A stretch of DNA of 64,000 bases, from contig DATKDP010000016.1 of the NCBI GenBank assembly GCA_035546335.1, positions 135,380 through 199,379 of the forward strand, given 5' to 3'. Positions 1 to 64,000 of this stretch are shown here, in pieces (position 1 is the first letter of the stretch; every line of letters begins with the position of its first letter). Source of the DNA: Thermoanaerobaculia bacterium. Its GTDB lineage: Bacteria > Acidobacteriota > Thermoanaerobaculia > Gp7-AA8. A model generated the notes under the pieces. The model did no database searches. It was not told the DNA's origin and saw only the letters and a list, made by a program, of their open reading frames with translations. Both the position numbers and the translations under genes were made by a program.

Positions 1-1
1 G

Positions 2-1294
2 CTCGACCGGGAAGCCTTCGAACGCGGTACGTCGGTCTATTTCCCCGGTCGGGCCGTGCCGATGCTCCCCGAACGGCTTTCAAACGGGATCTGCTCGCTG
101 AATCCTCGCGTCGACCGGCTGACCTTTTCCGTCGAAGTCGAGATCGACGGCCGGGGCCGATTCGTCGATCGGCGGATCTTCAAGTCGGTCATTCGCACGG
201 TCGAGCGGATGACCTACACGGAAGTCAACGCGATTCTCACCGATCCGACGGCACTTCTCGAAGAGCGCTACGGTCATCTGCTTCCTCTCTTCGGCAGGAT
301 GCGCGATCTCTACGAGATCCTTCGAAGGCGGCGCGAGGCTCGAGGATCGATCGACTTCGATCTGCCCGAGGCGGATGTGCTTCTCGGCGAAGAAGGGGAG
401 ATCGAGTCGATCCGGGCCAGCGAGCGCAACATCGCTCATCGGTTGATCGAGGAGCTCATGCTCGTGGCGAATGAGATCGTCGCCCAGCAGCTGATTTTCG
501 CAGCGCAGCCTGGTGTGTTCCGAGTCCATGAGCCGCCCGACTTTCAGAAACTCTCCGACCTGAAGACGATTCTGAAAGAATTTCGACATTCGCTGCGTGC
601 CGACCCGGAAGACGTTCGGCCTGGAGAGCTTCAGCGAGTCCTCCACGACATTGCCGGCACGCCCGAGGAGCGGTTCCTCAGCGAGATCATTCTGCGGACG
701 ATGAAACGCGCGTTCTATCTGGAAGAACCGATCGGCCATTTCGCGCTCGCTCTTCAGCATTACTGCCACTTCACTTCGCCGATCCGGCGCTATCCCGATC
801 TGATCGTGCACCGGATGCTCGGCGAGCTCCTCGCTGATGGTCCGATGACCGGAGATCGTCGCGATCGGATCGATGGCCTGTTGCCGGCACAAGCGCGGCA
901 GTCGAGCGAGCGTGAGCGCCGGGCGGAAGAAGCCGAGCGCGAAGTGCTCGAATGGAAGAAGGTCATCTTCATGCGCGACAAGATCGGCCTCGAGTTTCCC
1001 GGCCGCGTCACCGGAGTCGTCGCGTTCGGGCTCTTCGTCGAGCTCGACGAGATCTTCGTGCAGGGCCTCGTGCCGGTGGCATCGATCGGTGGTGATTTCT
1101 GGCTCTACCTCGACCGCGAGCACCGGCTGCGGGGGGAGAGCAGCGGGCGGGAGCTGAGGCTCGGCGATCGCGTCGTCGTTCAGGTTCGTCAGATCGACGA
1201 AGATCGACGGCAGATCGAGCTCAGGCTCCTCGAGATCGAAGGCGCCGCCGCCCTCGCCGGTCGCGAACGGGATCGAAGTCGTCGCAGACGTTGA
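2..1294 (+). CDS. rnr: Ribonuclease R, C-terminal part (5' end outside window); RNB catalytic core plus S1 domain and basic tail
   Basis: Frame continuous from base 2 (LDREAFERGTSVYFPGRAVPMLPERLSNGICSLNP). RNB signature HFALALQHYCHFTSPIRRYPDLIVHR. C-terminal S1-like region and Arg-rich tail. Confidence 0.85.
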   Translation, partial: LDREAFERGTSVYFPGRAVPMLPERLSNGICSLNPRVDRLTFSVEVEIDGRGRFVDRRIFKSVIRTVERMTYTEVNAILTDPTALLEERYGHLLPLFGRMRDLYEILRRRREARGSIDFDLPEADVLLGEEGEIESIRASERNIAHRLIEELMLVANEIVAQQLIFAAQPGVFRVHEPPDFQKLSDLKTILKEFRHSLRADPEDVRPGELQRVLHDIAGTPEERFLSEIILRTMKRAFYLEEPIGHFALALQHYCHFTSPIRRYPDLIVHRMLGELLADGPMTGDRRDRIDGLLPAQARQSSERERRAEEAEREVLEWKKVIFMRDKIGLEFPGRVTGVVAFGLFVELDEIFVQGLVPVASIGGDFWLYLDREHRLRGESSGRELRLGDRVVVQVRQIDEDRRQIELRLLEIEGAAALAGRERDRSRRRR

Positions 1295-1376
1295 ATCATG
1301 ACAAATAATTATGTACATTGCTGACTTCTTCGTCAGCCGGCGGCGGCCGGGGCGAGCGAGAGAATGCGGGGCGACG

Positions 1377-2459
1377 ATGACCGATACGATCGAAGCGACA
1401 TTGGGTGACCTGCGGCAGGAGCGGCTCGAGATCGAGTCGACGCTGCGCAGCCGGAGTGGAGAGTTGACCGAGGGCTCGGCGGCAGAGCTCGACCGGAGGT
1501 ATGGAAAACTGCAAGCGGCGTTCGCGAATCTCGCCGGCAAGGCTTCCTCGGAGTCCGTGCGAATCGAGATCATGCTCGAACTGATCCGCATCATGGAGAA
1601 CCGGTTGGTCTATCTCGAGAACTTCGCGTACGAGCCGACCTCGGATAATCGAGGTCTCGCCACTCTGGCCGGACGTTTCCTCGAGTATCTCGAGGAAAGC
1701 CGAAGCACCGTTCTCACGCCGCTCGAACGGACGTATTTTCGGGGAATCACGGCGCTTCATGCCGGCGAGGGAGAGCGGGCACGCGCAGAGCTCGAGGCTG
1801 CGTGCGCGTCGGAGGAGTCGGACGAGGCGAACGACATCAAATACAAGTCGTACGTGATTCTCGGGAACCTGCTGCATCAGGAGCGCCGCTACGAAGCGGC
1901 GCGGGACGCTCATGACCGGTCGTTGAAGTACTCGGGAAACGAGAACGTTGCCGCGCAGGCGCTGGCATTCAAGGCGCTGAACTGTTATGCGCTTCAATCG
2001 TATGACGAGGCGCTCTCCCTTTTCGAGGAGGCGCTGTCCCGTTTTCGGCCGGACGAGCCGTTCTTCAACTCCTACTTTCATCGCAACGCTCTCCTGTTCT
2101 GCGGATCGATTCACGTCGTCAGAAAGGAGTACGCGAAGGCTACCTCCTGCTATCGGCGAGTCCTCGATCATGTCGAGCCGAGCTCGTACGATTACTTCGA
2201 CGCGCTCTCGCAGATCGGAAGAATCAGCTATGCTGAGGGGAGATACGACGAGGCGATCGAGGCGCTAAGCCGGGCGGTCGAATCACACCGGTTCAGCGAG
2301 AACGAGCACCTGGTCGACACCTACTTCTGGCTGGCCCGCAGTTACGTGAAGAAAAACCAGCCGCAGGAGGCGAAGGAGCTGCTGGAGAAGATCACCGCCT
2401 CCGAAGTGCAGTACCCCAAGAAGCCGCAGGCCGCCGAACTGCTCAAGCAGGTCTCCTGA
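1377..2459 (+). CDS. TPR-repeat protein, hypothetical
   Basis: Repeated A/Y/L-rich 34-aa TPR-like units (YEAARDAHDRSLKY, YDEALSLFEEAL, YDEAIEALSRAVE). Start taken at ATG 1377 (MTDTIEA) rather than the track's 1311, to avoid the hairpin at 1318-1340. Confidence 0.55.
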   Translation: MTDTIEATLGDLRQERLEIESTLRSRSGELTEGSAAELDRRYGKLQAAFANLAGKASSESVRIEIMLELIRIMENRLVYLENFAYEPTSDNRGLATLAGRFLEYLEESRSTVLTPLERTYFRGITALHAGEGERARAELEAACASEESDEANDIKYKSYVILGNLLHQERRYEAARDAHDRSLKYSGNENVAAQALAFKALNCYALQSYDEALSLFEEALSRFRPDEPFFNSYFHRNALLFCGSIHVVRKEYAKATSCYRRVLDHVEPSSYDYFDALSQIGRISYAEGRYDEAIEALSRAVESHRFSENEHLVDTYFWLARSYVKKNQPQEAKELLEKITASEVQYPKKPQAAELLKQVS

Positions 2460-2496
2460 TCTGCAGTTGCAGCTCGCCGATCGGAGAGTATTAGTC

Positions 2497-2516
2497 ATTC
2501 ACCCCCAAAGGTGAAT
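2497..2516. terminator. Candidate bidirectional hairpin between convergent genes
   Basis: ATTCACC-cccaaa-GGTGAAT: 7-bp stem, 6-nt loop, in the 80-bp gap between the stops of the TPR gene and the RR-PP2C gene. No clear U-tract. Confidence 0.3.
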
Positions 2517-2538
2517 CCGTCGCGCGCCTTCGCCTCGC

Positions 2539-3732
2539 TCAGACGAATCGAGTGAGAACGAAAGCAATGTCGTCGCGGAAGTCTTCGGTCGACGCGAAGC
2601 CGGCGATGTCGTCGTAGAGGCGATCGTAGATCACGTCGATGCCGGCGGCCTGCGACTCCTCGAGAATCGTCGTGATTCGGTCGATCGAGTAAAACTCTCC
2701 GGTTTCCCCCTTGCGATCGGTCAACCCATCCGTATAGACGAAAAGAAGATCACCCGGCCCGACTGGTGTGGTGTGCTCTTCGAACCGCATGCCGCGCATG
2801 GCGCCAAGGAGATGTCCCGGCATTTCGCGGATATTCGCTTTTCCCTCCCTTCGCTCGAACAGGACGAAGGGGGGATGGGCGGCATTCGAGAACGTGAGCG
2901 AGCTTCCCGATTTGTCGAGTCGAAGCAGTTGTGCCGTGGCGAACTGGGAAGGAAGGCTGACGTCGACGAGGAAGTCATTCAATCCAGCCATGAACTCGGC
3001 GAGCGAGGCGGCCGATCCCGCCTCGGAGTGGAGATAGCTCTTGAGCAGGGAGACGAGAATCGCTGCCGGGAGTCCGTGCCCTGACACATCGGCGACGAAG
3101 ACATAGAGAGACTCGTCCTGGATGAAGTAGTCGTAGAAGTCTCCCGACAGGGTCTCGGTCGGGATATAGGCCGATCGAATCTCCATCTCGCGCAGGCGAA
3201 GCGAACGTTTCGGCAGGAGCGATTCCTGGACTCGGCGCGCGATCTCGAGATCCTTGTTGAAGCGCTGGTTGAGCGCCATGATGCGGTCGGATTTCTCTTT
3301 GACCTCTTCATAGAGGTGACGAAGCTGCTCGGACTGCTCGGCCATCCGGTCCTGGTAGGCCTTCACACGAAGCAGAGCCCGGACTCTCGCCAGAATGACG
3401 TCGATCTCCGAGGATTTTGTGACGAAGTCGTCGGCGCCGGAATCGAGTCCGTCGACGACGTTGCGCGTCGAGTCGGCGCCGGTGAGCATGAGGACCGGTA
3501 TGTTCTGAACCTGGGGATCGGCCTTGATCTGGCGGCATACCTCGTAGCCGTCCATTCCCGGCATGCGATAGTCGACCATCACACAATCGACCGATCCGTT
3601 CCTCAGCAGCGTGATTCCCTCCTCGCCGGAACTGGCATGGGAGACGCCGTAGCCGGCACGCTCGAGGACGCGGCGCATGAGCACAATATCGTTCGAGTTG
3701 TCGTCGATGATGACGATCCGTTGCTGCTTCAT
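2539..3732 (-). CDS. Response regulator receiver domain fused to a PP2C/SpoIIE-type Ser/Thr phosphatase (RsbU-like output)
   Basis: N-terminal receiver (IVIIDDNSND ... VDCVMVDYRMPGMDGYEV ... LTG ... KS). C-terminal PP2C motifs (SGDFYDY, FVADVSGHG, YTDGLTD). Confidence 0.8.
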   Translation of the reverse strand: MKQQRIVIIDDNSNDIVLMRRVLERAGYGVSHASSGEEGITLLRNGSVDCVMVDYRMPGMDGYEVCRQIKADPQVQNIPVLMLTGADSTRNVVDGLDSGADDFVTKSSEIDVILARVRALLRVKAYQDRMAEQSEQLRHLYEEVKEKSDRIMALNQRFNKDLEIARRVQESLLPKRSLRLREMEIRSAYIPTETLSGDFYDYFIQDESLYVFVADVSGHGLPAAILVSLLKSYLHSEAGSAASLAEFMAGLNDFLVDVSLPSQFATAQLLRLDKSGSSLTFSNAAHPPFVLFERREGKANIREMPGHLLGAMRGMRFEEHTTPVGPGDLLFVYTDGLTDRKGETGEFYSIDRITTILEESQAAGIDVIYDRLYDDIAGFASTEDFRDDIAFVLTRFV

Positions 3733-3892
3733 CGTTCTGTCGTGCCTTCCGGTCGAAGGGAGGTACCGCTGTCTGCCTTCCCGTCTTCGCCCGCTTCAGG
3801 AGTGAATTGCAACTCGAATACCGTACGGCCCATTCGATCCCTTCTGCGTTCTTTCGCGTCCGTACTGTAAACTCCCCGGAGACGAAATCACA

Positions 3893-4480
3893 ATGAAACT
3901 GATCGTCGGGTTGGGAAACCCGGGCCGCGAGTACGACAAGACGAGACACAACATCGGGTTCCGCGTGGTCGACGCCTTCGCCCGGAAGTTCAGAGTCGCT
4001 TTCGACAGGCACGAGAAGGACGCGCTCACCGGGCGGGGCCGGGTTGCGGGACGGGCGGTGGTCCTTGCAAAACCGCTGACCTGGATGAATCTGTCCGGCT
4101 CGGCCGTCAAGGGTCTGGCCGGACTGTATGTCGACTCGATGAGCGACATGATGGTCGTGTACGATGACATCGACCTGCCGGCGGGCCGGCTGCGGATCCG
4201 GGAGAGAGGCTCGGCAGGAACGCACAATGGAATGAAATCGATCGTGGCGGCGATTGGAACCGAGGAATTTCCGAGGCTGCGAGTCGGCATCGGGGGCGGC
4301 TCGAGCGAGCAGATGCTGAGCGAGTACGTTCTCGATGCGTTTTCCCCCGAAGAGGAGATCCTCATCGAGCGGGCTGTCGGTCGGGCCGTCGATGCGCTGG
4401 TTCTCTTTGCTCGAGGCGAGCTTCTTCGGGCGATGAACGAGTTCAATCGCGATCCCGAGATCGGGCTCGCGGAGGAGTGA
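3893..4480 (+). CDS. pth: Peptidyl-tRNA hydrolase
   Basis: MKLIVGLGNPGREYDKTRHNIGF ... canonical Pth N-terminus and length (195 aa). Confidence 0.9.
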   Translation: MKLIVGLGNPGREYDKTRHNIGFRVVDAFARKFRVAFDRHEKDALTGRGRVAGRAVVLAKPLTWMNLSGSAVKGLAGLYVDSMSDMMVVYDDIDLPAGRLRIRERGSAGTHNGMKSIVAAIGTEEFPRLRVGIGGGSSEQMLSEYVLDAFSPEEEILIERAVGRAVDALVLFARGELLRAMNEFNRDPEIGLAEE

Positions 4481-6081
4481 TGACGCGGATCATGGAACGA
4501 CTTCCGGCGACGTTGGCTGAGCTGCAGGCCAGCGGTCATCGAGTGCGTTCCGTCAAGGACGAGATGCGGGAGAACCTTCTGCTGAAGCTCGCTCGCAGGG
4601 AGATCACCTTCCCCGGAGTCCACGGGTACGAGCGGACGGTCATCCCCGCGCTGCACAACGCGATCCTTTCGCGCCACGACGTCATCCTTCTCGGATTGCG
4701 AGGGCAGGCGAAGACGCGCATTCTGCGAGCCTTGACCATGCTGCTGGACGAGCGGATTCCCGCCATCGAGGGATGCGAGATCAACGATCCGCCCGACGCT
4801 CCGTCCTGCAAGCGATGCAGAAGAATGGCTGCCGAGCTGGGAGATCGTCTTCCTCTTCGGTGGATCCATCGATCCGAGCGTTATCGCGAGAAACTGGCGA
4901 CCCCCGACGTCACGGTGGCGGATCTGATCGGCGACATCGATCCGATCAAGGCGGCGAATCAGCGGCTGACCTATGCCGACGAGGAAGTGATCCACTACGG
5001 CATCATCCCGAGGACCAATCGGGGAATCTTCGCCATCAACGAGCTGCCCGATCTGGCACCTCGAATCCAGGTCTCGCTGCTCAACATCCTCGAGGAGCGC
5101 GACCTTCAGATCCGTGGGTTTCCCATCCGGATTCCACTCGACGTCGTGCTCGTCTTCAGCGCGAATCCGGAAGATTACACGAATCGCGGAAACATCATCA
5201 CACCGCTCAAGGATCGGATCGATTCGCAGATCCTCACGCATTATCCGGTCGATGTGGCGACGGCGATGCGGATCACCGAGCAGGAAGCATGGCTCGATCG
5301 CCGCAGCGACGAGCTCCGTATCGAGATCCCTTCCTACGTCCGGGAGCTCGTCGAGCACGTCGCCTTCGTCGCGCGCGAATCGGATCTCGTCGACCAGTCC
5401 TCGGGGGTCTCGGCGCGCATGACCATCTCCGCGATGGAGCTCCTCCAGTCGAATCTCGAGCGCCGCGCCGCGCTGACGAGCGATCCTTTCGTTTTTCCCA
5501 GGCTCGCCGATCTGTCGATGATCCTCCCCGCCATCACCGGAAAAGTGGAGATGGTGTACGAAGGAGAGCAGCAGGGAGCGGAGGTCGTCGCCCGAAAGCT
5601 GGTCGGACAAGCCGTGGCTCGCCTCTTTCATCGAAGGTATCCGCCGGTCGAGCGCGCAGGGCGCCCGCTCGGGGGAAGCGAACGCCGGCGAGGATACGGC
5701 GAGCCGGAGGGAGAGCTCGACGATCTGCTCGGAACGAGCAGGCGTGCTCCGGCGCGCGCCAGCGAGTCCGCCGATCAGACGAGCGTGGAGGGAGAGGCCG
5801 ATTACGACGCCATCGTCGAGTGGTTCATGCAGGGAAACAAGATCACGCTTTCCGACGAACAGCCCTTTGCACACTATTTCGAAGAGCTGTGCCGCGTGCC
5901 GAAGCTCGCGGAGATCGCTCGGAGATTCATGAAACCGCATCATGACGCCGAGCTGGCTTTCGGAATGGAGTTGATTCTCGAAGGGCTTCATCAGGCACTC
6001 CGGTTGACCCGCGAGGATCTCGATTCGACGATCACGTTCGCGGAAGCGATGAAGTTCAACATCCTTCGAACGGTGAAGTGA
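4477..6081 (+). CDS. AAA+ ATPase of the Mg-chelatase ChlI/BchI-like class
   Basis: Degenerate P-loop LLGLRGQAKT. ChlI-like sensor region RGIFAINELPDL ... LLNILEERDLQIRGFPIRIPLDVVLVFSANPEDY ... ITPLKDRID. ATGA overlap with the pth stop. Confidence 0.6.
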   Translation: MMTRIMERLPATLAELQASGHRVRSVKDEMRENLLLKLARREITFPGVHGYERTVIPALHNAILSRHDVILLGLRGQAKTRILRALTMLLDERIPAIEGCEINDPPDAPSCKRCRRMAAELGDRLPLRWIHRSERYREKLATPDVTVADLIGDIDPIKAANQRLTYADEEVIHYGIIPRTNRGIFAINELPDLAPRIQVSLLNILEERDLQIRGFPIRIPLDVVLVFSANPEDYTNRGNIITPLKDRIDSQILTHYPVDVATAMRITEQEAWLDRRSDELRIEIPSYVRELVEHVAFVARESDLVDQSSGVSARMTISAMELLQSNLERRAALTSDPFVFPRLADLSMILPAITGKVEMVYEGEQQGAEVVARKLVGQAVARLFHRRYPPVERAGRPLGGSERRRGYGEPEGELDDLLGTSRRAPARASESADQTSVEGEADYDAIVEWFMQGNKITLSDEQPFAHYFEELCRVPKLAEIARRFMKPHHDAELAFGMELILEGLHQALRLTREDLDSTITFAEAMKFNILRTVK

Positions 6082-6082
6082 G

Positions 6083-6511
6083 ATGGTGAAGATCACGACG
6101 GACATTCCGGCGACCCTGTCGCGCCAGATGGAGCGGTTGATCCGCGAAGGATGGTTTCCCAGTGAAGAGGCGATCGTTCGCGAGGCAATCGTTCAGTTTC
6201 TCGACGCCAAGTCGTTCCTCGGCGATTCCCCCCGGATGCTCCATCGCTTCGCCGCCGATGCCCTGAACGAATCGAAGCCGGAGACCGCCCTCAAATTCGT
6301 CGACCGCGGAATCTCGCTTCTGACCTCCCAGGGGTTCGTCGATCTCACGCTCTACCAATCGATGGTGGAGCTCCGCGTCCAGATTCTCCTCGTTCTCGGG
6401 CGTGACGCCGACGCCCGCTCGATGCTCGAGGAAGCGCGCGAGCGGCTGCCGAACAGCCCCGGAATCGCCAAGTGGCTCTCGCGACTCTCGCGGCGCGAGA
6501 CTCCCGCATGA
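6083..6511 (+). CDS. Small ribbon-helix-helix (CopG/ParD-like) protein with a TPR-like C-terminal half
   Basis: N-terminal ITTDIPATLSRQMERLIREGWFPSEEAIVREAIVQFL is a classic RHH beta-strand plus two helices. Sits between the AAA+ and vWA genes with overlapping ends. Confidence 0.45.
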   Translation: MVKITTDIPATLSRQMERLIREGWFPSEEAIVREAIVQFLDAKSFLGDSPRMLHRFAADALNESKPETALKFVDRGISLLTSQGFVDLTLYQSMVELRVQILLVLGRDADARSMLEEARERLPNSPGIAKWLSRLSRRETPA

Positions 6512-7602
6512 GACACCGCTACGGCTGGCTGGATCCCGAGCTGATCCGGAGACTTCTGAGCGAGCTCGGTCTGCGCAGGCTCTTCAATCACCTGCTGCTC
6601 CAGTCGGGAGGCGACGTCGAGGAGGCGATGCAGTGGATGCGCGCTCTGCAGCAGCAGGGCTATCTCGATCCGAACATCGATCTGGAGGCCTTCTTCGCGC
6701 GACTGGCCGAGGAGAACGTGTTCGGCCCCGACGGTCAGGGAAATCTGGTGCTCGGTGCGGCGGGGGAGCGGCAGATCCGCAGAGACGCACTGGACGAGAT
6801 CTTCGGAGGACTGAAGAAGTCTTCAGCCGGCTACCACTCGGTGGCATCGGCGGGAGAAGGAAGCGAGCGGCTGACCGAGACGCGCCCCTATCGATTCGGT
6901 GACGATCCCGCATCCCTCGATTCCGTCCGAACCGTTCAGAATGCCCTGCGCAACGGCAATCCGTTCGAACGGATCACGATCACCGAAGATGATCTGGAAG
7001 TCTTCGAGACGGAGCACAACAGCAGTTGTGCCACGGTGGTGATGATCGACGTCTCGCATTCGATGATTCTCTATGGCGAGGACCGCATCACGCCCGCGAA
7101 GAAAGTCGCTCTGGCGCTGACCGAACTGATTCTCACGAAGTATCCGAAGGATTCGATCGATGTCGTCCTCTTCGGCGACGACGCGACGGAGATCCCGGTG
7201 TCGGAGATCCCCTACGTCAAAGTGGGCCCCTATCACACGAACACGAAGGCGGGACTGGAGCTCGCGCAGAACATCCTCCGCCGGAGAAAGCACAACAACA
7301 AGCAGATCTTCATGATCACCGACGGGAAGCCGTCGGCGTTAGTTGAGAACGGTCGTCTCTACACCAATTCGTTCGGTCTCGACATGAGGATCGTCAACCG
7401 AACCCTGGAAGAGGCGGACCACTGCAGGAGGGCCCAGATCCCGATCACGACGTTCATGCTGGCAACGGACACGATGCTGGTGAACTTCGTCGAGCAGCTC
7501 TCGAAGATCAACCGCGGACGCGCCTTCTACTCCTCCCCTGATCGCCTGGGTGAGTACATCCTCGCCGACTACATTCGCAACCGGCGAAAATTCGTCCACT
7601 GA
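6508..7602 (+). CDS. von Willebrand factor A (vWA) domain protein
   Basis: VVMIDVSHSM (MIDAS DxSxS) ... FGDDATEI ... IFMITDGKPSA. Start taken at ATG 6508 (ATGA overlap with the upstream stop). The track start at 6472 is an alternative. Confidence 0.7.
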   Translation: MRHRYGWLDPELIRRLLSELGLRRLFNHLLLQSGGDVEEAMQWMRALQQQGYLDPNIDLEAFFARLAEENVFGPDGQGNLVLGAAGERQIRRDALDEIFGGLKKSSAGYHSVASAGEGSERLTETRPYRFGDDPASLDSVRTVQNALRNGNPFERITITEDDLEVFETEHNSSCATVVMIDVSHSMILYGEDRITPAKKVALALTELILTKYPKDSIDVVLFGDDATEIPVSEIPYVKVGPYHTNTKAGLELAQNILRRRKHNNKQIFMITDGKPSALVENGRLYTNSFGLDMRIVNRTLEEADHCRRAQIPITTFMLATDTMLVNFVEQLSKINRGRAFYSSPDRLGEYILADYIRNRRKFVH

Positions 7603-7603
7603 T

Positions 7604-10252
7604 TCAGGGGTAATACCCCCGGACCGTCTTTGCCTTTCCATCGGTCACTTCCACCGAGACCTGCCGCCATTTCGAGCCGGCCTGCACTCCATCGGGGGGG
7701 TAGAATCCGAGCAGATACTGCGAGCGAAGCTCCTGCTGGATCTCGTTGTAGATCCTGCTGAGGTCGACGACGTTGTCGATGTAGTAGACGTTCCCGCCGG
7801 TCTCGGACGCGAATCGCCCGAACTTGTACCGCGCATCGATCTCGTTGGCCCTGATGCCGATGCCGATTCCGTAGATCGGCACGCTGGTCCGCTTCGCGTA
7901 CTCGAGCGCCTGATCGAACGAGAATCGGGAGGCCGTGTCTTTGCCGTCGGTGATCACGATGAGCGCCCGCTGCCCTTTGATGCTCTGAAAGTTGTAGAGG
8001 GAGAAGACGATCGCATCGTACAGGGCGGTCGCTTCCTCGGCGCGCAGCGAAGCGAGACCGGCGTGAAGGGCCGAAAGCTGCCTGCTCCACTTCTGCAGCA
8101 CGACCGGCTGCGTGTCGAACGAGACGAGAAACGCCTGGTCGCCTGGCTTGAGCACCGACTTCAGGAACTGCGCTCCCGTTTTCTGCGCCTCCGGCATCCG
8201 GTCGCGCATCGACCCGGAACTGTCGATGGCGATGCCGAGCGAGAGCGGGAGATTCTGCACGTACTCGAATTTGGCCAGTTTGACCGTGGTTCCCTCGTCC
8301 TTGACCGTGAAGGCCGATTCGGTCAGCCCGAGCACCGGCCGCCCGCGGCTGATCACAGTGGTCGGAAGCTCGACGAGATGCACTTCGACCTGCTGGAGAA
8401 ACTCGGGAGAGTTCAGGAAGACGACATCCTCCGCCGGCTGCAGGGTCTCGTCCTCGAGCGTTGCGACCGCTCGCAGATAGGCGATTCCGAGATCGGCGGG
8501 AACCCGGATCGTCTGGACGAAGGGTGGAGAGTAGAGGGTCGCCAGCCTCGTCTCGTTCAGATAGAGCTCGATGTTCTCGAGGGTCTTTCCCTCCGGGATC
8601 GACGCATCGATCTCCACGCGCACATTGCCCTGGACGTTGGCGGCGATTCGGGGGGAGACGATGCGCACGCGGAAGGGGTCGGCTCCGACGTTCACGACGA
8701 GCTCGTCTCCACTGACGATTTTTTGATTCGCATCGAGGCCGACCGCGCGAACGCGACGCGCCTGCGGAACCTCGCCGAGATCGAGATTGAGCGCGAAGGG
8801 AGGCGAGCGCTTCACCATGATCTTCTTCCCGTCGAGATAGAACTCGACGGACTTGATCTCTTCGCCCGTGACGATCGTGTCGATGTGATGCAGGCCGGTC
8901 AGCAGGTCGTTGGGCAGCGGAACGAGGCGGAGCCGCGATTCGCCCTCGATGAAGTTGCTCTGGATGCGGGCGATCGTCTCGGCTCCGTCGGCCTTCCGCG
9001 CCGCGAGCGCGGGATCTTCCTGGACCGCAGGGACATCGAGCGTGGCCTCGACGATCGCCTCGGCGCCCGAGTTCGCGTCGATGATCTTGATCCGGGAGAC
9101 ATAGCCGGCAGGGCGCAGAAAACGCTCGATGACGATGGGAATCGTCTCTCCCGCCTGCTCTGCGGGGATGTCGTACTTGTATCGATAGGTCTCGAACATC
9201 TTTCCGTCTTTGAGCACCTCGCCGCTGACGTCGACGTTGTAATAGCCGACTCCATCGATGTCGTTGAGTCGAAGGTGATCGCGGGTGATGGGAATCGTCA
9301 TCTGCACCGAGGTGCGCGCTCCCCGTTTGCCGGGATACCGAGTGGACACCTCACCCGTGACCAGTCTGGGGGCCGCTGGGTTGGAGAGAACCGCCGTGCG
9401 GAGGATCTTGTTGATGTCCTCCTCGTTGACTTTCGGCGGGCTGTAGATCGATTGCAGTTGCGTGGAGTTCTGTTGCGACTGAAACACCGCCGTCAGGATC
9501 TCGCGGCCATCTTTGCAGTCGAAGCCGATTTTGCTCACCCGGGACATGGCGTCGAGCGACTCGAAGAAAACCGCGTTGACGGCTCGCTGGAGGTCGCCTA
9601 GATAGCTGGCGATGATCTCGGTGGAGAGCAGATCCTGGAGCGATTCGTTGGAGCTCCCCATGCCGATCGGCGTCCAGAGCCGGTAGTCGCCTCCGTTGCG
9701 AGGTCTGTAGAAAAGAAGGCGCACGTCGTGTCCTATGCCGGGGATGTGGTGATAGCGCCAGATCTCGAGCGGCTGAAGATAGCGGTCGCACTCGGTGGGC
9801 AGGCGGTCGCCCGGCCGCCCGTGGATCAGGTAGATCTTCGTGCGATCGGACGTCATGTACTTGAACTGTTGTCTCGCTTCCTCCAGCATCTCGCCGTACT
9901 GTTCTCGGTAGTCGTTGTAGGCGCTCTTCGGATCGGGATCGCGCCGCCTCCAGAACTCCTCGATGTAGAGGTCGCGCTGGGCATCCGATTCGAGGAGAAG
10001 AAAGGTGTTGAGCTCGGTCTGGAGCAGGATCGGCTCGACGTCCTTGAGAAACGTCTGATATTTCTCGCTGAGCTTCGCGATCGCGTCCCGTCGCTCGCGC
10101 CGCGACAGCTTCCGCACTCCGGGATCTGCCGTCGGATCGGGCTTCGCGATCTGCGCGGCTTCGGCAGGCGCTGGATTGTTTGCAGCGGCATGGACGTTGA
10201 TGGACGGGAAGATCAGGAAGACCGCTGCTGCTGCGACGAGAATGTTCTTCAT
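7604..10252 (-). CDS. Secreted GWxTD-domain protein with a C-terminal vWA domain
   Basis: Signal peptide MKNILVAAAAVFLIFPSINVHA. GWxTD-like core (EFWRRRDP ... TDRTKIYLIHGRPGDR ... EIWRYHH). vWA MIDAS IAIDSSGSM ... ITDGKDT near the C-terminus. Confidence 0.7.
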   Translation of the reverse strand: MKNILVAAAAVFLIFPSINVHAAANNPAPAEAAQIAKPDPTADPGVRKLSRRERRDAIAKLSEKYQTFLKDVEPILLQTELNTFLLLESDAQRDLYIEEFWRRRDPDPKSAYNDYREQYGEMLEEARQQFKYMTSDRTKIYLIHGRPGDRLPTECDRYLQPLEIWRYHHIPGIGHDVRLLFYRPRNGGDYRLWTPIGMGSSNESLQDLLSTEIIASYLGDLQRAVNAVFFESLDAMSRVSKIGFDCKDGREILTAVFQSQQNSTQLQSIYSPPKVNEEDINKILRTAVLSNPAAPRLVTGEVSTRYPGKRGARTSVQMTIPITRDHLRLNDIDGVGYYNVDVSGEVLKDGKMFETYRYKYDIPAEQAGETIPIVIERFLRPAGYVSRIKIIDANSGAEAIVEATLDVPAVQEDPALAARKADGAETIARIQSNFIEGESRLRLVPLPNDLLTGLHHIDTIVTGEEIKSVEFYLDGKKIMVKRSPPFALNLDLGEVPQARRVRAVGLDANQKIVSGDELVVNVGADPFRVRIVSPRIAANVQGNVRVEIDASIPEGKTLENIELYLNETRLATLYSPPFVQTIRVPADLGIAYLRAVATLEDETLQPAEDVVFLNSPEFLQQVEVHLVELPTTVISRGRPVLGLTESAFTVKDEGTTVKLAKFEYVQNLPLSLGIAIDSSGSMRDRMPEAQKTGAQFLKSVLKPGDQAFLVSFDTQPVVLQKWSRQLSALHAGLASLRAEEATALYDAIVFSLYNFQSIKGQRALIVITDGKDTASRFSFDQALEYAKRTSVPIYGIGIGIRANEIDARYKFGRFASETGGNVYYIDNVVDLSRIYNEIQQELRSQYLLGFYPPDGVQAGSKWRQVSVEVTDGKAKTVRGYYP

Positions 10253-10283
10253 GGTTTCAATGGGCCCCGAAGTTTGGTGAGCA

Positions 10284-11444
10284 ATGCGAATTTACCTCGA
10301 TAACAACGCCACGACTCCAATCCATCCAGCCGTCCTCGAAACGCTCGATCGGACGCTCCGGTCGAGCTGGGGCAACGCATCAAGTATTCATGAAGAAGGC
10401 CAGCGGGCCCGGCGTGAGCTGGAGCAGGCGAGGGAATCCGTTGCTGCTCTCATCCACTGCGAGCCTCGCGAGCTGGTCTTCACGAGCGGCGGCACCGAAT
10501 CGAACAATGCCGCGATCCATGGCTCTGTTGTAGCCTCATTCCCCTCGCAGGCCGGTTACAACATCGTCACAAGTGCCATCGAGCATCCTTCGGTCCTCGA
10601 GCCTCTCCGTGATCTCGAAGCTCGCGGCTGCAGCGTCACGCGCGTTGCACCCGGGCGCGACGGCGCCATCTCCGCCCGCGCCATGATCGATGCGATTTGT
10701 CCCGATACCCGGCTCGTCTGCCTGATGCTGGCCAACAACGAGACCGGAGTCCTGCAGCCGGTGGCCGAGGTGGCCGCAGCCTGTCGCGAGCGGGGCATCC
10801 ACATGCATTGCGACGCCGTGCAGGGAGGAGGGAAGGTCGAAGTCGATGTTCGCCGCCTCGACTGCGATACGCTCTCGCTGTCGGGCCACAAGATGCACGG
10901 GCCGAAGGGAATCGGAGCCCTCTTCGTCCGCCCGGGGACCACGCTCCACCCGCATCTCGCCGGAGGAGCCCAGGAGCGGCGTCGCCGTGCCGGTACCGAG
11001 AACGTCCCGCAGGCGGTTGCGTTCGGCGTCGCGTCTGCGATCGCGTGGCAGGAGACGTCGGTGTGGAGCGAGATCGCGCTCTTGCGCGATCGTCTGGAAA
11101 CAGAGCTGCGGCTGCTGATTCCCGGACTCGTGATCCATGGGGAAGGGACCACCCGCCTGCCCAACACATCGAATCTGCGCTTCCCGGGGGTCGACGCCGA
11201 GGGGCTGGTGATCGCACTCGATCTCCAGGGTGTCGCCGTCTCGACCGGCTCGGCCTGTTCCTCGGGACGCGTCGAGCCGAGCCATGTTCTTCTGCAGATG
11301 GGACTTTCGGAAGAAGACGCGAAGAGCTCGGTTCGCATATCATTGAGCAGGTTCACGGCTGCCGCGGAGATCGATCGCCTGATCGAGCTTCTCGGTGAGC
11401 TCGTTCCGAAAACGCGAAGGGATGCGGCGATACGCGCGAGCTGA
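10284..11444 (+). CDS. Cysteine desulfurase (NifS/IscS family, class V aminotransferase fold)
   Basis: MRIYLDNNATTP ... FTSGGTESNN ... SLSGHKMHGPKGIGALFVR. PLP-Lys in SGHK. Confidence 0.85.
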   Translation: MRIYLDNNATTPIHPAVLETLDRTLRSSWGNASSIHEEGQRARRELEQARESVAALIHCEPRELVFTSGGTESNNAAIHGSVVASFPSQAGYNIVTSAIEHPSVLEPLRDLEARGCSVTRVAPGRDGAISARAMIDAICPDTRLVCLMLANNETGVLQPVAEVAAACRERGIHMHCDAVQGGGKVEVDVRRLDCDTLSLSGHKMHGPKGIGALFVRPGTTLHPHLAGGAQERRRRAGTENVPQAVAFGVASAIAWQETSVWSEIALLRDRLETELRLLIPGLVIHGEGTTRLPNTSNLRFPGVDAEGLVIALDLQGVAVSTGSACSSGRVEPSHVLLQMGLSEEDAKSSVRISLSRFTAAAEIDRLIELLGELVPKTRRDAAIRAS

Positions 11445-12583
11445 TGATGAACGGGCGGAAGATCCTCGAGGGTGACCTCGCCGCTCTGCAGCTTCCCGAC
11501 GTCCTCAGTTTCATTGCGATGATCCGCAAGAGCGGGAAGATGGTCCTGCAGCAGGGATCGCTCGAGCGGACCATTCACTGGAAGGACGGCGAGGTAGCAT
11601 TCGCCACTTCCAATTCACCCGAGCATTCCCTCGGACTCTTTCTTCTTCGAAACGGAAAGATCACTCAGGAGCAGTATGAGGAATCACGGGAGCGAATGAC
11701 TCCGCAGACGCGGCATGGAAAGCTGCTGGTACAGATGGGGGTGATCTCACCGAAGGATCTCTGGTGGGCGGTCAAGAATCAGGTTCTGGAGATCATCTAT
11801 TCGATGTTCACCTGGCGCGACGGGTCGTTCGTCTTTCTCGACGAGGTCGAAGAGATCAGCCAGGAACGAATCATTCTCTCGATCAATCCATCCGTCGTCA
11901 TCATGGAGGGGGTGAGGAGAGTCGATGAAGAGGCGAGAATCCGCGAAAAGATCACCAGTCTGGATATGATCTTCGTCCGCCTGCCCGGGGCCGAGCCGAT
12001 CCTTCCCGACTTCGACATCACGCACGAGGAGGTGCGCCTGTTTCACGAGATCGACGGACATCGCTCGATTCGAGACCTGATCGGCTCGACCGATCTGACC
12101 GAGTTCGAAGTGACACGGATCCTTTTCCAGCTCATCTCCGCGCGTCTGATCGAGCCGGTCTCGCCGGAGAAAAGCGGAAGGCCCGTATTTCTCGATGTCG
12201 AGGACTCACCGGAACTGCTCAAGATCGTTTCCACCTACAACGACATGTTCGATCGTCTCTACGCGACTCTTCAGTCCGCGGTCGGCGAAGAGCGAGCACG
12301 CGAGATCTTCACCAACGTGCTGCAGAGCTCCGATACCGACGAGCTCTGGTCGGGAGTGTTTTTCGACCCTTCCGGGCGGTTCGACGAGAACATGCTGATC
12401 GCCAACATCTCCGAGCTTCCGTTCGAGAAGAGAAAGTCGGTTCTCGACGAAGGGTTGAATACTCTTCTGTCGATTCAGCTCTTCGAGGTGTCGCAGCATC
12501 TCGACGCTGCGACCAAGGTGCAGGTGTTTCGATTCATCTCCGATCAGAAAGCTCAGATCGAGAAAGCGACTGCCGAGTTTTGA
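11444..12583 (+). CDS. DUF4388-domain protein, hypothetical
   Basis: N-terminal GDLAALQLPDVLSFIAMIRKSGKMVL motif typical of DUF4388. Start overlaps the stop of the desulfurase (TGATGATG). Confidence 0.55.
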   Translation: MMNGRKILEGDLAALQLPDVLSFIAMIRKSGKMVLQQGSLERTIHWKDGEVAFATSNSPEHSLGLFLLRNGKITQEQYEESRERMTPQTRHGKLLVQMGVISPKDLWWAVKNQVLEIIYSMFTWRDGSFVFLDEVEEISQERIILSINPSVVIMEGVRRVDEEARIREKITSLDMIFVRLPGAEPILPDFDITHEEVRLFHEIDGHRSIRDLIGSTDLTEFEVTRILFQLISARLIEPVSPEKSGRPVFLDVEDSPELLKIVSTYNDMFDRLYATLQSAVGEERAREIFTNVLQSSDTDELWSGVFFDPSGRFDENMLIANISELPFEKRKSVLDEGLNTLLSIQLFEVSQHLDAATKVQVFRFISDQKAQIEKATAEF

Positions 12584-12595
12584 GCGAGGAAACGA

Positions 12596-13396
12596 ATGTG
12601 GCCAACACTTTTCAAAGTCGGTGACATCGAGATCACCACATTCGGGGCGATGATGGCTCTCGCCTTCGTCGTCGGAGGCTGGATTCTCACCCGCCGGTTT
12701 CGCCGTTACGGTCTGGGCGACGACGACGCCTCCTCGATCGTCATCGCCGCCGCGGTCGGAGGCATCCTCGGGGCGAAGATCTACTACGCCATTCTCTATG
12801 GCGACCTCACTCTGGTCTTTTCACGAGCCGGGCTCGTCTGGTACGGCGGCTTCCTCGGAGGCGTGATCGCATCTGCCATCGTCGCCAGGCTCCACAAACT
12901 CCGTTTCCTCGTCGTTGCCGATGCCGCGTCTCCCGGCCTCGCCGTCGGATATGCCCTCGGACGCATCGGCTGCTTTCTTGTCGGCGATGACTATGGAAGA
13001 CCGACGGATGGTTGGTTCGGAGTCGCCTTCCCGAAGGGGGCCCCGCCGACGACAGCTGAGAGTCTGCGCTCGTTCGGCGTCGCCATCGACCCCACACTTC
13101 CCGGCGACGCACTGCTCCGCGTGCATCCGACCCAGCTCTACGAAGCGGCGGCGGCGCTGCTCATCTTCGGAGCTCTGATCGTTTTCGCCCGGCGTCCGCT
13201 CGCTGCGGGGCGGGTGTTCGGCCTCTTCCTCGTGCTCGCCGGAATCGAGCGCTTTCTCGTGGAGATCCTCAGAGCGAAGGATGATCGATTCTTCGGCCCG
13301 CTGACGCTCGCGCAGGCCATCAGCGTTGCCGTCGTCGCGATCGGCATCGTCTTGCTCGTGCGCCGCGAATCGGAGATCATCGACACCAGGGAGTGA
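12596..13396 (+). CDS. lgt: Prolipoprotein diacylglyceryl transferase
   Basis: LVWYGGFLGGVIA ... GYALGRIGCFLVGDDYGRPT ... multi-TM Lgt signature. Confidence 0.9.
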   Translation: MWPTLFKVGDIEITTFGAMMALAFVVGGWILTRRFRRYGLGDDDASSIVIAAAVGGILGAKIYYAILYGDLTLVFSRAGLVWYGGFLGGVIASAIVARLHKLRFLVVADAASPGLAVGYALGRIGCFLVGDDYGRPTDGWFGVAFPKGAPPTTAESLRSFGVAIDPTLPGDALLRVHPTQLYEAAAALLIFGALIVFARRPLAAGRVFGLFLVLAGIERFLVEILRAKDDRFFGPLTLAQAISVAVVAIGIVLLVRRESEIIDTRE

Positions 13397-13522
13397 CGCT
13401 GTCTCGCTCACGATGTCGACATGCTGTCATCCCGAGCGGGTGGTGGGCGGGAAGGCGAGGGATCTCCCCTCTGGTCCAATGGAACCGGGGAGTATGCTTG
13501 ACCCGGAGAAATTGCAGACACC

Positions 13523-14692
13523 ATGGCGCATTTCCGCTTCGTGACAGCAGGTGAATCGCACGGTCCCTCACTCACCGTGATCGTCACCGGTGTCCCCGCC
13601 GGTCTGCGCCTCGATCGCGGCCGGATCGACCGTGAGCTCAAACGCCGTCAGCACGGCCACGGACGCGGCGGACGGATGAAGATCGAGAGCGACGAGGCGG
13701 AGATCACCGGCGGCGTCCGCGGTGGCGAAACGCTCGGATCTCCGATCGCGATCTCGATTCGGAACCGCGACTTTGCGGCGTGGGAGAGCGCGATGGGGGT
13801 GTGGGACGTCGATCAGCAAGAGGCCTCCCGCCGCCGCGTTCATGCGCCACGGCCGGGTCACGTCGACCTCGCCGGCGGAATGAAGTACGACCGCCATGAT
13901 CTTCGCGACGTCCTGGAGCGTGCCTCCGCGCGCGAGACTGCGGCCCGCGTCGCCGCGGGAGCCATCGCCAGAGAGCTGCTCCGCTCCTTCGACATCGAAA
14001 TTCGCTCGGGAGTCGTCGCCATCGGAAGGAGCGGCGATCCGCAGTACAGTCCTTCGTGGAGTGAGCTCGTCGCAGTCGACGACGCGTCGCCGTTGCGCGC
14101 CGCCGGAGCCGGCGAAGCGGAGATGGTCGCCGAGGTGGATCGAGCGAGAGAGGCGGGGGAAACGGTCGGAGGTGTGATCGTCGTCGCGGCGCACGGAATC
14201 CCGGTGGGGCTCGGCAGTTACGTTCAATGGGACGAGAAGCTCGACGGCAGAATCGCTCAGGCGATCATGTCGGTCCATGCCGTGAAGGCGGTGTCGATCG
14301 GAACCGGAGTCGCCGCTGCCTCCTCGTGGGGCTCGGAGGTTCATGACGCGATCCACTTCGAGGAGACCAGACGCTATCACCGGCTGACGAACAGAGCGGG
14401 AGGCCTCGAGGGAGGCGTCACCAACGGAGAAGACGTCGTCGTCCGCGCATTCATGAAGCCGATCTCCACGCTGCGCCGCGGCGTTCCCTCGGTCGACATC
14501 GAATCGCGTGAGGCGCAGAGATCGCAATGGGAGCGGAGTGACGTGACTGCGGTCCCCGCCTGCGGCATCGTCTGCGAGGCGATGCTGGCGATCATTCTCG
14601 CCGACGCGATGCGGCAGAAGTTCGGGGGCGACTCCCTCGAGGAGATGCGCCGCAACTACGATGCGTACCTAGAGCAATTACAGCGTTTCTGA
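13523..14692 (+). CDS. aroC: Chorismate synthase
   Basis: FRFVTAGESHGPSLTVIVTGVPAGL ... RRQHGHGRGGRMKIE. Confidence 0.9.
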   Translation: MAHFRFVTAGESHGPSLTVIVTGVPAGLRLDRGRIDRELKRRQHGHGRGGRMKIESDEAEITGGVRGGETLGSPIAISIRNRDFAAWESAMGVWDVDQQEASRRRVHAPRPGHVDLAGGMKYDRHDLRDVLERASARETAARVAAGAIARELLRSFDIEIRSGVVAIGRSGDPQYSPSWSELVAVDDASPLRAAGAGEAEMVAEVDRAREAGETVGGVIVVAAHGIPVGLGSYVQWDEKLDGRIAQAIMSVHAVKAVSIGTGVAAASSWGSEVHDAIHFEETRRYHRLTNRAGGLEGGVTNGEDVVVRAFMKPISTLRRGVPSVDIESREAQRSQWERSDVTAVPACGIVCEAMLAIILADAMRQKFGGDSLEEMRRNYDAYLEQLQRF

Positions 14693-14704
14693 CCGGAGCC
14701 GGCA

Positions 14705-15853
14705 ATGCAGGACGTCATCGACAAGGAGGCGCTGCGCCGGAGCGAGTTCCCCGTCACCGAGCGGCTGATCTATCTCAACCACGCCGCGGTGGGGCCGCTG
14801 CCCCGCTCGACGAGCGAGGCGATGCAGGCGCACGCCGTCGACCAGCGCGACTTCGGTGCGCTCCACTGGCGCGCCTGGATGGCCGCCCACGACGGCTTCC
14901 GCGATCGCGCCGCTCGCCTGATCAACGCTTCGAAGAGCGAGATCGCCATCCTCAAGAACACCTCGGAAGGGCTCTCGTTCGTCGCCGAGGGGTTCCGCTG
15001 GCGCGACGGCGACAACGTCGTCACGACGGACATGGAGTTTCCGTCGAATTACACGCCGTGGAAGCGGCTCGAGAGGCGAGGCGTGGAGTGCCGCCTCGTG
15101 CGCAACCGCGACGGCGGCTTCGATGCGTCCGATATCGAGCGGCTGATCGACGAGCGGACCCGGATCGTCGCGCTCTCCTCCGTCTCGTTCCACAATGGAT
15201 TCGCCCCCGATCTCGACGCCGCCGGCCGGCTCTGCTCTGAGCGCGGAGTCTTCTTCTGCGTCGATGCGATCCAGAGCCTCGGCGCGATCCCGCTCGATGT
15301 CCGTCGCTCGGGAATCTCGTTTCTCGCCGCGGATGGTCACAAGTGGCTCCTCGGGCCGGAGGGGACGGCGATCTTCTTCTGCAGCGAGGAGGCGCGGGAA
15401 CAACTCGATGTTCTCGAGAGCGGCTGGACCAACGTGTTGAGGCACGGGACCTTCATCGACGAGAGCGTGGATCTGCGCGAGGACGGGCGCCGGTTCGAAG
15501 CGGGATCGCTGAACACCAACGGCGTCTACGGGATGAACGCATCACTCGATCTTCTCGAGCGCACCGGCATCGATGCGATCGAGCGCGAAGTGATCCGCCT
15601 GGCGATGCGCATGGCCGATCGGCTCGAAGCGATCGGCTTCGTGATCGGAACGCCGCGCCCGATCCGGTCGGGCATCGTCGCCGCCGCGCCGCCGCCCGGG
15701 GGCGAATCGCTGCTCTTTCTCCACCGCCGCCTCGAGCAGCGCGGCATCGTCTGCGCCCCGCGCGAAGGGATGCTCCGCTTCTCGCCGCACTTCTACAATA
15801 CCGACGACGAGATCGACCGGGTCGTCGAGGCGCTGCGGGAAGAGAGGGAGTGA
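14705..15853 (+). CDS. Class V aminotransferase (selenocysteine lyase / isopenicillin-N epimerase-like)
   Basis: LIYLNHAAVGPLP ... FLAADGHKWLLGPEGTAIFF. PLP-binding Lys in DGHKW. Confidence 0.75.
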   Translation: MQDVIDKEALRRSEFPVTERLIYLNHAAVGPLPRSTSEAMQAHAVDQRDFGALHWRAWMAAHDGFRDRAARLINASKSEIAILKNTSEGLSFVAEGFRWRDGDNVVTTDMEFPSNYTPWKRLERRGVECRLVRNRDGGFDASDIERLIDERTRIVALSSVSFHNGFAPDLDAAGRLCSERGVFFCVDAIQSLGAIPLDVRRSGISFLAADGHKWLLGPEGTAIFFCSEEAREQLDVLESGWTNVLRHGTFIDESVDLREDGRRFEAGSLNTNGVYGMNASLDLLERTGIDAIEREVIRLAMRMADRLEAIGFVIGTPRPIRSGIVAAAPPPGGESLLFLHRRLEQRGIVCAPREGMLRFSPHFYNTDDEIDRVVEALREERE

Positions 15854-15989
15854 AGTGGCCGAACTTTGTCGCGGATGCGACGCGAGGGTCAGGCGTTCTT
15901 GCGATGATCACACCTGGCATCCGCGACAAGTTCGGCTTGTGACCGATCGCGCGGACAGGTGAATCTCGCGACGATCGTTCCCCTCTCCC

Positions 15990-16260
15990 CATCAGCCAAC
16001 CTTACCAGAGGCAGCGACGTGACCATGGGGAGAGGGTCAGGGTGAGGGGCACGGCACAACATGCTGGCGAGTCCTTCGCTCACAGTTCGCCGGGGCCGGA
16101 CGAAGCTGTTCGCCTTCCGAGAGTCGAGCGAGCCTGATGCGGCATCTCGCGGCTCACTGCTTCGTCCCTACGAGAGCCGGAGGGGCACACTCACATGCTT
16201 GCGAGTCCTTCGCCCGCGGGGAGGATCGGAAGAATCGTTGACGGAATGGCCCGATTCCGT
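15990..16260. repeat. Intergenic repeat cluster: 12-bp-stem hairpin (16000-16062), a copy of dispersed repeat module M1 (about 16125-16215), flanked by 23-bp direct repeats (16061-16083 and 16197-16219)
   Basis: CCCCTCTCCCCAT...ATGGGGAGAGGG inverted repeat. CGGACGAAGCTgTTCGC ... TGCTTCGTCCCTACGAG matches the M1 copies at 23582 and 58845. catgctGgcgagtccttcgcTcac vs catgctTgcgagtccttcgcCcgc. Confidence 0.5.
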
Positions 16261-16279
16261 GATCATTCAAATAACAGCC

Positions 16280-17752
16280 ATGGAGCCAGTCGTCATCGTC
16301 GTCTCTCTCGTGACGCTCGTCCTCGGCGGGGCCGGCGGATTTTTTCTCGCGGCGTCGCGCAGGACGGCGGTCGAACAGCGGCTCGCAGCCGAGCGCGATC
16401 ACGCCATCCGCGAGCGCGCACGAAGCGAGGCGGCCGCCTCCGATCTGCAGCGCCGCCTCGAATCGGAGCAGCAGCTCAGGATCGCCGCCGAAACGAAACA
16501 GGAAGCGGCGCGTGGAACGCTCGACGACATGACCGGCTTCGCCAATGCCCTCCGGCCGCTCCTCGAGGAGAGCTTCTCGCAGCACTCGAATCGGGCAGCC
16601 GAGCGGGCGATCGATCATCTGCTCCAGGTCGTCAAGCCGCATCTCGATGGCAACAGGGGAGAGATCGTCTCGACACTCGACACCAAGAAGCTGGAGATCG
16701 AAGGGCTGATGGCCCCGATCCGCGAGATGCTGAACCGCTACCAGAGCGAGCTGCGCACGAGCGAGCAGCAGCGAACCGAGGGCTACGCAGGCCTGCAGGA
16801 GCAGATCCGCGCGCTGCTCGAAGCGACGCGGGCGACCCAGCAGGAGGCCTCGAAGCTCTATGGCGCGTTGAAGGCGCCGAACATTCGCGGAACGTGGGGG
16901 GAGAGCACGCTGCGCAACTGCGTCGAGATCGCCGGCCTGAGCGAGTTCTGCGACTTCGACGTCCAGATGACCTTCGAGACGGAGGAGAAGAAGCGGCTTC
17001 GCCCCGACATGATCGTCCGGCTTCCCGACGATCGCATCATCGCCGTCGATGCCAAGGCTCCCTACAGCTCCTACATCGAGGCGATGGAAGCGACCGACGA
17101 GAAGCGCCGGCGCGATCTGCTCCTCCTCCATGCTGCGAGTCTGCGGCGCCACATCGTGGAGCTGAGCCGGAAGGAGTATCAGGACAACGTCCAGAAGCAG
17201 CTCGACAAGACGCTCAACTTCACCGTCATGTTCATCGGCAGCGAGGCGTTCCTCTCCTCGGCGATGATCGCCGACCCGTCGCTCTTCGAGCTCGCCGCGG
17301 AGAAGAACATCGTGCTCGCCTCGCCGACGATTCTCGTTCCGCTGCTCAAGGCTCTCGCCTCCGGCTGGAAAGCGGAGAGGCTGGAGGAGAACGCCCTCCG
17401 CGCGCTGACGATCGGCCACGCGCTCTACGAGCAGTTCGTCCGCATCTTCGACAACATCCAGGCCGTCGGCAAGGCTCTCGGCATGACCGTCGCACGCTAC
17501 AACACGGCGATCGGATCGATGGACAACCTGGTGCCGAAGGGACGACAGTTGCAGGAATACGTCAGCTCGAAATCACTCCCCGAGCTCTCGGTCATCGAGG
17601 AGCCTCTCCGCGAGTCGGTCAAGCTCCAGGCGCAGACCCTCCTCCCCATCGCCGGTCTTGCCGGCGGTGACGAATCGCTCGATCCGGACCAGGACGACGA
17701 GCAGGAGGACGAAGAAACCGATCTCGTTCTCGAACGGACTTCGGAATCGTGA
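16280..17752 (+). CDS. rmuC: DNA recombination protein RmuC
   Basis: Coiled-coil N-terminus then RmuC core NIRGTWGESTLRNCVEIAGL ... DMIVRLPDDRIIAVDAKAP. Start taken at ATG 16280 (MEPVVIVV, N-terminal TM), not the track's 16061, which runs through repeat DNA. Confidence 0.85.
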   Translation: MEPVVIVVSLVTLVLGGAGGFFLAASRRTAVEQRLAAERDHAIRERARSEAAASDLQRRLESEQQLRIAAETKQEAARGTLDDMTGFANALRPLLEESFSQHSNRAAERAIDHLLQVVKPHLDGNRGEIVSTLDTKKLEIEGLMAPIREMLNRYQSELRTSEQQRTEGYAGLQEQIRALLEATRATQQEASKLYGALKAPNIRGTWGESTLRNCVEIAGLSEFCDFDVQMTFETEEKKRLRPDMIVRLPDDRIIAVDAKAPYSSYIEAMEATDEKRRRDLLLLHAASLRRHIVELSRKEYQDNVQKQLDKTLNFTVMFIGSEAFLSSAMIADPSLFELAAEKNIVLASPTILVPLLKALASGWKAERLEENALRALTIGHALYEQFVRIFDNIQAVGKALGMTVARYNTAIGSMDNLVPKGRQLQEYVSSKSLPELSVIEEPLRESVKLQAQTLLPIAGLAGGDESLDPDQDDEQEDEETDLVLERTSES

Positions 17753-17794
17753 TCCTCCTCCGCCTTCCGCCATTCGTTACGCGGTGCCGTCGCC

Positions 17795-18445
17795 ATGAAT
17801 GACCGCCTGCTGAAGCTCGTCGTCACCCTTCTGATCATCGGCGGAATGCTGATCGCCGCGCTCTTCATGCTCGTCCGAATCCCGAGGATGATGATCCGCG
17901 AGGGGATGGCGACGGTCGCAAAGAAAGAGCAGCACATCGACCTTTCGGCGCTCGTGACGCAGATCCGCGACCTGAGCCGGCTGGAGACGACGTCGATGCG
18001 GGTGGTGAACGTCTCGCGCATCGACCAGTCGTACGGCGCCATTCCCGACAAGCTCGCCGGCGACTCCATCACCTTTCTCGCCGTCGGCGACGTGATCGCC
18101 GGGATCGATCTGTCGCAGATCACCCGCGAAGACGTCTACCTCGATCGCGAAGGGGTCCTGGTGATGAAACTTCCTCTTCCCGAGATCCTAGTCACGCGCC
18201 TCGACAACAAGGAGTCGAAGGTCATCACACGCGATACCGGCATGCTCAGAAGAGCGGACGTGAATCTCGAGAGCCGCCTGCGCCAGCAGGCCGAGTCGTC
18301 GGTGCGCGATGAAGCGCTGCGGAAGGGAATCCTCCCGCTCGCGGCGACGAACGCCGAAGTGAAGCTGTCGGGCTTCCTCAATACCGTCGGATTCCAGCGC
18401 GTTCGTTTCGAGAGCCGCCTGGTGACGCCGGAGCACCCGAGGTGA
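17795..18445 (+). CDS. DUF4230-like membrane-anchored hypothetical protein
   Basis: Single N-terminal TM (LVVTLLIIGGMLIAALFMLV) followed by a DUF4230-like profile. Confidence 0.45.
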   Translation: MNDRLLKLVVTLLIIGGMLIAALFMLVRIPRMMIREGMATVAKKEQHIDLSALVTQIRDLSRLETTSMRVVNVSRIDQSYGAIPDKLAGDSITFLAVGDVIAGIDLSQITREDVYLDREGVLVMKLPLPEILVTRLDNKESKVITRDTGMLRRADVNLESRLRQQAESSVRDEALRKGILPLAATNAEVKLSGFLNTVGFQRVRFESRLVTPEHPR

Positions 18446-18525
18446 GGGGCGAGAGGCGAGAGGCCAGAGACGAGGGGCGAGAGGCGAGTCGGTGAGTGAC
18501 GAGAGGCGAGAGTTCGAGGCGGGGT
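18441..18525. repeat. Purine-rich degenerate tandem repeat (GAGGCGAGAG-like units)
   Basis: ggtgaggggcgagaggcgagaggccagagacgaggggcgagaggcgag ... begins at the stop codon of the DUF4230 gene. Confidence 0.6.
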
Positions 18526-18554
18526 CCGATTCGCACACAGGTCCTGCTTGCGAT

Positions 18555-18717
18555 CTGGCCGAAGTCCCGAAGGGACGATTGAAAATAGCCCGGGACGAAG
18601 TCCCGGGTAGGGTAGCGCACAAGACACGAAGACCGCCAGTCCCGTAGGGACGGTTGACCGCCCGGGATGATGTCGCCGATTCGCCAGGGGCGGGCGCGGG
18701 ACGCCCGCTCTCCCCTG
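18555..18717. repeat. Three roughly 35-bp tandem units (GAAGTCCCGnAGGGAC cores) followed by a copy of dispersed hairpin module M2 (18686-18717)
   Basis: gaagtcccgaagggacg / gaagtcccgggtagggt / cagtcccgtagggacgg, then GGGGCGGGCGCGGGACGCCCGCTCTCCCC. Confidence 0.55.
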
Positions 18718-18725
18718 CGGTGGTA

Positions 18726-19766
18726 TCACCCTCCGGCGCCGTGGTCCCGCCGAAGGCGCCATCGCGCATCCACTTCGTCGATGAAGTGCGCGCGTCCCGT
18801 CGCGAGCCACTCCTCGAGCGCGTCCACGGCAGGGAGCTCGAGATCTCCGACTATCGACAGGCTCGCGGCGGAAGACACCTGCGCGAGCGGCTTCGTCAGG
18901 TGGGCGATGATCCGTGCGCTCCGCAAAATGCTCCAGCCGATCTCGTCCTCGCCATCCATCCGGATCCGGCGCGCCCCGCAACGCGACAGCATCGCCGCAG
19001 CTCTCCAGTTCTCATTCTCGAATGATTCCGGCAGGATCACATGGTCGATCAGGCCGTGCTCGGACGCGAGAGCGGCGATGTGCCGTTCCGTAGCGACGAG
19101 CAGGCTCTCGGGATTCGTGTGGAAGATGCGCTCGTACTCCTCCTCGGCGACATCCGACCGCTCGGCGAGGCTGCGGAGAGCGGAAGGGTCGCTGTCGATG
19201 GGAGCGGAGGCGAGAAACGCCGCGCCGTGCCGCGCAGCCGACGCTGCGAGGCGCTCGAGCGTTCCGAGGCTCGTCGTGACGGGATCGATGATCGGGATGA
19301 ACGCTCCCCAGAATCTCCCTTCGTCTCCCGCCTGTTGAAAGAGTCGCTCGAGATCGCCGAGATCGTCGGGCCAGCAGGCGATTGCGAGCGCTGTGCTTCC
19401 GTCGGGTGCCGGCAGCGATCCGGCGGACGAAACGAGAACGAGCGTCGCGAGGTTTTGCCCGGAGCAGAACTGAGCCGCCGCTTCGCCTGCGCCGAACAGA
19501 CTCTCGGCAAAGCCTGTGGCGTCGATCAGCAGCGGAGCAGTGAAGGGTCGTCGCTCCAGCTCGTCGCCGAGCGCCCGTTCGACGTCATGACAAACGATCG
19601 TGTCGGACCGCTCGGGGGCAGTCGACGTCAGATTGAAGTAATCGACGGCGACGGGAGCGTCTCGTTTCGGAGCGTACGCGCTGATGAGAGTCGAGCAGAA
19701 AAAGGGAGGTTCAGGATCGGCTCTCCGCTCGAGGCGGATCTGCTCCGACTTCCGGTAGGTGATCAA
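18726..19766 (-). CDS. Conserved hypothetical protein
   Basis: Coherent 340-aa ORF with coding-like composition. A TTG start at 19766 abuts the ribE stop. No recognisable motif. The annotated ATG at 19862 would overlap ribE by 100 nt. Confidence 0.4.
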   Translation of the reverse strand: MITYRKSEQIRLERRADPEPPFFCSTLISAYAPKRDAPVAVDYFNLTSTAPERSDTIVCHDVERALGDELERRPFTAPLLIDATGFAESLFGAGEAAAQFCSGQNLATLVLVSSAGSLPAPDGSTALAIACWPDDLGDLERLFQQAGDEGRFWGAFIPIIDPVTTSLGTLERLAASAARHGAAFLASAPIDSDPSALRSLAERSDVAEEEYERIFHTNPESLLVATERHIAALASEHGLIDHVILPESFENENWRAAAMLSRCGARRIRMDGEDEIGWSILRSARIIAHLTKPLAQVSSAASLSIVGDLELPAVDALEEWLATGRAHFIDEVDARWRLRRDHGAGG

Positions 19767-20374
19767 CGGTTCGCCACTCCCGGGCGATACGGCTCGAGCA
19801 GGCGCCGCGCGTATTTGGCCAGGATGTCGATCTCGATGTTCGACGGATCGCCGATCTCGCACGCTCCCAGATTCGTCTTCTGCAGTGTTTCGGGGATCAG
19901 CGCGACGCCGATCTCGTTGCCGGCGGGATCGACGATCGTCAGCGAGACGCCGTCGACGGCGATCGATCCCTTCTGGACGAGAAGCTCCGAATGATCCTCT
20001 TCGAGCCGCCAGCGATAGACGGAGAAGTCTCCCGCCGATTCTTTCGTCACCAGCGTGGCCACGGTGTCGACGTGACCCTGCACGATGTGTCCCCCGAGCC
20101 TCTCGGAGAGCCGCATTGCGCGCTCGAGATTCACGCGTCTGCCGGCAGGGAGCCGCTCGAATGTCGTCCGGCGCAGCGTTTCGGGAGAGAGGTCGGCATG
20201 GAATGACCTCGCCCCATCCGGAAAAACAGTGACGCAGACGCCGTTGACGGCGACGCTCTCTCCCTTTTCGAGATCGAGCGGAACATCGATCGAGCCGATG
20301 ATGATGCGGGCGCCGGCCTCCAGCGGCTCGAACGCCTCGAGCGTTCCCATGTTGCGGATGATGCCTGTGAACAT
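19763..20374 (-). CDS. ribE: Riboflavin synthase alpha subunit
   Basis: MFTGIIRNMGTL ... two lumazine-binding repeats (GESVAVNGVCVTV, GSIAVDGVSLTI). 203 aa. ATG overlaps the ribD stop. Confidence 0.9.
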   Translation of the reverse strand: MFTGIIRNMGTLEAFEPLEAGARIIIGSIDVPLDLEKGESVAVNGVCVTVFPDGARSFHADLSPETLRRTTFERLPAGRRVNLERAMRLSERLGGHIVQGHVDTVATLVTKESAGDFSVYRWRLEEDHSELLVQKGSIAVDGVSLTIVDPAGNEIGVALIPETLQKTNLGACEIGDPSNIEIDILAKYARRLLEPYRPGVANR

Positions 20375-21474
20375 CAGATCGCCGTTTCCTGATCGGGGTA
20401 GGCGGTCACCACGAGGTCGTTTCCCGATCTCTCCACCGAATCGAACCGGAAACGGGGCGCGTCTGTCAACCGCGACACTCCGCCGGACGGAGAGTAGAGC
20501 GCGGGCGCCGACTCCCCTCCGAGAAGCACGGGCGCGATGAAGAGGATCATCTTCTGCCACAGCCTTCTCCGGATCACGTCGGTGTGCAGTGCCGAGCCTC
20601 CTTCGACGATGACCGAGCGTACGCCTCTTTCGTAGAGCGCGCGCAGAACTTCGAGGAGATCGATGCGCCCTTCGCCGTCGCTCACCGAGGCGATGACCTC
20701 GGTATTCTTCGCGCCCTCGTAGCGCTCCGGGCGTGTCGTGAACAGCACCGTCGGACGATCGTCGGCGAGCAGAGTGGACGATGCCGGGATCTTTCCCCGC
20801 GAGTCGACGATCGCACGAATCCAGGGGGTGATCGACGTATTCAGCCCGAGCCGCCGCGTGAGCTCCGGGTCGTCGGTCACGACCGTGCCGCTGCCGACGA
20901 GAATCGCATCGTGCTCCTCGCGCAGGAGGAAGTTCCGCTGGCGCGATTCGGTCGAAGTGATCCATCGGCTCTCGCGATTGATGGTTGCCAGCTTGCCGTC
21001 GAGCGACATGCCCCCCTTCAGCACGACGAACGGGAGGCGGGTGCGAACCGAGTGGAGGAAGACTTCGTTGAGCCGTCGCGCCTCTTCCTCGAGCAGGCCG
21101 GCCTCGACGGCGATTCCGGCGGCCCTCAATCGTTCGATCCCCTGACCGTCGACGAGAGTGTTGGGATCGCGTGTGGCGATCACCACGCGCGCCACCCGCG
21201 CGTTCACCAGCGCCTCGGCGCAGGGAGGCGTCCGTCCTGTGTGGGCGCACGGCTCGAGGCTGACGTAGACCGTCGCGCCGGCCGGGTCCTCCCGGCATGC
21301 GCTCAGCGCCTCGACCTCGGCGTGCGGCTCGCCGGCCCGCCGATGAAATCCCTCGCCGATGACCGTCGAGCCCCTGGCGATGACGCAGCCGACCATCGGG
21401 TTCGGGCTGACGGAGTGAAGGCCGAGCCTTGCCAGCTCGAGAGCGCGACGCATCGCGGCGTGATCATCTTCCAT
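20374..21474 (-). CDS. ribD: Bifunctional riboflavin biosynthesis deaminase/reductase
   Basis: MEDDHAAMRRALELARLG ... HAEVEAL ... PCAHTGRTPPCAEAL (CMP/dCMP deaminase zinc motif), then a reductase domain. Start at the internal Met of the longer track ORF. Confidence 0.9.
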   Translation of the reverse strand: MEDDHAAMRRALELARLGLHSVSPNPMVGCVIARGSTVIGEGFHRRAGEPHAEVEALSACREDPAGATVYVSLEPCAHTGRTPPCAEALVNARVARVVIATRDPNTLVDGQGIERLRAAGIAVEAGLLEEEARRLNEVFLHSVRTRLPFVVLKGGMSLDGKLATINRESRWITSTESRQRNFLLREEHDAILVGSGTVVTDDPELTRRLGLNTSITPWIRAIVDSRGKIPASSTLLADDRPTVLFTTRPERYEGAKNTEVIASVSDGEGRIDLLEVLRALYERGVRSVIVEGGSALHTDVIRRRLWQKMILFIAPVLLGGESAPALYSPSGGVSRLTDAPRFRFDSVERSGNDLVVTAYPDQETAI

Positions 21475-21526
21475 TCGTGGCGGTAGTCTCGCACGAAGCG
21501 CCGTCGATGTCAGCCTGCGTCCCGCA

Positions 21527-21733
21527 CCACGCGCGACGATCCCGCCAACCAGTGGGGAGAGCGGGCGTCCCGCGCCCGCCCCTGCAACACGCGCGACGAT
21601 GCCGCCAACCCGCCGGGGAGAGCGGGCGTCCCGCGCCCGCCCCTGTAACACGCGCGACGATGCCGCCAACCCGCCGGGAGAGCGGGCGTCCCGCGCCCGC
21701 CCCCGCAACACGCGTGACGATCCCGCCAACAGC
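21527..21733. repeat. 3.5 tandem copies of a roughly 59-bp repeat, each carrying hairpin module M2, in the 5' leader of ribD
   Basis: cacgcgcgacgat[c/g]ccgccaacc..ggggagagcgggcgtcccgcgcccgcccctg[c/t]aa repeated at 21527, 21587, 21646, with a partial copy at 21704. Confidence 0.8.
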
Positions 21734-21766
21734 GTTCTCCCATCGGCGTCATGCCAGCATGTCGTT

Positions 21767-22413
21767 TCACCCGACGATCTCCCCCGCATGAAGCCGCCTG
21801 AGGAAGATCTCGAGGGGAAGGACGAGTGTGCCGTCGACTTCGAGCTCGCGGTCGCCGCGATAGACGATGTAGCTCTTCGCTCTCGTTCCGGAGAGAAAGG
21901 CCTCGATTCCCTTCCTGTGCTCGCGGCGGAAGTCGCGAGCGTGGTTGACCTCGATGGCGACGACATCGCGACCCCGCCACCAGACGAAATCGACCTCGCT
22001 TCCGCTCGGCGTCGCCCAGTAGCCGAGGGAGCCCTTGACGCCCTGGTAATGGAGATGACTCCGGATCTCGTGAAGGACGAGATGCTCGAGGAGAACACCA
22101 TCCCAGTCCGGTGGCAGCGGCTGATCGAGCCCGCCGGCGGCCGCGTGGAGAACACCGGAATCGAACCAGTAGAACTTCGGGAGCGCTACCTCCTTGACTT
22201 TCGATCGCGGCCTGTAGGCCGGAAGCCAGTGGCCGATGAGGGTATCGACGAGGATCTCGAAGTAGCCGCGCGCCGTCTCGCGCGAGACGCGGGAAGAAGG
22301 TTGACCAGGTGGGCGTCGCCGAAATTCGAGCGGATCCAGGTGCTCTTGCCGGTCCCGCGCGGGCCGAAGAGAAAGAACGACGTCGGAGGAGGGCGCAGTT
22401 CACGTGGAAACAT
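21767..22413 (-). pseudogene. DUF4143/AAA_14-family ATPase remnant with internal deletion and frameshift
   Basis: N-terminal 40 aa MFPRELRPPPTSFFLFGPRGTGKSTWIRSNFGDAHLVNLL (Walker A). It is then joined out of frame to the C-terminal DUF4143 part SRETARGYFEILVDTLIGHWLPAYRPRSKVKEVALPKFYWFDSGVLHAA ... HAGEIVG*. The roughly 200-aa AAA core is absent. Confidence 0.65.
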
Positions 22414-22666
22414 CGATACCAAATTTACCGTCAAATTGGTGTCGATGTCTACAGGGCGACCGGTTGTGTCGTCACAGGTGGACATCCACTTGGGGTCGGG
22501 CGTCCCCATGGGGGTCGGGCGTCCTCGCCGCCGCAGGCAAAATGCGGCAGCTCTGAGCAGGCTGAGTAGATCTGTCCCGTTGTTTCTCAGCCTCCACGAC
22601 ACCAGGGTCTGACCCCCCGCGCGGCGGGACTCCCAGGTCATCGAGCAACCGAGGTATTCGTGGAAC

Positions 22667-22750
22667 GTGGACGACCACGAAGTTCGCTACGACCCCTCAA
22701 AGGCCGCGCAGAATCTGAAGAACCATGGGGTGTCGTTCGAAGAGGCGGCG
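22667..22750 (+). pseudogene. BrnT (DUF497) toxin N-terminal stub
   Basis: V(M)DDHEVRYDPSKAAQNLKNHGVSFEEAA matches the BrnT N-terminal FEWDPxKAxxNxxKHGVSFEEA motif. The reading frame degenerates immediately after. Confidence 0.55.
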
Positions 22751-22789
22751 CATCCACCTTCCTGCCCGCCTTTGCTCCACGCCCGTTAC

Positions 22790-23570
22790 GGCGCTTCAAC
22801 AAGGCATCCTCGAGGAGATGAGACTCTGGACTCCGGAGAAGGGAACGCCACAAGGCGCGGTGATCAGCCCGTTGCTGGCGAATCTCTATTTGCACCCTGT
22901 CGACGTGGAAATGCGCGAGGCGGGGCTCCGAATGATTCGCTATGCAGACGACATGGTCATCCTGTGCGGGAGTCGCGAAGAGGCGGAACACGCACTGACC
23001 AAGCTCCGAAGCGCCCTCGAAGCGAAGCAACTCACGCTCCACCCGGTCAAGACGAAGCTCGTCGATGCGACGCTACGGCTAGGATTCCAGTTTCTCGGAT
23101 ACGACTTCTTCGGAGGACGACGGTATCCGCGCGAGCCGAGTGAACGGAAACTGCGCGAGCAGATCCGGAAACGAACTCGCAGGAATCGATCCGACAATCT
23201 GAAGACGATCATCGAAGATCTCAACAAGGTACTTCGAGGATGGTTCGCGTATTTCAAGCACCCTCACGCCGGGCGTTCGAAGGTCTCGACGGCTACATTC
23301 GCTACCGGCTCAGAGCCATTCTGAGCAAGCGAAGCCGACGCGGCCGGAAACGACGCCGTGGGCGTGGAAAGGACCATTTCCGCTGGCCCAACGCCTACTT
23401 CCGTGCGCAAGGTCTCTTCTTCCTTCACGAGAACCATCTGCGCGCCCTACGGTCCCATGCAGGGTGAACCACCAACTGGAGAGCCGGATGCGGGGAGATC
23501 CGCCAGTCCGGTTCGGAGGGAGGGGGAGGCCGGGAGGCCTCTCCCTCCCCCTATCTCGGGGCCGCCCGCT
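22790..23570 (+). mobile_element. Group II intron remnant: 5'-truncated, frameshifted RT/maturase ORF plus RNA domain V (23481-23514)
   Basis: RT motifs GTPQGAVISPLLANLYL, IRYADDMVILC, thumb/X LRGWFAYFKH. After a frameshift near 23265 comes LDGYIRYRLRAILSKR ... RWPNAYFRAQGLFFL, the maturase C-terminus. Domain V GAGCCGGATGCGGGGAGATCCGCCAGTCCGGTTC. RT domains 0-3 and RNA domains I-III are missing. Confidence 0.7.
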
Positions 23571-23581
23571 CTCCCTGGATG

Positions 23582-23750
23582 ATGGCAAGCACCCGGACGA
23601 AGCTATTGCGCTTCGTTACTGCTTCGCAAGCCCTCTGTTCTATCCCTCGCGCAAATGCTTCGTCCCTACGATGGGCGTTGCGAATTTGTTGGCGCACCCG
23701 CGCATCCGGGGGCGGGCGTGGGATGCCCGCCCCCGGTTCGGACTTTACGG
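23582..23750. repeat. Dispersed repeat copy (module M1 followed by hairpin module M2)
   Basis: atggcaagcacccggacgaagctattgcgc ... tcgcgcaaatgcttcgtccctacga ... gggggcgggcgtgggatgcccgccccc. About 85% identical to the inverted copy at 58845-58985. Gives near-identical spurious peptides MASTRTKLLR in the ORF track. Confidence 0.8.
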
Positions 23751-25253
23751 AATCTTCGGCGTCGCGAAGAACGACTGCGACCGGCCGCCGCGCGTGTAGC
23801 GTGTCACATAGAGGCGGAGGTACTGGCCGCTGCGCGCCTGCTCGACGCTGCGCCGGAACTGCTCGGTACTGGTGAGCGGCTGCCCGTTCACCTGGGTGAT
23901 CACGTCGCCGGGCTGCAACCCTGCTTCGCCGGCGGGGGAGACCTCCCGCACGCTGGTGATCACGACTCCTTGGACGTCGTCTCCGAGTCCGAACTGGCGG
24001 CGGAGCATCGGAGTGATCTGCTGGACCGAGACACCGAGCCTGTTCTGCGCGGGACGGTCGGGGCCGCTTTCGGACTCGCCGTCGGGGGCGAGCGAGGCGG
24101 GCCGCTCTTTGGTCGTCGCGGTCACGGTGCGTTGCTGGCCGTTTCGCAGCAGAGTGATGCGGACCTGAGCGCCGGGACCCTTCTCGGAGACGTAGTCGAT
24201 CAGGTCGCGGGTGCTGTTCACCGCCTGCCCGTCGACCTGGGTGATCACGTCGCCCGGCTGAAGTCCGGCCTTCTCCGCCGGCTCGCCCGCCACGACGGCC
24301 TCGACGAACGCGCCGCGCACGGAAGGCAGACTGAAGGCGTCTCTCCGCTCGGGACTGATATTGGTGACGTTGATGCCGAGGTAGCCGCGGCTGACGCGCC
24401 CCTTCTCCCGGAGCTGCGGGAGAATTTTCCTCGCCACGTTGATCGGAGTGGCGAATCCGAGTCCCTGGGCCATGGCGCGCATCGCGGTGTTGATTCCGAC
24501 GACGTCGCCGTTGATGTTGCACAGCGGTCCGCCGGAATTGCCGAAGTTGATCGCCGCATCGGTCTGGATGAAGTTCTCGAAGGACGAGGTCGCCTCGCTG
24601 ATCCCGAGGGCGCGGTTCTTGGCGGAGATGACCCCGACGGTCAGGGTGTTCTCGAACTGGAGGGGATTGCCGATGGCGATCGCCCAGTCGCCGACGCGGA
24701 TGGCGTCGGAGTCTCCGAGCGTGACGGTGGGAAGCTGTTCCTTGACCTCGATCTTGATCAGTGCGATGTCGGTGGCGGGATCGCGGCCGATGACTTTCGC
24801 ATCGGCGACCTTGTCCGCCTCGCCGTACTGCACGCGGATGCTCGTCGCTCCCTCCACGACGTGATTGTTGGTCAGGATGTAGCCGTCAGCGGAGATGATG
24901 AAGCCCGAGCCCCCGCTGAGCTGCCGTCGCTCCTCTTCCTCTCCCTGCTGCCGCCGTGGATCGGGAAAGAAAAAGTCGAAGGGATTGACCTCGCGTCCCC
25001 GCCGTTCGCTGCTGCGGTAGATCTCGGTCGTGGTGATGGAGACGACGGCTGGCATCACGCGCGCCGCGACGTCCGCGAACGAGGGGATCGTCATCGTGGG
25101 CACGGCTGCCTGGGTCGTCTGAATCGGCGGCGGTGCCGGTTGGGCGCTCGAAGGCCTCAGCCATCCGAAGTCTGCGGTGATGATCATTCCGAATGCGATC
25201 GATGCGACGATGATCGCTCCGATCGAAAGGTTGCGCTTCATTGCCTGCGTCAT
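23745..25253 (-). CDS. Periplasmic serine endoprotease DegP/HtrA family with two PDZ domains
   Basis: Signal/TM N-terminus. Catalytic triad context TNNHVV ... DIALIKI ... GNSGGPL. Two PDZ segments (GAFV ... GLQPGDVITQV, repeated). Confidence 0.85.
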   Translation of the reverse strand: MTQAMKRNLSIGAIIVASIAFGMIITADFGWLRPSSAQPAPPPIQTTQAAVPTMTIPSFADVAARVMPAVVSITTTEIYRSSERRGREVNPFDFFFPDPRRQQGEEEERRQLSGGSGFIISADGYILTNNHVVEGATSIRVQYGEADKVADAKVIGRDPATDIALIKIEVKEQLPTVTLGDSDAIRVGDWAIAIGNPLQFENTLTVGVISAKNRALGISEATSSFENFIQTDAAINFGNSGGPLCNINGDVVGINTAMRAMAQGLGFATPINVARKILPQLREKGRVSRGYLGINVTNISPERRDAFSLPSVRGAFVEAVVAGEPAEKAGLQPGDVITQVDGQAVNSTRDLIDYVSEKGPGAQVRITLLRNGQQRTVTATTKERPASLAPDGESESGPDRPAQNRLGVSVQQITPMLRRQFGLGDDVQGVVITSVREVSPAGEAGLQPGDVITQVNGQPLTSTEQFRRSVEQARSGQYLRLYVTRYTRGGRSQSFFATPKIP

Positions 25254-25399
25254 GGAATTCGAATCCTCCTCGGAAACCGCCGGCCGGCGGCTATGGTCAT
25301 GGAAAGCATCTCACACACCAGAAGTGAGACGTACTCTGCGGGAAAAATGTTTCAGCGGAAGTTTGTCATGCCGGAGGGCGTTCACACATTGTTGACCTG

Positions 25400-26437
25400 A
25401 TGACAGACTTCCAGATGCATCCGTTCCGGATCGGCGGGGTCACCGTCGATCCGCCGCTGGCCCTCGCCCCCATGGCCGAGGTGACCGATACCTATTATCG
25501 GTCTCTTGTCAAAGAGGTAGGAGGCGTGGGTCTCGTGGTTTCGGAGTTCATCTCGGCCGAGGGCCTCACCAGGAACAACGAGCGCAGCTCCCGGATGCTG
25601 GCCTTCTCCGAGAGCGAGCGGCCGGTAGCCATCCAGATCTACGGCGGCGACCCCGAACGGATGGACGATGCGGCGGCGATCGTCGAGCGCGAGGGTGTCG
25701 ACATCGTCGACGTCAACATGGGCTGTCCGGTGAAGAAGGTGGTCAACAGCGGTGCGGGCTCTGCATTGCTCAAGGACTTCGATCGGGCGGCGCGCATCGT
25801 CGAGAAGATTCGCCGGCGCGTGAAGATTCCGGTGACGGTGAAGGTCCGCAAGGGATGGGAGAGCGACGACGTGCTTCCGCTGCTGAAGCGCTTCGAGGAG
25901 ATCGGTGTCGCCTCGATCGCGATTCACGGCCGGACGCGCAACGAGGCCTACACCGGCGCGAGCGACTGGGCCTACATCCGGGAGGTGAAGCGCGAGCTCA
26001 CCATCCCCGTCTTCGGCAATGGCGACGTCAGAACGCCGGAGGACGCGATCCGGATGTTTCGTGAGACCGGCTGCGACGGGGTGATGATCGGCCGCGCGGC
26101 GCTTCACAATCCGTTCATCTTCCGCGACATCGGCGCGTTCCTGAGCGGCGAGCGCGTGTGCGACGAGGTGGAGCGTCGCATCGGCGCGATGATCCGTTAT
26201 CTCGAGAAGATCGATGCCGCTCCACAGGCGGACAAGTGGAAGCTGCACAAGGCGCGGACGGTCATCGGCTGGTTCTCGAAGGGAATTCCGCATTCGAAGG
26301 ATCTGCGCCAGGGCCTCGCGGACATCACCTCGATCGATGATGTCATCCGGCTTCTCGATACGCATCTCCGCCATGCCGTCTCGGGCACGTTCGATCCCGG
26401 CGACCTCGAAGCGGCCACCCTCTCGCTGGCAGGGTGA
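25400..26437 (+). CDS. dusB: tRNA-dihydrouridine synthase
   Basis: LAPMAEVTDTYYRSL ... IYGGDPE ... VDVNMGCPVKKV ... VKVRKGW. FMN-binding TIM barrel Dus signature. Confidence 0.9.
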   Translation: MTDFQMHPFRIGGVTVDPPLALAPMAEVTDTYYRSLVKEVGGVGLVVSEFISAEGLTRNNERSSRMLAFSESERPVAIQIYGGDPERMDDAAAIVEREGVDIVDVNMGCPVKKVVNSGAGSALLKDFDRAARIVEKIRRRVKIPVTVKVRKGWESDDVLPLLKRFEEIGVASIAIHGRTRNEAYTGASDWAYIREVKRELTIPVFGNGDVRTPEDAIRMFRETGCDGVMIGRAALHNPFIFRDIGAFLSGERVCDEVERRIGAMIRYLEKIDAAPQADKWKLHKARTVIGWFSKGIPHSKDLRQGLADITSIDDVIRLLDTHLRHAVSGTFDPGDLEAATLSLAG

Positions 26438-27441
26438 CAGCGCGCGGAGCGACGATGGCGTTTCCCGAGCACATCGCAGCCGTTCTCGAACAGTACGCGG
26501 TTCGCTCCGACACGAAGGCGGCGCTCCACGACCTCTACGTCTCGCTCGGGGGCGTCGTTCTCGAATGCTTTGCCGATCTGGCGGAGAAGATCACCGTTCC
26601 CGCGATGCTCACTCCGGAGGATACTCTGGGCATCGTCCCGATGGCGATCGAGCGCTATCTTCGCAGGAATCATCCCCTCTGGGCGAACGATCAGCCCACC
26701 CCGGGCTTCTGGTTCCCGCGCGATCTCGGAGGACGGGCTTCGGGGATGGCGGTTCCGGCGGGAGTGCTCGGCGGGGATCAGCGAAGTGAGCTGACGAGCC
26801 TCCTGGAGACGACGGTGCGAAGGATCGTCGGAGAGAGCCAGCCGATCGGCGAAGGCCTGCTGATCGTCGGCCGCAACGCGCATTTCGGAGGGCGCCCGGA
26901 GACGATCTCGTTCGACGTCGTCGCTCGCGATCTCGACGATGCGATCGCGGTCGGACTGGCAGCGGGTCGCCAGCATACGATTCCCGGCTCGGTAGGGGAG
27001 ACGAGCGGGAGCATCGACATGAGATTCGGTGTGGCGCTTCTGTGGGAAGTGCAGCCGAACGTGCTCAAGCCGGCAGGAGCGCGGAATCGCGCGATCAGCG
27101 GCTTCTACCGGCGGCATCGAAACTGGCACATCACCACGCTGACGGCAGGGTTGCTGTGGCTGAGACAGCGCGAGATCACGACCTTCATTCTGCGGGGAGA
27201 GGCGCTCGTGCCGACGCATCAGGTCAACCCCGAGCAGCCGATCGGAGCGGAGATCGTTCGCCATCACAACCGTACCGTTTCGAGGGTCGCGCGATCGCTC
27301 TCGATCGATCTCGCGGCGCCGAACGAGACCGAGGTGGAGACCTTGCTCGCGACCGAGGTGATGAACACGGCGCTGCGCGCGCATGTCGAATCGGGTCCGG
27401 CGCACGAGTTTTTGTGGCGCGTGCGGTGGCATGCGCCGTAG
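26434..27441 (+). CDS. Conserved hypothetical protein, translationally coupled to dusB
   Basis: ATGA overlap with the dusB stop. Non-repetitive 335-aa ORF with no recognisable motif. Confidence 0.4.
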   Translation: MTARGATMAFPEHIAAVLEQYAVRSDTKAALHDLYVSLGGVVLECFADLAEKITVPAMLTPEDTLGIVPMAIERYLRRNHPLWANDQPTPGFWFPRDLGGRASGMAVPAGVLGGDQRSELTSLLETTVRRIVGESQPIGEGLLIVGRNAHFGGRPETISFDVVARDLDDAIAVGLAAGRQHTIPGSVGETSGSIDMRFGVALLWEVQPNVLKPAGARNRAISGFYRRHRNWHITTLTAGLLWLRQREITTFILRGEALVPTHQVNPEQPIGAEIVRHHNRTVSRVARSLSIDLAAPNETEVETLLATEVMNTALRAHVESGPAHEFLWRVRWHAP

Positions 27442-27454
27442 CGGCGCTTTTGCT

Positions 27455-27665
27455 GTGGGGAGAGCGGGCGTCCCGCGCCCGCCCCCGTGCGGCGGAACAG
27501 CCTTTGCGTTTCGGAAACTGGTTTAGGCGGACGGCAAAGGGGCGGGCGCGGGACGCCCGCTCTCCCTCGCGCAAATGCTTCGTCCCTACGAGGGATGAAG
27601 TGGGCTTGGTTGCATCGTCGCGGGTGCGACAGGGGCGGGCGCGGGACGCCCGCTCTCCAGGGGGC
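27455..27665. repeat. Dispersed repeat cluster: M2 (reverse) ... M2 + 3' part of M1 ... M2
   Basis: ggagagcgggcgtcccgcgcccgcccc (27462-27492). ggggcgggcgcgggacgcccgctctcc immediately followed by ctcgcgcaaatgcttcgtccctacgagg (27538-27594). ggggcgggcgcgggacgcccgctctcc (27631-27660). Confidence 0.8.
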
Positions 27666-27740
27666 AGAATAGGAGTCCGGTTGCGCCTGTTACTCGATGC
27701 CGTGACGCAAACTGCGGAGAAGACGAGCCTCCGGGTCGGG

Positions 27741-29060
27741 ATGATCTCGCTCGGCTGCCCGAAGAATCTCGTCGATGCCGAGATCATGCTCGGACAGCTG
27801 CGCGAAGAGGCCGCGGTCGAGCTGACGCACGAGCTCGACGAGGCCGATGTCGTCATCGTCAACACCTGCGGCTTCATCGATGCAGCGAAACAGGAATCGA
27901 TCGACACGATTCTCGAGGTCGCCGAGCGAAAAAAATCTTCCCCCACACGCCTCGTCGTGACCGGCTGCATGGTGCAGAAGTACCGGACGGAGCTGGCGGA
28001 GTCGATTCCGGAGATCGATGCGTTCGTCGGACTCGATCATCTCGAGAAAATCACCTCCGCCGTCACCGGGGCCGACGTCTGCGATGCGGCGCCCGTCCGG
28101 CGCAAGATGTCGGTGCGGCTCTACGAAGACCTTCCCCGCGTGCTCACGCAGGGAGTCTCGCACGGCTATCTCAAGGTCTCGGAAGGATGCTCGAATCCGT
28201 GCACCTTCTGCGCGATCCCGCAGATGCGCGGCAAGTTTCGCAGCCGCTCGATCGACTCGCTGGTGCGCGAGGCGCAGCAGCTGGAGCGGCAGGGGGTGAT
28301 GGAGCTCTGTCTCGTCGCTCAGGACACGACGCGTTACGGCGAGGACCTCGGTGTGGCGAATGGGTTGACGAGCCTGATCGAGAGACTGCTGGGCGAGACC
28401 GATTTCCGCTGGATCCGCTTTCTCTACGCCTATCCCGGGAGCATCGACTGGAGTCTGTTCGAGCTGATGGGACGCGAGCCCCGCTTCGTCTCCTATTGTG
28501 ACATTCCGCTCCAGCACGTGAGCGAGCGTGTTCTGCGCACGATGCGGCGCCCCGGCTCTCCGGAGGAGTACCGCAAGATGATCGGGCGCATGCGCGATCT
28601 GGTTCCCGACATCTCGCTCCGGACGACGTTCATCACCGGGCATCCCGGCGAGACGCCGAGCGATTTCGGTCAGCTCCACGACTTCGTCGCCTGGGCGGAG
28701 TTCGATCAGATGGGGGCTTTCTGCTATTCGCCGGAGGACCACACTCCCGCCGGCCGAATGACGGACATCCCATCGCGCAGAACCGCCGAGCGGCGTCGCG
28801 CAAAGCTCATGGAGCTGCAGCAGCAGATCTCGTTCGCGAGAAATCAGGCGAAAGTCGGTACGACACTCGATGCGATCATCACCGGCGTCTGCTCCGAGAC
28901 CGAGCACCTTCTCGAGGGGCGCCTCATCGGCCAGGCTCCGGAGATCGACGGGCGCCTTCTCGTCAACGACGGCATCGAGCGGATCGCATCGATGCCCGCA
29001 TTCGCGCGGGTCGAGATCACGGATGCCCATCCGTACGACTTGGTCGGCGGGGTGGTCTGA
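27741..29060 (+). CDS. rimO: Ribosomal protein S12 methylthiotransferase (RimO; MiaB-family radical SAM with TRAM domain)
   Basis: MTTase N-domain (GCPKN ... VVIVNTCGFI). Radical SAM CSNPCTFC. C-terminal TRAM. Start taken at ATG 27741; the track's longer 27042 start runs through repeat DNA. Confidence 0.85.
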   Translation: MISLGCPKNLVDAEIMLGQLREEAAVELTHELDEADVVIVNTCGFIDAAKQESIDTILEVAERKKSSPTRLVVTGCMVQKYRTELAESIPEIDAFVGLDHLEKITSAVTGADVCDAAPVRRKMSVRLYEDLPRVLTQGVSHGYLKVSEGCSNPCTFCAIPQMRGKFRSRSIDSLVREAQQLERQGVMELCLVAQDTTRYGEDLGVANGLTSLIERLLGETDFRWIRFLYAYPGSIDWSLFELMGREPRFVSYCDIPLQHVSERVLRTMRRPGSPEEYRKMIGRMRDLVPDISLRTTFITGHPGETPSDFGQLHDFVAWAEFDQMGAFCYSPEDHTPAGRMTDIPSRRTAERRRAKLMELQQQISFARNQAKVGTTLDAIITGVCSETEHLLEGRLIGQAPEIDGRLLVNDGIERIASMPAFARVEITDAHPYDLVGGVV

Positions 29061-29065
29061 AAAAA

Positions 29066-29087
29066 GGCCACCCGTTTCCGGGTGGCC
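29066..29087. terminator. Bidirectional intrinsic terminator between the convergent rimO and TonB-dependent receptor genes
   Basis: GGCCACCCG-tttc-CGGGTGGCC: perfect 9-bp stem. A-tract (aaaaaa) on one side gives a U-tract for the minus-strand transcript. Confidence 0.55.
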
Positions 29088-29116
29088 TTCGAGGTTGAAT
29101 CAGGTCTCGACTGAGA

Positions 29117-32100
29117 TCAGAAAATGACTTTCAGTGCCAGCTGATACTGGCGAGGATCGCCGGTGTAGGAGTTGGTCTTTCCGAAGTTCGCGTTCCGCGT
29201 GAACGTCCAACGATCCTGAGAAGAGCTGAACGATCCGAGGAAGAGGGAGCGGTTGGCACCCGGGACGAATTCGTTCTTCGTGTTCAGGACGTTGAAAATC
29301 TCGCCGATCAGCTCGAGCTCGAAGTTCCTGATCACGGGGAAGCGCTTCGCGATGCGCATGTCGAGCATCGAGAAGTCGGGCTGATCGTGCCTGTTGCGCT
29401 CTTCCATCGTGGCTCCCTGCAGGAAGGCGGAGAGACCGGCTCGGGACAGGCCCGTCGCCGCCGTCAGGTCGATCACATTGCCGCTGCTGTCGACGAAGAC
29501 CGGGGTGAAGACGCCGATTCCTCCGAGGCCGTTACCGAGGCCGCTGACCGTTCGGGTGAAGGGGATGCCGCTTCTCCAGTTGTAGATTCCCGAGATCAGA
29601 ATCCCCAGGGGAGCTTCGTAGGTGCCGCTGAGCACGACCTTGTGCGTCACGTCGTAGTCGGCTCGTCCTTCGTTCAGCTTCGCGTTGAAGGGATCGAGTG
29701 TGAAGGCGCTCGAGGTCGACCGTTCATTCGAATCCTGGTCGATGGCCTCGGACCAGGTGTAGTGAGCGAGCCAGCTGTACTTGCTGCCGCCGGTGGCCAG
29801 CTTCTTCGTCGAGAGCGTCACTGCCTTGTAGTCGCCTTCCGCATCGCTCCGATGCTCGGTGACGTCGGTGAAGCGGGTGTAGGGGCGGGCGGGATTGTTG
29901 TTCGAGTAGACGACCAGGTCGCCGTAGCGGAGTCCGGTCGGTACTGCGTTGATGTTGATCATGCGCTGCTGCTTGTCGAGCTTGGCGTACGACCCTTCGA
30001 GGCTGACGCTGTATGACGTGCCGATCTGCTGCTCGTAGCCGAGGCTGGTGCGGGTGCTCTCCATCGCCTCGAGGTCTTTGGAAACGGTACGTATCGTCGC
30101 CGAGGTGCGCGCGGCGGCTTCGAATTCTGCTCGCCCGAGAACGCCCGGGTAGACCGGGCAGAGCGTCGAGGTCGTGCAGTTGATGTCGACCTGGCTGAAG
30201 AGTCCGCCGATCTGGCCGAGGGGGTCGGCGAAGAGAATCGATGGAATGTAGTTGTAGTACAGACCGGCGCCGCCGCGAAGGACGGAGCTTCCGGTGCCGA
30301 ACAGATCGTAGGCGAAGCCGAGGCGCGGAGCCCAGTTGTCCTTGTCACGCTGGAAGTTCGTGAGGAACTCGGGGAATTCGGGCGCGACGTTCCGGATCGG
30401 TTTCGGGACTGTCTGCGTGTCGTAGCGGAGCCCGACGTCGAGAGTCAGCTGCGAGGAGAGGCGCATCGAGTTCTGGATGAAAGCGCCGTAGTAGGTGTAG
30501 TCGAAGCGGTTGTTGCCCCTCTCGATGCCGACGGGCCCGAGGCCCTGGCGGAAGCGGCTGGGAGTGTTGGAGACGAAGTTCGCGGCATTCGAGAAATCCC
30601 AGTTTCCGGCGAAGTTGCGCGGGAAGAGGTTGTCGAGCTTCGTCTCGATGATCTCGAAGCCGGTCTTGATGTGATGGTCGCCCATGAGGAGCGAGAAGTT
30701 CTCCTTCAACTGACGGCGATCCTCGATGAGGTCGTTCGGAAGGAAATCGGACTGCCCGAAGGCGAGATTGATTCCGCCGATGAATGTGCGCGGCACTGCG
30801 GTCGAGAGCGGATCGCGCGGCCGCTCTTCCTTGCTCACCTGGAGAATGATCTGGTTGAACATCGACGGGGTGAGAACCGACTCGGCCTGGAGGACGGCGC
30901 TGTTGAAGTCGTTCTTGAACACCCCCTGATTGGAGCGGAGCGCGTTCACGCCTTCGCTTCCGAAGTTCTCGAACGTGGAATAGTTGTCGCGGAAGGAGAG
31001 ATGATGGTTCGAAGCGAGATTCGCGTCGAGCTTGATGAGATAGACCTGCTGATCCTCGGTCGTCGTGAAGCGGAACTCGTCGGCGATCGGGTTGCCGACC
31101 AGCGATTCCACACGAGCGATCGTTGCTGCCCGCGTCGCCTCCGGAAGGGCGAGAAAGGCCGTGTTCTGCCGCACGTCATTGAGGACGACTGCGCGGGAGA
31201 AATCCTGAAGGTCGGCGTTGATGAAGAAATGGACGCGATCCTGGACGATCGGGCCGCCGAGGGCGAACCCGTACTGCGCGATGTCCTTCGGATCGAACGA
31301 GTCGCTGACGTTCAGTCCATCGATGACCCTCGGCCGGCTCGAGGCCCAGTCGGCGTCGCGCTTGTAGTAGAAGCCCTGCCCTTTGATCTCGTTGGTTCCA
31401 CTCTTGGTGATCGCGTTGAGCGTCGCGCCGACGCCTTTGGCGTACTCGGCGCTGTAGGCCGAGCGAATCACCTGGAACTCCTGGATCGCCGCCTGGCTGA
31501 AGGTGTAGGGTGCGCGCGTGCCGCCTCGCTGCTCCCCGAAAAAGTCGGAGTTGGCATCGGCGCCATCGATGTTGTAGTCGGTCGAGACTCCGCGCGCTCC
31601 GTTCGCCGCCACGCGCTCGCCGAACGTGGTGACCACGCCGGGTGTGAGAAGTGCCAGGTCGCGGAAGTCGCGTCCGAGGATTGGCAGCGATTCGATCTGG
31701 AACTCGGTGACCGCCGCCGTCAGATCGGACTGGGTGGTGTCGACCAGCGGTGCCGACGCAGTGACGGTGATCTCCTGGGCGAGCTGCGGTGTGATCCGCA
31801 GGTTGATGGTCGAGGCCGTGCCGAGGAGCACGGTCACCCGGTCGTTTCTCGCCTCGCCGAAGCCGGCCAGTTCTGCGTGGACCCGGTAGCTGCCGGGGCG
31901 GAGAAGCGAAACGAGGTATTCGCCGTTCGAATCGGTCACCGCGGAGCGGGTCGATCCGGTTTCGGTGTTGGTCACGGTCACCGTCACGCCGGGAAGTGGC
32001 GTGCCGTCGTCGCCGGCGATGGTGCCGCGAATCTGTCCGGTCGTTGCCCCGGTCTGACCAAAGACCACGGTCGTCGCCAGAGCGATGCACATCACAAACA

Positions 32101-32125
32101 AAATCGGTTTTCGCAATCGAGACAT
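29117..32125 (-). CDS. TonB-dependent outer-membrane receptor with N-terminal carboxypeptidase-regulatory-like domain
   Basis: Signal peptide, then CarboxypepD_reg (GTIAGDDGTPLPGVTVTVTNTETGSTRSAVTDSNGEY). Plug and 22-strand barrel length. C-terminal aromatic residue. Start at ATG 32125 (MSRLRKPILF). Confidence 0.8.
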   Translation of the reverse strand: MSRLRKPILFVMCIALATTVVFGQTGATTGQIRGTIAGDDGTPLPGVTVTVTNTETGSTRSAVTDSNGEYLVSLLRPGSYRVHAELAGFGEARNDRVTVLLGTASTINLRITPQLAQEITVTASAPLVDTTQSDLTAAVTEFQIESLPILGRDFRDLALLTPGVVTTFGERVAANGARGVSTDYNIDGADANSDFFGEQRGGTRAPYTFSQAAIQEFQVIRSAYSAEYAKGVGATLNAITKSGTNEIKGQGFYYKRDADWASSRPRVIDGLNVSDSFDPKDIAQYGFALGGPIVQDRVHFFINADLQDFSRAVVLNDVRQNTAFLALPEATRAATIARVESLVGNPIADEFRFTTTEDQQVYLIKLDANLASNHHLSFRDNYSTFENFGSEGVNALRSNQGVFKNDFNSAVLQAESVLTPSMFNQIILQVSKEERPRDPLSTAVPRTFIGGINLAFGQSDFLPNDLIEDRRQLKENFSLLMGDHHIKTGFEIIETKLDNLFPRNFAGNWDFSNAANFVSNTPSRFRQGLGPVGIERGNNRFDYTYYGAFIQNSMRLSSQLTLDVGLRYDTQTVPKPIRNVAPEFPEFLTNFQRDKDNWAPRLGFAYDLFGTGSSVLRGGAGLYYNYIPSILFADPLGQIGGLFSQVDINCTTSTLCPVYPGVLGRAEFEAAARTSATIRTVSKDLEAMESTRTSLGYEQQIGTSYSVSLEGSYAKLDKQQRMININAVPTGLRYGDLVVYSNNNPARPYTRFTDVTEHRSDAEGDYKAVTLSTKKLATGGSKYSWLAHYTWSEAIDQDSNERSTSSAFTLDPFNAKLNEGRADYDVTHKVVLSGTYEAPLGILISGIYNWRSGIPFTRTVSGLGNGLGGIGVFTPVFVDSSGNVIDLTAATGLSRAGLSAFLQGATMEERNRHDQPDFSMLDMRIAKRFPVIRNFELELIGEIFNVLNTKNEFVPGANRSLFLGSFSSSQDRWTFTRNANFGKTNSYTGDPRQYQLALKVIF

Positions 32126-32357
32126 ACAAGCCCCCTGTGAGATTGAATTGGTGGACGACGTTGTAATCGACATTCTAGCGCGTTGTCGTTCTGGACGGAT
32201 CGAAAAACGTTTGACGCTCACCCGCCCATCGCGCCCTGAGATCGGTCGTCGCTTTGGCGCCAACCGAAAGCCGCCTGCCGAGTATTGTCGCAGCTCGTGA
32301 GGTAAAAGTGAAAACCCCGTGAAGATCACTCGACGGCTCGCTGGAGAGTGTGCCACA

Positions 32358-33695
32358 TCAGAAGCTGTTGAGGAAGGCCTGATTCGTCGGGAACTTCTGC
32401 AATCGCTCGAGGAGCATCTTCATCGCGGTCATCGGATCGGTCCCGGCCAGAGCCCGTCTCAACGTGTGAATTTTCGGTAACGTCGTCGCCGACAGCAGCT
32501 TTTCCTCTTTTCGCGTCCCGGTCTGTGCGATGTTGATCGCAGGGAAGATGCGCCGCTCGAAGAGTCCGCGATCGAGCACGATCTCCGTGTTCCCGGTTCC
32601 TTTGAACTCCTGGAAGATGACCTCGTCCATTCTGGAGCCGGTGTCCACCAGCGCCGTGGCGATGATGGTCAAAGAGCCCCAGTCTTCGGCGTTGCGCGCG
32701 GCACCGAAGAAGCGGCGCGGCTTCTCCATGGTTCTCGCATCGATTCCGCCGGAGAGGATCTTCCCGCTGCCCCGCTGCTCGTTGTTGTAGGCTCGCGACA
32801 TTCTGGTGATGGAATCACAGAGGATGACCACATCCTTCTTCATCTCCACCAGACGCCGGGCGCGCTCGAGCACCACCTCGGCGATGGTGATGTGATTCTC
32901 CGCCGTTTCGTCCGAGCTCGAGGCGATCACATCTCCCTTCTCGACCGAGCGGCGGAAGTCGGTGACCTCCTCGGGACGCTCGTCGACGAGAAGTACGATC
33001 AGTGTGACTTCGGGATGATTGGTATTGATCCCGTGCGCGATGTCCTTCAGCAGCGTCGTCTTTCCCGTTTTCGGCGCGGCGACGATGAGACAGCGCTGGC
33101 CTTTCCCGATCGGCGAGAGCAGATCGATCACTCTCGTGGTCAGGCGATTCGGCTCGGTCTCGAGCTTGAACATCTCGCTCGGATCGACCGAGATCAGCTC
33201 GGAAAACGGCCGGCGCGCCTCGCGGAACTCCTCGAGCGGCATGCCTTCCACCTGGTCGATTGCCGTCAGCTCGAGTGCGCCGTTGTTCGTTCTGCGCGCC
33301 GTTCCTTCGAGCAGCAGTCCGCCCTGCAGAAAAAGCTTGTCGATCAGCGCGCGCGGGACGAGAGGGTCGCTTGCCTGCGGCACGTAATTGTTCGAGCTGC
33401 GAACCAGCATGCCGCTGCCGTTCGGCTTGATGAAGAGGACGCCGCTCGCGGGTGCGGGCTCGCCTGCCGGCTGGCTCGAGCCCCCTGCCTGCTGTTGTTC
33501 TGCGCGCGGCTCCCCGCGCGAGCGTCCACGCCGCCGGGACCGCCGCTTCCGGCCGCCGCCGTCGCTTCGTGGCTCTGCTCCCTCCCCGGGCATCGGAACT
33601 CCGTTCGAGCCGGTTGCGGACGGCTGAGAAGCCGAGGGCTGTGGCCGCCGCCTGCGGCGACGCCGTTTGCGTGGGTTGCGATTTTCAGGAGTCAT
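32358..33695 (-). CDS. rho: Transcription termination factor Rho with an Arg-rich N-terminal extension
   Basis: Walker A AAPKTGKTTLL. Q/R loops. C-terminal Rho signature IATALVDTGSRMDEVIFQEFKGTGN. Confidence 0.9.
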   Translation of the reverse strand: MTPENRNPRKRRRRRRRPQPSASQPSATGSNGVPMPGEGAEPRSDGGGRKRRSRRRGRSRGEPRAEQQQAGGSSQPAGEPAPASGVLFIKPNGSGMLVRSSNNYVPQASDPLVPRALIDKLFLQGGLLLEGTARRTNNGALELTAIDQVEGMPLEEFREARRPFSELISVDPSEMFKLETEPNRLTTRVIDLLSPIGKGQRCLIVAAPKTGKTTLLKDIAHGINTNHPEVTLIVLLVDERPEEVTDFRRSVEKGDVIASSSDETAENHITIAEVVLERARRLVEMKKDVVILCDSITRMSRAYNNEQRGSGKILSGGIDARTMEKPRRFFGAARNAEDWGSLTIIATALVDTGSRMDEVIFQEFKGTGNTEIVLDRGLFERRIFPAINIAQTGTRKEEKLLSATTLPKIHTLRRALAGTDPMTAMKMLLERLQKFPTNQAFLNSF

Positions 33696-34069
33696 GCAAT
33701 GTCATCAATAACGGCTGCTCGCCTCTCGACGTACCAGAAAGCTGATTTCGAAAAGCTCGGGGCGGAGAGTAACGTTCTCAACGCCTGGCGGAGCGCCTTC
33801 GCCAAGATCATGCACGAGGTGCGGCCGGTAGTATAGCGGAACAGGGAGTACTGATTGCAAGTGGCAAGTTGGCTTTGCGGTTTTGCACCGGCCGTGCGCC
33901 CGCGCGGGTGAATGGCGCCGCGTCCGCAGCCGCGAGTGACCCGATCGGGCCGATTGATGCTCGCGACGAGCTCGATCGTGCCGAAATCGGGCTCGCGGAA
34001 GGCCTGTTCGTTGACGCCTTTCCGAGCACTGTGTGAAAATGCAGGGACTTGCTGAATACGAATATCCCC

Positions 34070-36913
34070 ATGCGCGAAGAGATTCTCGTGGTCGAGTACG
34101 AGCCGCGGTATACGGAGCGGGTCAAGCAGGCCCTGTCGGGTCAGCAGCTTTCGCCCTTGTTCGCGAAGGACGGCGAGGAAGCCATGCTCGCACTCGAGAG
34201 CGGTCACCCGCGCCTGATCGTTCTCTCCTCGGTCGTTCCCCGCGTGAGCACCACGGAACTGATCCGGCGCATCCGAAGTCACTCGCTTCACCGCGACACG
34301 CCGATTCTTCTCACCATGTCGGGATACACAGGGCAATCTCCGAGCTCCGATGCCGCGCGGATCGGCGCATCCGACATTCTCGCAAAGCCGTACTCGGAGG
34401 TCGAATTCCTGGCAAAAGTCAGGACGATCCTCGGGCTCCCAGGCGCGGCCGCTCCGGCGGACGAGCCTGAGACGTTGATCATTCCATCCCCTCTGCGCGC
34501 GGCTCGGGCGCCGCAGCCGGACGAGGGGGACGCGACGCTCACCTCCGGCGACATTTTCGGCGAGGTTCTGGCCGACCAGAAGACGGTTCCACAGCCTTCG
34601 CGAAGGGCGTCGGCAAGAATGTCGAGCGACGATCTCGACAAGATGCTCGCCGACACGCTTTCCGGGGTCCGTCCCACGCCGGCGCGGAGAAAGCCGGCGG
34701 AAGCATCATCGCCGGAACCGAAACCGGAACCGAAGTCGAGGGGAGGGATGAGCGACATCGACCGGTTGCTCGAGGATACCCTTTCGGGACTGGAGAAGAC
34801 GGTTCGAATGAAGGTGCCCTCGGTCGAGCCGCCCGCAGCAGCGCAGTCGGCCGCACCTCCGCCAGCGGCCGCACCCCGTTCCACCGCGGTTCCACCTCCC
34901 GCCCCTCCGCCGTTCGAGCCATCGACTGCCGGGAAGGTCTCGATCTCGTCGCCGGTGCTGCCGCCGGAGCATGCCGAGCCGCTCATGGAGAAGGAAGACA
35001 CCGCGGCCGAGAGCGATGGAGCTCGTTTCGGGCAGTACGTGCTCCTCGATCGGATCGCGACGGGCGGCATGGCCGAGGTGTGGAAGGCCCGGATGCGCGG
35101 AGTCGAAGGATTCCAGAAGATCGTCGCCATCAAGAAGATCCTTCCGCACCTTTCGGACAACGAAGAATTCGTGACGATGTTCGTCGACGAGGCGAAGCTC
35201 GCCGCACAGTTGAACCACAACAACATCATTCACATCTATGACCTCGGCCGCATCGCGAGCTCCTACTACATCGCGATGGAATACATCGACGGTCATGATC
35301 TGAAAACGATCCTGAAGAAGGGGGAGGAGCGCGGGCTGCCGATTCCGCTCGAGCTCGCGATCTTCATCGCATCGAAAGTCGCGGCGGCGCTCGACTATGC
35401 ACATCGCCGGCGCGATTTCAACGAGAAGGAGCTGGAGCTCGTTCATCGCGACGTCTCGCCGCAGAACGTTTTGATCTCTCACGAGGGCGACATCAAGCTG
35501 TGCGATTTCGGCATCGCCAAAGCCGCCTCGAAGGCCTCTCACACCCACGCAGGCTCGTTGAAAGGGAAGCTGCAGTACATGTCTCCGGAGCAGGCGTGGG
35601 GCCGGCGCATCGATCGCCGTTCCGATCTGTTCGCACTCGCCACGGTCCTGTTCGAGATGCTGGCGGGAAGAAAACTTTTCAGCGGCGAGAACGAGCTCTC
35701 CATTCTCGACGAAGTGCGCGAAGCTCGCGTCGTCGCTCCCTCGTCGATCAACGACGAGGTGCCGCCGTCGGTCGATGCCATCGTTCTCAAGGCGCTGGAG
35801 AAGGAGCCCGACAATCGCTACCAGTCCGCAGGAGAGATGGCGCGCGATCTCGATGCGGTGCTCTACGGCTTCCGTCCGACACCGACCAGCGCCGATCTCG
35901 CAATCTACATGCATCGTCTCTACAGTGCGGAAGCGGCGCACTTCGCGCCGGTCTCTCCTCTTCCGGCGCCGTTCGAGGATCAGGACGACGGGGCTTTCTC
36001 GATCGAGCCCGCCACGGTCATCCAGCGTCCAAGGCCCGCAATTCCTCACCCGGCCGTGTCAGAGCAGACGATCGAAGAGCCGTTCGCCATCGCGCCGCCC
36101 CAACCGGCGAAAAAGAAACGTTCTCTCGCGCTCGTCGCCGTCGCGCTCGTCGTCGTGGCGGGCCTCGCCACCGGAGGATACCTCGTCATGCGACCGAGCG
36201 AGCCGGCAGCGCAGCAGACTGTGGCGCCGCGTGTCGCCGCTGCGGCTCCTGCTGCTGCTCCCTCCGCCGCCTCCGACACTTCGGCAGCGCCCATGGACGT
36301 CATGGACCCGGCCGTTGCACCCCTCCCCCAGGTCGGATCGGCACTCCCGCCGACCGATCAGGCGCGAGTCGATGAAGAGGTTCGCCGCCGCCTCGATGCG
36401 GAGCGCCAGCGACTCGAACAGCAGAAGACCCAGATTCTCACAGCCGATCGAGCGCGGCAGCAGCAGGCCGCGCCCCCCGAAACCGTGGCGGCTGCGGTTC
36501 CATCCGTAGTCCCGAGTGCGACGACGAGAGAGCCCGAGCCTCCACCTCCGGCGGTTTCGACCGCGCAGCAGGCAGCGGCGGTACCGCCGCCCTCGGAGCC
36601 GGCGCGAACGACGGTGCGTGAGGGAGAGTTGGTCGAGCAGGGAACCGAAGGACTGCTGCCACCGGAGGTCATCGAACAATTCAGGCCTCCCTATCCCCCT
36701 CTGGCCCGTTCGCAAAGGGTCGAGGGCGTGGTGATCGTTTCGGCATTGATCTCCGAAACGGGTCAGGTTCTCGAGACGCGCATTCTGCGAGGGATACCCC
36801 TATTGAATGATGCGGCGCTCCAGGCGGTGCGCCGATCGAAGTTCCGTCCCGGCACGAAAGATGGCGTCCGTGTGAAAGCCTACAAGACGATGACCGTTCC
36901 ATTTAGACTGTAG
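34070..36913 (+). CDS. Multidomain signalling protein: pseudo-receiver (REC-like), Pro/Ala-rich linker, Ser/Thr protein kinase-like domain, TM helix, Pro-rich periplasmic linker, C-terminal TonB_C domain
   Basis: REC-like fold with D-to-S at the phospho-acceptor (LIVLSSVVP) and EY instead of DD. Kinase motifs GGMAEVW, VAIKK, HRDVSPQN, DFG, SPEQ. TM ALVAVALVVVAGLATGGYLV. TonB_C motif PPYPPLARSQRVEGVVIVSALISETGQVLETRILRGIPLLNDAALQAVRRSKFRPG. First ATG at 34070; the track's 34049 is a TTG. Confidence 0.75.
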   Translation: MREEILVVEYEPRYTERVKQALSGQQLSPLFAKDGEEAMLALESGHPRLIVLSSVVPRVSTTELIRRIRSHSLHRDTPILLTMSGYTGQSPSSDAARIGASDILAKPYSEVEFLAKVRTILGLPGAAAPADEPETLIIPSPLRAARAPQPDEGDATLTSGDIFGEVLADQKTVPQPSRRASARMSSDDLDKMLADTLSGVRPTPARRKPAEASSPEPKPEPKSRGGMSDIDRLLEDTLSGLEKTVRMKVPSVEPPAAAQSAAPPPAAAPRSTAVPPPAPPPFEPSTAGKVSISSPVLPPEHAEPLMEKEDTAAESDGARFGQYVLLDRIATGGMAEVWKARMRGVEGFQKIVAIKKILPHLSDNEEFVTMFVDEAKLAAQLNHNNIIHIYDLGRIASSYYIAMEYIDGHDLKTILKKGEERGLPIPLELAIFIASKVAAALDYAHRRRDFNEKELELVHRDVSPQNVLISHEGDIKLCDFGIAKAASKASHTHAGSLKGKLQYMSPEQAWGRRIDRRSDLFALATVLFEMLAGRKLFSGENELSILDEVREARVVAPSSINDEVPPSVDAIVLKALEKEPDNRYQSAGEMARDLDAVLYGFRPTPTSADLAIYMHRLYSAEAAHFAPVSPLPAPFEDQDDGAFSIEPATVIQRPRPAIPHPAVSEQTIEEPFAIAPPQPAKKKRSLALVAVALVVVAGLATGGYLVMRPSEPAAQQTVAPRVAAAAPAAAPSAASDTSAAPMDVMDPAVAPLPQVGSALPPTDQARVDEEVRRRLDAERQRLEQQKTQILTADRARQQQAAPPETVAAAVPSVVPSATTREPEPPPPAVSTAQQAAAVPPPSEPARTTVREGELVEQGTEGLLPPEVIEQFRPPYPPLARSQRVEGVVIVSALISETGQVLETRILRGIPLLNDAALQAVRRSKFRPGTKDGVRVKAYKTMTVPFRL

Positions 36914-36917
36914 CTCC

Positions 36918-36957
36918 CAGAATCGCAGAATCGCAGAATCGCAGAATCGCAGAATCG
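36918..36957. repeat. Perfect microsatellite (CAGAATCG)x5
   Basis: cagaatcg repeated five times head-to-tail between the kinase stop (36913) and the RBS/ATG of the next small ORF (36978). Confidence 0.9.
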
Positions 36958-36977
36958 CGAAAGCGGAGGTCAGACAC

Positions 36978-37205
36978 ATGCCGATTCTTACCGACCAGCA
37001 GCGCAAATTCTATGAAACAACCCTGCAGGTGACGAGGCAGGAGATCGGCGATCTGAAGGATCAGATCGAAGAGGAGCTGGCGAAGGTCAAGGATCGTATT
37101 GCGGAATTGCAGAATGCGATCAACGCCTCCAAACAGATGTACGAGGCGGCATGCAATCGTCTCGGCATCCCCAACGATCTCGATGACGAGGGTGAAGGCT
37201 CCTGA
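36978..37205 (+). CDS. Small coiled-coil protein (75 aa), hypothetical
   Basis: GGAGG 8 nt upstream of the ATG. Heptad-like QEIGDLKDQIEEELAKVKDRIAELQNAI. Ends 7 nt before btuF-like gene. Confidence 0.4.
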   Translation: MPILTDQQRKFYETTLQVTRQEIGDLKDQIEEELAKVKDRIAELQNAINASKQMYEAACNRLGIPNDLDDEGEGS

Positions 37206-37211
37206 CGCCTG

Positions 37212-38111
37212 ATGGCGAAGCGTTCACGACCACTCCTCCATTTCGCGTCGCTGTTTCTGCTCGTCTCCGCCTGTGACCGGCCGGGGGGGCTCGTCACTGA
37301 CGACCTCGGGCGCCGGCTCGCGATCCCGCAGCGCATCGATCGCATCGTCACCCTCGCCCCCAACGTCACGGAGATCGTCGCTTTTGTCGACAAGCAGCAT
37401 CTTCTCGTCGGCGCGGACACCTTTTCGAATTTTCCGCCGGAGATCCGCTCGTTGCCGAAAGTCGGCGGAGTATCGCCCAGCGTCGAGCGCATCGTCGAGC
37501 TGCGGCCCGATCTCGTGCTCGCATCGTCGAGCGTCGATCCTGCGGCGCTCGGCAGAGCTCTGGAGTCGGCCGGAATCCCTCTGTTCGCCGTGAGAACCGA
37601 CCGCCTCGCCGACATCTCGCGTGCGATCGATCGCGTCGAAGATCTTCTCGGTACTTCGAAAGGTGAGCACAGCAGACGGCTCACCAGGGCGATCGAGAGC
37701 GAGAGAAGAAGCCGGCCACGCCCTCCGATGATTCTCTTTCTGGCATCGGTGAATCCGCTCTATGTGGCGGGAAGAGCGACCTACATCGACGATCTGATCA
37801 CCTTGACCGGCGGAGCCAATGCCGTTGCCGCTCACGTGACGGGGTGGCCCCAATACTCTCTCGAAGCGCTGATCGCGAGCCAGCCGGAAATCATTCTTCA
37901 CCCTGCGTCACTTCTTTCCGGGGACGAGCGCGAGCGGCTGTTGCAGGCCGATCCGCGCTGGCGCGAGCTCGAAGCGGTACGCCTCGGTTCCTGGTTCGCC
38001 GTGGACGATGACATCTTCACCCGACCCGGCCCCCGCGTCGCGGCCGCTGCCGGGCAGTTGAATGGCATCCTCGATCGATGGGAAGCTGGACAATCAGACC
38101 GGTCTCGTTGA
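37212..38111 (+). CDS. ABC transporter periplasmic substrate-binding lipoprotein (BtuF / Fe-siderophore class)
   Basis: Lipobox LLVSAC. Class III SBP pattern (RIVTLAPNVTEIV ... LRPDLVLAS). Confidence 0.7.
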   Translation: MAKRSRPLLHFASLFLLVSACDRPGGLVTDDLGRRLAIPQRIDRIVTLAPNVTEIVAFVDKQHLLVGADTFSNFPPEIRSLPKVGGVSPSVERIVELRPDLVLASSSVDPAALGRALESAGIPLFAVRTDRLADISRAIDRVEDLLGTSKGEHSRRLTRAIESERRSRPRPPMILFLASVNPLYVAGRATYIDDLITLTGGANAVAAHVTGWPQYSLEALIASQPEIILHPASLLSGDERERLLQADPRWRELEAVRLGSWFAVDDDIFTRPGPRVAAAAGQLNGILDRWEAGQSDRSR

Positions 38112-39073
38112 GTCGCGAGACGGTCATCGGTGCACTCGTGCTCGGCGGCATTCTGCTGGGCGTGATGATTCTCTCGATGTTCTTCGGAGCCGTCGATCTC
38201 GGTCCGCGCGCCGTCTGGTCGGGCGATCACGTGGCGCGAACCATCCTGCTGCAGATCCGCCTGCCACGCGTTCTGCTCGCGGCACTGGTCGGAGCGATTC
38301 TCGCCGGAGCAGGCGCCACCTTCCAGACGATGCTTCGGAATCCTCTCGCCGATCCATTCATTCTCGGTGTCTCGGGCGGGGCCGCATGCGGTGCTGCGAT
38401 CGCCAGCGCCTTCCGGCTGGCCCGCTATCCGGGCGTTGTTCCGGCTTTCGCATTCGCGGGCGCCTGCCTGGCGATCGCGGTCGTTCTCGCCCTTTCCAGA
38501 CGTCACGGCACCTCGGATCCGGTGCGACTCCTGCTGGCCGGTCTCGTGCTCAATGCCTTCTTCTCGGCGCTGATCCTGCTGGCGCTGGCGCTCACTGCGG
38601 GGAGCGATCTGACCTCCGCGCTGCGGTGGATGATGGGAAGTCTCGCCGGAGCCGTATGGACCGACGTCCGGCTCCTCTCGATTGCCTTCGTCGTTTCCTT
38701 CGCGCTGCTGGTGACGGTGGCTGGCGATCTTCGCATGCTCGATTTCGGCGAGGACGACGCGCGCTCTCGGGGAGTCCCCCTCGAGCGAGTGCGCCTCACC
38801 GCGTTCCTCGCGGCCTCGCTCGCGACCGGAGCGGCGGTCGCGGTGAGCGGGATCATCGGGTTCGTCGGGCTTCTCGTACCGCACGCCATCCGGCTGGTGC
38901 TGCCGCGAGACTATCGTCTTCTTCTGCCTCTCTCGGTGCTGGGGGGCGCGACGCTGCTGGTCGCTTCGGATACTCTGGCGCGCGTGATGGTCGCGCCGGC
39001 AGAGCTGCCGATCGGTGCGGTCACGGCATTTCTCGGAGTGCCGTTTTTCCTGATTCTTCTTCGCAGGTCATGA
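38078..39073 (+). CDS. ABC transporter permease, FecCD/BtuC family
   Basis: Ten predicted TM segments. FecCD signature region LAGLVLNAFFSALI ... GIIGFVGLLVPH. A start at TTG 38108 is also possible. Confidence 0.8.
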   Translation: MGSWTIRPVSLSRETVIGALVLGGILLGVMILSMFFGAVDLGPRAVWSGDHVARTILLQIRLPRVLLAALVGAILAGAGATFQTMLRNPLADPFILGVSGGAACGAAIASAFRLARYPGVVPAFAFAGACLAIAVVLALSRRHGTSDPVRLLLAGLVLNAFFSALILLALALTAGSDLTSALRWMMGSLAGAVWTDVRLLSIAFVVSFALLVTVAGDLRMLDFGEDDARSRGVPLERVRLTAFLAASLATGAAVAVSGIIGFVGLLVPHAIRLVLPRDYRLLLPLSVLGGATLLVASDTLARVMVAPAELPIGAVTAFLGVPFFLILLRRS

Positions 39074-39870
39074 GTCTGATCGAGCTCGACGCGGTCGACT
39101 TTCACTATCGGGATGGCGTTTCCGCCGTTCGCGGGCTGAGTTCGCGGTTCGATGAAGGGGAGCTCGTCGCCATCATCGGGCCGAATGGTGCGGGAAAGTC
39201 GACCCTTCTCAAGCTGATTGCACGCGTCATCGCCCCCCAGGGGGGCGAGATCCGTTTCCGGGGGATCAGGATCGGGGAGATTGCTCCACGGGCGTATGCG
39301 CGGGAGGTTGGGTATCTGCCGCAGGAGCAGGAGAGCGTGTTCCCGATGAGGGCGCTCGAAGTGGTGGCGAGTGGCCGTGCTCCCTTTCTCCGGCGGTTCC
39401 AATGGGAATCGGAAGGCGATTACGAGCTGGCGCGCAGAGCGCTCGCCGATTGCGATGCTCTCCATCTCGCCGATCGATATCTCGACGAGATGAGCGGAGG
39501 AGAGCGGAAACGGATCTTCCTCGCGCGCGTTCTCTGCGGCGATCCGAAGCTCATTCTGCTCGACGAGCCGCTGACGGCGCTCGACGTTTCCCATACGCAG
39601 ACGTTCATCTCGCTGATTCGCCGGATCGTCGATCAGACGGGGAAGGCAGTGCTCTTCGTCTCGCACGACTTGAACTGGAGCGCGGCCTACGCCGACCGGA
39701 TGATGGTGATGAATGCGGGCTCGGTCGTCCTCGATGCCGGCCCGGCGGAGGTGATGCAGCCCGAGGTCATGAAACGCCATTTCGGATTCGATGCGCTGGC
39801 GGTTCGATCGGATGGGGAAGGGGGCGTGGCGTGGATCGTGCCCGACGCCGGGCGCCATAAACCTCGATGA
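39070..39870 (+). CDS. ABC transporter ATP-binding protein (BtuD/FecE-like)
   Basis: Walker A GPNGAGKST. ABC signature LSGGERKR. Walker B ILLLDEP. H-loop SHD. ATG overlaps the permease stop. Confidence 0.85.
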   Translation: MSLIELDAVDFHYRDGVSAVRGLSSRFDEGELVAIIGPNGAGKSTLLKLIARVIAPQGGEIRFRGIRIGEIAPRAYAREVGYLPQEQESVFPMRALEVVASGRAPFLRRFQWESEGDYELARRALADCDALHLADRYLDEMSGGERKRIFLARVLCGDPKLILLDEPLTALDVSHTQTFISLIRRIVDQTGKAVLFVSHDLNWSAAYADRMMVMNAGSVVLDAGPAEVMQPEVMKRHFGFDALAVRSDGEGGVAWIVPDAGRHKPR

Positions 39871-39964
39871 CCCTTTGTTATACTCGGCGCCGATCGCAGT
39901 CGGACGCCCGTTCGGACGGGTTCCCGGCGTCCAATCCGGCGTGCCCGTCACGATTCGACCGACC

Positions 39965-42139
39965 ATGATTCGCTTCGAAGACATACTCGACAGGGTCGAG
40001 AGCTTCAAGCCCGACTTCGACGAGGAGCTGCTGCAGAAGGCCTACATCTTCTCCGCACTCGAGCATCGGGGGCAGGTCCGTCGCTCGGGAGAGCCCTATC
40101 TCGTCCATCCTCTCAACGTCGCCTGGATCCTCGCCGACATGCGACTCGACGAGACGTCGATTGCGGTCGGGCTCCTCCACGACGTGCTGGAAGACACGCT
40201 GACCACCAAAGAGAAGCTCCAGGAGCTTTTCGGCGACGAGATCGCCGAGCTGGTCGATGGTCTCACCAAGATCTCGCGCTACTCCTACGTCTCCCGAGAG
40301 CAGGAGCAGGCCGAGACGTTCCGCAAGATGATCCTGGCGATGGCGTCCGATCTTCGCGTCGTTCTGGTCAAGCTCGCCGACCGCCTCCACAACATGCGCA
40401 CGCTGGAGTTTCTCCCGGCGGACAAGCGCGCGAACATCGCCAAGGAGACGATGGAGATCTACGCGCCGATCGCCAACCGGCTCGGGATGGGGATGCTCAA
40501 GAACGAGCTGGAGGATCTGTCGTTCCGGCATCTGATGCCGCGCGAGTACGAGGATCTTTCCTCGGCGGTGAAAGCGAAGATGACCGTGTCGGCGGACATC
40601 GTCGAGCGCATCCGGAAAACCATCGCCGGAAAAATGACCGAGAGCGGCATCCAGGTCGACGTGGGCGGGCGGGTCAAATCGATGCATTCGATCTACCAGA
40701 AGCTACGCCGCCAGGGCATCGACATCGGACAGCTCTATGACTACCTCGCGTTCCGCCTCATCACCCAGGACGTCAAGGACTGCTATGCGGCCCTCGGCAT
40801 CATTCACCAGACATGGCGCCCGGTCCCCGGGCGGATCAAGGACTACGTCGCCATGCCCAAGCCGAATTTCTATCAGTCGCTGCACACGACGGTCGTTGCG
40901 GAGAAGGGCCAGCCGTTCGAGGTGCAGATTCGTACGCGCGAGATGGATCTGGTGGCCGAGCAGGGGATCGCCGCCCACTGGAAGTACAAGGAAGGCCGCC
41001 TCGGTGCTTCGGCCGATGATGCGAGCTTTCTCTGGCTCCGCCAGCTGGTGGAGTGGCAGAACGACATCAAGGATCCGCGCGTCTTCATGAACTCGCTCAA
41101 GATCGATCTCTATCCCGACGAGGTCTACACCTTCACGCCGAAGGGAGATGTGTTCGCCTTCCCCCGGGGGGCGACCCCCCTCGACTTCGCCTACAGGGTC
41201 CATACCGACGTCGGGAACCGCTGCGTCGGCGCCCGCGTCAACGGCAAGCTCGTGCCGCTCCGCACGACGATCAGAAACGGCGACATCGTCGAGATTCTGA
41301 CCGGGCCGAACCAGACACCCAGCAGAGAATGGATCAACCTGGTCGTCACCTCGCGCGCGCGGCACAAGATCCGTCACTGGCTCAACACCGAGCAGAAGCA
41401 CCGTTCCATCGAGCTGGGAAAGAAGCTGCTGGAGAAGGAGGCGAAGCGTTATCGCGTCAGCCTTCGAAAGCTGGTCGCCGAGAACGCCCTCGACGGCGTG
41501 CTCTCCGAATACGGACTCGCGAGAGTCGAGGATCTCTATGCCGACGTCGGCTACGGCAAGGTCTCGCCGAAGGCGATCATCGAGAGGTTCGTGCCGGACG
41601 GAAAGAAAGAGAAGCGCGAGCCCGACACGGAAGGGATGCTCCAGCAGGCCGTGCGCAGGATCTTCCCCTTCACCTCCGGGCAGACGATTCTGGTCAAAGG
41701 TCACAACGATCTGATGACGTATCTGGCGCGCTGCTGTAATCCGGTCCCGGGAGAGGACATCATCGGGTACGTCACCCGCGGAAAGGGAATCGCGGTCCAC
41801 AGCGCCAATTGCCCCAACGTGAAAAACCTCATGTTCAACCCCGATCGCGAGATCGAGGTGGCGTGGGATGATCAGCGGGGCTCGGAGTTTCGCATCGAGC
41901 TCGAGGTGGTCATGGAAGATCGCCAGGGCATTCTCGCGAAAGTCATCTCCTCGATCGCCAACCTGAAAACCAACATTCACCACATCGAATCACACACCTC
42001 CGCGGGGCGCGGCACGGTCGAGCTCATCGTGGAGGTCGCCGACCTCAAACATCTGGAGAAGGTGATCCGGTCGATCTCCGGCGTGCCGGGGGTGCTGAGC
42101 GTGGAGAGGAAATACAACATCCGCCATGCCACGGCATGA
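39965..42139 (+). CDS. Bifunctional (p)ppGpp synthetase/hydrolase RelA/SpoT
   Basis: HD hydrolase (HPLNVAWILADM ... LLHDVLEDT). Synthetase, TGS and ACT domains. Start taken at ATG 39965 (MIRFEDIL). Confidence 0.9.
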   Translation: MIRFEDILDRVESFKPDFDEELLQKAYIFSALEHRGQVRRSGEPYLVHPLNVAWILADMRLDETSIAVGLLHDVLEDTLTTKEKLQELFGDEIAELVDGLTKISRYSYVSREQEQAETFRKMILAMASDLRVVLVKLADRLHNMRTLEFLPADKRANIAKETMEIYAPIANRLGMGMLKNELEDLSFRHLMPREYEDLSSAVKAKMTVSADIVERIRKTIAGKMTESGIQVDVGGRVKSMHSIYQKLRRQGIDIGQLYDYLAFRLITQDVKDCYAALGIIHQTWRPVPGRIKDYVAMPKPNFYQSLHTTVVAEKGQPFEVQIRTREMDLVAEQGIAAHWKYKEGRLGASADDASFLWLRQLVEWQNDIKDPRVFMNSLKIDLYPDEVYTFTPKGDVFAFPRGATPLDFAYRVHTDVGNRCVGARVNGKLVPLRTTIRNGDIVEILTGPNQTPSREWINLVVTSRARHKIRHWLNTEQKHRSIELGKKLLEKEAKRYRVSLRKLVAENALDGVLSEYGLARVEDLYADVGYGKVSPKAIIERFVPDGKKEKREPDTEGMLQQAVRRIFPFTSGQTILVKGHNDLMTYLARCCNPVPGEDIIGYVTRGKGIAVHSANCPNVKNLMFNPDREIEVAWDDQRGSEFRIELEVVMEDRQGILAKVISSIANLKTNIHHIESHTSAGRGTVELIVEVADLKHLEKVIRSISGVPGVLSVERKYNIRHATA

Positions 42140-42221
42140 ATCCGGGAACCGGCGCCTTTCCCGAGCCCGAGCCCGGACCCGAGCCCGGACTTTGACTCTC
42201 GAATCAAAAAAGTTTGTAGCG

Positions 42222-42416
42222 TCAGCGGGCGGCTTTCCGGATCTTCCCGCTGCGGATGCAACGGGTGCAGACATTCATTCGTTGCACGGCGTTGCCGACC
42301 ATCACGCGGACGCGCTGGAGATTGGGCAGCCAGCGCCGGCTGCTGACGTTGTGGGCGTGGCTGACGCGGTTTCCGAATACCGGTTTTTTCCCGCAAACTT
42401 CACAGATTCTGGCCAT
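42222..42416 (-). CDS. rpmB: 50S ribosomal protein L28
   Basis: [23 protein letters not shown] ... full-length L28. GAGGAG RBS 9 nt upstream. Confidence 0.9.
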
Positions 42417-42611
42417 TTTCCTGCTCCTCGGCTGCGAAAAAGCGTCGAATTGTAACCACGATCACGCTTTTCCGCAATCGCAGTCCGTATCGTTCCATCT
42501 GCCTCGGCCCGGCTCCCGGTTTCGCCTGCGCTCGGATCGTGCTGTACAATGGGCGCAGCCGGATCGTTCCGAAGGAGCGTACTTCTTTTTTTGACTGAAA
42601 ATGTTGCAGAG

Positions 42612-42640
42612 TTGACAGCAACAATAAAACGGTGTAATTT
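42612..42640 (+). promoter_or_regulatory. Sigma70-like promoter candidate for pilM (TTGACA-N17-TAATTT) within an unusually AT-rich island
   Basis: TTGACA at 42612-42617. 17-nt spacer. TAATTT at 42635-42640. About 75 nt upstream of the pilM start. The local AT content contrasts sharply with the rest of the window. Confidence 0.3.
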
Positions 42641-42713
42641 CGCACCATCTTTCAAAATATGCCTTAAGTTGCGGAGCCATAAAGAGAAGTGAGTGCGATG
42701 GATGGGGTGAGCG

Positions 42714-43772
42714 GTGTTCTTCTCAAAGAGCAAAAATGTCGTCGGTCTTGATATCGGCTCCTCAGCAATCAAGCTCGTCGAGCTGAAGGAGAAGAAAGCA
42801 AACAGCTTTCAGCTCCTGAAGGTCGGACTCGAGCAGCTGTCGCCCGAGGCCATCGTGGACGGTTCGATCATGGATTCGTCCCTGGTCGTCGACACGATCC
42901 AACGCCTGAACGCCTCCCAGGCGGTGAAGAATTCCAACTTCGCGACCTCGCTTTCGGGCCACTCGGTGATCATCAAAAAGATCTCGCTCCCGGCAATGTC
43001 CGCCGAAGAGCTCGCCGAGTCGATCCAGTGGGAAGCGGAGCAGTACATCCCCTTCGACATCAATGACGTCAACCTCGACTACGTTCCCCTGACTCCCCCG
43101 GGAACCGGCGAGAACATCGAGGTCATTCTCGTCGCCGTCAAGAAAGAGAAGATCAACGACTACACGTCGGTGATCGGCCAGGCGGGCAAAATGCCGGTGC
43201 TCGTCGACGTCGATGCGTTCGCTGTCCAGAACTGTTACGAGATGAACTACTCGATCGACGAGGGGCGGGTTCTCGCCCTGGTCAACATCGGCGCGTCGGT
43301 CACCAACGTGAACATTCTGCAGGGGACGACCTCGCTGTTCTGGCGCGACATCACCTTCGGAGGAAATCAATACACCGACGCGATTCAGCGTGAGCTGAAC
43401 CTTTCGTTCACGCAGGCCGAATCGCTCAAGCGCGGTGAACAGGTCGCCGATCGGAACATCCAGCAGGTGATTCCGATCCTGAACTCCGTCTCGGAGGACT
43501 TCGCGGGAGAGTTGCGCAAAACGCTCGACTTCTTCACCGCCACCTCGGGGGCCGACCGCGTGGACGAGCTGGTGCTCGCCGGCGGTGGGGCGACCGTTCT
43601 GAATCTCGATTCGATTCTGCGCGACAAGTTCGCGCTTCCGGTCGAGATCATGAATCCATTCAGAAACGTGACGTTCAGCGAGAGCGAGTTCAATCCCGAA
43701 TGGATCGCCGAGGTGGGGCCCAGCATGGCGGTGGCGGTGGGTCTGGCGATCAGGAAGTTGGGTGACGCGTGA
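42714..43772 (+). CDS. pilM: Type IV pilus assembly protein PilM (actin-like ATPase fold)
   Basis: VVGLDIGSSAIKLVEL ... conserved PilM order and length. GTG start. Confidence 0.85.
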   Translation: MFFSKSKNVVGLDIGSSAIKLVELKEKKANSFQLLKVGLEQLSPEAIVDGSIMDSSLVVDTIQRLNASQAVKNSNFATSLSGHSVIIKKISLPAMSAEELAESIQWEAEQYIPFDINDVNLDYVPLTPPGTGENIEVILVAVKKEKINDYTSVIGQAGKMPVLVDVDAFAVQNCYEMNYSIDEGRVLALVNIGASVTNVNILQGTTSLFWRDITFGGNQYTDAIQRELNLSFTQAESLKRGEQVADRNIQQVIPILNSVSEDFAGELRKTLDFFTATSGADRVDELVLAGGGATVLNLDSILRDKFALPVEIMNPFRNVTFSESEFNPEWIAEVGPSMAVAVGLAIRKLGDA

Positions 43773-44431
43773 TCAAGATCAATCTGATTCGGGAAGGACG
43801 TGCGGCGGTTCGGGGTCCGATTCCCGCGGGCGTCTCCCCGTCGGGCCCGAGCAGCGTCAACAACACACTGCTGGTGGGTCTCATCATCGTCGGCGTTCTC
43901 GTTTCGGGTGCGTACTGGATGCTGAAGGACCGCGAAAAGAAGGCCAAGGAGGCTCTGGTCGTGAGCCAGCGGGAGCAGGCGGCCAAGCTCGAAAAAATCA
44001 TCGCCGAAGTCGAGCGCTTCCAGAGACGGAAGGACATGCTCCAGAAGCGGATCGATCTGATCAACGAGCTGAAGCGGAATCAGAAGGGGCCCGTCCGCGT
44101 GCTCGACCGCATCAGCCAGGACCTGCCCGATCTGGTCTGGCTCGACAGGATGACGCTCACCGGCGCCAGGATCGATCTGAACGGGCGCGCACTCAATCCG
44201 AATGCGTTCGCGAACTACGTCGAGAACATCAAATCGGATCCGATGTTCGATGAGCCGGAAGTCGGTGCGGTTCGCGAATCCGGCCGGACGGCCGGAGGAG
44301 CCAGTGTCTACACCTGGAACATGTCGTTCAATTTCCGATGGGCGCCGGCTGCCGAAGTGACGCCGGCCAGCTCGCCTGGCGAGCCGGCCGAAGCCGGGGG
44401 CGACGCGGTCGAAGCGCCGCCTGCGAGTTAG
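43769..44431 (+). CDS. pilN: Type IV pilus assembly protein PilN
   Basis: MIKINLI ... single TM then coiled coil. Overlaps the pilM stop (GTGA). Confidence 0.8.
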   Translation: MIKINLIREGRAAVRGPIPAGVSPSGPSSVNNTLLVGLIIVGVLVSGAYWMLKDREKKAKEALVVSQREQAAKLEKIIAEVERFQRRKDMLQKRIDLINELKRNQKGPVRVLDRISQDLPDLVWLDRMTLTGARIDLNGRALNPNAFANYVENIKSDPMFDEPEVGAVRESGRTAGGASVYTWNMSFNFRWAPAAEVTPASSPGEPAEAGGDAVEAPPAS

Positions 44432-44441
44432 GAGAGGATGG

Positions 44442-45065
44442 ATGGCGATTACGACCGGACTCGAAGAAAAGCCGTGGTACTACGGAGTCGGTGTCGGCCT
44501 GGTCGTGGCCATCGCCCTGGTTGCCGCCACGCATTACCTCCTGGTGACGAAGATCAACGAGGAGATCGTGGCGAAGGATCGCGAGCTCGACGAGCTCGCC
44601 AAGAAGATCGAAGCCGGACGTGCCGCAGAGAAGAAGCTTCCGCAGTTCCGGGAGGAAGTGGCGCGCCTCGAGCTCGAGCTGGAAAAGCTGCGGAGAATCC
44701 TCCCCTCGACGCGCAACACCGAGGAGATGATCAAGAAGATCAAATCGCTGGTCGATCAGGGCGATTTCACCCTGCGCAGTCTCGTCTTCCCGAGGCTTGC
44801 GACGGGAGGGGGCGAGGACATCTACGCCGAGTGGCCCATCTCGGTCTCGGTCGAGGGCGGCTTCCACAACCTGGCGATTCTGTTCAATCGTCTCGGCAAC
44901 TTCTCGCGTATCGTCAACGTCGAGCGTTTCACCATCACGGCTCTGGGGGCGCAGGCGACCAATACGATCGCCGTGGAGTTCATCGCCAAGACGTTCGTCT
45001 ACATGGAACCGAAGGATGAGGTGCCGGCAGCGACGGGCAAGGCGAAGCCGGGGGGAGGGAAGTAA
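44442..45065 (+). CDS. pilO: Type IV pilus assembly protein PilO
   Basis: N-terminal TM, coiled coil, C-terminal PilO fold. GGAGAGG RBS. Confidence 0.75.
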   Translation: MAITTGLEEKPWYYGVGVGLVVAIALVAATHYLLVTKINEEIVAKDRELDELAKKIEAGRAAEKKLPQFREEVARLELELEKLRRILPSTRNTEEMIKKIKSLVDQGDFTLRSLVFPRLATGGGEDIYAEWPISVSVEGGFHNLAILFNRLGNFSRIVNVERFTITALGAQATNTIAVEFIAKTFVYMEPKDEVPAATGKAKPGGGK

Positions 45066-45589
45066 TGGGTGAGTCGCGGTTCTGCTCGAAGATCGTGCGC
45101 GTCGCGATGGCACTGTCGCTGTTTGCGCTCTTTGGAAATCTGATGGCGCAGCAGGAACAACCTCCCGCGCCCGCGGCGGGAGAAGAGGTCCTGCAACAGA
45201 ATCTCCAGGAAATTCTCGAGGAGCGAGAGGCTCCCGATTCCTACCGCTACGATCCGCAGGGTCGTCGCGATCCTTTCCGATCGCTGATCGGTCCGACTCC
45301 GAAGCTCAGTCGTGAGAACGCACCCCCGGGACCGCCCGGGTTCCTCATCGACGAGATGAATCTGATCGGAATCGTCAAGGGGAAGCAGGGGCTGACGGCG
45401 ATGGTCCGTGGTCCCGACAACAATGGGTATCTGCTGCGAGCCGGCGAGAAGGTGTTCGATGGCGAAGTCATTCGAATCACGCCGAACTCCGTCGTATTCC
45501 GCCAGGAAGTCAACGATCCGACCCGCATCGAGCGGTATCGTGAGGTCGTCAAGGAGCTGAAGGCGCAGGCAAGCGGCAAGAAGCGTTGA
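45065..45589 (+). CDS. pilP: Type IV pilus assembly lipoprotein PilP
   Basis: Signal peptide. C-terminal LIGIVKGKQGLTAMV ... VFDGEVIRITPNSVVF beta-domain. TAATG overlap with pilO. Confidence 0.7.
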   Translation: MGESRFCSKIVRVAMALSLFALFGNLMAQQEQPPAPAAGEEVLQQNLQEILEEREAPDSYRYDPQGRRDPFRSLIGPTPKLSRENAPPGPPGFLIDEMNLIGIVKGKQGLTAMVRGPDNNGYLLRAGEKVFDGEVIRITPNSVVFRQEVNDPTRIERYREVVKELKAQASGKKR

Positions 45590-45626
45590 AACATCGGATG
45601 CGAGTTGGTGTGTGGAGGGCCGTGTG

Positions 45627-48071
45627 ATGGTGAAGCTGGGGGGCAAGATGAAAGCACTACATCTCCTTCTTCTCGGAGGAGTGATCGCGTTCGGTGTTCA
45701 CTGCGCTTCGAGCGGGCCGATCGGATCATCGCAGTCCGATGCGCCCGACGCGTCGCTCTCCGCCAGTGCGCTCGTGTCGGTGCGCGCCGAGCCGGCTCCG
45801 ATTCCAAGAATCGTCCTGCAGACGACGGGCTCTCCTTCGTATACTTCCTATAGTCCGCAGCCCGAAGTGTTCGTCGTCGATCTCCCCCGGACATCCAAGG
45901 CGCCCGATCTCGTGCTGCCGCCTCCGGCTGACTGGCCGGCTTTCATCACCACGCTCACGGCGTACGAAGCGGTGGAGCTCGGCAGTCCGCTCACTCGCGT
46001 CACCATCCGAACCGACCGGAAGGTCTCGCCCAGAACTCAGGTGATCGACGGTGGCGTCACCATCGAATTCGACGAAGCGACCGCAGAATCGCTCGCTCCT
46101 CCGGAGCTCATCGAGCCCGAGCCGGTCGTCGTCGTCGATCAGATCACCTCCCCCGCAGCCTCTCAGTCCGCTCCCGCCGTTCGCTTCACGGGAGTCGAGG
46201 ATCGCGTCACCCCGGGAGCGCCGAAGGCGACGCGGCTGTTCGGCGTTCGGACCAGCGGCTCCGGCCCTTCGCTGGTGATCATTCTCGAGACCAATGGGGT
46301 CGCAGAGTACAAGGCGTTCCGCCTTTCCAGTCCCGAACGGATCGTCATCGATCTTTCCGGCGTGAAGAATGTCGCCCGCGAGAAGACCATGCCGCTGGGT
46401 GATCCCTACGTCAAGAGAATCCGTCTTTCTCAGTTCGCCACCTCGCCCCAGGAAGTCACCCGTGTCGTGCTCGATCTCGACGAGGTCGTCGACTATCGGC
46501 TGACCAAGGGGAATGAATCGCTGAAGCTCTCGTTCGGCGATGCGCCGATCGCTCCACCGGAAGCCATCGCCGTGCAGTCTGCCGGCAATCCCGCGCCGAA
46601 CAGGCCGGCCCGTTCAGGGGATCTCGTCGAGCAGATTCCGGCGATTGCCGAATCGTACGTTCCGAGCTCCCGCCCGGCGCCAGCGATCACGCACGTCGTG
46701 AATGCACCGCAGGAGCCGGCCGCGCCGCCGCGCCGCCCGACCACGACCCTCACGCCGCCGGCCTCGGACGATGTCTTCATCGAGCCGACCGAGCGAAGGG
46801 CCGCGACGATCGGGGGAACGATCAGCGGGGCTGGCAGCCGGCGATTGAGCGGCGCCGAAAGAATCTATACCGGAGAGCCGATCGATCTGAACCTCAAGGA
46901 CGCCGACATCAAGGATGTCCTTCGCCTCTTCGCGCAGCTCACCGGACTGAACATCGCAATCGACCCGCAGGTCTCGGGAACGGTGACGGTCGACTTCGCT
47001 GGTGTGCCGTGGGACCAGGCTCTCGAGCTGATCCTCCGTCAGAACGGGCTCGCCTTCGAGCTCGACGGGAACGTCATGCGCATCGGAACGCTGGCGCGCC
47101 TGAGCGCCGAGCAGGCGCAGGAGCGCAAGCTCGAGGAGGACAAGCGTCTCAACGTTCCGCTGACGACGATCAGCCACAAGCTCTCCTACGCCAGGGCTGG
47201 CGACATCCAGGGGCTGCTGAAAGACATCGCCTCACCGCGGGCGAAGATCGTCATCGACAGCCGCACGAATCAGCTGATCATCACCGAGATCCCCGAGTAT
47301 CTGCAGACGATGCTCAACATGATCGAGACGATCGACATCGCGACTCCGCAGGTGGTCATCGAGGCGAGGATCGTCGAGACGACGAAGAACTTCTCGCGCC
47401 AGCTCGGTGTCTCGTGGGGATTCCAGGGAGCGCTCGATCCTGCGCTCGGTACCGGAACCGGACTGCAGTTCCCGAACCGCATCGGCTTCGAAGGAGGTCC
47501 CTTCGACTTCGGCAGCGGAAACTCGATCATCAGTCTCACTCTGGGCAACGTGCTCGGAACGTTCGATCTCGATCTGATCCTGACGGCCGCCGAGAACGAG
47601 GGTCTGGTCCGCATCGTCTCCGCACCGAAGGTGACGACCCAGGACAACGAACAGGCCGACATCGAGAGCGGCGTTCAGATCCCGCTGCAGACCCGGGTGA
47701 ATTTCACGACGACGGTCACCTACATCAATGCCACGCTGCGGCTTGGAGTGCGCCCGCAGATCACCGAGGCGGGGACGGTGATCATGGAGATTCAGGTGCA
47801 GAAGGTGGAGCCGGCACTCGGTCTTCAGGTCGTGGGAACAGCCAACTCTCCGCTGCTCACGCGCCGGGCCCAGACCAAGCTGATGGTGCGCGACGGTGGC
47901 ACGACGGTGATCGGTGGAATCTATCAGGCGACCGAGAACCAGGCGCAATCGCGTGTCCCCTTCGTCCACTCGATCCCGGTGATCGGCAATCTGTTCAAGA
48001 ATCGAAACTTCGATACGCGGCATGACGAGCTGTTGATCTTCATCACTCCGCGCATCGTACGGAATACCTGA
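45627..48071 (+). CDS. pilQ: Type IV pilus secretin PilQ with N-terminal AMIN domains
   Basis: Two AMIN-like domains, N0/N1, and C-terminal secretin core (VVIEARIVETT ... VSAPKVTTQDNEQADIESG ... LIFITPRIV). GGAGG 9 nt upstream of ATG 45627. Confidence 0.85.
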   Translation: MVKLGGKMKALHLLLLGGVIAFGVHCASSGPIGSSQSDAPDASLSASALVSVRAEPAPIPRIVLQTTGSPSYTSYSPQPEVFVVDLPRTSKAPDLVLPPPADWPAFITTLTAYEAVELGSPLTRVTIRTDRKVSPRTQVIDGGVTIEFDEATAESLAPPELIEPEPVVVVDQITSPAASQSAPAVRFTGVEDRVTPGAPKATRLFGVRTSGSGPSLVIILETNGVAEYKAFRLSSPERIVIDLSGVKNVAREKTMPLGDPYVKRIRLSQFATSPQEVTRVVLDLDEVVDYRLTKGNESLKLSFGDAPIAPPEAIAVQSAGNPAPNRPARSGDLVEQIPAIAESYVPSSRPAPAITHVVNAPQEPAAPPRRPTTTLTPPASDDVFIEPTERRAATIGGTISGAGSRRLSGAERIYTGEPIDLNLKDADIKDVLRLFAQLTGLNIAIDPQVSGTVTVDFAGVPWDQALELILRQNGLAFELDGNVMRIGTLARLSAEQAQERKLEEDKRLNVPLTTISHKLSYARAGDIQGLLKDIASPRAKIVIDSRTNQLIITEIPEYLQTMLNMIETIDIATPQVVIEARIVETTKNFSRQLGVSWGFQGALDPALGTGTGLQFPNRIGFEGGPFDFGSGNSIISLTLGNVLGTFDLDLILTAAENEGLVRIVSAPKVTTQDNEQADIESGVQIPLQTRVNFTTTVTYINATLRLGVRPQITEAGTVIMEIQVQKVEPALGLQVVGTANSPLLTRRAQTKLMVRDGGTTVIGGIYQATENQAQSRVPFVHSIPVIGNLFKNRNFDTRHDELLIFITPRIVRNT

Positions 48072-48172
48072 GAAGGAAGATGGAACGAACGAGGCGGAGG
48101 GAGAGAGAGATGAGGCATCAGGGCTCGTTCATGAGATCCCGCTGCGGCGCTGCGTTCGAATCGGAGGCGACG

Positions 48173-48730
48173 ATGTTGCGAAGAATCGTGGTGTTGGCAT
48201 TCGCGGCCCTGACTGCTTCGCTGAGCTTCTCGTGCAGCGAGATCAGCCGCGACACGGCTCCGGTGGAGATGGTCGCCACCGTCAATCAGGAGATTCAGCT
48301 GATCGACTTCGCCGATGCAGGCTGCGGCGACCTCGGCACCATTCTCCTGCGGGCGATCACCAAGAGGACGGACGTCAGCGATACACGCTTTCTCGACATT
48401 CGGCTGCAGCGGCTTCGCGTCTCCTATGTGAGAACCGATGGCGGGAGCCTGATTCCGCAGCCGTTCGTCCAGACGATCTCGGGAATCCTTCCCGTGAACG
48501 GCACGGCGACGCTGAACCGCTTCTTCGTCTTCGAAGTCAATGCGTTGACGCAGGCGCCCTTCGCGGCGCTCCAGCCCAACAACGGTGGTATCGATCCCGA
48601 GACCGGGCAGCCCTTCGTGAAGATGGATGTCATTCTCGAGATCTTCGGTGAGACTCTTTCGGGAGAGAACGTCGCAACCACGGCACGTTTCCCTCTCACG
48701 TTCTGCTTCAACTGCGGAGGTTGTCGATAA
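48173..48730 (+). CDS. Lipoprotein of unknown function with Cys-rich C-terminus
   Basis: Lipobox LSFSCSE after signal peptide MLRRIVVLAFAALTA. Ends CFNCGGCR. Immediately downstream of pilQ. Confidence 0.45.
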   Translation: MLRRIVVLAFAALTASLSFSCSEISRDTAPVEMVATVNQEIQLIDFADAGCGDLGTILLRAITKRTDVSDTRFLDIRLQRLRVSYVRTDGGSLIPQPFVQTISGILPVNGTATLNRFFVFEVNALTQAPFAALQPNNGGIDPETGQPFVKMDVILEIFGETLSGENVATTARFPLTFCFNCGGCR

Positions 48731-48814
48731 CCAGCAATCGGCGTGACCATCAGACGCTCGATGAGGTACCGATTCATGCCAGGGGCGGGTGCAGGCGAGA
48801 TTATGGGGGATAGG

Positions 48815-51800
48815 ATGAAGACAATGCTTCGTTGGTCACTGATTTCGGCGCTGCTTGCGCTTGTACTGAGCGTCTTTGCCGCATGTCAGGGAGAGTCGCC
48901 GACGGCGCCGCCTCCGGGCGGTGGAGGCGGCACACCCCCGCCGGCCGGCGCGACCGTCACGATCACCGTCTCGAATCCCAATCCCCTGGTCTCCTCGATC
49001 ACCAACGTCACCGCCACGGTGACGCAGGGGGGAGCCCCCGTTCCGAACGGCACCGCGGTGGAATTCAGTACCAACCTCGGGACCTTCGAGGACAGCGGCA
49101 CGCAGACGACCATCCGCACGACGACCAACGGAGCGGCGACTGCCGTCCTCACGTCGGCCACGGCGGGTGTGGCGACCATCACCGTGCGAGTCAACAACGT
49201 GACACGGACTGCGACCGTGACGTTCCGCGATCGGACGCCGGACCCCGTACCGCCCGATCTGACCCTTGCGATCACGAGCATCACGCCCAGCAGCGGGCCT
49301 CCTGCCGGAGGCCAAGTCGTCACACTGAGGGGACGAAACATCCGCGAGCCGCTGCGCGTCCTGTTCGGGAATCAGGAAGCGCGCGTCATCTCCTTCACCG
49401 AGACCGAGATCAAGGTGGTCGTTCCTCCGATCAATCTCGGGACCGCCGAGCAGGCGCGCGAGGTGACCGTCACCGTATTCGGCGAGGCCGGCACCACGAG
49501 CGAGCAGCAGGCGACCGCACCGCAGCCGTTCCGCTACGAGCTCGATATTCTCACGCCGCAGATCACCGTCGTCACGCCGACGACGGGACCGAACGAGGGG
49601 AATACCCGCGTCACGATCATCGGGTCGGGCTTCCAGTCGCCGCTCAAGGTGTTCTTCGGCGCCGGCCCAACGGTCGTCGAGGCGCAGGTGCTCAGCGTCA
49701 ACTTCTCGCAGATCGTGGTGATGACGCCGCCTGCGACCGGGCTCGGCGCCGGTCTGCAGAACACGGTTGTCCCGGTTCGCGTCCTCAACGTGGCCTCGAA
49801 CACCGAAGCGACGCTGGCCGCGGCATTCCGCTACGGCCCGCTGATTCAGGTCAATGCGATCACGCCGGCCGATGGCCCGATCACGGGTGGAACGAGAATC
49901 ACCATCGATGGCTGGGGCTTCGACGAACCGGTGGCCGTCTCCATCGGCGGACGCAGTGCTCAGGTCATCAGCGTTTCCGGGACGCAGATCATCGTCATCG
50001 CGTCGGCGGTGCCGACTGCCGCGTGTGCGGATATCGTGAACCAGGCAGTCGTCGTCACGAACATCGAAGAGGGAACGAGCGCGACGTCACCATTCGGCTT
50101 CAACTTCCGCGTTCTTCCCGCACTCATCACTTCGATCACGCCGAATCCGGTCATCGAGGGTGGCGTCGTCACCATCGGGGTGACCAATGCCGGAACGGGT
50201 GTCATCCGTTTGACCATCGGCGGTCAGCCGGTCGTGCCCACCGCGGTCTCCTCGGTCGGAAACGTCACGAACTTCACGGTTCCCGTTCCGACGACGCTGG
50301 TTCTCAACGAAGAGGACTGCCCTGGAGGCGGAAAGAAATTCGTCGATACGCAGTTCGACGTCGGATTCCAGAATCTCTCGACCGGCTGCGCGAACGTATT
50401 GCCTCTCGGGGTGACGATCACGCCGCTCGATACCAGCTGCCGGCTCGGCCCCGACGCCGCCATGACCATCGATCGCTCGAACTTCACGGCCAACGTCGGT
50501 GAGTGCCAGGACGGGAACCTTACGGTGAAGAACATCGGAACGGATCCGCTGGTCATCTCCTCGATCACGAGCGACAAGCCGGAGTTCACGATCATCGGAG
50601 TGGTTCCGGGGACGACGCTCGCTCCCGATGCCAGTGTGACGTACATCGTGCGGTTCTGTCCCACGGTGCCCGGGGTCATCACGGCGAACATCACGCTCGT
50701 CTCGAATGACCCGACCCCGCCCGATCCGCTCATCGTCCAGGGCGCGACGAACATCCCGGACGCCGTGCTCACGATCGACAAGACGAACTACATCGCCGAC
50801 CTCGGCGGAACCGACGACGGTATTCTGACCGTGACGAACACCGGCACAGGGCCGTTGAATCTCTCGTCGATCTCCATCAGCGATCCCGAATTCTCGATCG
50901 TCACCGGCGGGCCGAATCCCGGCACGTTGCCGACGGTGATTGCGGCAGGGGACAACCGTACCTACATCGTTCGCTATGCGCCGACGGATACGGTGCCCGA
51001 CACCGCGCAGATCACGATCACGAGCAACGATCCGACTCCGCCGCCGCCGATCACCATCCAGGGGACGACGACGGCTCCCGACATCGCGCTGTCGATCTCG
51101 AAGACCGATTACAACGCGTGTCCTGGTCCTGGTGGCGTTCCCCCCACCGATACAGGAATACTGACCATTACGAACGTGGGCACCGGACCGCTCACCGTGA
51201 CCGCGATCCTGATCAGCGACACGGAGTTCTCGGTCTCCGGCGACTTTGCCACATCCATCGCCGCAGGTGCTTCGCGAGACTACACGATTACATACACACC
51301 AACGGATACCATTGCCGACACGGCGACCATCACCATCGTCAGCAACGATCCGGTCCCCCCGCCGCCGCTCACGATCACCGGCTCGGCCGACCCGCAGGAT
51401 ACGGGAGTCGCGATCACCAAGACCGACTACAACGCGTGTGTCGGCGGTACGCCCGACACAGGCACGCTCACGATCACCAATATCGGCTGTGCCGACCTGG
51501 TGATCAGTGCGATCACCGTTTCCGATCTCGAGTTCACCGTCACCGGTACTATTCCGATTACGCTCGCCCCTGGTGATTTCGCTGATTACACCGTCACCTA
51601 CACGCCGACGGACACGGTCGACGACCCTGCCACGATCACCATCACCAGCAACGACCCGACGCCGCCGGCGCCGATTGCCATCCAGGGCAAGTCGGGCGTC
51701 CAGGATGCGGGTGTGAGCATCGGCCGGACGACCTACGCAGCGTGTCTCGGTGACACCGACACGGCAACCGACACCCTGCGCGTCGACAACCTCGGATGCG

Positions 51801-53257
51801 CTCCCCTGACGGTCAACGCCATCAGTTCATCCGATCCGGAGTTCAACGTTCCGTCGGCGTTCCCGCAGGTCATTCCGGCCGGCGGCTTCGCGCTCTTCAC
51901 AGTCGAATACACGCCGACCGATCTGGTTGTCGACAACGCGACGCTCACGGTCGTCAGCAACGATCCGACTCCGCCGCCGGCGATCAATGTCACAGGCTCG
52001 GCGCTCGTGCCAAACGCACTGCTGACGCCGGAGAAGAACGCCTTTGCAGCATGCTTCGGCGAAACCGACGTGGCGGACATCACCGTTACGAATACCGGTG
52101 ACTGCGATCTGGAGGTCACCGCGATCACGAGCAATCGTGACGAGTTCACCATCGATACATCCACGCTGCCCGATACGATCGCCCCGGGCGACTCCGTGTC
52201 GTACGAGGTCACCTTCACCGCTCCAATGACCGGTGTGGTGAATGCACAGATCACCTTCGTCACGAACGACCCGACTCCTCCGGGACCGGTCGCTCTGACA
52301 GGTACGGCGCTCGAGCCGAATGCTCTGCTCGAGATCGCTCCGTCGACTGTCTTTGCGTGCGTAGGCTCTACCGCGACGACGAACCTCAGGATCACGAATA
52401 CCGGCACGTGTGACCTCGAGGTGACGAATCTCACGAGCAGCCATCCGACCTTCACGATCGACACGTCCACCTTGCCCGATACGATCGCGGCGGGGGCATT
52501 CCTCGACTACGAGATTACCTACACGCCGACTGTCAACGGCACGGTCAACGCGACGATCACGGCAACCACGAACGACCCGACGCCTCCCGGACCGGCGAGT
52601 GTCACCGGCATTACAGACCCGGCGCCCAACGCCTCGATGACCATCAGCAAGCAGACGTATTCTGCCGAGATCGGGAGCACGGATACCGGTGTACTCACGA
52701 TCACCAACACCGGCTGCTCGACGTTGCAGGTGAACGCGATCAACTCGACCGACTCGGAGTTCCAGGTGACCGGCCTCTCCGGAACGATTCCGGGAACCAT
52801 CGCACCAGGTGATTCCGAAACCTACACGGTCACCTACGCCCCGGTGGACAACGAGCCCGACAGCTCGAATCTGACACTCGACAGCAATGACCCGACCCCG
52901 CCGGCGGCCATCCCCGTGACCGGCAGCGTACCGCCGAACGCCGTTCTGGCGATCGACAAGACGATCTACTTCGTTCCGGTGGCACCGGGGACGGACACCG
53001 GGACGATCACGGTGACCAATACAGGAGGTGGGAGCCTGATCGTTCTCAGCATTACCGACGCATTCGATCCGAGTAACCGTTTCACCTACAGTGGACCGTT
53101 CGGCGTCGGGATACCCCCGAATACGAGCTTGATGTTCACGGTCACGTATACGGCTCCGGCTGCCGACGTTACAGCGGGGGTCGAGATCACGGTCAACACG
53201 AACGATCCGACCCCGCCGCCGGCACCCCACTTCATCGTGAGTGGGTCCTCACCGTAG
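48815..53257 (+). CDS. Giant cell-surface protein (about 1480 aa): lipoprotein signal, about four IPT/TIG domains, then about ten repeated choice-of-anchor-D / ASH-like Ig-fold domains
   Basis: Signal MKTMLRWSLISALLALVLSVFAAC. IPT/TIG (ITSITPSSGPPAGGQVVTLRGRN ... , VTPTTGPNEGNTRVTIIGSGF ...). Repeated roughly 100-aa units (ILTITNTGTGPL ... SDPEF ... PTDT ... ITITSNDPTPP). Confidence 0.7.
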   Translation: MKTMLRWSLISALLALVLSVFAACQGESPTAPPPGGGGGTPPPAGATVTITVSNPNPLVSSITNVTATVTQGGAPVPNGTAVEFSTNLGTFEDSGTQTTIRTTTNGAATAVLTSATAGVATITVRVNNVTRTATVTFRDRTPDPVPPDLTLAITSITPSSGPPAGGQVVTLRGRNIREPLRVLFGNQEARVISFTETEIKVVVPPINLGTAEQAREVTVTVFGEAGTTSEQQATAPQPFRYELDILTPQITVVTPTTGPNEGNTRVTIIGSGFQSPLKVFFGAGPTVVEAQVLSVNFSQIVVMTPPATGLGAGLQNTVVPVRVLNVASNTEATLAAAFRYGPLIQVNAITPADGPITGGTRITIDGWGFDEPVAVSIGGRSAQVISVSGTQIIVIASAVPTAACADIVNQAVVVTNIEEGTSATSPFGFNFRVLPALITSITPNPVIEGGVVTIGVTNAGTGVIRLTIGGQPVVPTAVSSVGNVTNFTVPVPTTLVLNEEDCPGGGKKFVDTQFDVGFQNLSTGCANVLPLGVTITPLDTSCRLGPDAAMTIDRSNFTANVGECQDGNLTVKNIGTDPLVISSITSDKPEFTIIGVVPGTTLAPDASVTYIVRFCPTVPGVITANITLVSNDPTPPDPLIVQGATNIPDAVLTIDKTNYIADLGGTDDGILTVTNTGTGPLNLSSISISDPEFSIVTGGPNPGTLPTVIAAGDNRTYIVRYAPTDTVPDTAQITITSNDPTPPPPITIQGTTTAPDIALSISKTDYNACPGPGGVPPTDTGILTITNVGTGPLTVTAILISDTEFSVSGDFATSIAAGASRDYTITYTPTDTIADTATITIVSNDPVPPPPLTITGSADPQDTGVAITKTDYNACVGGTPDTGTLTITNIGCADLVISAITVSDLEFTVTGTIPITLAPGDFADYTVTYTPTDTVDDPATITITSNDPTPPAPIAIQGKSGVQDAGVSIGRTTYAACLGDTDTATDTLRVDNLGCAPLTVNAISSSDPEFNVPSAFPQVIPAGGFALFTVEYTPTDLVVDNATLTVVSNDPTPPPAINVTGSALVPNALLTPEKNAFAACFGETDVADITVTNTGDCDLEVTAITSNRDEFTIDTSTLPDTIAPGDSVSYEVTFTAPMTGVVNAQITFVTNDPTPPGPVALTGTALEPNALLEIAPSTVFACVGSTATTNLRITNTGTCDLEVTNLTSSHPTFTIDTSTLPDTIAAGAFLDYEITYTPTVNGTVNATITATTNDPTPPGPASVTGITDPAPNASMTISKQTYSAEIGSTDTGVLTITNTGCSTLQVNAINSTDSEFQVTGLSGTIPGTIAPGDSETYTVTYAPVDNEPDSSNLTLDSNDPTPPAAIPVTGSVPPNAVLAIDKTIYFVPVAPGTDTGTITVTNTGGGSLIVLSITDAFDPSNRFTYSGPFGVGIPPNTSLMFTVTYTAPAADVTAGVEITVNTNDPTPPPAPHFIVSGSSP

Positions 53258-53286
53258 TCGGTGAGGTCGAATATTGAACCGACTCC

Positions 53287-53316
53287 GAAATGACCGCCCG
53301 CAAGGGCGGTCATTTC
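53287..53316. terminator. Strong hairpin downstream of the giant surface-protein gene
   Basis: GAAATGACCGCCC-gcaa-GGGCGGTCATTTC: perfect 13-bp stem with GNRA-like loop, 30 nt after the stop codon. Confidence 0.5.
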
Positions 53317-53371
53317 ACGTCAGGCAGCCCCGGGCAGGGCGGAACAATTGTTGCGCTGACAACGGCTTCAA

Positions 53372-54655
53372 GTGAGAATAGAACACGATCCCATGGCCGA
53401 ACCGCAGACGACACCGAAGATCGAGGAGTTGCGCGCCCGCCTGCGCTCCGATCCGAAATCGCGCCTCTTCTATCCCCTGGCCGAGGAGCTCCGCAAGATC
53501 GGCCGCCTTGACGATGCGAAGGAAGCGCTCCTCAACGGCCTCGCCTCGCATCCTTCCTACCTCTCCGCCTGGGTGAGCCTCGGGCGCGTCCTCAAGGAGA
53601 TGGACAACAATCAGGGAGCCGTCGACGCCTTCAACAAGGCTCTCTCCATCGATCCCGAGAACGTCGTCGCCGCACGCCTTCTCGGTGAGAGCTATCTGGC
53701 GCTCGGAGAGAAAATCGAGGCCATCAAGAAGTTCAAGCTCGTCGTCGCTCTCATGCCCGGGGACGAGGAAATGCAGGCCCGCGTCGAAGCGCTCGACCGC
53801 GAGCTGAATCCGGGAATGCGAGCAGTCCAGCCTGTGGAGGTCCCGGACCTCGACGAGACGTTGCTCGATACCGCCGAAGGGCTCGGCGAAGCGGGACAGA
53901 CCACCACCGAGGAGCCTCTGGCAGACGAAGCTCCGCTCGCCGCTTCGGAACAACTCGGTCAGGCCGCGCGCGAGCCCGAGCCATCCGCCGGCGTGGTGAC
54001 GAGTGTACCGGAACCGTACGAGACCACTCTGGTGCTCGAGGGCCTGCTGGGGGTGCCCGCCGCGGCCCATGAGGCAGTCTCTGCCCCCTTCGACGAGAAA
54101 GAGATGGAGGAGGAGGCGGGGGGGCAAGCAGCCCCGTTCGCTGAGGAGCCGGCCGGCGACGCCGACGAGGTCTTCGCCGCGAGTGCGACCGCCGAGTCGG
54201 TTGCCACTCCCGTCGATTCGAGCGCCGAGGAAGAGTCGGTATGGCTCGACGAGCCTGCGGAACGTGATGCCCCTGCCATGGAAGAGCCGCCACTGGGGGT
54301 TTCAGCCGGCGAAGCGGCCCCATTCAGTCTGAACGAATCCACCGCATCCGAAGTGGTCGGGGAGGAGCCGGGTGAGGTTCCGTCCCTCCCCTCTGCCGTC
54401 GATGCCGAGGCGGCGGACCAGATGGCGACGGTGACGATGGGGGATCTCTACGCATCGCAGGGATACTACGACTCGGCTCGGCGTATTTACGAGGGTCTGT
54501 TGCTACGGCAGCCTGGGAACGAAGAGCTGCGGCTGAAGATCGAGGCACTCCCCACGACGCCGCACGGGGAGCCGGTGATCCGGCGCCAGGAACTGGTGGG
54601 CCGTCTCGAGCAGTGGCTCGCGAAGGTGGGCCGGAGAGAGGCAGGGCGTGTTTAA
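53372..54655 (+). CDS. TPR-repeat protein with long acidic low-complexity middle region
   Basis: N-terminal TPRs (YLSAWVSLGRVLKEMDNNQGAVDAFNKALSID ...). C-terminal TPR (DLYASQGYYDSARRIYEGLL). Start uncertain (GTG 53372 or ATG 53393). Confidence 0.55.
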   Translation: MRIEHDPMAEPQTTPKIEELRARLRSDPKSRLFYPLAEELRKIGRLDDAKEALLNGLASHPSYLSAWVSLGRVLKEMDNNQGAVDAFNKALSIDPENVVAARLLGESYLALGEKIEAIKKFKLVVALMPGDEEMQARVEALDRELNPGMRAVQPVEVPDLDETLLDTAEGLGEAGQTTTEEPLADEAPLAASEQLGQAAREPEPSAGVVTSVPEPYETTLVLEGLLGVPAAAHEAVSAPFDEKEMEEEAGGQAAPFAEEPAGDADEVFAASATAESVATPVDSSAEEESVWLDEPAERDAPAMEEPPLGVSAGEAAPFSLNESTASEVVGEEPGEVPSLPSAVDAEAADQMATVTMGDLYASQGYYDSARRIYEGLLLRQPGNEELRLKIEALPTTPHGEPVIRRQELVGRLEQWLAKVGRREAGRV

Positions 54656-55001
54656 GGAGCAACTGACGTCGATTCTGGAGAAGGTCGAGGGGGCGGTTGC
54701 CGCGAGCCTCGTCGGGCTGGATGGGATCGAGGTGGAACGTGTGGGTGATCGCGAGATTCCGCTGGAGACGCTCGCGGCCGAGTTCGGCTCGTTCGTCAAG
54801 TCGATCAGTCAGGCGGGAAGCGATCTCGATGCAGGGAGTGTGGAGCAGTTCTCGCTCGTCACCGAGAAGTACATTACATTTCTTTCGTCCGTCACGACGG
54901 AGTACTTCATACTGCTCGTGCTCCGGGCGGGGGGAAACTATGGGCGGGCGCGTTTCGAGCTGGCGAAGGCCCGCTTCGCATTGCGTGACGAACTGAGTTG
55001 A
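54648..55001 (+). CDS. Roadblock/LC7-domain protein (MglB-like fold)
   Basis: [15 protein letters not shown] ... typical Roadblock/LC7 alpha-beta-beta core, 117 aa. GTG start overlapping the upstream stop. Confidence 0.55.
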
Positions 55002-55011
55002 GGACGAGGCA

Positions 55012-55488
55012 TTGAACTTCAAAGAACTACTCGAGTTGATCGACAAGGTCGCCGACCGTGGAATCGCCTCGGTGGAGATCGAGAAAGCAGGAGTGCGAGT
55101 CCGCGTCGATGGGAGAGTCTTCGCATCCGCTCCGGTGGAGGCGGCTCCAGGAGCCGTTGTGCAGAATCCCCTGCCCCTGCATCCTCCTGCGACATCCGTT
55201 GCGACTGCGGCCGCGGCGGCCGCCGCGGTCGAGGCGGAGCAGGAGGCTTCGTGGCACATCATCACCTCTCCGATCGTCGGAACGTTCTATCGTTCGCAGA
55301 ATCCGGAATCGGAGGCTTTCGTCAGTGTGGGTGACCGGGTGGGCAAGGGGAGTGTTCTCTGCATCATCGAAGCGATGAAGCTGATGAACGAGATCGAGAG
55401 CGACGTCGACGGCGTCGTGATGAAGGTGTATCCGCAGAACGCGCAGCCGGTCGAGTACGGCGAGAAGCTGTTTGCGATCACGTTGTGA
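55012..55488 (+). CDS. accB: Biotin carboxyl carrier protein of acetyl-CoA carboxylase
   Basis: Biotinyl-lysine motif [13 protein letters not shown]. Confidence 0.85.
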
Positions 55489-55556
55489 GCGGCCGAACCG
55501 GCGGCGCCCGCCCCGTTGCCGGCAGGTGACGGGGTAATCCTTCAGAAGAGACGACG

Positions 55557-56893
<1,337 letters not shown>

Positions 56894-56897
<4 letters not shown>

Positions 56898-57532
56898 CTC
56901 TTCAGCGGTCGCATGTTCCCCACATCTATGCTCTGACGCCTCCTTCCGCCGGAGACCGCTGCCAGGATGTTGTGGAACAGCTCGTCGCCGCCGGGCTGCA
57001 ATGGATCCAGGTCCGCGCGAAAGGGATCTCCGACGCCGAGCTCTTTCAGGCCGTCGAGCTGATCGCCGCCGCGATGCCGGCGAAAGTGCAGCTCTTCGTC
57101 AACGACCGCGCGGATGTGGCCCTCGCCTGCAGCGCCGATGGGGTGCACCTGGGCGAGCACGATCTTCCCCCCACCGCGGCGAGGGTCGTCGCCGGCGATC
57201 GGAAGCTGCTCATCGGGTACTCCACGCACTCTCTCGAAGCGGCCGTTGGAGCAGCAGCGGACCCGGCAGTCGACTACATCGCCATCGGGCCCATCTTCCG
57301 CTCTCCCACCAAAAACATCCGTCCACCCCTCGGCCTCGAAGTTCTCCGCCAGTTGCGTGACAAGACCGACAAGCCCGTCATTGCGATCGGCGGGATCGAC
57401 GCCACGAACATTCGCATGGTCCTCGATGCGGGGGCCGATTCGGCGGCCGTCATCTCGGCCCTCTACGGCGATGGCGGTACGATCGTCGAGAATTCTCGGC
57501 GACTCCTCGAATCGGTGGAGCAGCGAGCTTGA
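56894..57532 (+). CDS. thiE: Thiamine-phosphate synthase
   Basis: IQVRAKG ... [20 protein letters not shown] ... [12 protein letters not shown] ... IGGI. Confidence 0.85.
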
Positions 57533-58068
57533 AGATCTACCTCATCGGGTTCATGGGAGCGGGGAAGACGACGATCGGGCGCCTTCTCGCCGACCGCCTC
57601 GGCGTGCCCTTCTTCGATCTCGACGAGCTCGTGGAAGCTTCCGAGGGGATGTCGATCAAGGAGCTCTTCGCCGACAAGGGAGAGCCGCATTTCAGAAAAC
57701 GAGAGCGGGATCTGCTGCAGTCGACACGCTACCTCGAGGATGCGGTCATCGCCACCGGCGGCGGGACCTTCACCTTCGAGGAGAACATCCAACTCATTCA
57801 GTCGGAAGGGCTCTCGATCTATCTGGCTGCGTCATTCCCCCTCCTTCTGAGTCGCATCGGCGAGAAGGCAGCCGAGCGGCCGCTCTTCCGCGACGAGATG
57901 GCGACGCATCAGCTTCATCAGAGTCGCCTGAAATTCTACAGGCTCAGCGATCTGACCATCGAGATCCGCGAAGAGGAGACACCCGAGGAGGTTCTCCAGC
58001 GAATCGTCATTCTCCTCCCGAAGGAGATTCTCGCAGGAGCCAGGCGGCGCGGAGGGCGTGTCTCGTGA
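57529..58068 (+). CDS. aroK: Shikimate kinase
   Basis: IYLIGFMGAGKTTIGRLLA ... P-loop and LID region. Confidence 0.85.
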   Translation: MKIYLIGFMGAGKTTIGRLLADRLGVPFFDLDELVEASEGMSIKELFADKGEPHFRKRERDLLQSTRYLEDAVIATGGGTFTFEENIQLIQSEGLSIYLAASFPLLLSRIGEKAAERPLFRDEMATHQLHQSRLKFYRLSDLTIEIREEETPEEVLQRIVILLPKEILAGARRRGGRVS

Positions 58069-58811
58069 GATCTCTCGTCGTCAGCGATTTGCACTCGAAT
58101 CTGCCGGCCTTGACCGCGGTCCTCAAGAAGGTCCAGCGCAAGAGGATCGATAGGATCTTCTGCCTCGGAGACTTCGTGGGATACGGTGCGCATCCGAACC
58201 AGGTTCTCGACACGATGCGCAGCTTCAAGGCGACGAAGGTCTATGTTCGCGGCAATCATGATCGTGTCGCCGCAGGATACGACGAAGGGGAGGGGTTCAA
58301 TCATGTCGCCCGCACCGCGGCTCTATGGACTCGCGATCGCCTCAGCGGTCCGAATCGACGGTTTGTCCGTTCGCTGCCTGTCGGACCTCTCACGACTCCC
58401 GACGGCGTAATGATCTGTCACGGCTCTCCCGCTGATGAAGACGAATATCTGTTCGGCGACTTTCACGCAGCCGCAGTGTTCGATGCCTTCGACGCAGCAA
58501 TCACTTTTTTCGGCCACACGCATTTCCCCATGGTCTTCGCGCTCGATGAGAACGCCGGGACGATCGCGACGAACTACATTCCTGCCGGCGGAACGTTCCG
58601 GCTGGAAGAGGAGAAGAGATATCTGGTCAATCCCGGTTCGGTCGGCCAGCCGCGCGATCGGAATCCGCATTCGTCCTTCGCCATCTTCGACGACGAGCGG
58701 CGGACGGTTCAGTTCTTTCGCGTGCCCTACGACATTCGCCAGGCGCAGACGGCGATCCTCCGCGCTGCACTTCCACCGATCCTGGCTGGGCGTCTGGCCA
58801 TCGGAACATGA
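58065..58811 (+). CDS. Metallophosphoesterase (YfcE / MJ0936-like calcineurin-fold phosphodiesterase)
   Basis: SDLHSN ... GDFVGYG ... GNHD ... GHTH motifs. GTG start overlapping the aroK stop. This is the 3' part of a longer out-of-frame track ORF. Confidence 0.7.
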   Translation: MRSLVVSDLHSNLPALTAVLKKVQRKRIDRIFCLGDFVGYGAHPNQVLDTMRSFKATKVYVRGNHDRVAAGYDEGEGFNHVARTAALWTRDRLSGPNRRFVRSLPVGPLTTPDGVMICHGSPADEDEYLFGDFHAAAVFDAFDAAITFFGHTHFPMVFALDENAGTIATNYIPAGGTFRLEEEKRYLVNPGSVGQPRDRNPHSSFAIFDDERRTVQFFRVPYDIRQAQTAILRAALPPILAGRLAIGT

Positions 58812-58839
58812 GCGTCCCCGTCATCCCGAGCTCTGTAGC

Positions 58840-59135
58840 TCCTCGTAGGGACGAAGCATTTGCGCCAGGGACAGACCAAGAGGCTTGCGACGCCGCAAGG
58901 CAGCGCAATAGCTTCGTCCGGGTGCTTGCCATGAGCTAACCAAGCCCTGCGGGGAGAGCGGGCGTCTCGCGCCCGCCCCTGTCCCGAATTGCGAACCTCA
59001 GCGCGCAGTCGTTCCGGCGCGAGTGTCACAGCCTCGCAGTACTCGGGGGAAGCTATTGCGCTGCGCTGCGGTCATGCGAGCCTGTTGTGGCGGCGCTCGC
59101 GCAAATGCCTCGCCCCTGCGAGAGAGGTTGCAGTC
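58840..59135. repeat. Dispersed repeat cluster: M1 (reverse), M2 (reverse), second degenerate M1 (forward)
   Basis: ctcgtagggacgaagcatttgcgcc ... cgtccgggtgcttgccat (58845-58935). ggggagagcgggcgtctcgcgcccgcccc (58945-58985). gaagctattgcgctgcg ... tcgcgcaaatgcctcgcccctgcgag (59050-59130). Confidence 0.8.
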
Positions 59136-59316
59136 ACGTTGGTCGCGGTAGGAGGGGGAAGGATCTGCCGGCAACTCACGTTGATATAAATAACTTGTGG
59201 GCTTGTGACCACGTCCGGAGACACACTGTCCACTTTCGTGGAGTCGTCCCGCCAACGATCCGAGCTCGTCAAGAGGCAAGTTACTGGAAGTGTGGAACTT
59301 ATTGGTGTAAGTCTAC

Positions 59317-59332
59317 TGGCACGCGGAACGCA
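59317..59332 (+). promoter_or_regulatory. Weak sigma-54-type promoter candidate (TGGCAC-N7-cGCA, GG/GC spacing correct)
   Basis: TGGCACgcggaacGCA about 38 nt upstream of ATG 59370. The -12 element is imperfect. An NtrC-family activator is encoded 3.4 kb downstream. Confidence 0.2.
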
Positions 59333-59369
59333 GGAGGGACGGTTCAGCCGCCCCGAGGAGACGAGTCCA

Positions 59370-61493
59370 ATGCGAAGATCGACAATTCTCATCACAGCAT
59401 CGATTCTGGCCGTTGCGCTTCCGCTCGCAGCCGATGACAAGCACCAGTCGTATGTGACCTATGACTCGGGTGGGAGCATCGTCGTCCAGCAGTTCGATGG
59501 ACGTGAAGTCGAAGCGCGCGCGAACCTGCCGATTTTCCCGGGAGACGAATTTCGCACGACGCGTCGGGGACGAGCCGAAGTGCGTCTGGCTGATGGCAAC
59601 GTGATGGCGCTCAGCCGCGACACGGCGGTCCGTTTCCAGTCGATTCTCGACAGTTACGAGGGGGAAGGCGAATCGACGGTCGCGCAGCTGCTCGGCGGAC
59701 AAGTGATGGTTCATCGTCTCTCCTCGAGCAACACACCGTTGCGACTCGACACCGAGACGGCCAGCTATGCCAGTACACGTGATGCGAGCTATTCGGTCGA
59801 GACGCTGAATCGCGGGCAGGACGTGATCACTGTGTATCGCGGATCGGTCGAAGTGCGAACGCCGTCGCGAGTTGCACGATTGCGCGCCGGCGAGCGGGGC
59901 ACGATCGACGGCGATGGGGTGCACGGAACGACGCAGGCTGGTGGCGCGATGGGTGACTTCGAGGATTGGTCTATGCGCCGAGCCGATCGTTACATGGGGC
60001 GAAGCAGTCGCTATCTCGACGCTCGTCTTGCCTACGCCGAGGATGACCTCGCATCGTACGGCTCGTGGGTTTACGCCAGCGACTATGGCAGCCATGTCTG
60101 GCGGCCGCGAGTGTCCTACGGCTGGCGTCCCTACTACTACGGTTCGTGGATCTCGAGCCCTTCCGGGGCTCTCGTCTGGGTTTCTGACGAGCCATGGGGC
60201 TGGGCGCCGTATCACTACGGGCGGTGGGCGTGGTCGAGCCGCTACGGGTGGGTCTGGATTCCGGGTGGGGGCTACGCTCCTGCGTGGGTCTACTGGGCCT
60301 TCGGTCCCACGTACGTCGGGTGGGTGCCGGCAGGATGGTTCGACTGCTATCGGCCGTACTACCCCTGGCTCTACCGTCCGCACGTGCGCGGAGGAATCAG
60401 CATCGGATTCGGGTTTTACGGGCGTGTCCGGCTGGGCAACGTCGATCTTCAGCCCTGGACTTTCGTCACGCCGGGCGTGCTCGTGTCGCGGCGTGTCGAT
60501 CGCGCGGCGCTGACCACCGACGACATCAAACGGAGACTCGTGCGCGATGGTGATGGTGCTGCGATCGCCAAGGGATCCGTCCGTTTCGGTCGCGATGAAT
60601 TGAGAGATCCGCATGCTGCGGTTCGGGAGATCTCCCGCCGCGGCATCGGAGGCGGTACCGGCAAAGAGGGCTCGGGGACCACGTCGGATTTGACTCCTTT
60701 TTTCCGGCGTGACCCCGAGCTTTCGCCGGCCGTGCGAGACCATGTTGCTCGCCTGAGTCGTCCTGCCGACGGGGGCGATGGTGTGCGGACACGGATCACG
60801 ACAGGAGGCGGCGAGAGCGGCCGGATCATTCGAGGAGCCGACGGCAGCGGACGCGATGCTTCGCGGGTCGTTCCGCGAGCCGGAACCGGCGGAACCGAAG
60901 GGGGCACCGCGTCTCCGTCGGGCACGATCGGCCGCAGGCCTGCGAGCGGTTCCGACTCGCCGGCGACACAGACTCCGGGAAGGGCGATCGGTCGCGAGCG
61001 GGAAGGCTCGTCCACTTCCGGCGCCACGCCGAGAACACCCGGGTCAGTGCAGAGGTCGGACGAGGGCGACTGGAGGAGACTCGAGCGCCCGCGGACGGAA
61101 GGAGAGGTGTCTGCGCCGCGCACTGTGCCGCGGCAGCAGTCTTCAGGAGATCGCGAATGGCGGCGTGGCACCGTGCCGCGCGATTCCGCCGCGCCCGCGC
61201 CGGCGGCGGCTGGAGGGTCCTCGAGGATCGCGGCGCCACGCAGCTCGGGCGAGGAGCGCGTGACTCCGCGCGACGTTTCCCGACGTATCATCGATCAGAT
61301 CGGGGGTCCCCGAGTCTCGCCGGCGAGTCCGGGTGCGAAGCCGAGCACGAAGGAGGCGCCACCGAGCTCCCGGAGCGCGCAGCCCCGTATCGAGAGCCGG
61401 CCACGTCAGGAGGCTCCGAAGCAGCGCGAAGCACCGAAACAGGAATCGAAGCCGTCTCAGGGAAGCGAGCGGCGCTCGATCAAGAGGGATTAG
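59370..61493 (+). CDS. Secreted FecR-domain protein with Trp/Tyr-rich repeat region and long disordered Arg/Gly/Ser/Pro-rich C-terminus
   Basis: Signal peptide MRRSTILITASILAVALPLAADD. FecR-like segment (PIFPGDEFRTTRRGRAEVRLADGNVMAL ... VYRGSVEV). W/Y-rich region (YGWRPYYYGSWIS ... WGWAPYHYGRWAWSSRYGWVWIPGGGYAPAWVYW). GAGGAG RBS. Confidence 0.55.
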   Translation: MRRSTILITASILAVALPLAADDKHQSYVTYDSGGSIVVQQFDGREVEARANLPIFPGDEFRTTRRGRAEVRLADGNVMALSRDTAVRFQSILDSYEGEGESTVAQLLGGQVMVHRLSSSNTPLRLDTETASYASTRDASYSVETLNRGQDVITVYRGSVEVRTPSRVARLRAGERGTIDGDGVHGTTQAGGAMGDFEDWSMRRADRYMGRSSRYLDARLAYAEDDLASYGSWVYASDYGSHVWRPRVSYGWRPYYYGSWISSPSGALVWVSDEPWGWAPYHYGRWAWSSRYGWVWIPGGGYAPAWVYWAFGPTYVGWVPAGWFDCYRPYYPWLYRPHVRGGISIGFGFYGRVRLGNVDLQPWTFVTPGVLVSRRVDRAALTTDDIKRRLVRDGDGAAIAKGSVRFGRDELRDPHAAVREISRRGIGGGTGKEGSGTTSDLTPFFRRDPELSPAVRDHVARLSRPADGGDGVRTRITTGGGESGRIIRGADGSGRDASRVVPRAGTGGTEGGTASPSGTIGRRPASGSDSPATQTPGRAIGREREGSSTSGATPRTPGSVQRSDEGDWRRLERPRTEGEVSAPRTVPRQQSSGDREWRRGTVPRDSAAPAPAAAGGSSRIAAPRSSGEERVTPRDVSRRIIDQIGGPRVSPASPGAKPSTKEAPPSSRSAQPRIESRPRQEAPKQREAPKQESKPSQGSERRSIKRD

Positions 61494-61755
61494 GCTGGCT
61501 GCGGGGCTCACACCCGACGCCCACCCTCGCTTCCAATGACACTGGCCGTGCGGTCATCCTGAACGAGCGCGGGGGGCGGGTGTGAGTGAAGGATCTGCGT
61601 TCTTAGACAGCTGCCGATCGCAGATTCTTCGCTCACGCCCACCCAACCGCCTCGCTCAGGACAGTGCGCCGCGCGGCTCACTGCGTCGCCGACCCAAGCC
61701 GCATTTGCAGGTCAATCACCACTTTCATTGATCTCGATTCGGATTCACTCCTACA

Positions 61756-62010
61756 ATGGCGGCAGGCATGGCCGTCCGTGTTCTCTTCATCATCTACTGC
61801 CTCGAGGCAGGTATTTTTTTCGTCATGATTCCGTGGACGAGGTTCTGGGCGCTGAATCCGATCCTGCACACGGCGCCGATTCTCAATCTCCTGGTCGACA
61901 ACGGGTTTTTCCGCGGCTTTGTCTCCGGCTTCGGAGTCATCCACATCGTCATCGGAGCCCACGAGCTCGCCCGCGTTCTCGCCGCGCGCAACTCCGGCAG
62001 ATCGCGGTGA
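61756..62010 (+). CDS. Small two-TM membrane protein (84 aa), hypothetical
   Basis: Two hydrophobic helices (VLFIIYCLEAGIFFVMIPW; GFVSGFGVIHIVIGA). Stop overlaps the GTG start of the thiE-like gene. Confidence 0.3.
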   Translation: MAAGMAVRVLFIIYCLEAGIFFVMIPWTRFWALNPILHTAPILNLLVDNGFFRGFVSGFGVIHIVIGAHELARVLAARNSGRSR

Positions 62011-62603
62011 AGAGCTACGCCATCGCCAATGCCGGGCAAGAGGTCTCGCCTCGATTCGTCGAGCGCATCGCCCTTCTCTCCGAGCTCGGCGTCGACTACA
62101 TCCAGCTCAGAGCGAAGAGTGCTCCGCCGCGCTTTGTCTTCGAGATGGCGCTGACCTGCCGTCGCACGATCGATCGAGCGACGACGAAGTTCGTGGTGAA
62201 TGGCCGGGCGGACGTCGCGATCGCCGCCGGCGCCGACGGTGTACACCTTCCTGCCGACGAGTTGCCGGAAGACGCAGTGCGCCGCGCCGGCCCGTCGCTG
62301 ATCATCGGTCGATCGTGTCATACGCTCGTCGAGTGCCAGGCGGCTTCCCGTGCCGGGGCGGATTACGTTTTGTTCGGTTCCGTGTTCGCGCCGCGGTCGA
62401 AGGAAGGAGAGGCGCGAGTCGACCGCGATCTGCTGGCGCGCGCCGCCACCGGGAGTGAGCTCGAGGTGTTCGCGATCGGCGGAATCGCGCGCGACAATCT
62501 CGAGTTCTTCCGAGGATTGCCGATTGCCGGACTCGCCGGGATCACCCTCTTCATGGAGGACGAGCCGCTCTCGGAGATCGTGCGCGAGATCGCTGCGCTT
62601 TAG
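62007..62603 (+). CDS. Second thiamine-phosphate synthase-like (ThiE/TenI family) protein
   Basis: IQLRAK ... VVNGRADVAIAAGADGVHLP ... IIGRSCH ... GADYVLFGSVFAPRSK ... IGGI. Confidence 0.55.
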   Translation: MKSYAIANAGQEVSPRFVERIALLSELGVDYIQLRAKSAPPRFVFEMALTCRRTIDRATTKFVVNGRADVAIAAGADGVHLPADELPEDAVRRAGPSLIIGRSCHTLVECQAASRAGADYVLFGSVFAPRSKEGEARVDRDLLARAATGSELEVFAIGGIARDNLEFFRGLPIAGLAGITLFMEDEPLSEIVREIAAL

Positions 62604-62819
62604 CAGCGGGATTAGAAGCGGCCTGAGTAACGGTGCTACTCACGGTATAGACGGTGTAGAGGAAAGGACACCGCTCAGGATGACGGCGCGGCACATGTCC
62701 TGAGAGCGGGATGCGCCGAGGAGACTTGAGAAACAGCCGGGAGATCGGCGTGGCGTGCTGATGGATGCGCATTCCTGCGTTATCCTTCTGTCCAGCGCCG
62801 TTCCGGCGCGGGAGCGTGC

Positions 62820-64000
62820 ATGGATCGAATCCTCATCGTCGAGGACAAGGAATCGCTGGCGAAGATGCTTCAGGAGACGCTCTCGGCGGAGAAGATCGAA
62901 GCCGATATCGCCCACTCTGCAGAGCAGGCGGAGCGCCGGCTCACCTCGGGTCAGCGCTATTCCGTCGTCCTGACCGACCTTCGCCTCCCTGGACGTGGCG
63001 GAATCGACGTTCTGCGACAGGTCAAAGAGATCGCACCGGAGTGTCCGGTCATCATCATGACCGGATACGGCACGATCGACGAAGCGGTCGAGGCGATGAA
63101 GCTCGGCGCGTGGGACTTCATTCAGAAGCCGATCGATACCGATCATCTGCTCTTCCTCATCGAGCGCTGCCGTGAGCACACGCGGCTCCGGTTCGAAAAT
63201 CTCCTGCTGAAGGAGGAGTTCCAGAAGCGGCACGCCATGCCGGCGATCGTCGGTGAGGATGTGCAGATGAAGCGCCTTTCGACCGAGATTCAGAAGGTCG
63301 CCGGGACCGATGCCACTGTCCTGCTGCAGGGCGAGTCAGGAACGGGAAAGGAGTTGTTCGCACGTGCGATTCACCAGCTCTCCCCCCGGCGTGATCGAGC
63401 GTTCGTGGCCATCAACTGTGCCGCCATGCCGGAGACTCTGATCGAGAACGAGCTCTTCGGACACGAGCGCGGTGCCTATACGGGAGCTTCCAGCCGGCAG
63501 ATGGGAAAGTTCGAGCTGGCCGACAGCGGCACGCTCTTTCTCGACGAGATCGGCGAGCTCGGCTTCGGTGTGCAGTCGAAACTGTTGCGCGTCCTTCAGG
63601 AGCGCAGGTTCGAGCGCATCGGCGGGACGGCGACGATCGATGTCGACGTTCGCGTGATCTGCGCCACGAATCGTGAGCTGAAGGACGAGGTGAAGATGGG
63701 CCGCTTCCGCGAAGATCTCTTCTTCAGAGTCCACGTCTTTCCGATCACCATTCCACCGCTTCGCGAGCGCCCGGCTGATTTCGATCCGCTCATCGACTTC
63801 TTCCTTCAGAAGTTCTCGCGGGAGCTCGGTAAGAAGCCGGCGCGCCTGAGCGATGATGCACGAAGCGCCATCCGGAGATATCCCTGGCCTGGGAACATCC
63901 GTGAGCTCGAGAATTGCCTCGAGCGTGCCGTGATCCTTTGCGATCGCGACATGATCACGCCGGAGGATCTCAACCTTTCGCTCGGACTCGAAGCGGAAGA
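62820..64000 (+). CDS. Sigma-54-dependent response regulator (NtrC family), 3' end outside window
   Basis: Receiver (ILIVEDKESL ... VVLTDLRLPG ... IIMTGYG ... KP). Sigma-54 AAA+ (LLQGESGTGKELFARAIH, GAFTGA-like ERGAYTGA, ESGTLFLDEIG, RVICATN). Confidence 0.85.
   Translation, partial: MDRILIVEDKESLAKMLQETLSAEKIEADIAHSAEQAERRLTSGQRYSVVLTDLRLPGRGGIDVLRQVKEIAPECPVIIMTGYGTIDEAVEAMKLGAWDFIQKPIDTDHLLFLIERCREHTRLRFENLLLKEEFQKRHAMPAIVGEDVQMKRLSTEIQKVAGTDATVLLQGESGTGKELFARAIHQLSPRRDRAFVAINCAAMPETLIENELFGHERGAYTGASSRQMGKFELADSGTLFLDEIGELGFGVQSKLLRVLQERRFERIGGTATIDVDVRVICATNRELKDEVKMGRFREDLFFRVHVFPITIPPLRERPADFDPLIDFFLQKFSRELGKKPARLSDDARSAIRRYPWPGNIRELENCLERAVILCDRDMITPEDLNLSLGLEAE

Follow-up and report, generated by a model that had tools for sequence, protein, structure and literature searches.

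The window analysed here, a 64,000-nucleotide stretch of DNA from a Thermoanaerobaculia bacterium, carries a gene whose predicted product has the domain order pseudo-receiver, disordered linker, Hanks-type Ser/Thr kinase, one transmembrane (TM) helix, periplasmic Pro/Ala-rich spacer and C-terminal TonB_C domain (Table 1). The reading frame opens at TTG 34049 and ends at 36913, and we place the start at ATG 34070, which gives 947 residues and coincides with the start Met of the orthologues. A sigma-70-like promoter match lies 30 nt 5' of this ATG, inside the 375-nt divergent gap between rho and the kinase gene. The initial annotation had proposed that a single polypeptide joins a pseudo-receiver, a Hanks kinase, a single TM helix and a periplasmic TonB_C domain, and Pfam matches and hydropathy confirm this, with the Pkinase, TonB_C and Response_reg profiles all scoring above their Pfam cut-offs. 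Judged from its sequence, the protein is thus a putative bitopic inner-membrane receptor Ser/Thr kinase with its N-terminus inside.

Table 1. Features of the kinase-TonB_C locus (positions in the window; aa, residues of the encoded protein; AF2, structure model)
Feature	Position	Strand	Remarks
TonB-dependent transporter (TBDT)	29117-32125	-	signal peptide, CarboxypepD_reg, barrel; TonB-box-like EITVTAS after N-terminal domain
rho	32358-33695	-	between TBDT and kinase gene
Sigma-70-like promoter match	34011..34040	+	TTGACG, 18 nt spacer, TG, GAAAAT; consensus match only
REC-like/Hanks kinase/TM/TonB_C gene	34070..36913	+	947 aa; NCBI HVT43153.1, 'TonB family protein'
Pseudo-receiver, aa 5-117	34082..34420	+	Pfam Response_reg (PF00072) 39.3 bits, cut-off 30.2
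Disordered cytoplasmic linker, aa 122-320	34433..35029	+	~200 aa; three conserved short motifs
Hanks-type Ser/Thr kinase domain, aa 324-585	35039..35824	+	Pfam Pkinase (PF00069) 139.3 bits, cut-off 31.7, E=1.9e-40
Post-kinase juxtamembrane segment FRPTPTSADLAIYMHRLY, aa 601-618	35870..35923	+	conserved
Single TM helix, aa ~686-707	36125..36190	+	hydropathy peak; KKKR precedes
Periplasmic spacer, aa 708-864	36191..36661	+	Ala/Pro/Thr-rich; charged helix within
Conserved charged helix in spacer, aa 764-797	36359-36460	+	AF2 pLDDT 60-82
TonB_C domain, aa 873-947, and stop codon	36686..36913	+	Pfam TonB_C (PF03544) 58.5 bits, cut-off 24.6, E=9e-16
Perfect 8-bp tandem repeat CAGAATCG x 5.1	36918..36958	+	in 64-nt spacer between kinase gene and small gene; 0 matches expected by chance
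Gene for 75-aa single-helix acidic-tailed protein	36978..37205	+	NCBI HVT43154.1, 'hypothetical protein'
Lipoprotein-type periplasmic binding protein	37212..38111	+	Pfam Peripla_BP_2; BtuF/heme-binding class
FecCD/BtuC-type permease	38078..39073	+	NCBIfam BtuC E=1.1e-77, under equivalog cut-off
Importer ABC ATPase	39070..39870	+	Pfam ABC_tran

The N-terminal domain is modelled with the (beta-alpha)5 layout of a receiver (pLDDT 84-95, AF2), and neither the phospho-acceptor Asp nor the Mg-binding acidic pair was found to be kept among 70 orthologues. The acceptor position, 53, is Ser in 50 and Thr in 15 of them and never Asp, and position 10, that of an Mg-binding Asp, is Tyr in 65/70. The domain is, on these substitutions, a pseudo-receiver that is predicted to be unable to take phosphate on Asp. 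The linker that follows carries the motif [DE][IL]F[GS][DE]xL (aa 161-167) and a second motif, DxDKxLxDTL[SA]G, twice (aa 188-200 and 229-241), with single columns that are strongly conserved across the same 70 sequences (F163 66/70, T196 58/70, L197 69/70, D231 66/70, T237 66/70, L238 67/70). Short helices are modelled at 188-196 and 231-235 within an otherwise low-confidence stretch.

Residues characteristic of a working kinase are invariant in 70/70 orthologues, namely G332 and G333 of the Gly-rich loop, the VAIK Lys K355, the alpha-C Glu E374, H459, R460 and the HRD Asp D461, the catalytic-loop Asn N466, the DFG Asp D479 with F480 and G481, the SPE Glu E507, D519 and the subdomain XI Arg R583. 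Because these catalytic residues are invariant, the kinase is predicted to be catalytically active; the term 'kinase-like' used for it earlier understates a domain in which every catalytic residue is intact. The activation-loop residues H491 and T492 are likewise invariant in 45 sequences, and the N-lobe is modelled with low confidence. C-terminal to the kinase, the juxtamembrane segment has seven invariant residues (P603, P605, A608, D609, A611, I612 and R616) and two that are at least 90% conserved (T604 and S607), with a helix modelled at 607-618.

A hydropathy scan of the 70 orthologues gave one TM peak above 1.8 in 65 sequences, a second in 4 and none in 1. The spacer beyond it is 121-184 residues long in orthologues (median 153; A 20%, P 19.5%, T 12%), Pro-rich and comparable in length to TonB spacers; within its helical region E770, V771 and R774 are invariant, and conservation at D763 and E778 reaches at least 90%. 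The hallmark motif of the C-terminal domain is borne out, with Y875, P876, G886, V888 and G898 invariant and N913 nearly so. The domain also exceeds the cut-off of NCBIfam TIGR01352 tonB_Cterm (43 bits against 27.1), matches TonB2 (2k9k, 1.9e-5) and TonB (1u07), 2gsk_B and 6i97 in the PDB, and is modelled as strand-strand-helix-strand at pLDDT 89-96. The Pfam TolA model gave no match to it.

This arrangement of TM helix, Pro-rich spacer and TonB_C is that of TonB itself, and the protein could accordingly be read, as its public name 'TonB family protein' would have it, as a true TonB paralogue, in which ExbBD would energise force transduction and the kinase and pseudo-receiver extension would regulate or report that activity. 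An ExbB-ExbD-ExbD operon does lie ~2 kb upstream of the kinase gene in 7/53 loci. That operon, however, has its own TonB, and no exbB or exbD gene occurs within the 64-kb window. The canonical TonB of related genomes, a 241-aa protein encoded beside ExbB-ExbD-ExbD with a TonB_C domain 39-43% identical to that of the kinase, has a TM His, and these genomes therefore already own a canonical TonB. The kinase TM helix is poorly conserved in sequence and lacks an SHLS-type motif, since a His occurs there in just 2/70 orthologues, one of which (L064) is an artefact of the scan. We thus consider a force-transducing paralogue very unlikely. The independence from ExbBD claimed in the initial annotation is plausible, given that the His seen in the clade's canonical TonB is lacking in 68/70 orthologues, but the lack of a TM His is no strict proof against coupling to ExbBD. 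In E. coli TonB, Asn is able to replace His20.

It had further been suggested that the kinase forms one functional unit with the TBDT and the importer on either side of it, the coordinates of which were right. On such a view TonB_C would read TonB-box exposure specifically on the adjacent TBDT, the two making up, with the importer, an uptake-and-signalling unit. The transporter has a signal peptide and a TonB-box-like segment, lies 2 kb from the kinase gene, and has a counterpart at the equivalent position in 17 of the 53 loci with enough upstream sequence. However, it is encoded on the opposite strand with rho in between, as is every nearby TBDT in the orthologous loci. TBDT-like sequence within 10 kb is confined to 18/80 loci, all of the close lineage, leaving 62/80 without, and the TBDTs at that position in several close loci are just 25-28% identical. 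Moreover, at E<=0.001 the neighbouring TBDT matched only the CarboxypepD_reg and barrel families and no STN signalling domain of the FecA type, and no FecR-type anti-sigma or ECF sigma factor is found in the cluster, where the neighbours are MiaB-like, rho, ABC importer and RelA/SpoT genes. A dedicated pairing is therefore highly improbable, and the gene contexts do not support a specific tie between the kinase and the neighbouring TBDT.

A far closer association is seen on the 3' side. In 74/74 informative loci (those with at least 350 nt of downstream sequence), a gene for a 75-aa protein directly follows the kinase gene, at 48-90% identity and a distance of 11-160 nt in most loci. The small gene is preceded by GGAGG at 36965-36969, 8 nt 5' of it, and independent gene calls concur on it; it had escaped the first reading of the window. 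Its product belongs to a family of ~3,584 members, 73-77 aa long, that has neither a Pfam entry nor a PDB relative. The protein is modelled as one helix (6-62, mean pLDDT 87.6); T19 is nearly invariant, and among the fully invariant residues are Q8, Y12, E33, L34, V37, Q53, M54, A57, A58, C59, L62, G63 and N66. As judged by gene order, the small gene is the only invariant partner of the kinase gene and forms a conserved operon core with it.

The importer is consequently not immediately downstream of the kinase gene, as had been stated; the small gene fills the gap, and the ATG of the binding protein follows its stop by 6 nt. The importer genes overlap or abut, placing binding protein, FecCD permease (the Pfam family also assigned in orthologous loci) and ATPase in one operon, and by sequence they form a type II ABC importer of the BtuFCD / HmuTUV / Fhu class. 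The nearest structures to the binding protein are B12 and heme binders (B12-binding 5ysc, 2e-18; BtuF 1n4a; heme binders 2r79 and 2r7a), and the nearest NCBIfam model to the ATPase is a heme ABC ATPase (3.9e-61, under its cut-off). Every NCBIfam equivalog score is below cut-off, including those of the binding protein against BtuF and IsdE, and the substrate may be B12, heme or a siderophore. In 44 of 58 loci the kinase gene, the small gene and the binding-protein gene follow one another in this order; 37 of these have the complete importer and 7 the binding protein alone, with no adjacent permease and ATPase. Two lineages with otherwise different flanking genes both retain this linkage. The proposed same-strand link to the importer is thus partly supported, as it is seen in most loci but not in the 14/58 that lack the binding protein while keeping the kinase-TonB_C gene intact.

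These data bear on whether the kinase senses through the binding protein, with TonB_C or the spacer helix contacting the BtuF/HmuT-like lipoprotein in its loaded or empty form. The kinase would then report the periplasmic supply of corrinoid, heme or siderophore, and may regulate the importer or metabolism. Besides the conserved gene order and the 6-nt junction, such coupling would be in line with the documented interaction in solution of purified TonB and BtuF (PMC9853854, citing James et al. 2009). Furthermore, no cobalamin riboswitch or other Rfam element controlling the importer was detected in the window or in six related loci, which leaves room for protein-based control. The 14 loci with TonB_C and no adjacent importer indicate, however, that the neighbouring binding protein is not an obligatory ligand, unless it is encoded elsewhere in those genomes, and we regard dedicated sensing of this kind as rather unlikely.

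The family is widespread. The four-domain architecture occurs in at least 80 species-level genomes of Thermoanaerobaculia and Holophagae, and the same combination of four Pfam families is found in at least 120 database proteins, automatically named 'TonB family protein'. A full-text search of the literature returned no description of a kinase-TonB_C fusion, in line with the initial claim of an undescribed architecture, but that claim was overstated in that TonB_C signalling fusions are common in databases: the 53 long proteins that match TonB_C most strongly include 28 with Peptidase_M56, and 2 from Acidobacteriota that join a kinase to TonB_C but have no receiver. Close-lineage loci have rho and miaB nearby and, in a few cases, relA; in a more distant lineage the locus is flanked by yebC-ruvC on one side and by accD, folC and glyA on the other. 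Conservation in so many genomes beside housekeeping neighbours is in keeping with a general role, not one tied to a substrate, and shared descent, not function, could account for part of the common gene order.

One such general role would be that of an envelope or cell-division monitor, a diderm functional analogue of the PASTA kinases, in which TonB_C binds a Tol-Pal/OmpA-type partner in a TolA-like manner and the kinase phosphorylates the 75-aa protein as a small coiled-coil division or cytoskeletal factor. In the distant lineage the gene is divergent from yebC-ruvC, beyond which lie genes for ExbB/TolQ, two ExbD/TolR, a TonB_C protein, PatA_N and TPR proteins or, in a variant, PatA_N and OmpA, with FtsE/FtsX-like genes nearby. 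A gene of another kinase-TonB_C family lies ~4 kb away from a dcw-type cluster, on its mraZ-rsmH-ftsL side, and the 75-aa protein, as one long helix, resembles many coiled-coil division proteins. These neighbours, however, are standard housekeeping clusters that are absent in the window's own lineage, the 75-aa protein has no homology to known division proteins, and the Pfam TolA model is unmatched. A division monitor thus appears unlikely.

The reading that we prefer, tentatively and at a little short of even confidence, is that of a receptor kinase whose TonB_C domain docks on an envelope partner, a TonB box and/or a BtuF-like protein, and does not transduce energy. TonB_C would here be a docking or sensor module, not an ExbBD-energised force transducer, and the spacer would let it reach the outer membrane. 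There, beta-strand addition may join it to a TonB-box-type segment that TBDTs in general, not specifically the neighbouring one, expose when loaded with ligand, and it may also bind a BtuF-like binding protein. Partner binding could change the oligomeric state or conformation of the receptor, possibly via the periplasmic helix, and so lead to autophosphorylation, after which the kinase would phosphorylate cytoplasmic targets. The best candidates for these are the 75-aa helical protein, at T19, and the kinase's own pseudo-receiver, at the Ser/Thr that occupies the former Asp site. A kinase with a TonB_C outer domain looks like an unstudied mode of cell-envelope signalling.

Several known systems share parts of this design. 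With TonB, HasB and TonB2 the window protein has in common the C-terminal domain, a Pro-rich spacer about as long as theirs and the presence of one TM helix, but its TM helix follows ~685 cytoplasmic residues, lacks the conserved His and has no exbBD adjacent. FecA-FecR-FecI and FpvA-FpvR-PvdS offer a conceptual likeness, in that a single-pass inner-membrane protein contacts an outer-membrane transporter across the periplasm and signals to the cytoplasm. Unlike in these systems, however, the neighbouring TBDT has no STN, there is no FecR-like anti-sigma or adjacent ECF sigma factor, and the output would be Ser/Thr phosphorylation. TolA/TonB-like domains are used outside nutrient uptake by the Myxococcus inner-membrane proteins GltG and GltJ, which are proposed to pull on a TonB box of the outer-membrane GltA/B (PMC9946355); this pair, to which the kinase is likened by description, works with a TolQR/ExbBD-like motor (AglRQS) and without a kinase.

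In the Peptidase_M56 (BlaR1-like)-TonB_C proteins and in the two receiver-less kinase-TonB_C proteins, P0261 (724 aa) and P0386 (720 aa), TonB_C is also the periplasmic part of a signal transducer in the membrane; our literature searches gave no mention of these fusion classes. P0261 and P0386 differ from the window protein in having no receiver and 2-3 tandem TonB_C copies, with kinase domains 34-37% identical to its own, and they are encoded near an M48 peptidase, or near an ECF sigma factor and a second kinase, in neither case with the 75-aa partner gene.

A parallel in overall plan is seen with the receptor-type Hanks kinases PknB/StkP (PASTA), PknD, PpkA and Xanthomonas PknS, which also have a juxtamembrane segment and one TM helix between a cytoplasmic kinase with all catalytic motifs and an extracytoplasmic domain; the best NCBIfam match of the window kinase is PknB_PASTA_kin, which covers aa 322-733 and scores 299.8 bits, its cut-off being 450. 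Control of activation by the extracytoplasmic domain is presumed common to these kinases and that of the window, and the periplasmic domain of PknS modulates PknS activation (PMC13147305). What sets the window kinase apart is that its ectodomain is a TonB_C on a long Pro/Ala spacer, not PASTA, a beta-propeller or vWA, and that the kinase is preceded by a pseudo-receiver and a 200-aa motif-bearing linker.

The initial annotation had placed at 34070-36913 a protein joining a receiver-like region, a kinase region, a transmembrane helix and a TonB_C domain, and Pfam searches together with a hydropathy scan confirmed it at exactly these coordinates, with Response_reg, Pkinase and TonB_C all scoring above their Pfam cut-offs (see the table). 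The reading frame on the plus strand opens with a TTG at 34049 and ends at 36913, and the ATG at 34070, whose Met is also the start in orthologues, yields a protein of 947 aa (NCBI HVT43153.1). Among NCBIfam models, TIGR01352 (tonB_Cterm) scored above its cut-off and a PknB-type kinase model gave a sub-threshold match. The single transmembrane helix (aa ~686-707) is preceded by a KKKR stretch, and this orientation puts the N-terminal 685 residues in the cytoplasm and the last 240 in the periplasm. AF2 modelled the TonB_C domain at pLDDT 89-96; the kinase N-lobe and the transmembrane helix were of low confidence in the full-length model.

Features of the kinase-TonB_C protein, its surroundings and related loci
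Feature	Position	Strand	Details
Response_reg	aa 5-117		Pfam 39.3 bits, cut-off 30.2
Pkinase	aa 324-585		Pfam 139.3 bits, cut-off 31.7
TonB_C	aa 873-947		Pfam 58.5 bits, cut-off 24.6
Perfect 8-bp tandem repeat (CAGAATCG)x5.1	36918-36958	+	5 nt downstream of the kinase stop, ahead of the small gene
75-aa ORF	36978-37205	+	GGAGG ahead; 6 nt separate its end from the binding-protein ATG
QEITVTASAPLVD	window TBDT		part of the N-terminal stretch after the CarboxypepD_reg domain
rho gene	32358-33695	-	Arg-rich low-complexity N-terminal extension MTPENRNPRKRRRRRRRPQPSASQ...; Pfam Rho_RNA_bind only from aa 84
MiaB-like radical-SAM gene	27042-29060	+	longest ORF 672 aa; UPF0004 from aa 232
Group II intron domain V-VI (RF00029)	23479-23554	+	Rfam 52.6 bits, gathering score 40
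Acido-Lenti-1 small RNA	18563-18607	-	Rfam 50 bits, gathering score 37
REC-less kinase-TonB_C family	L083 8001-10175		P0261/P0391
REC-less kinase-TonB_C family	L085 8001-10163		P0386/P0406

We aligned 70 full-length orthologues, drawn from 80 genome loci, and found every catalytic residue of the kinase domain to be invariant (G332/G333, K355, E374, H459-R460-D461, N466, D479-F480-G481, E507, D519 and R583), as was H491-T492 of the activation loop, so that an active kinase is predicted rather than a pseudokinase, and the earlier label 'kinase-like' does not fit. The receiver domain, judged by its residues, is a pseudo-receiver: its acceptor position 53 is Ser in 50/70 orthologues, Thr in 15/70 and Asp in none, and the position of the Mg-binding Asp is occupied by Tyr in 65/70. 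A segment C-terminal to the kinase domain, FRPTPTSADLAIYMHRLY, is conserved, and the disordered cytoplasmic linker carries three conserved short motifs, including DxDKxLxDTL[SA]G twice. In sequence, these DTLSG motifs recall the beginning of the TonB boxes of E. coli (DTLVVTA), and we considered them as a self-ligand of TonB_C; this was rejected, as the motifs lie in the cytoplasm and TonB_C in the periplasm.

On the periplasmic side, a spacer of 121-184 aa, made up of 20% Ala and 19.5% Pro and containing one conserved charged helix (aa 764-797), is by its length sufficient to span the periplasm. The TonB_C domain that follows is intact, retaining the YP motif and the conserved glycines across orthologues, and its sequence matches solved TonB C-terminal domains. 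The transmembrane helix is weakly conserved and lacks the TonB signature: His is present in just 2/70 orthologues, unlike in the canonical 241-aa TonB that related genomes encode next to ExbB/ExbD, where the transmembrane His is present. We therefore regard a true ExbBD-coupled TonB, despite the well-preserved C-terminal domain, as very improbable.

The same four Pfam families were found in at least 120 database proteins with 50-66% identity to the window protein, and all of those listed come from Thermoanaerobaculia/Acidobacteriota metagenome-assembled genomes. Within one-genome-per-species contigs, at least 80 loci encode members with 36-64% identity, and the 80 that we compared are likewise all from metagenome-assembled genomes. 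One of these loci (L046) contains two family members, at 2-2314 and 8996-12016, about 7 kb apart and with the first cut at the locus end, an indication that at least one genome has a paralogue. The listed proteins are named either "eukaryotic-like serine/threonine-protein kinase" or "TonB family protein"; the latter name conceals the intact kinase and is probably misleading as to function.

The importer had been described as lying immediately downstream of the kinase, but the 298 nt between the kinase stop and the ATG of the binding-protein gene are protein-coding, and a 75-aa gene stands between the two. This small gene lies directly 3' of the kinase gene in 74/74 loci with enough sequence (tblastn, 48-90% identity), is also called independently in public annotations, and a search started from its product returns to the kinase gene. 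It is the sole invariant partner of the kinase gene. The family numbers about 3,584 proteins, each 73-77 aa long. Searches for relatives returned no Pfam family (sub-threshold coiled-coil noise only) and no PDB relative (keratin and other coiled-coil noise only), and we set aside the JGI label 'ElaB/YqjD/DUF883', which reflects the same coiled-coil-type similarity, the protein having no transmembrane helix. In the AF2 model (mean pLDDT 87.6) residues 6-62 of the protein form one long helix, and an acidic tail comes after it. Its invariant positions include Q8, Y12, E33, L34, V37, Q53, M54, A57, A58, C59, L62, G63 and N66, and T19 is shared by all of 38 close sequences and by 13/15 diverse ones.

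The proposed association of the kinase with the importer held in part. Among 58 loci with at least 3.5 kb of downstream sequence, two or more of the three importer parts follow the kinase on the same strand in 37, and the binding protein alone does so in 7 further loci; in the remaining 14 the importer is wholly absent and accD or relA directly follows. The unit is the kinase plus the 75-aa helical protein, with the importer attached usually, not always. Both lineages retain the kinase, the small gene and the importer as one block although all their other surroundings differ, which speaks against passive synteny alone. No NCBIfam equivalog score for the importer reached its cut-off, and the nearest models and structures belong to BtuF and heme binders. 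Sensing coupled to the importer's binding protein as the sole input would draw on the frequent linkage, and would have to accommodate the loci without an importer; we consider it unlikely. A cobalamin or other riboswitch ahead of the importer was rejected, since Rfam was negative and the gap holds a protein-coding gene: no riboswitch reached Rfam gathering scores in the window, none appeared in 36700-37400 at E<=1, and none was found by Rfam in six related loci. Elsewhere in the window, Rfam detected a group II intron domain and an Acido-Lenti-1 small RNA.

We called and clustered genes in the 80 loci and found two genomic contexts. Close relatives share the order MiaB (+), TBDT (-), rho (-), kinase (+), which is also that of the window, where Peripla_BP_2, FecCD, ABC ATPase and RelA/SpoT genes follow downstream, all on the plus strand. 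The MiaB-like gene probably starts about 220 codons further in than its longest ORF, given where UPF0004 begins and that orthologous genes are called at 438-452 aa; the rho product carries an Arg-rich N-terminal extension. In more distant relatives (36-48% identity), yebC and ruvC are divergent from the kinase, preceded by PatA_N/OmpA/AI-2E genes or by an ExbB-ExbD-ExbD-TonB-PatA_N-TPR block, and accD, folC, an HD phosphohydrolase gene, rpiB and glyA lie downstream. The full yebC-ruvC-exbB-exbD-exbD-tonB(241 aa)-PatA_N-TPR block, divergent and about 1-6 kb upstream of the kinase, occurs in one sub-lineage (L044, L054, L055, L057, L069, L076, L078, L079, L086 and L087), and L086 combines it with an importer downstream of the kinase. 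This gene order recalls the ruvC...tolQRA...cpoB order of Proteobacteria. A monitor of the envelope or of division, of the Tol-Pal kind, is a reading on which this context bears, and we judge it quite improbable.

The initial annotation had also placed the neighbouring TBDT in one functional unit with the kinase, the two forming a dedicated pair. In the window TBDT we recognise an ordinary signal peptide, a CarboxypepD_reg domain and a TonB-box-like EITVTAS, but no STN signalling domain was found on it. TBDT-like sequence lies within 10 kb of the kinase in only 18/80 loci, always beyond rho and on the other strand, and the TBDT of several such loci is merely 25-28% identical. We conclude that the TBDT owes its place beside the kinase gene to common descent within a single lineage and is no conserved partner; its membership in a unit with the kinase is unsupported, and a dedicated pairing is the least probable of the readings considered here.

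Searching the full-text literature, with myxobacterial kinome work outside the scope, we found no description of a kinase-TonB_C fusion, in keeping with the earlier view that the architecture is undescribed. A study of Xanthomonas PknS describes a periplasmic domain without mentioning TonB, a paper on TolA/TonB evolution does not mention kinases, and a survey of Planctomycetota kinases does not mention TonB. A search with TonB_C alone across 1.84 billion representative proteins (E<=1e-3) matched 35,948 representatives, many with 2-6 tandem copies. Such multi-copy proteins, whose scores are additive, top the match list, which therefore shows the promiscuity of TonB_C and not its phylogeny; the best 149 matches (P0241-P0389) include tandem-TonB_C proteins of up to 2,103 aa. 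Pfam was run on the 53 longest of these 149; 28 of them contain Peptidase_M56 (BlaR1-like) and three contain Pkinase, namely one orthologue and two REC-less Acidobacteriota kinases of 720-724 aa with an N-terminal Hanks kinase and 2-3 tandem TonB_C domains. One REC-less gene adjoins an M48 peptidase gene and the other an ECF sigma factor gene and a kinase-TPR gene; no TBDT lies near either. With the M56 fusions and REC-less kinases, membrane signal transducers that use TonB_C as their periplasmic module are a recurrent database pattern, of which we found no description in the literature searched, nor any study of the tandem TonB_C proteins and M56 BlaR1-type fusions. The four-domain family, together with its 75-aa partner, represents a separate case of this pattern that extends across the class, and we rate the 947-aa protein as a receptor Hanks kinase with an unstudied class of ectodomain.

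Our preferred reading, to which we give somewhat less than an even chance, is that TonB_C serves as a docking or sensor module for the TonB-box-type strands of outer-membrane transporters in general, that it may instead or also bind the BtuF-like protein, and that partner binding would control autophosphorylation of the kinase, with two candidate substrates, the 75-aa helical protein and the Ser/Thr that occupies the former Asp site of the pseudo-receiver. Binding of TonB to BtuF in vitro is reported by PMC9853854, which cites James et al. 2009.

The 75-aa gene and the kinase gene form a compact two-gene module that is tractable in vitro. Acidobacteriota possess very large TBDT sets, and to our knowledge how they sense what these transporters bring in is largely unknown. 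A core, class-wide kinase with a TonB-box-recognising domain could serve as a general sensor for the state of uptake at the envelope. If true, the use of TonB_C would extend from force transduction to signalling, providing a functional handle on the many unexplained TonB_C fusions, the M56 BlaR1-like proteins and further kinases among them. More speculative, and on balance doubtful, is a complete trans-envelope route of diderm bacteria in which a non-energised TonB_C 'feeler' would probe either the TonB boxes that outer-membrane transporters expose once loaded with ligand or the loaded BtuF-like protein, and the kinase would in turn signal transporter occupancy by phosphorylating the dedicated 75-aa effector and the pseudo-receiver Ser/Thr. 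Such a Ser/Thr-kinase route would run parallel to the FecR/ECF-sigma system while being mechanistically unlike it.
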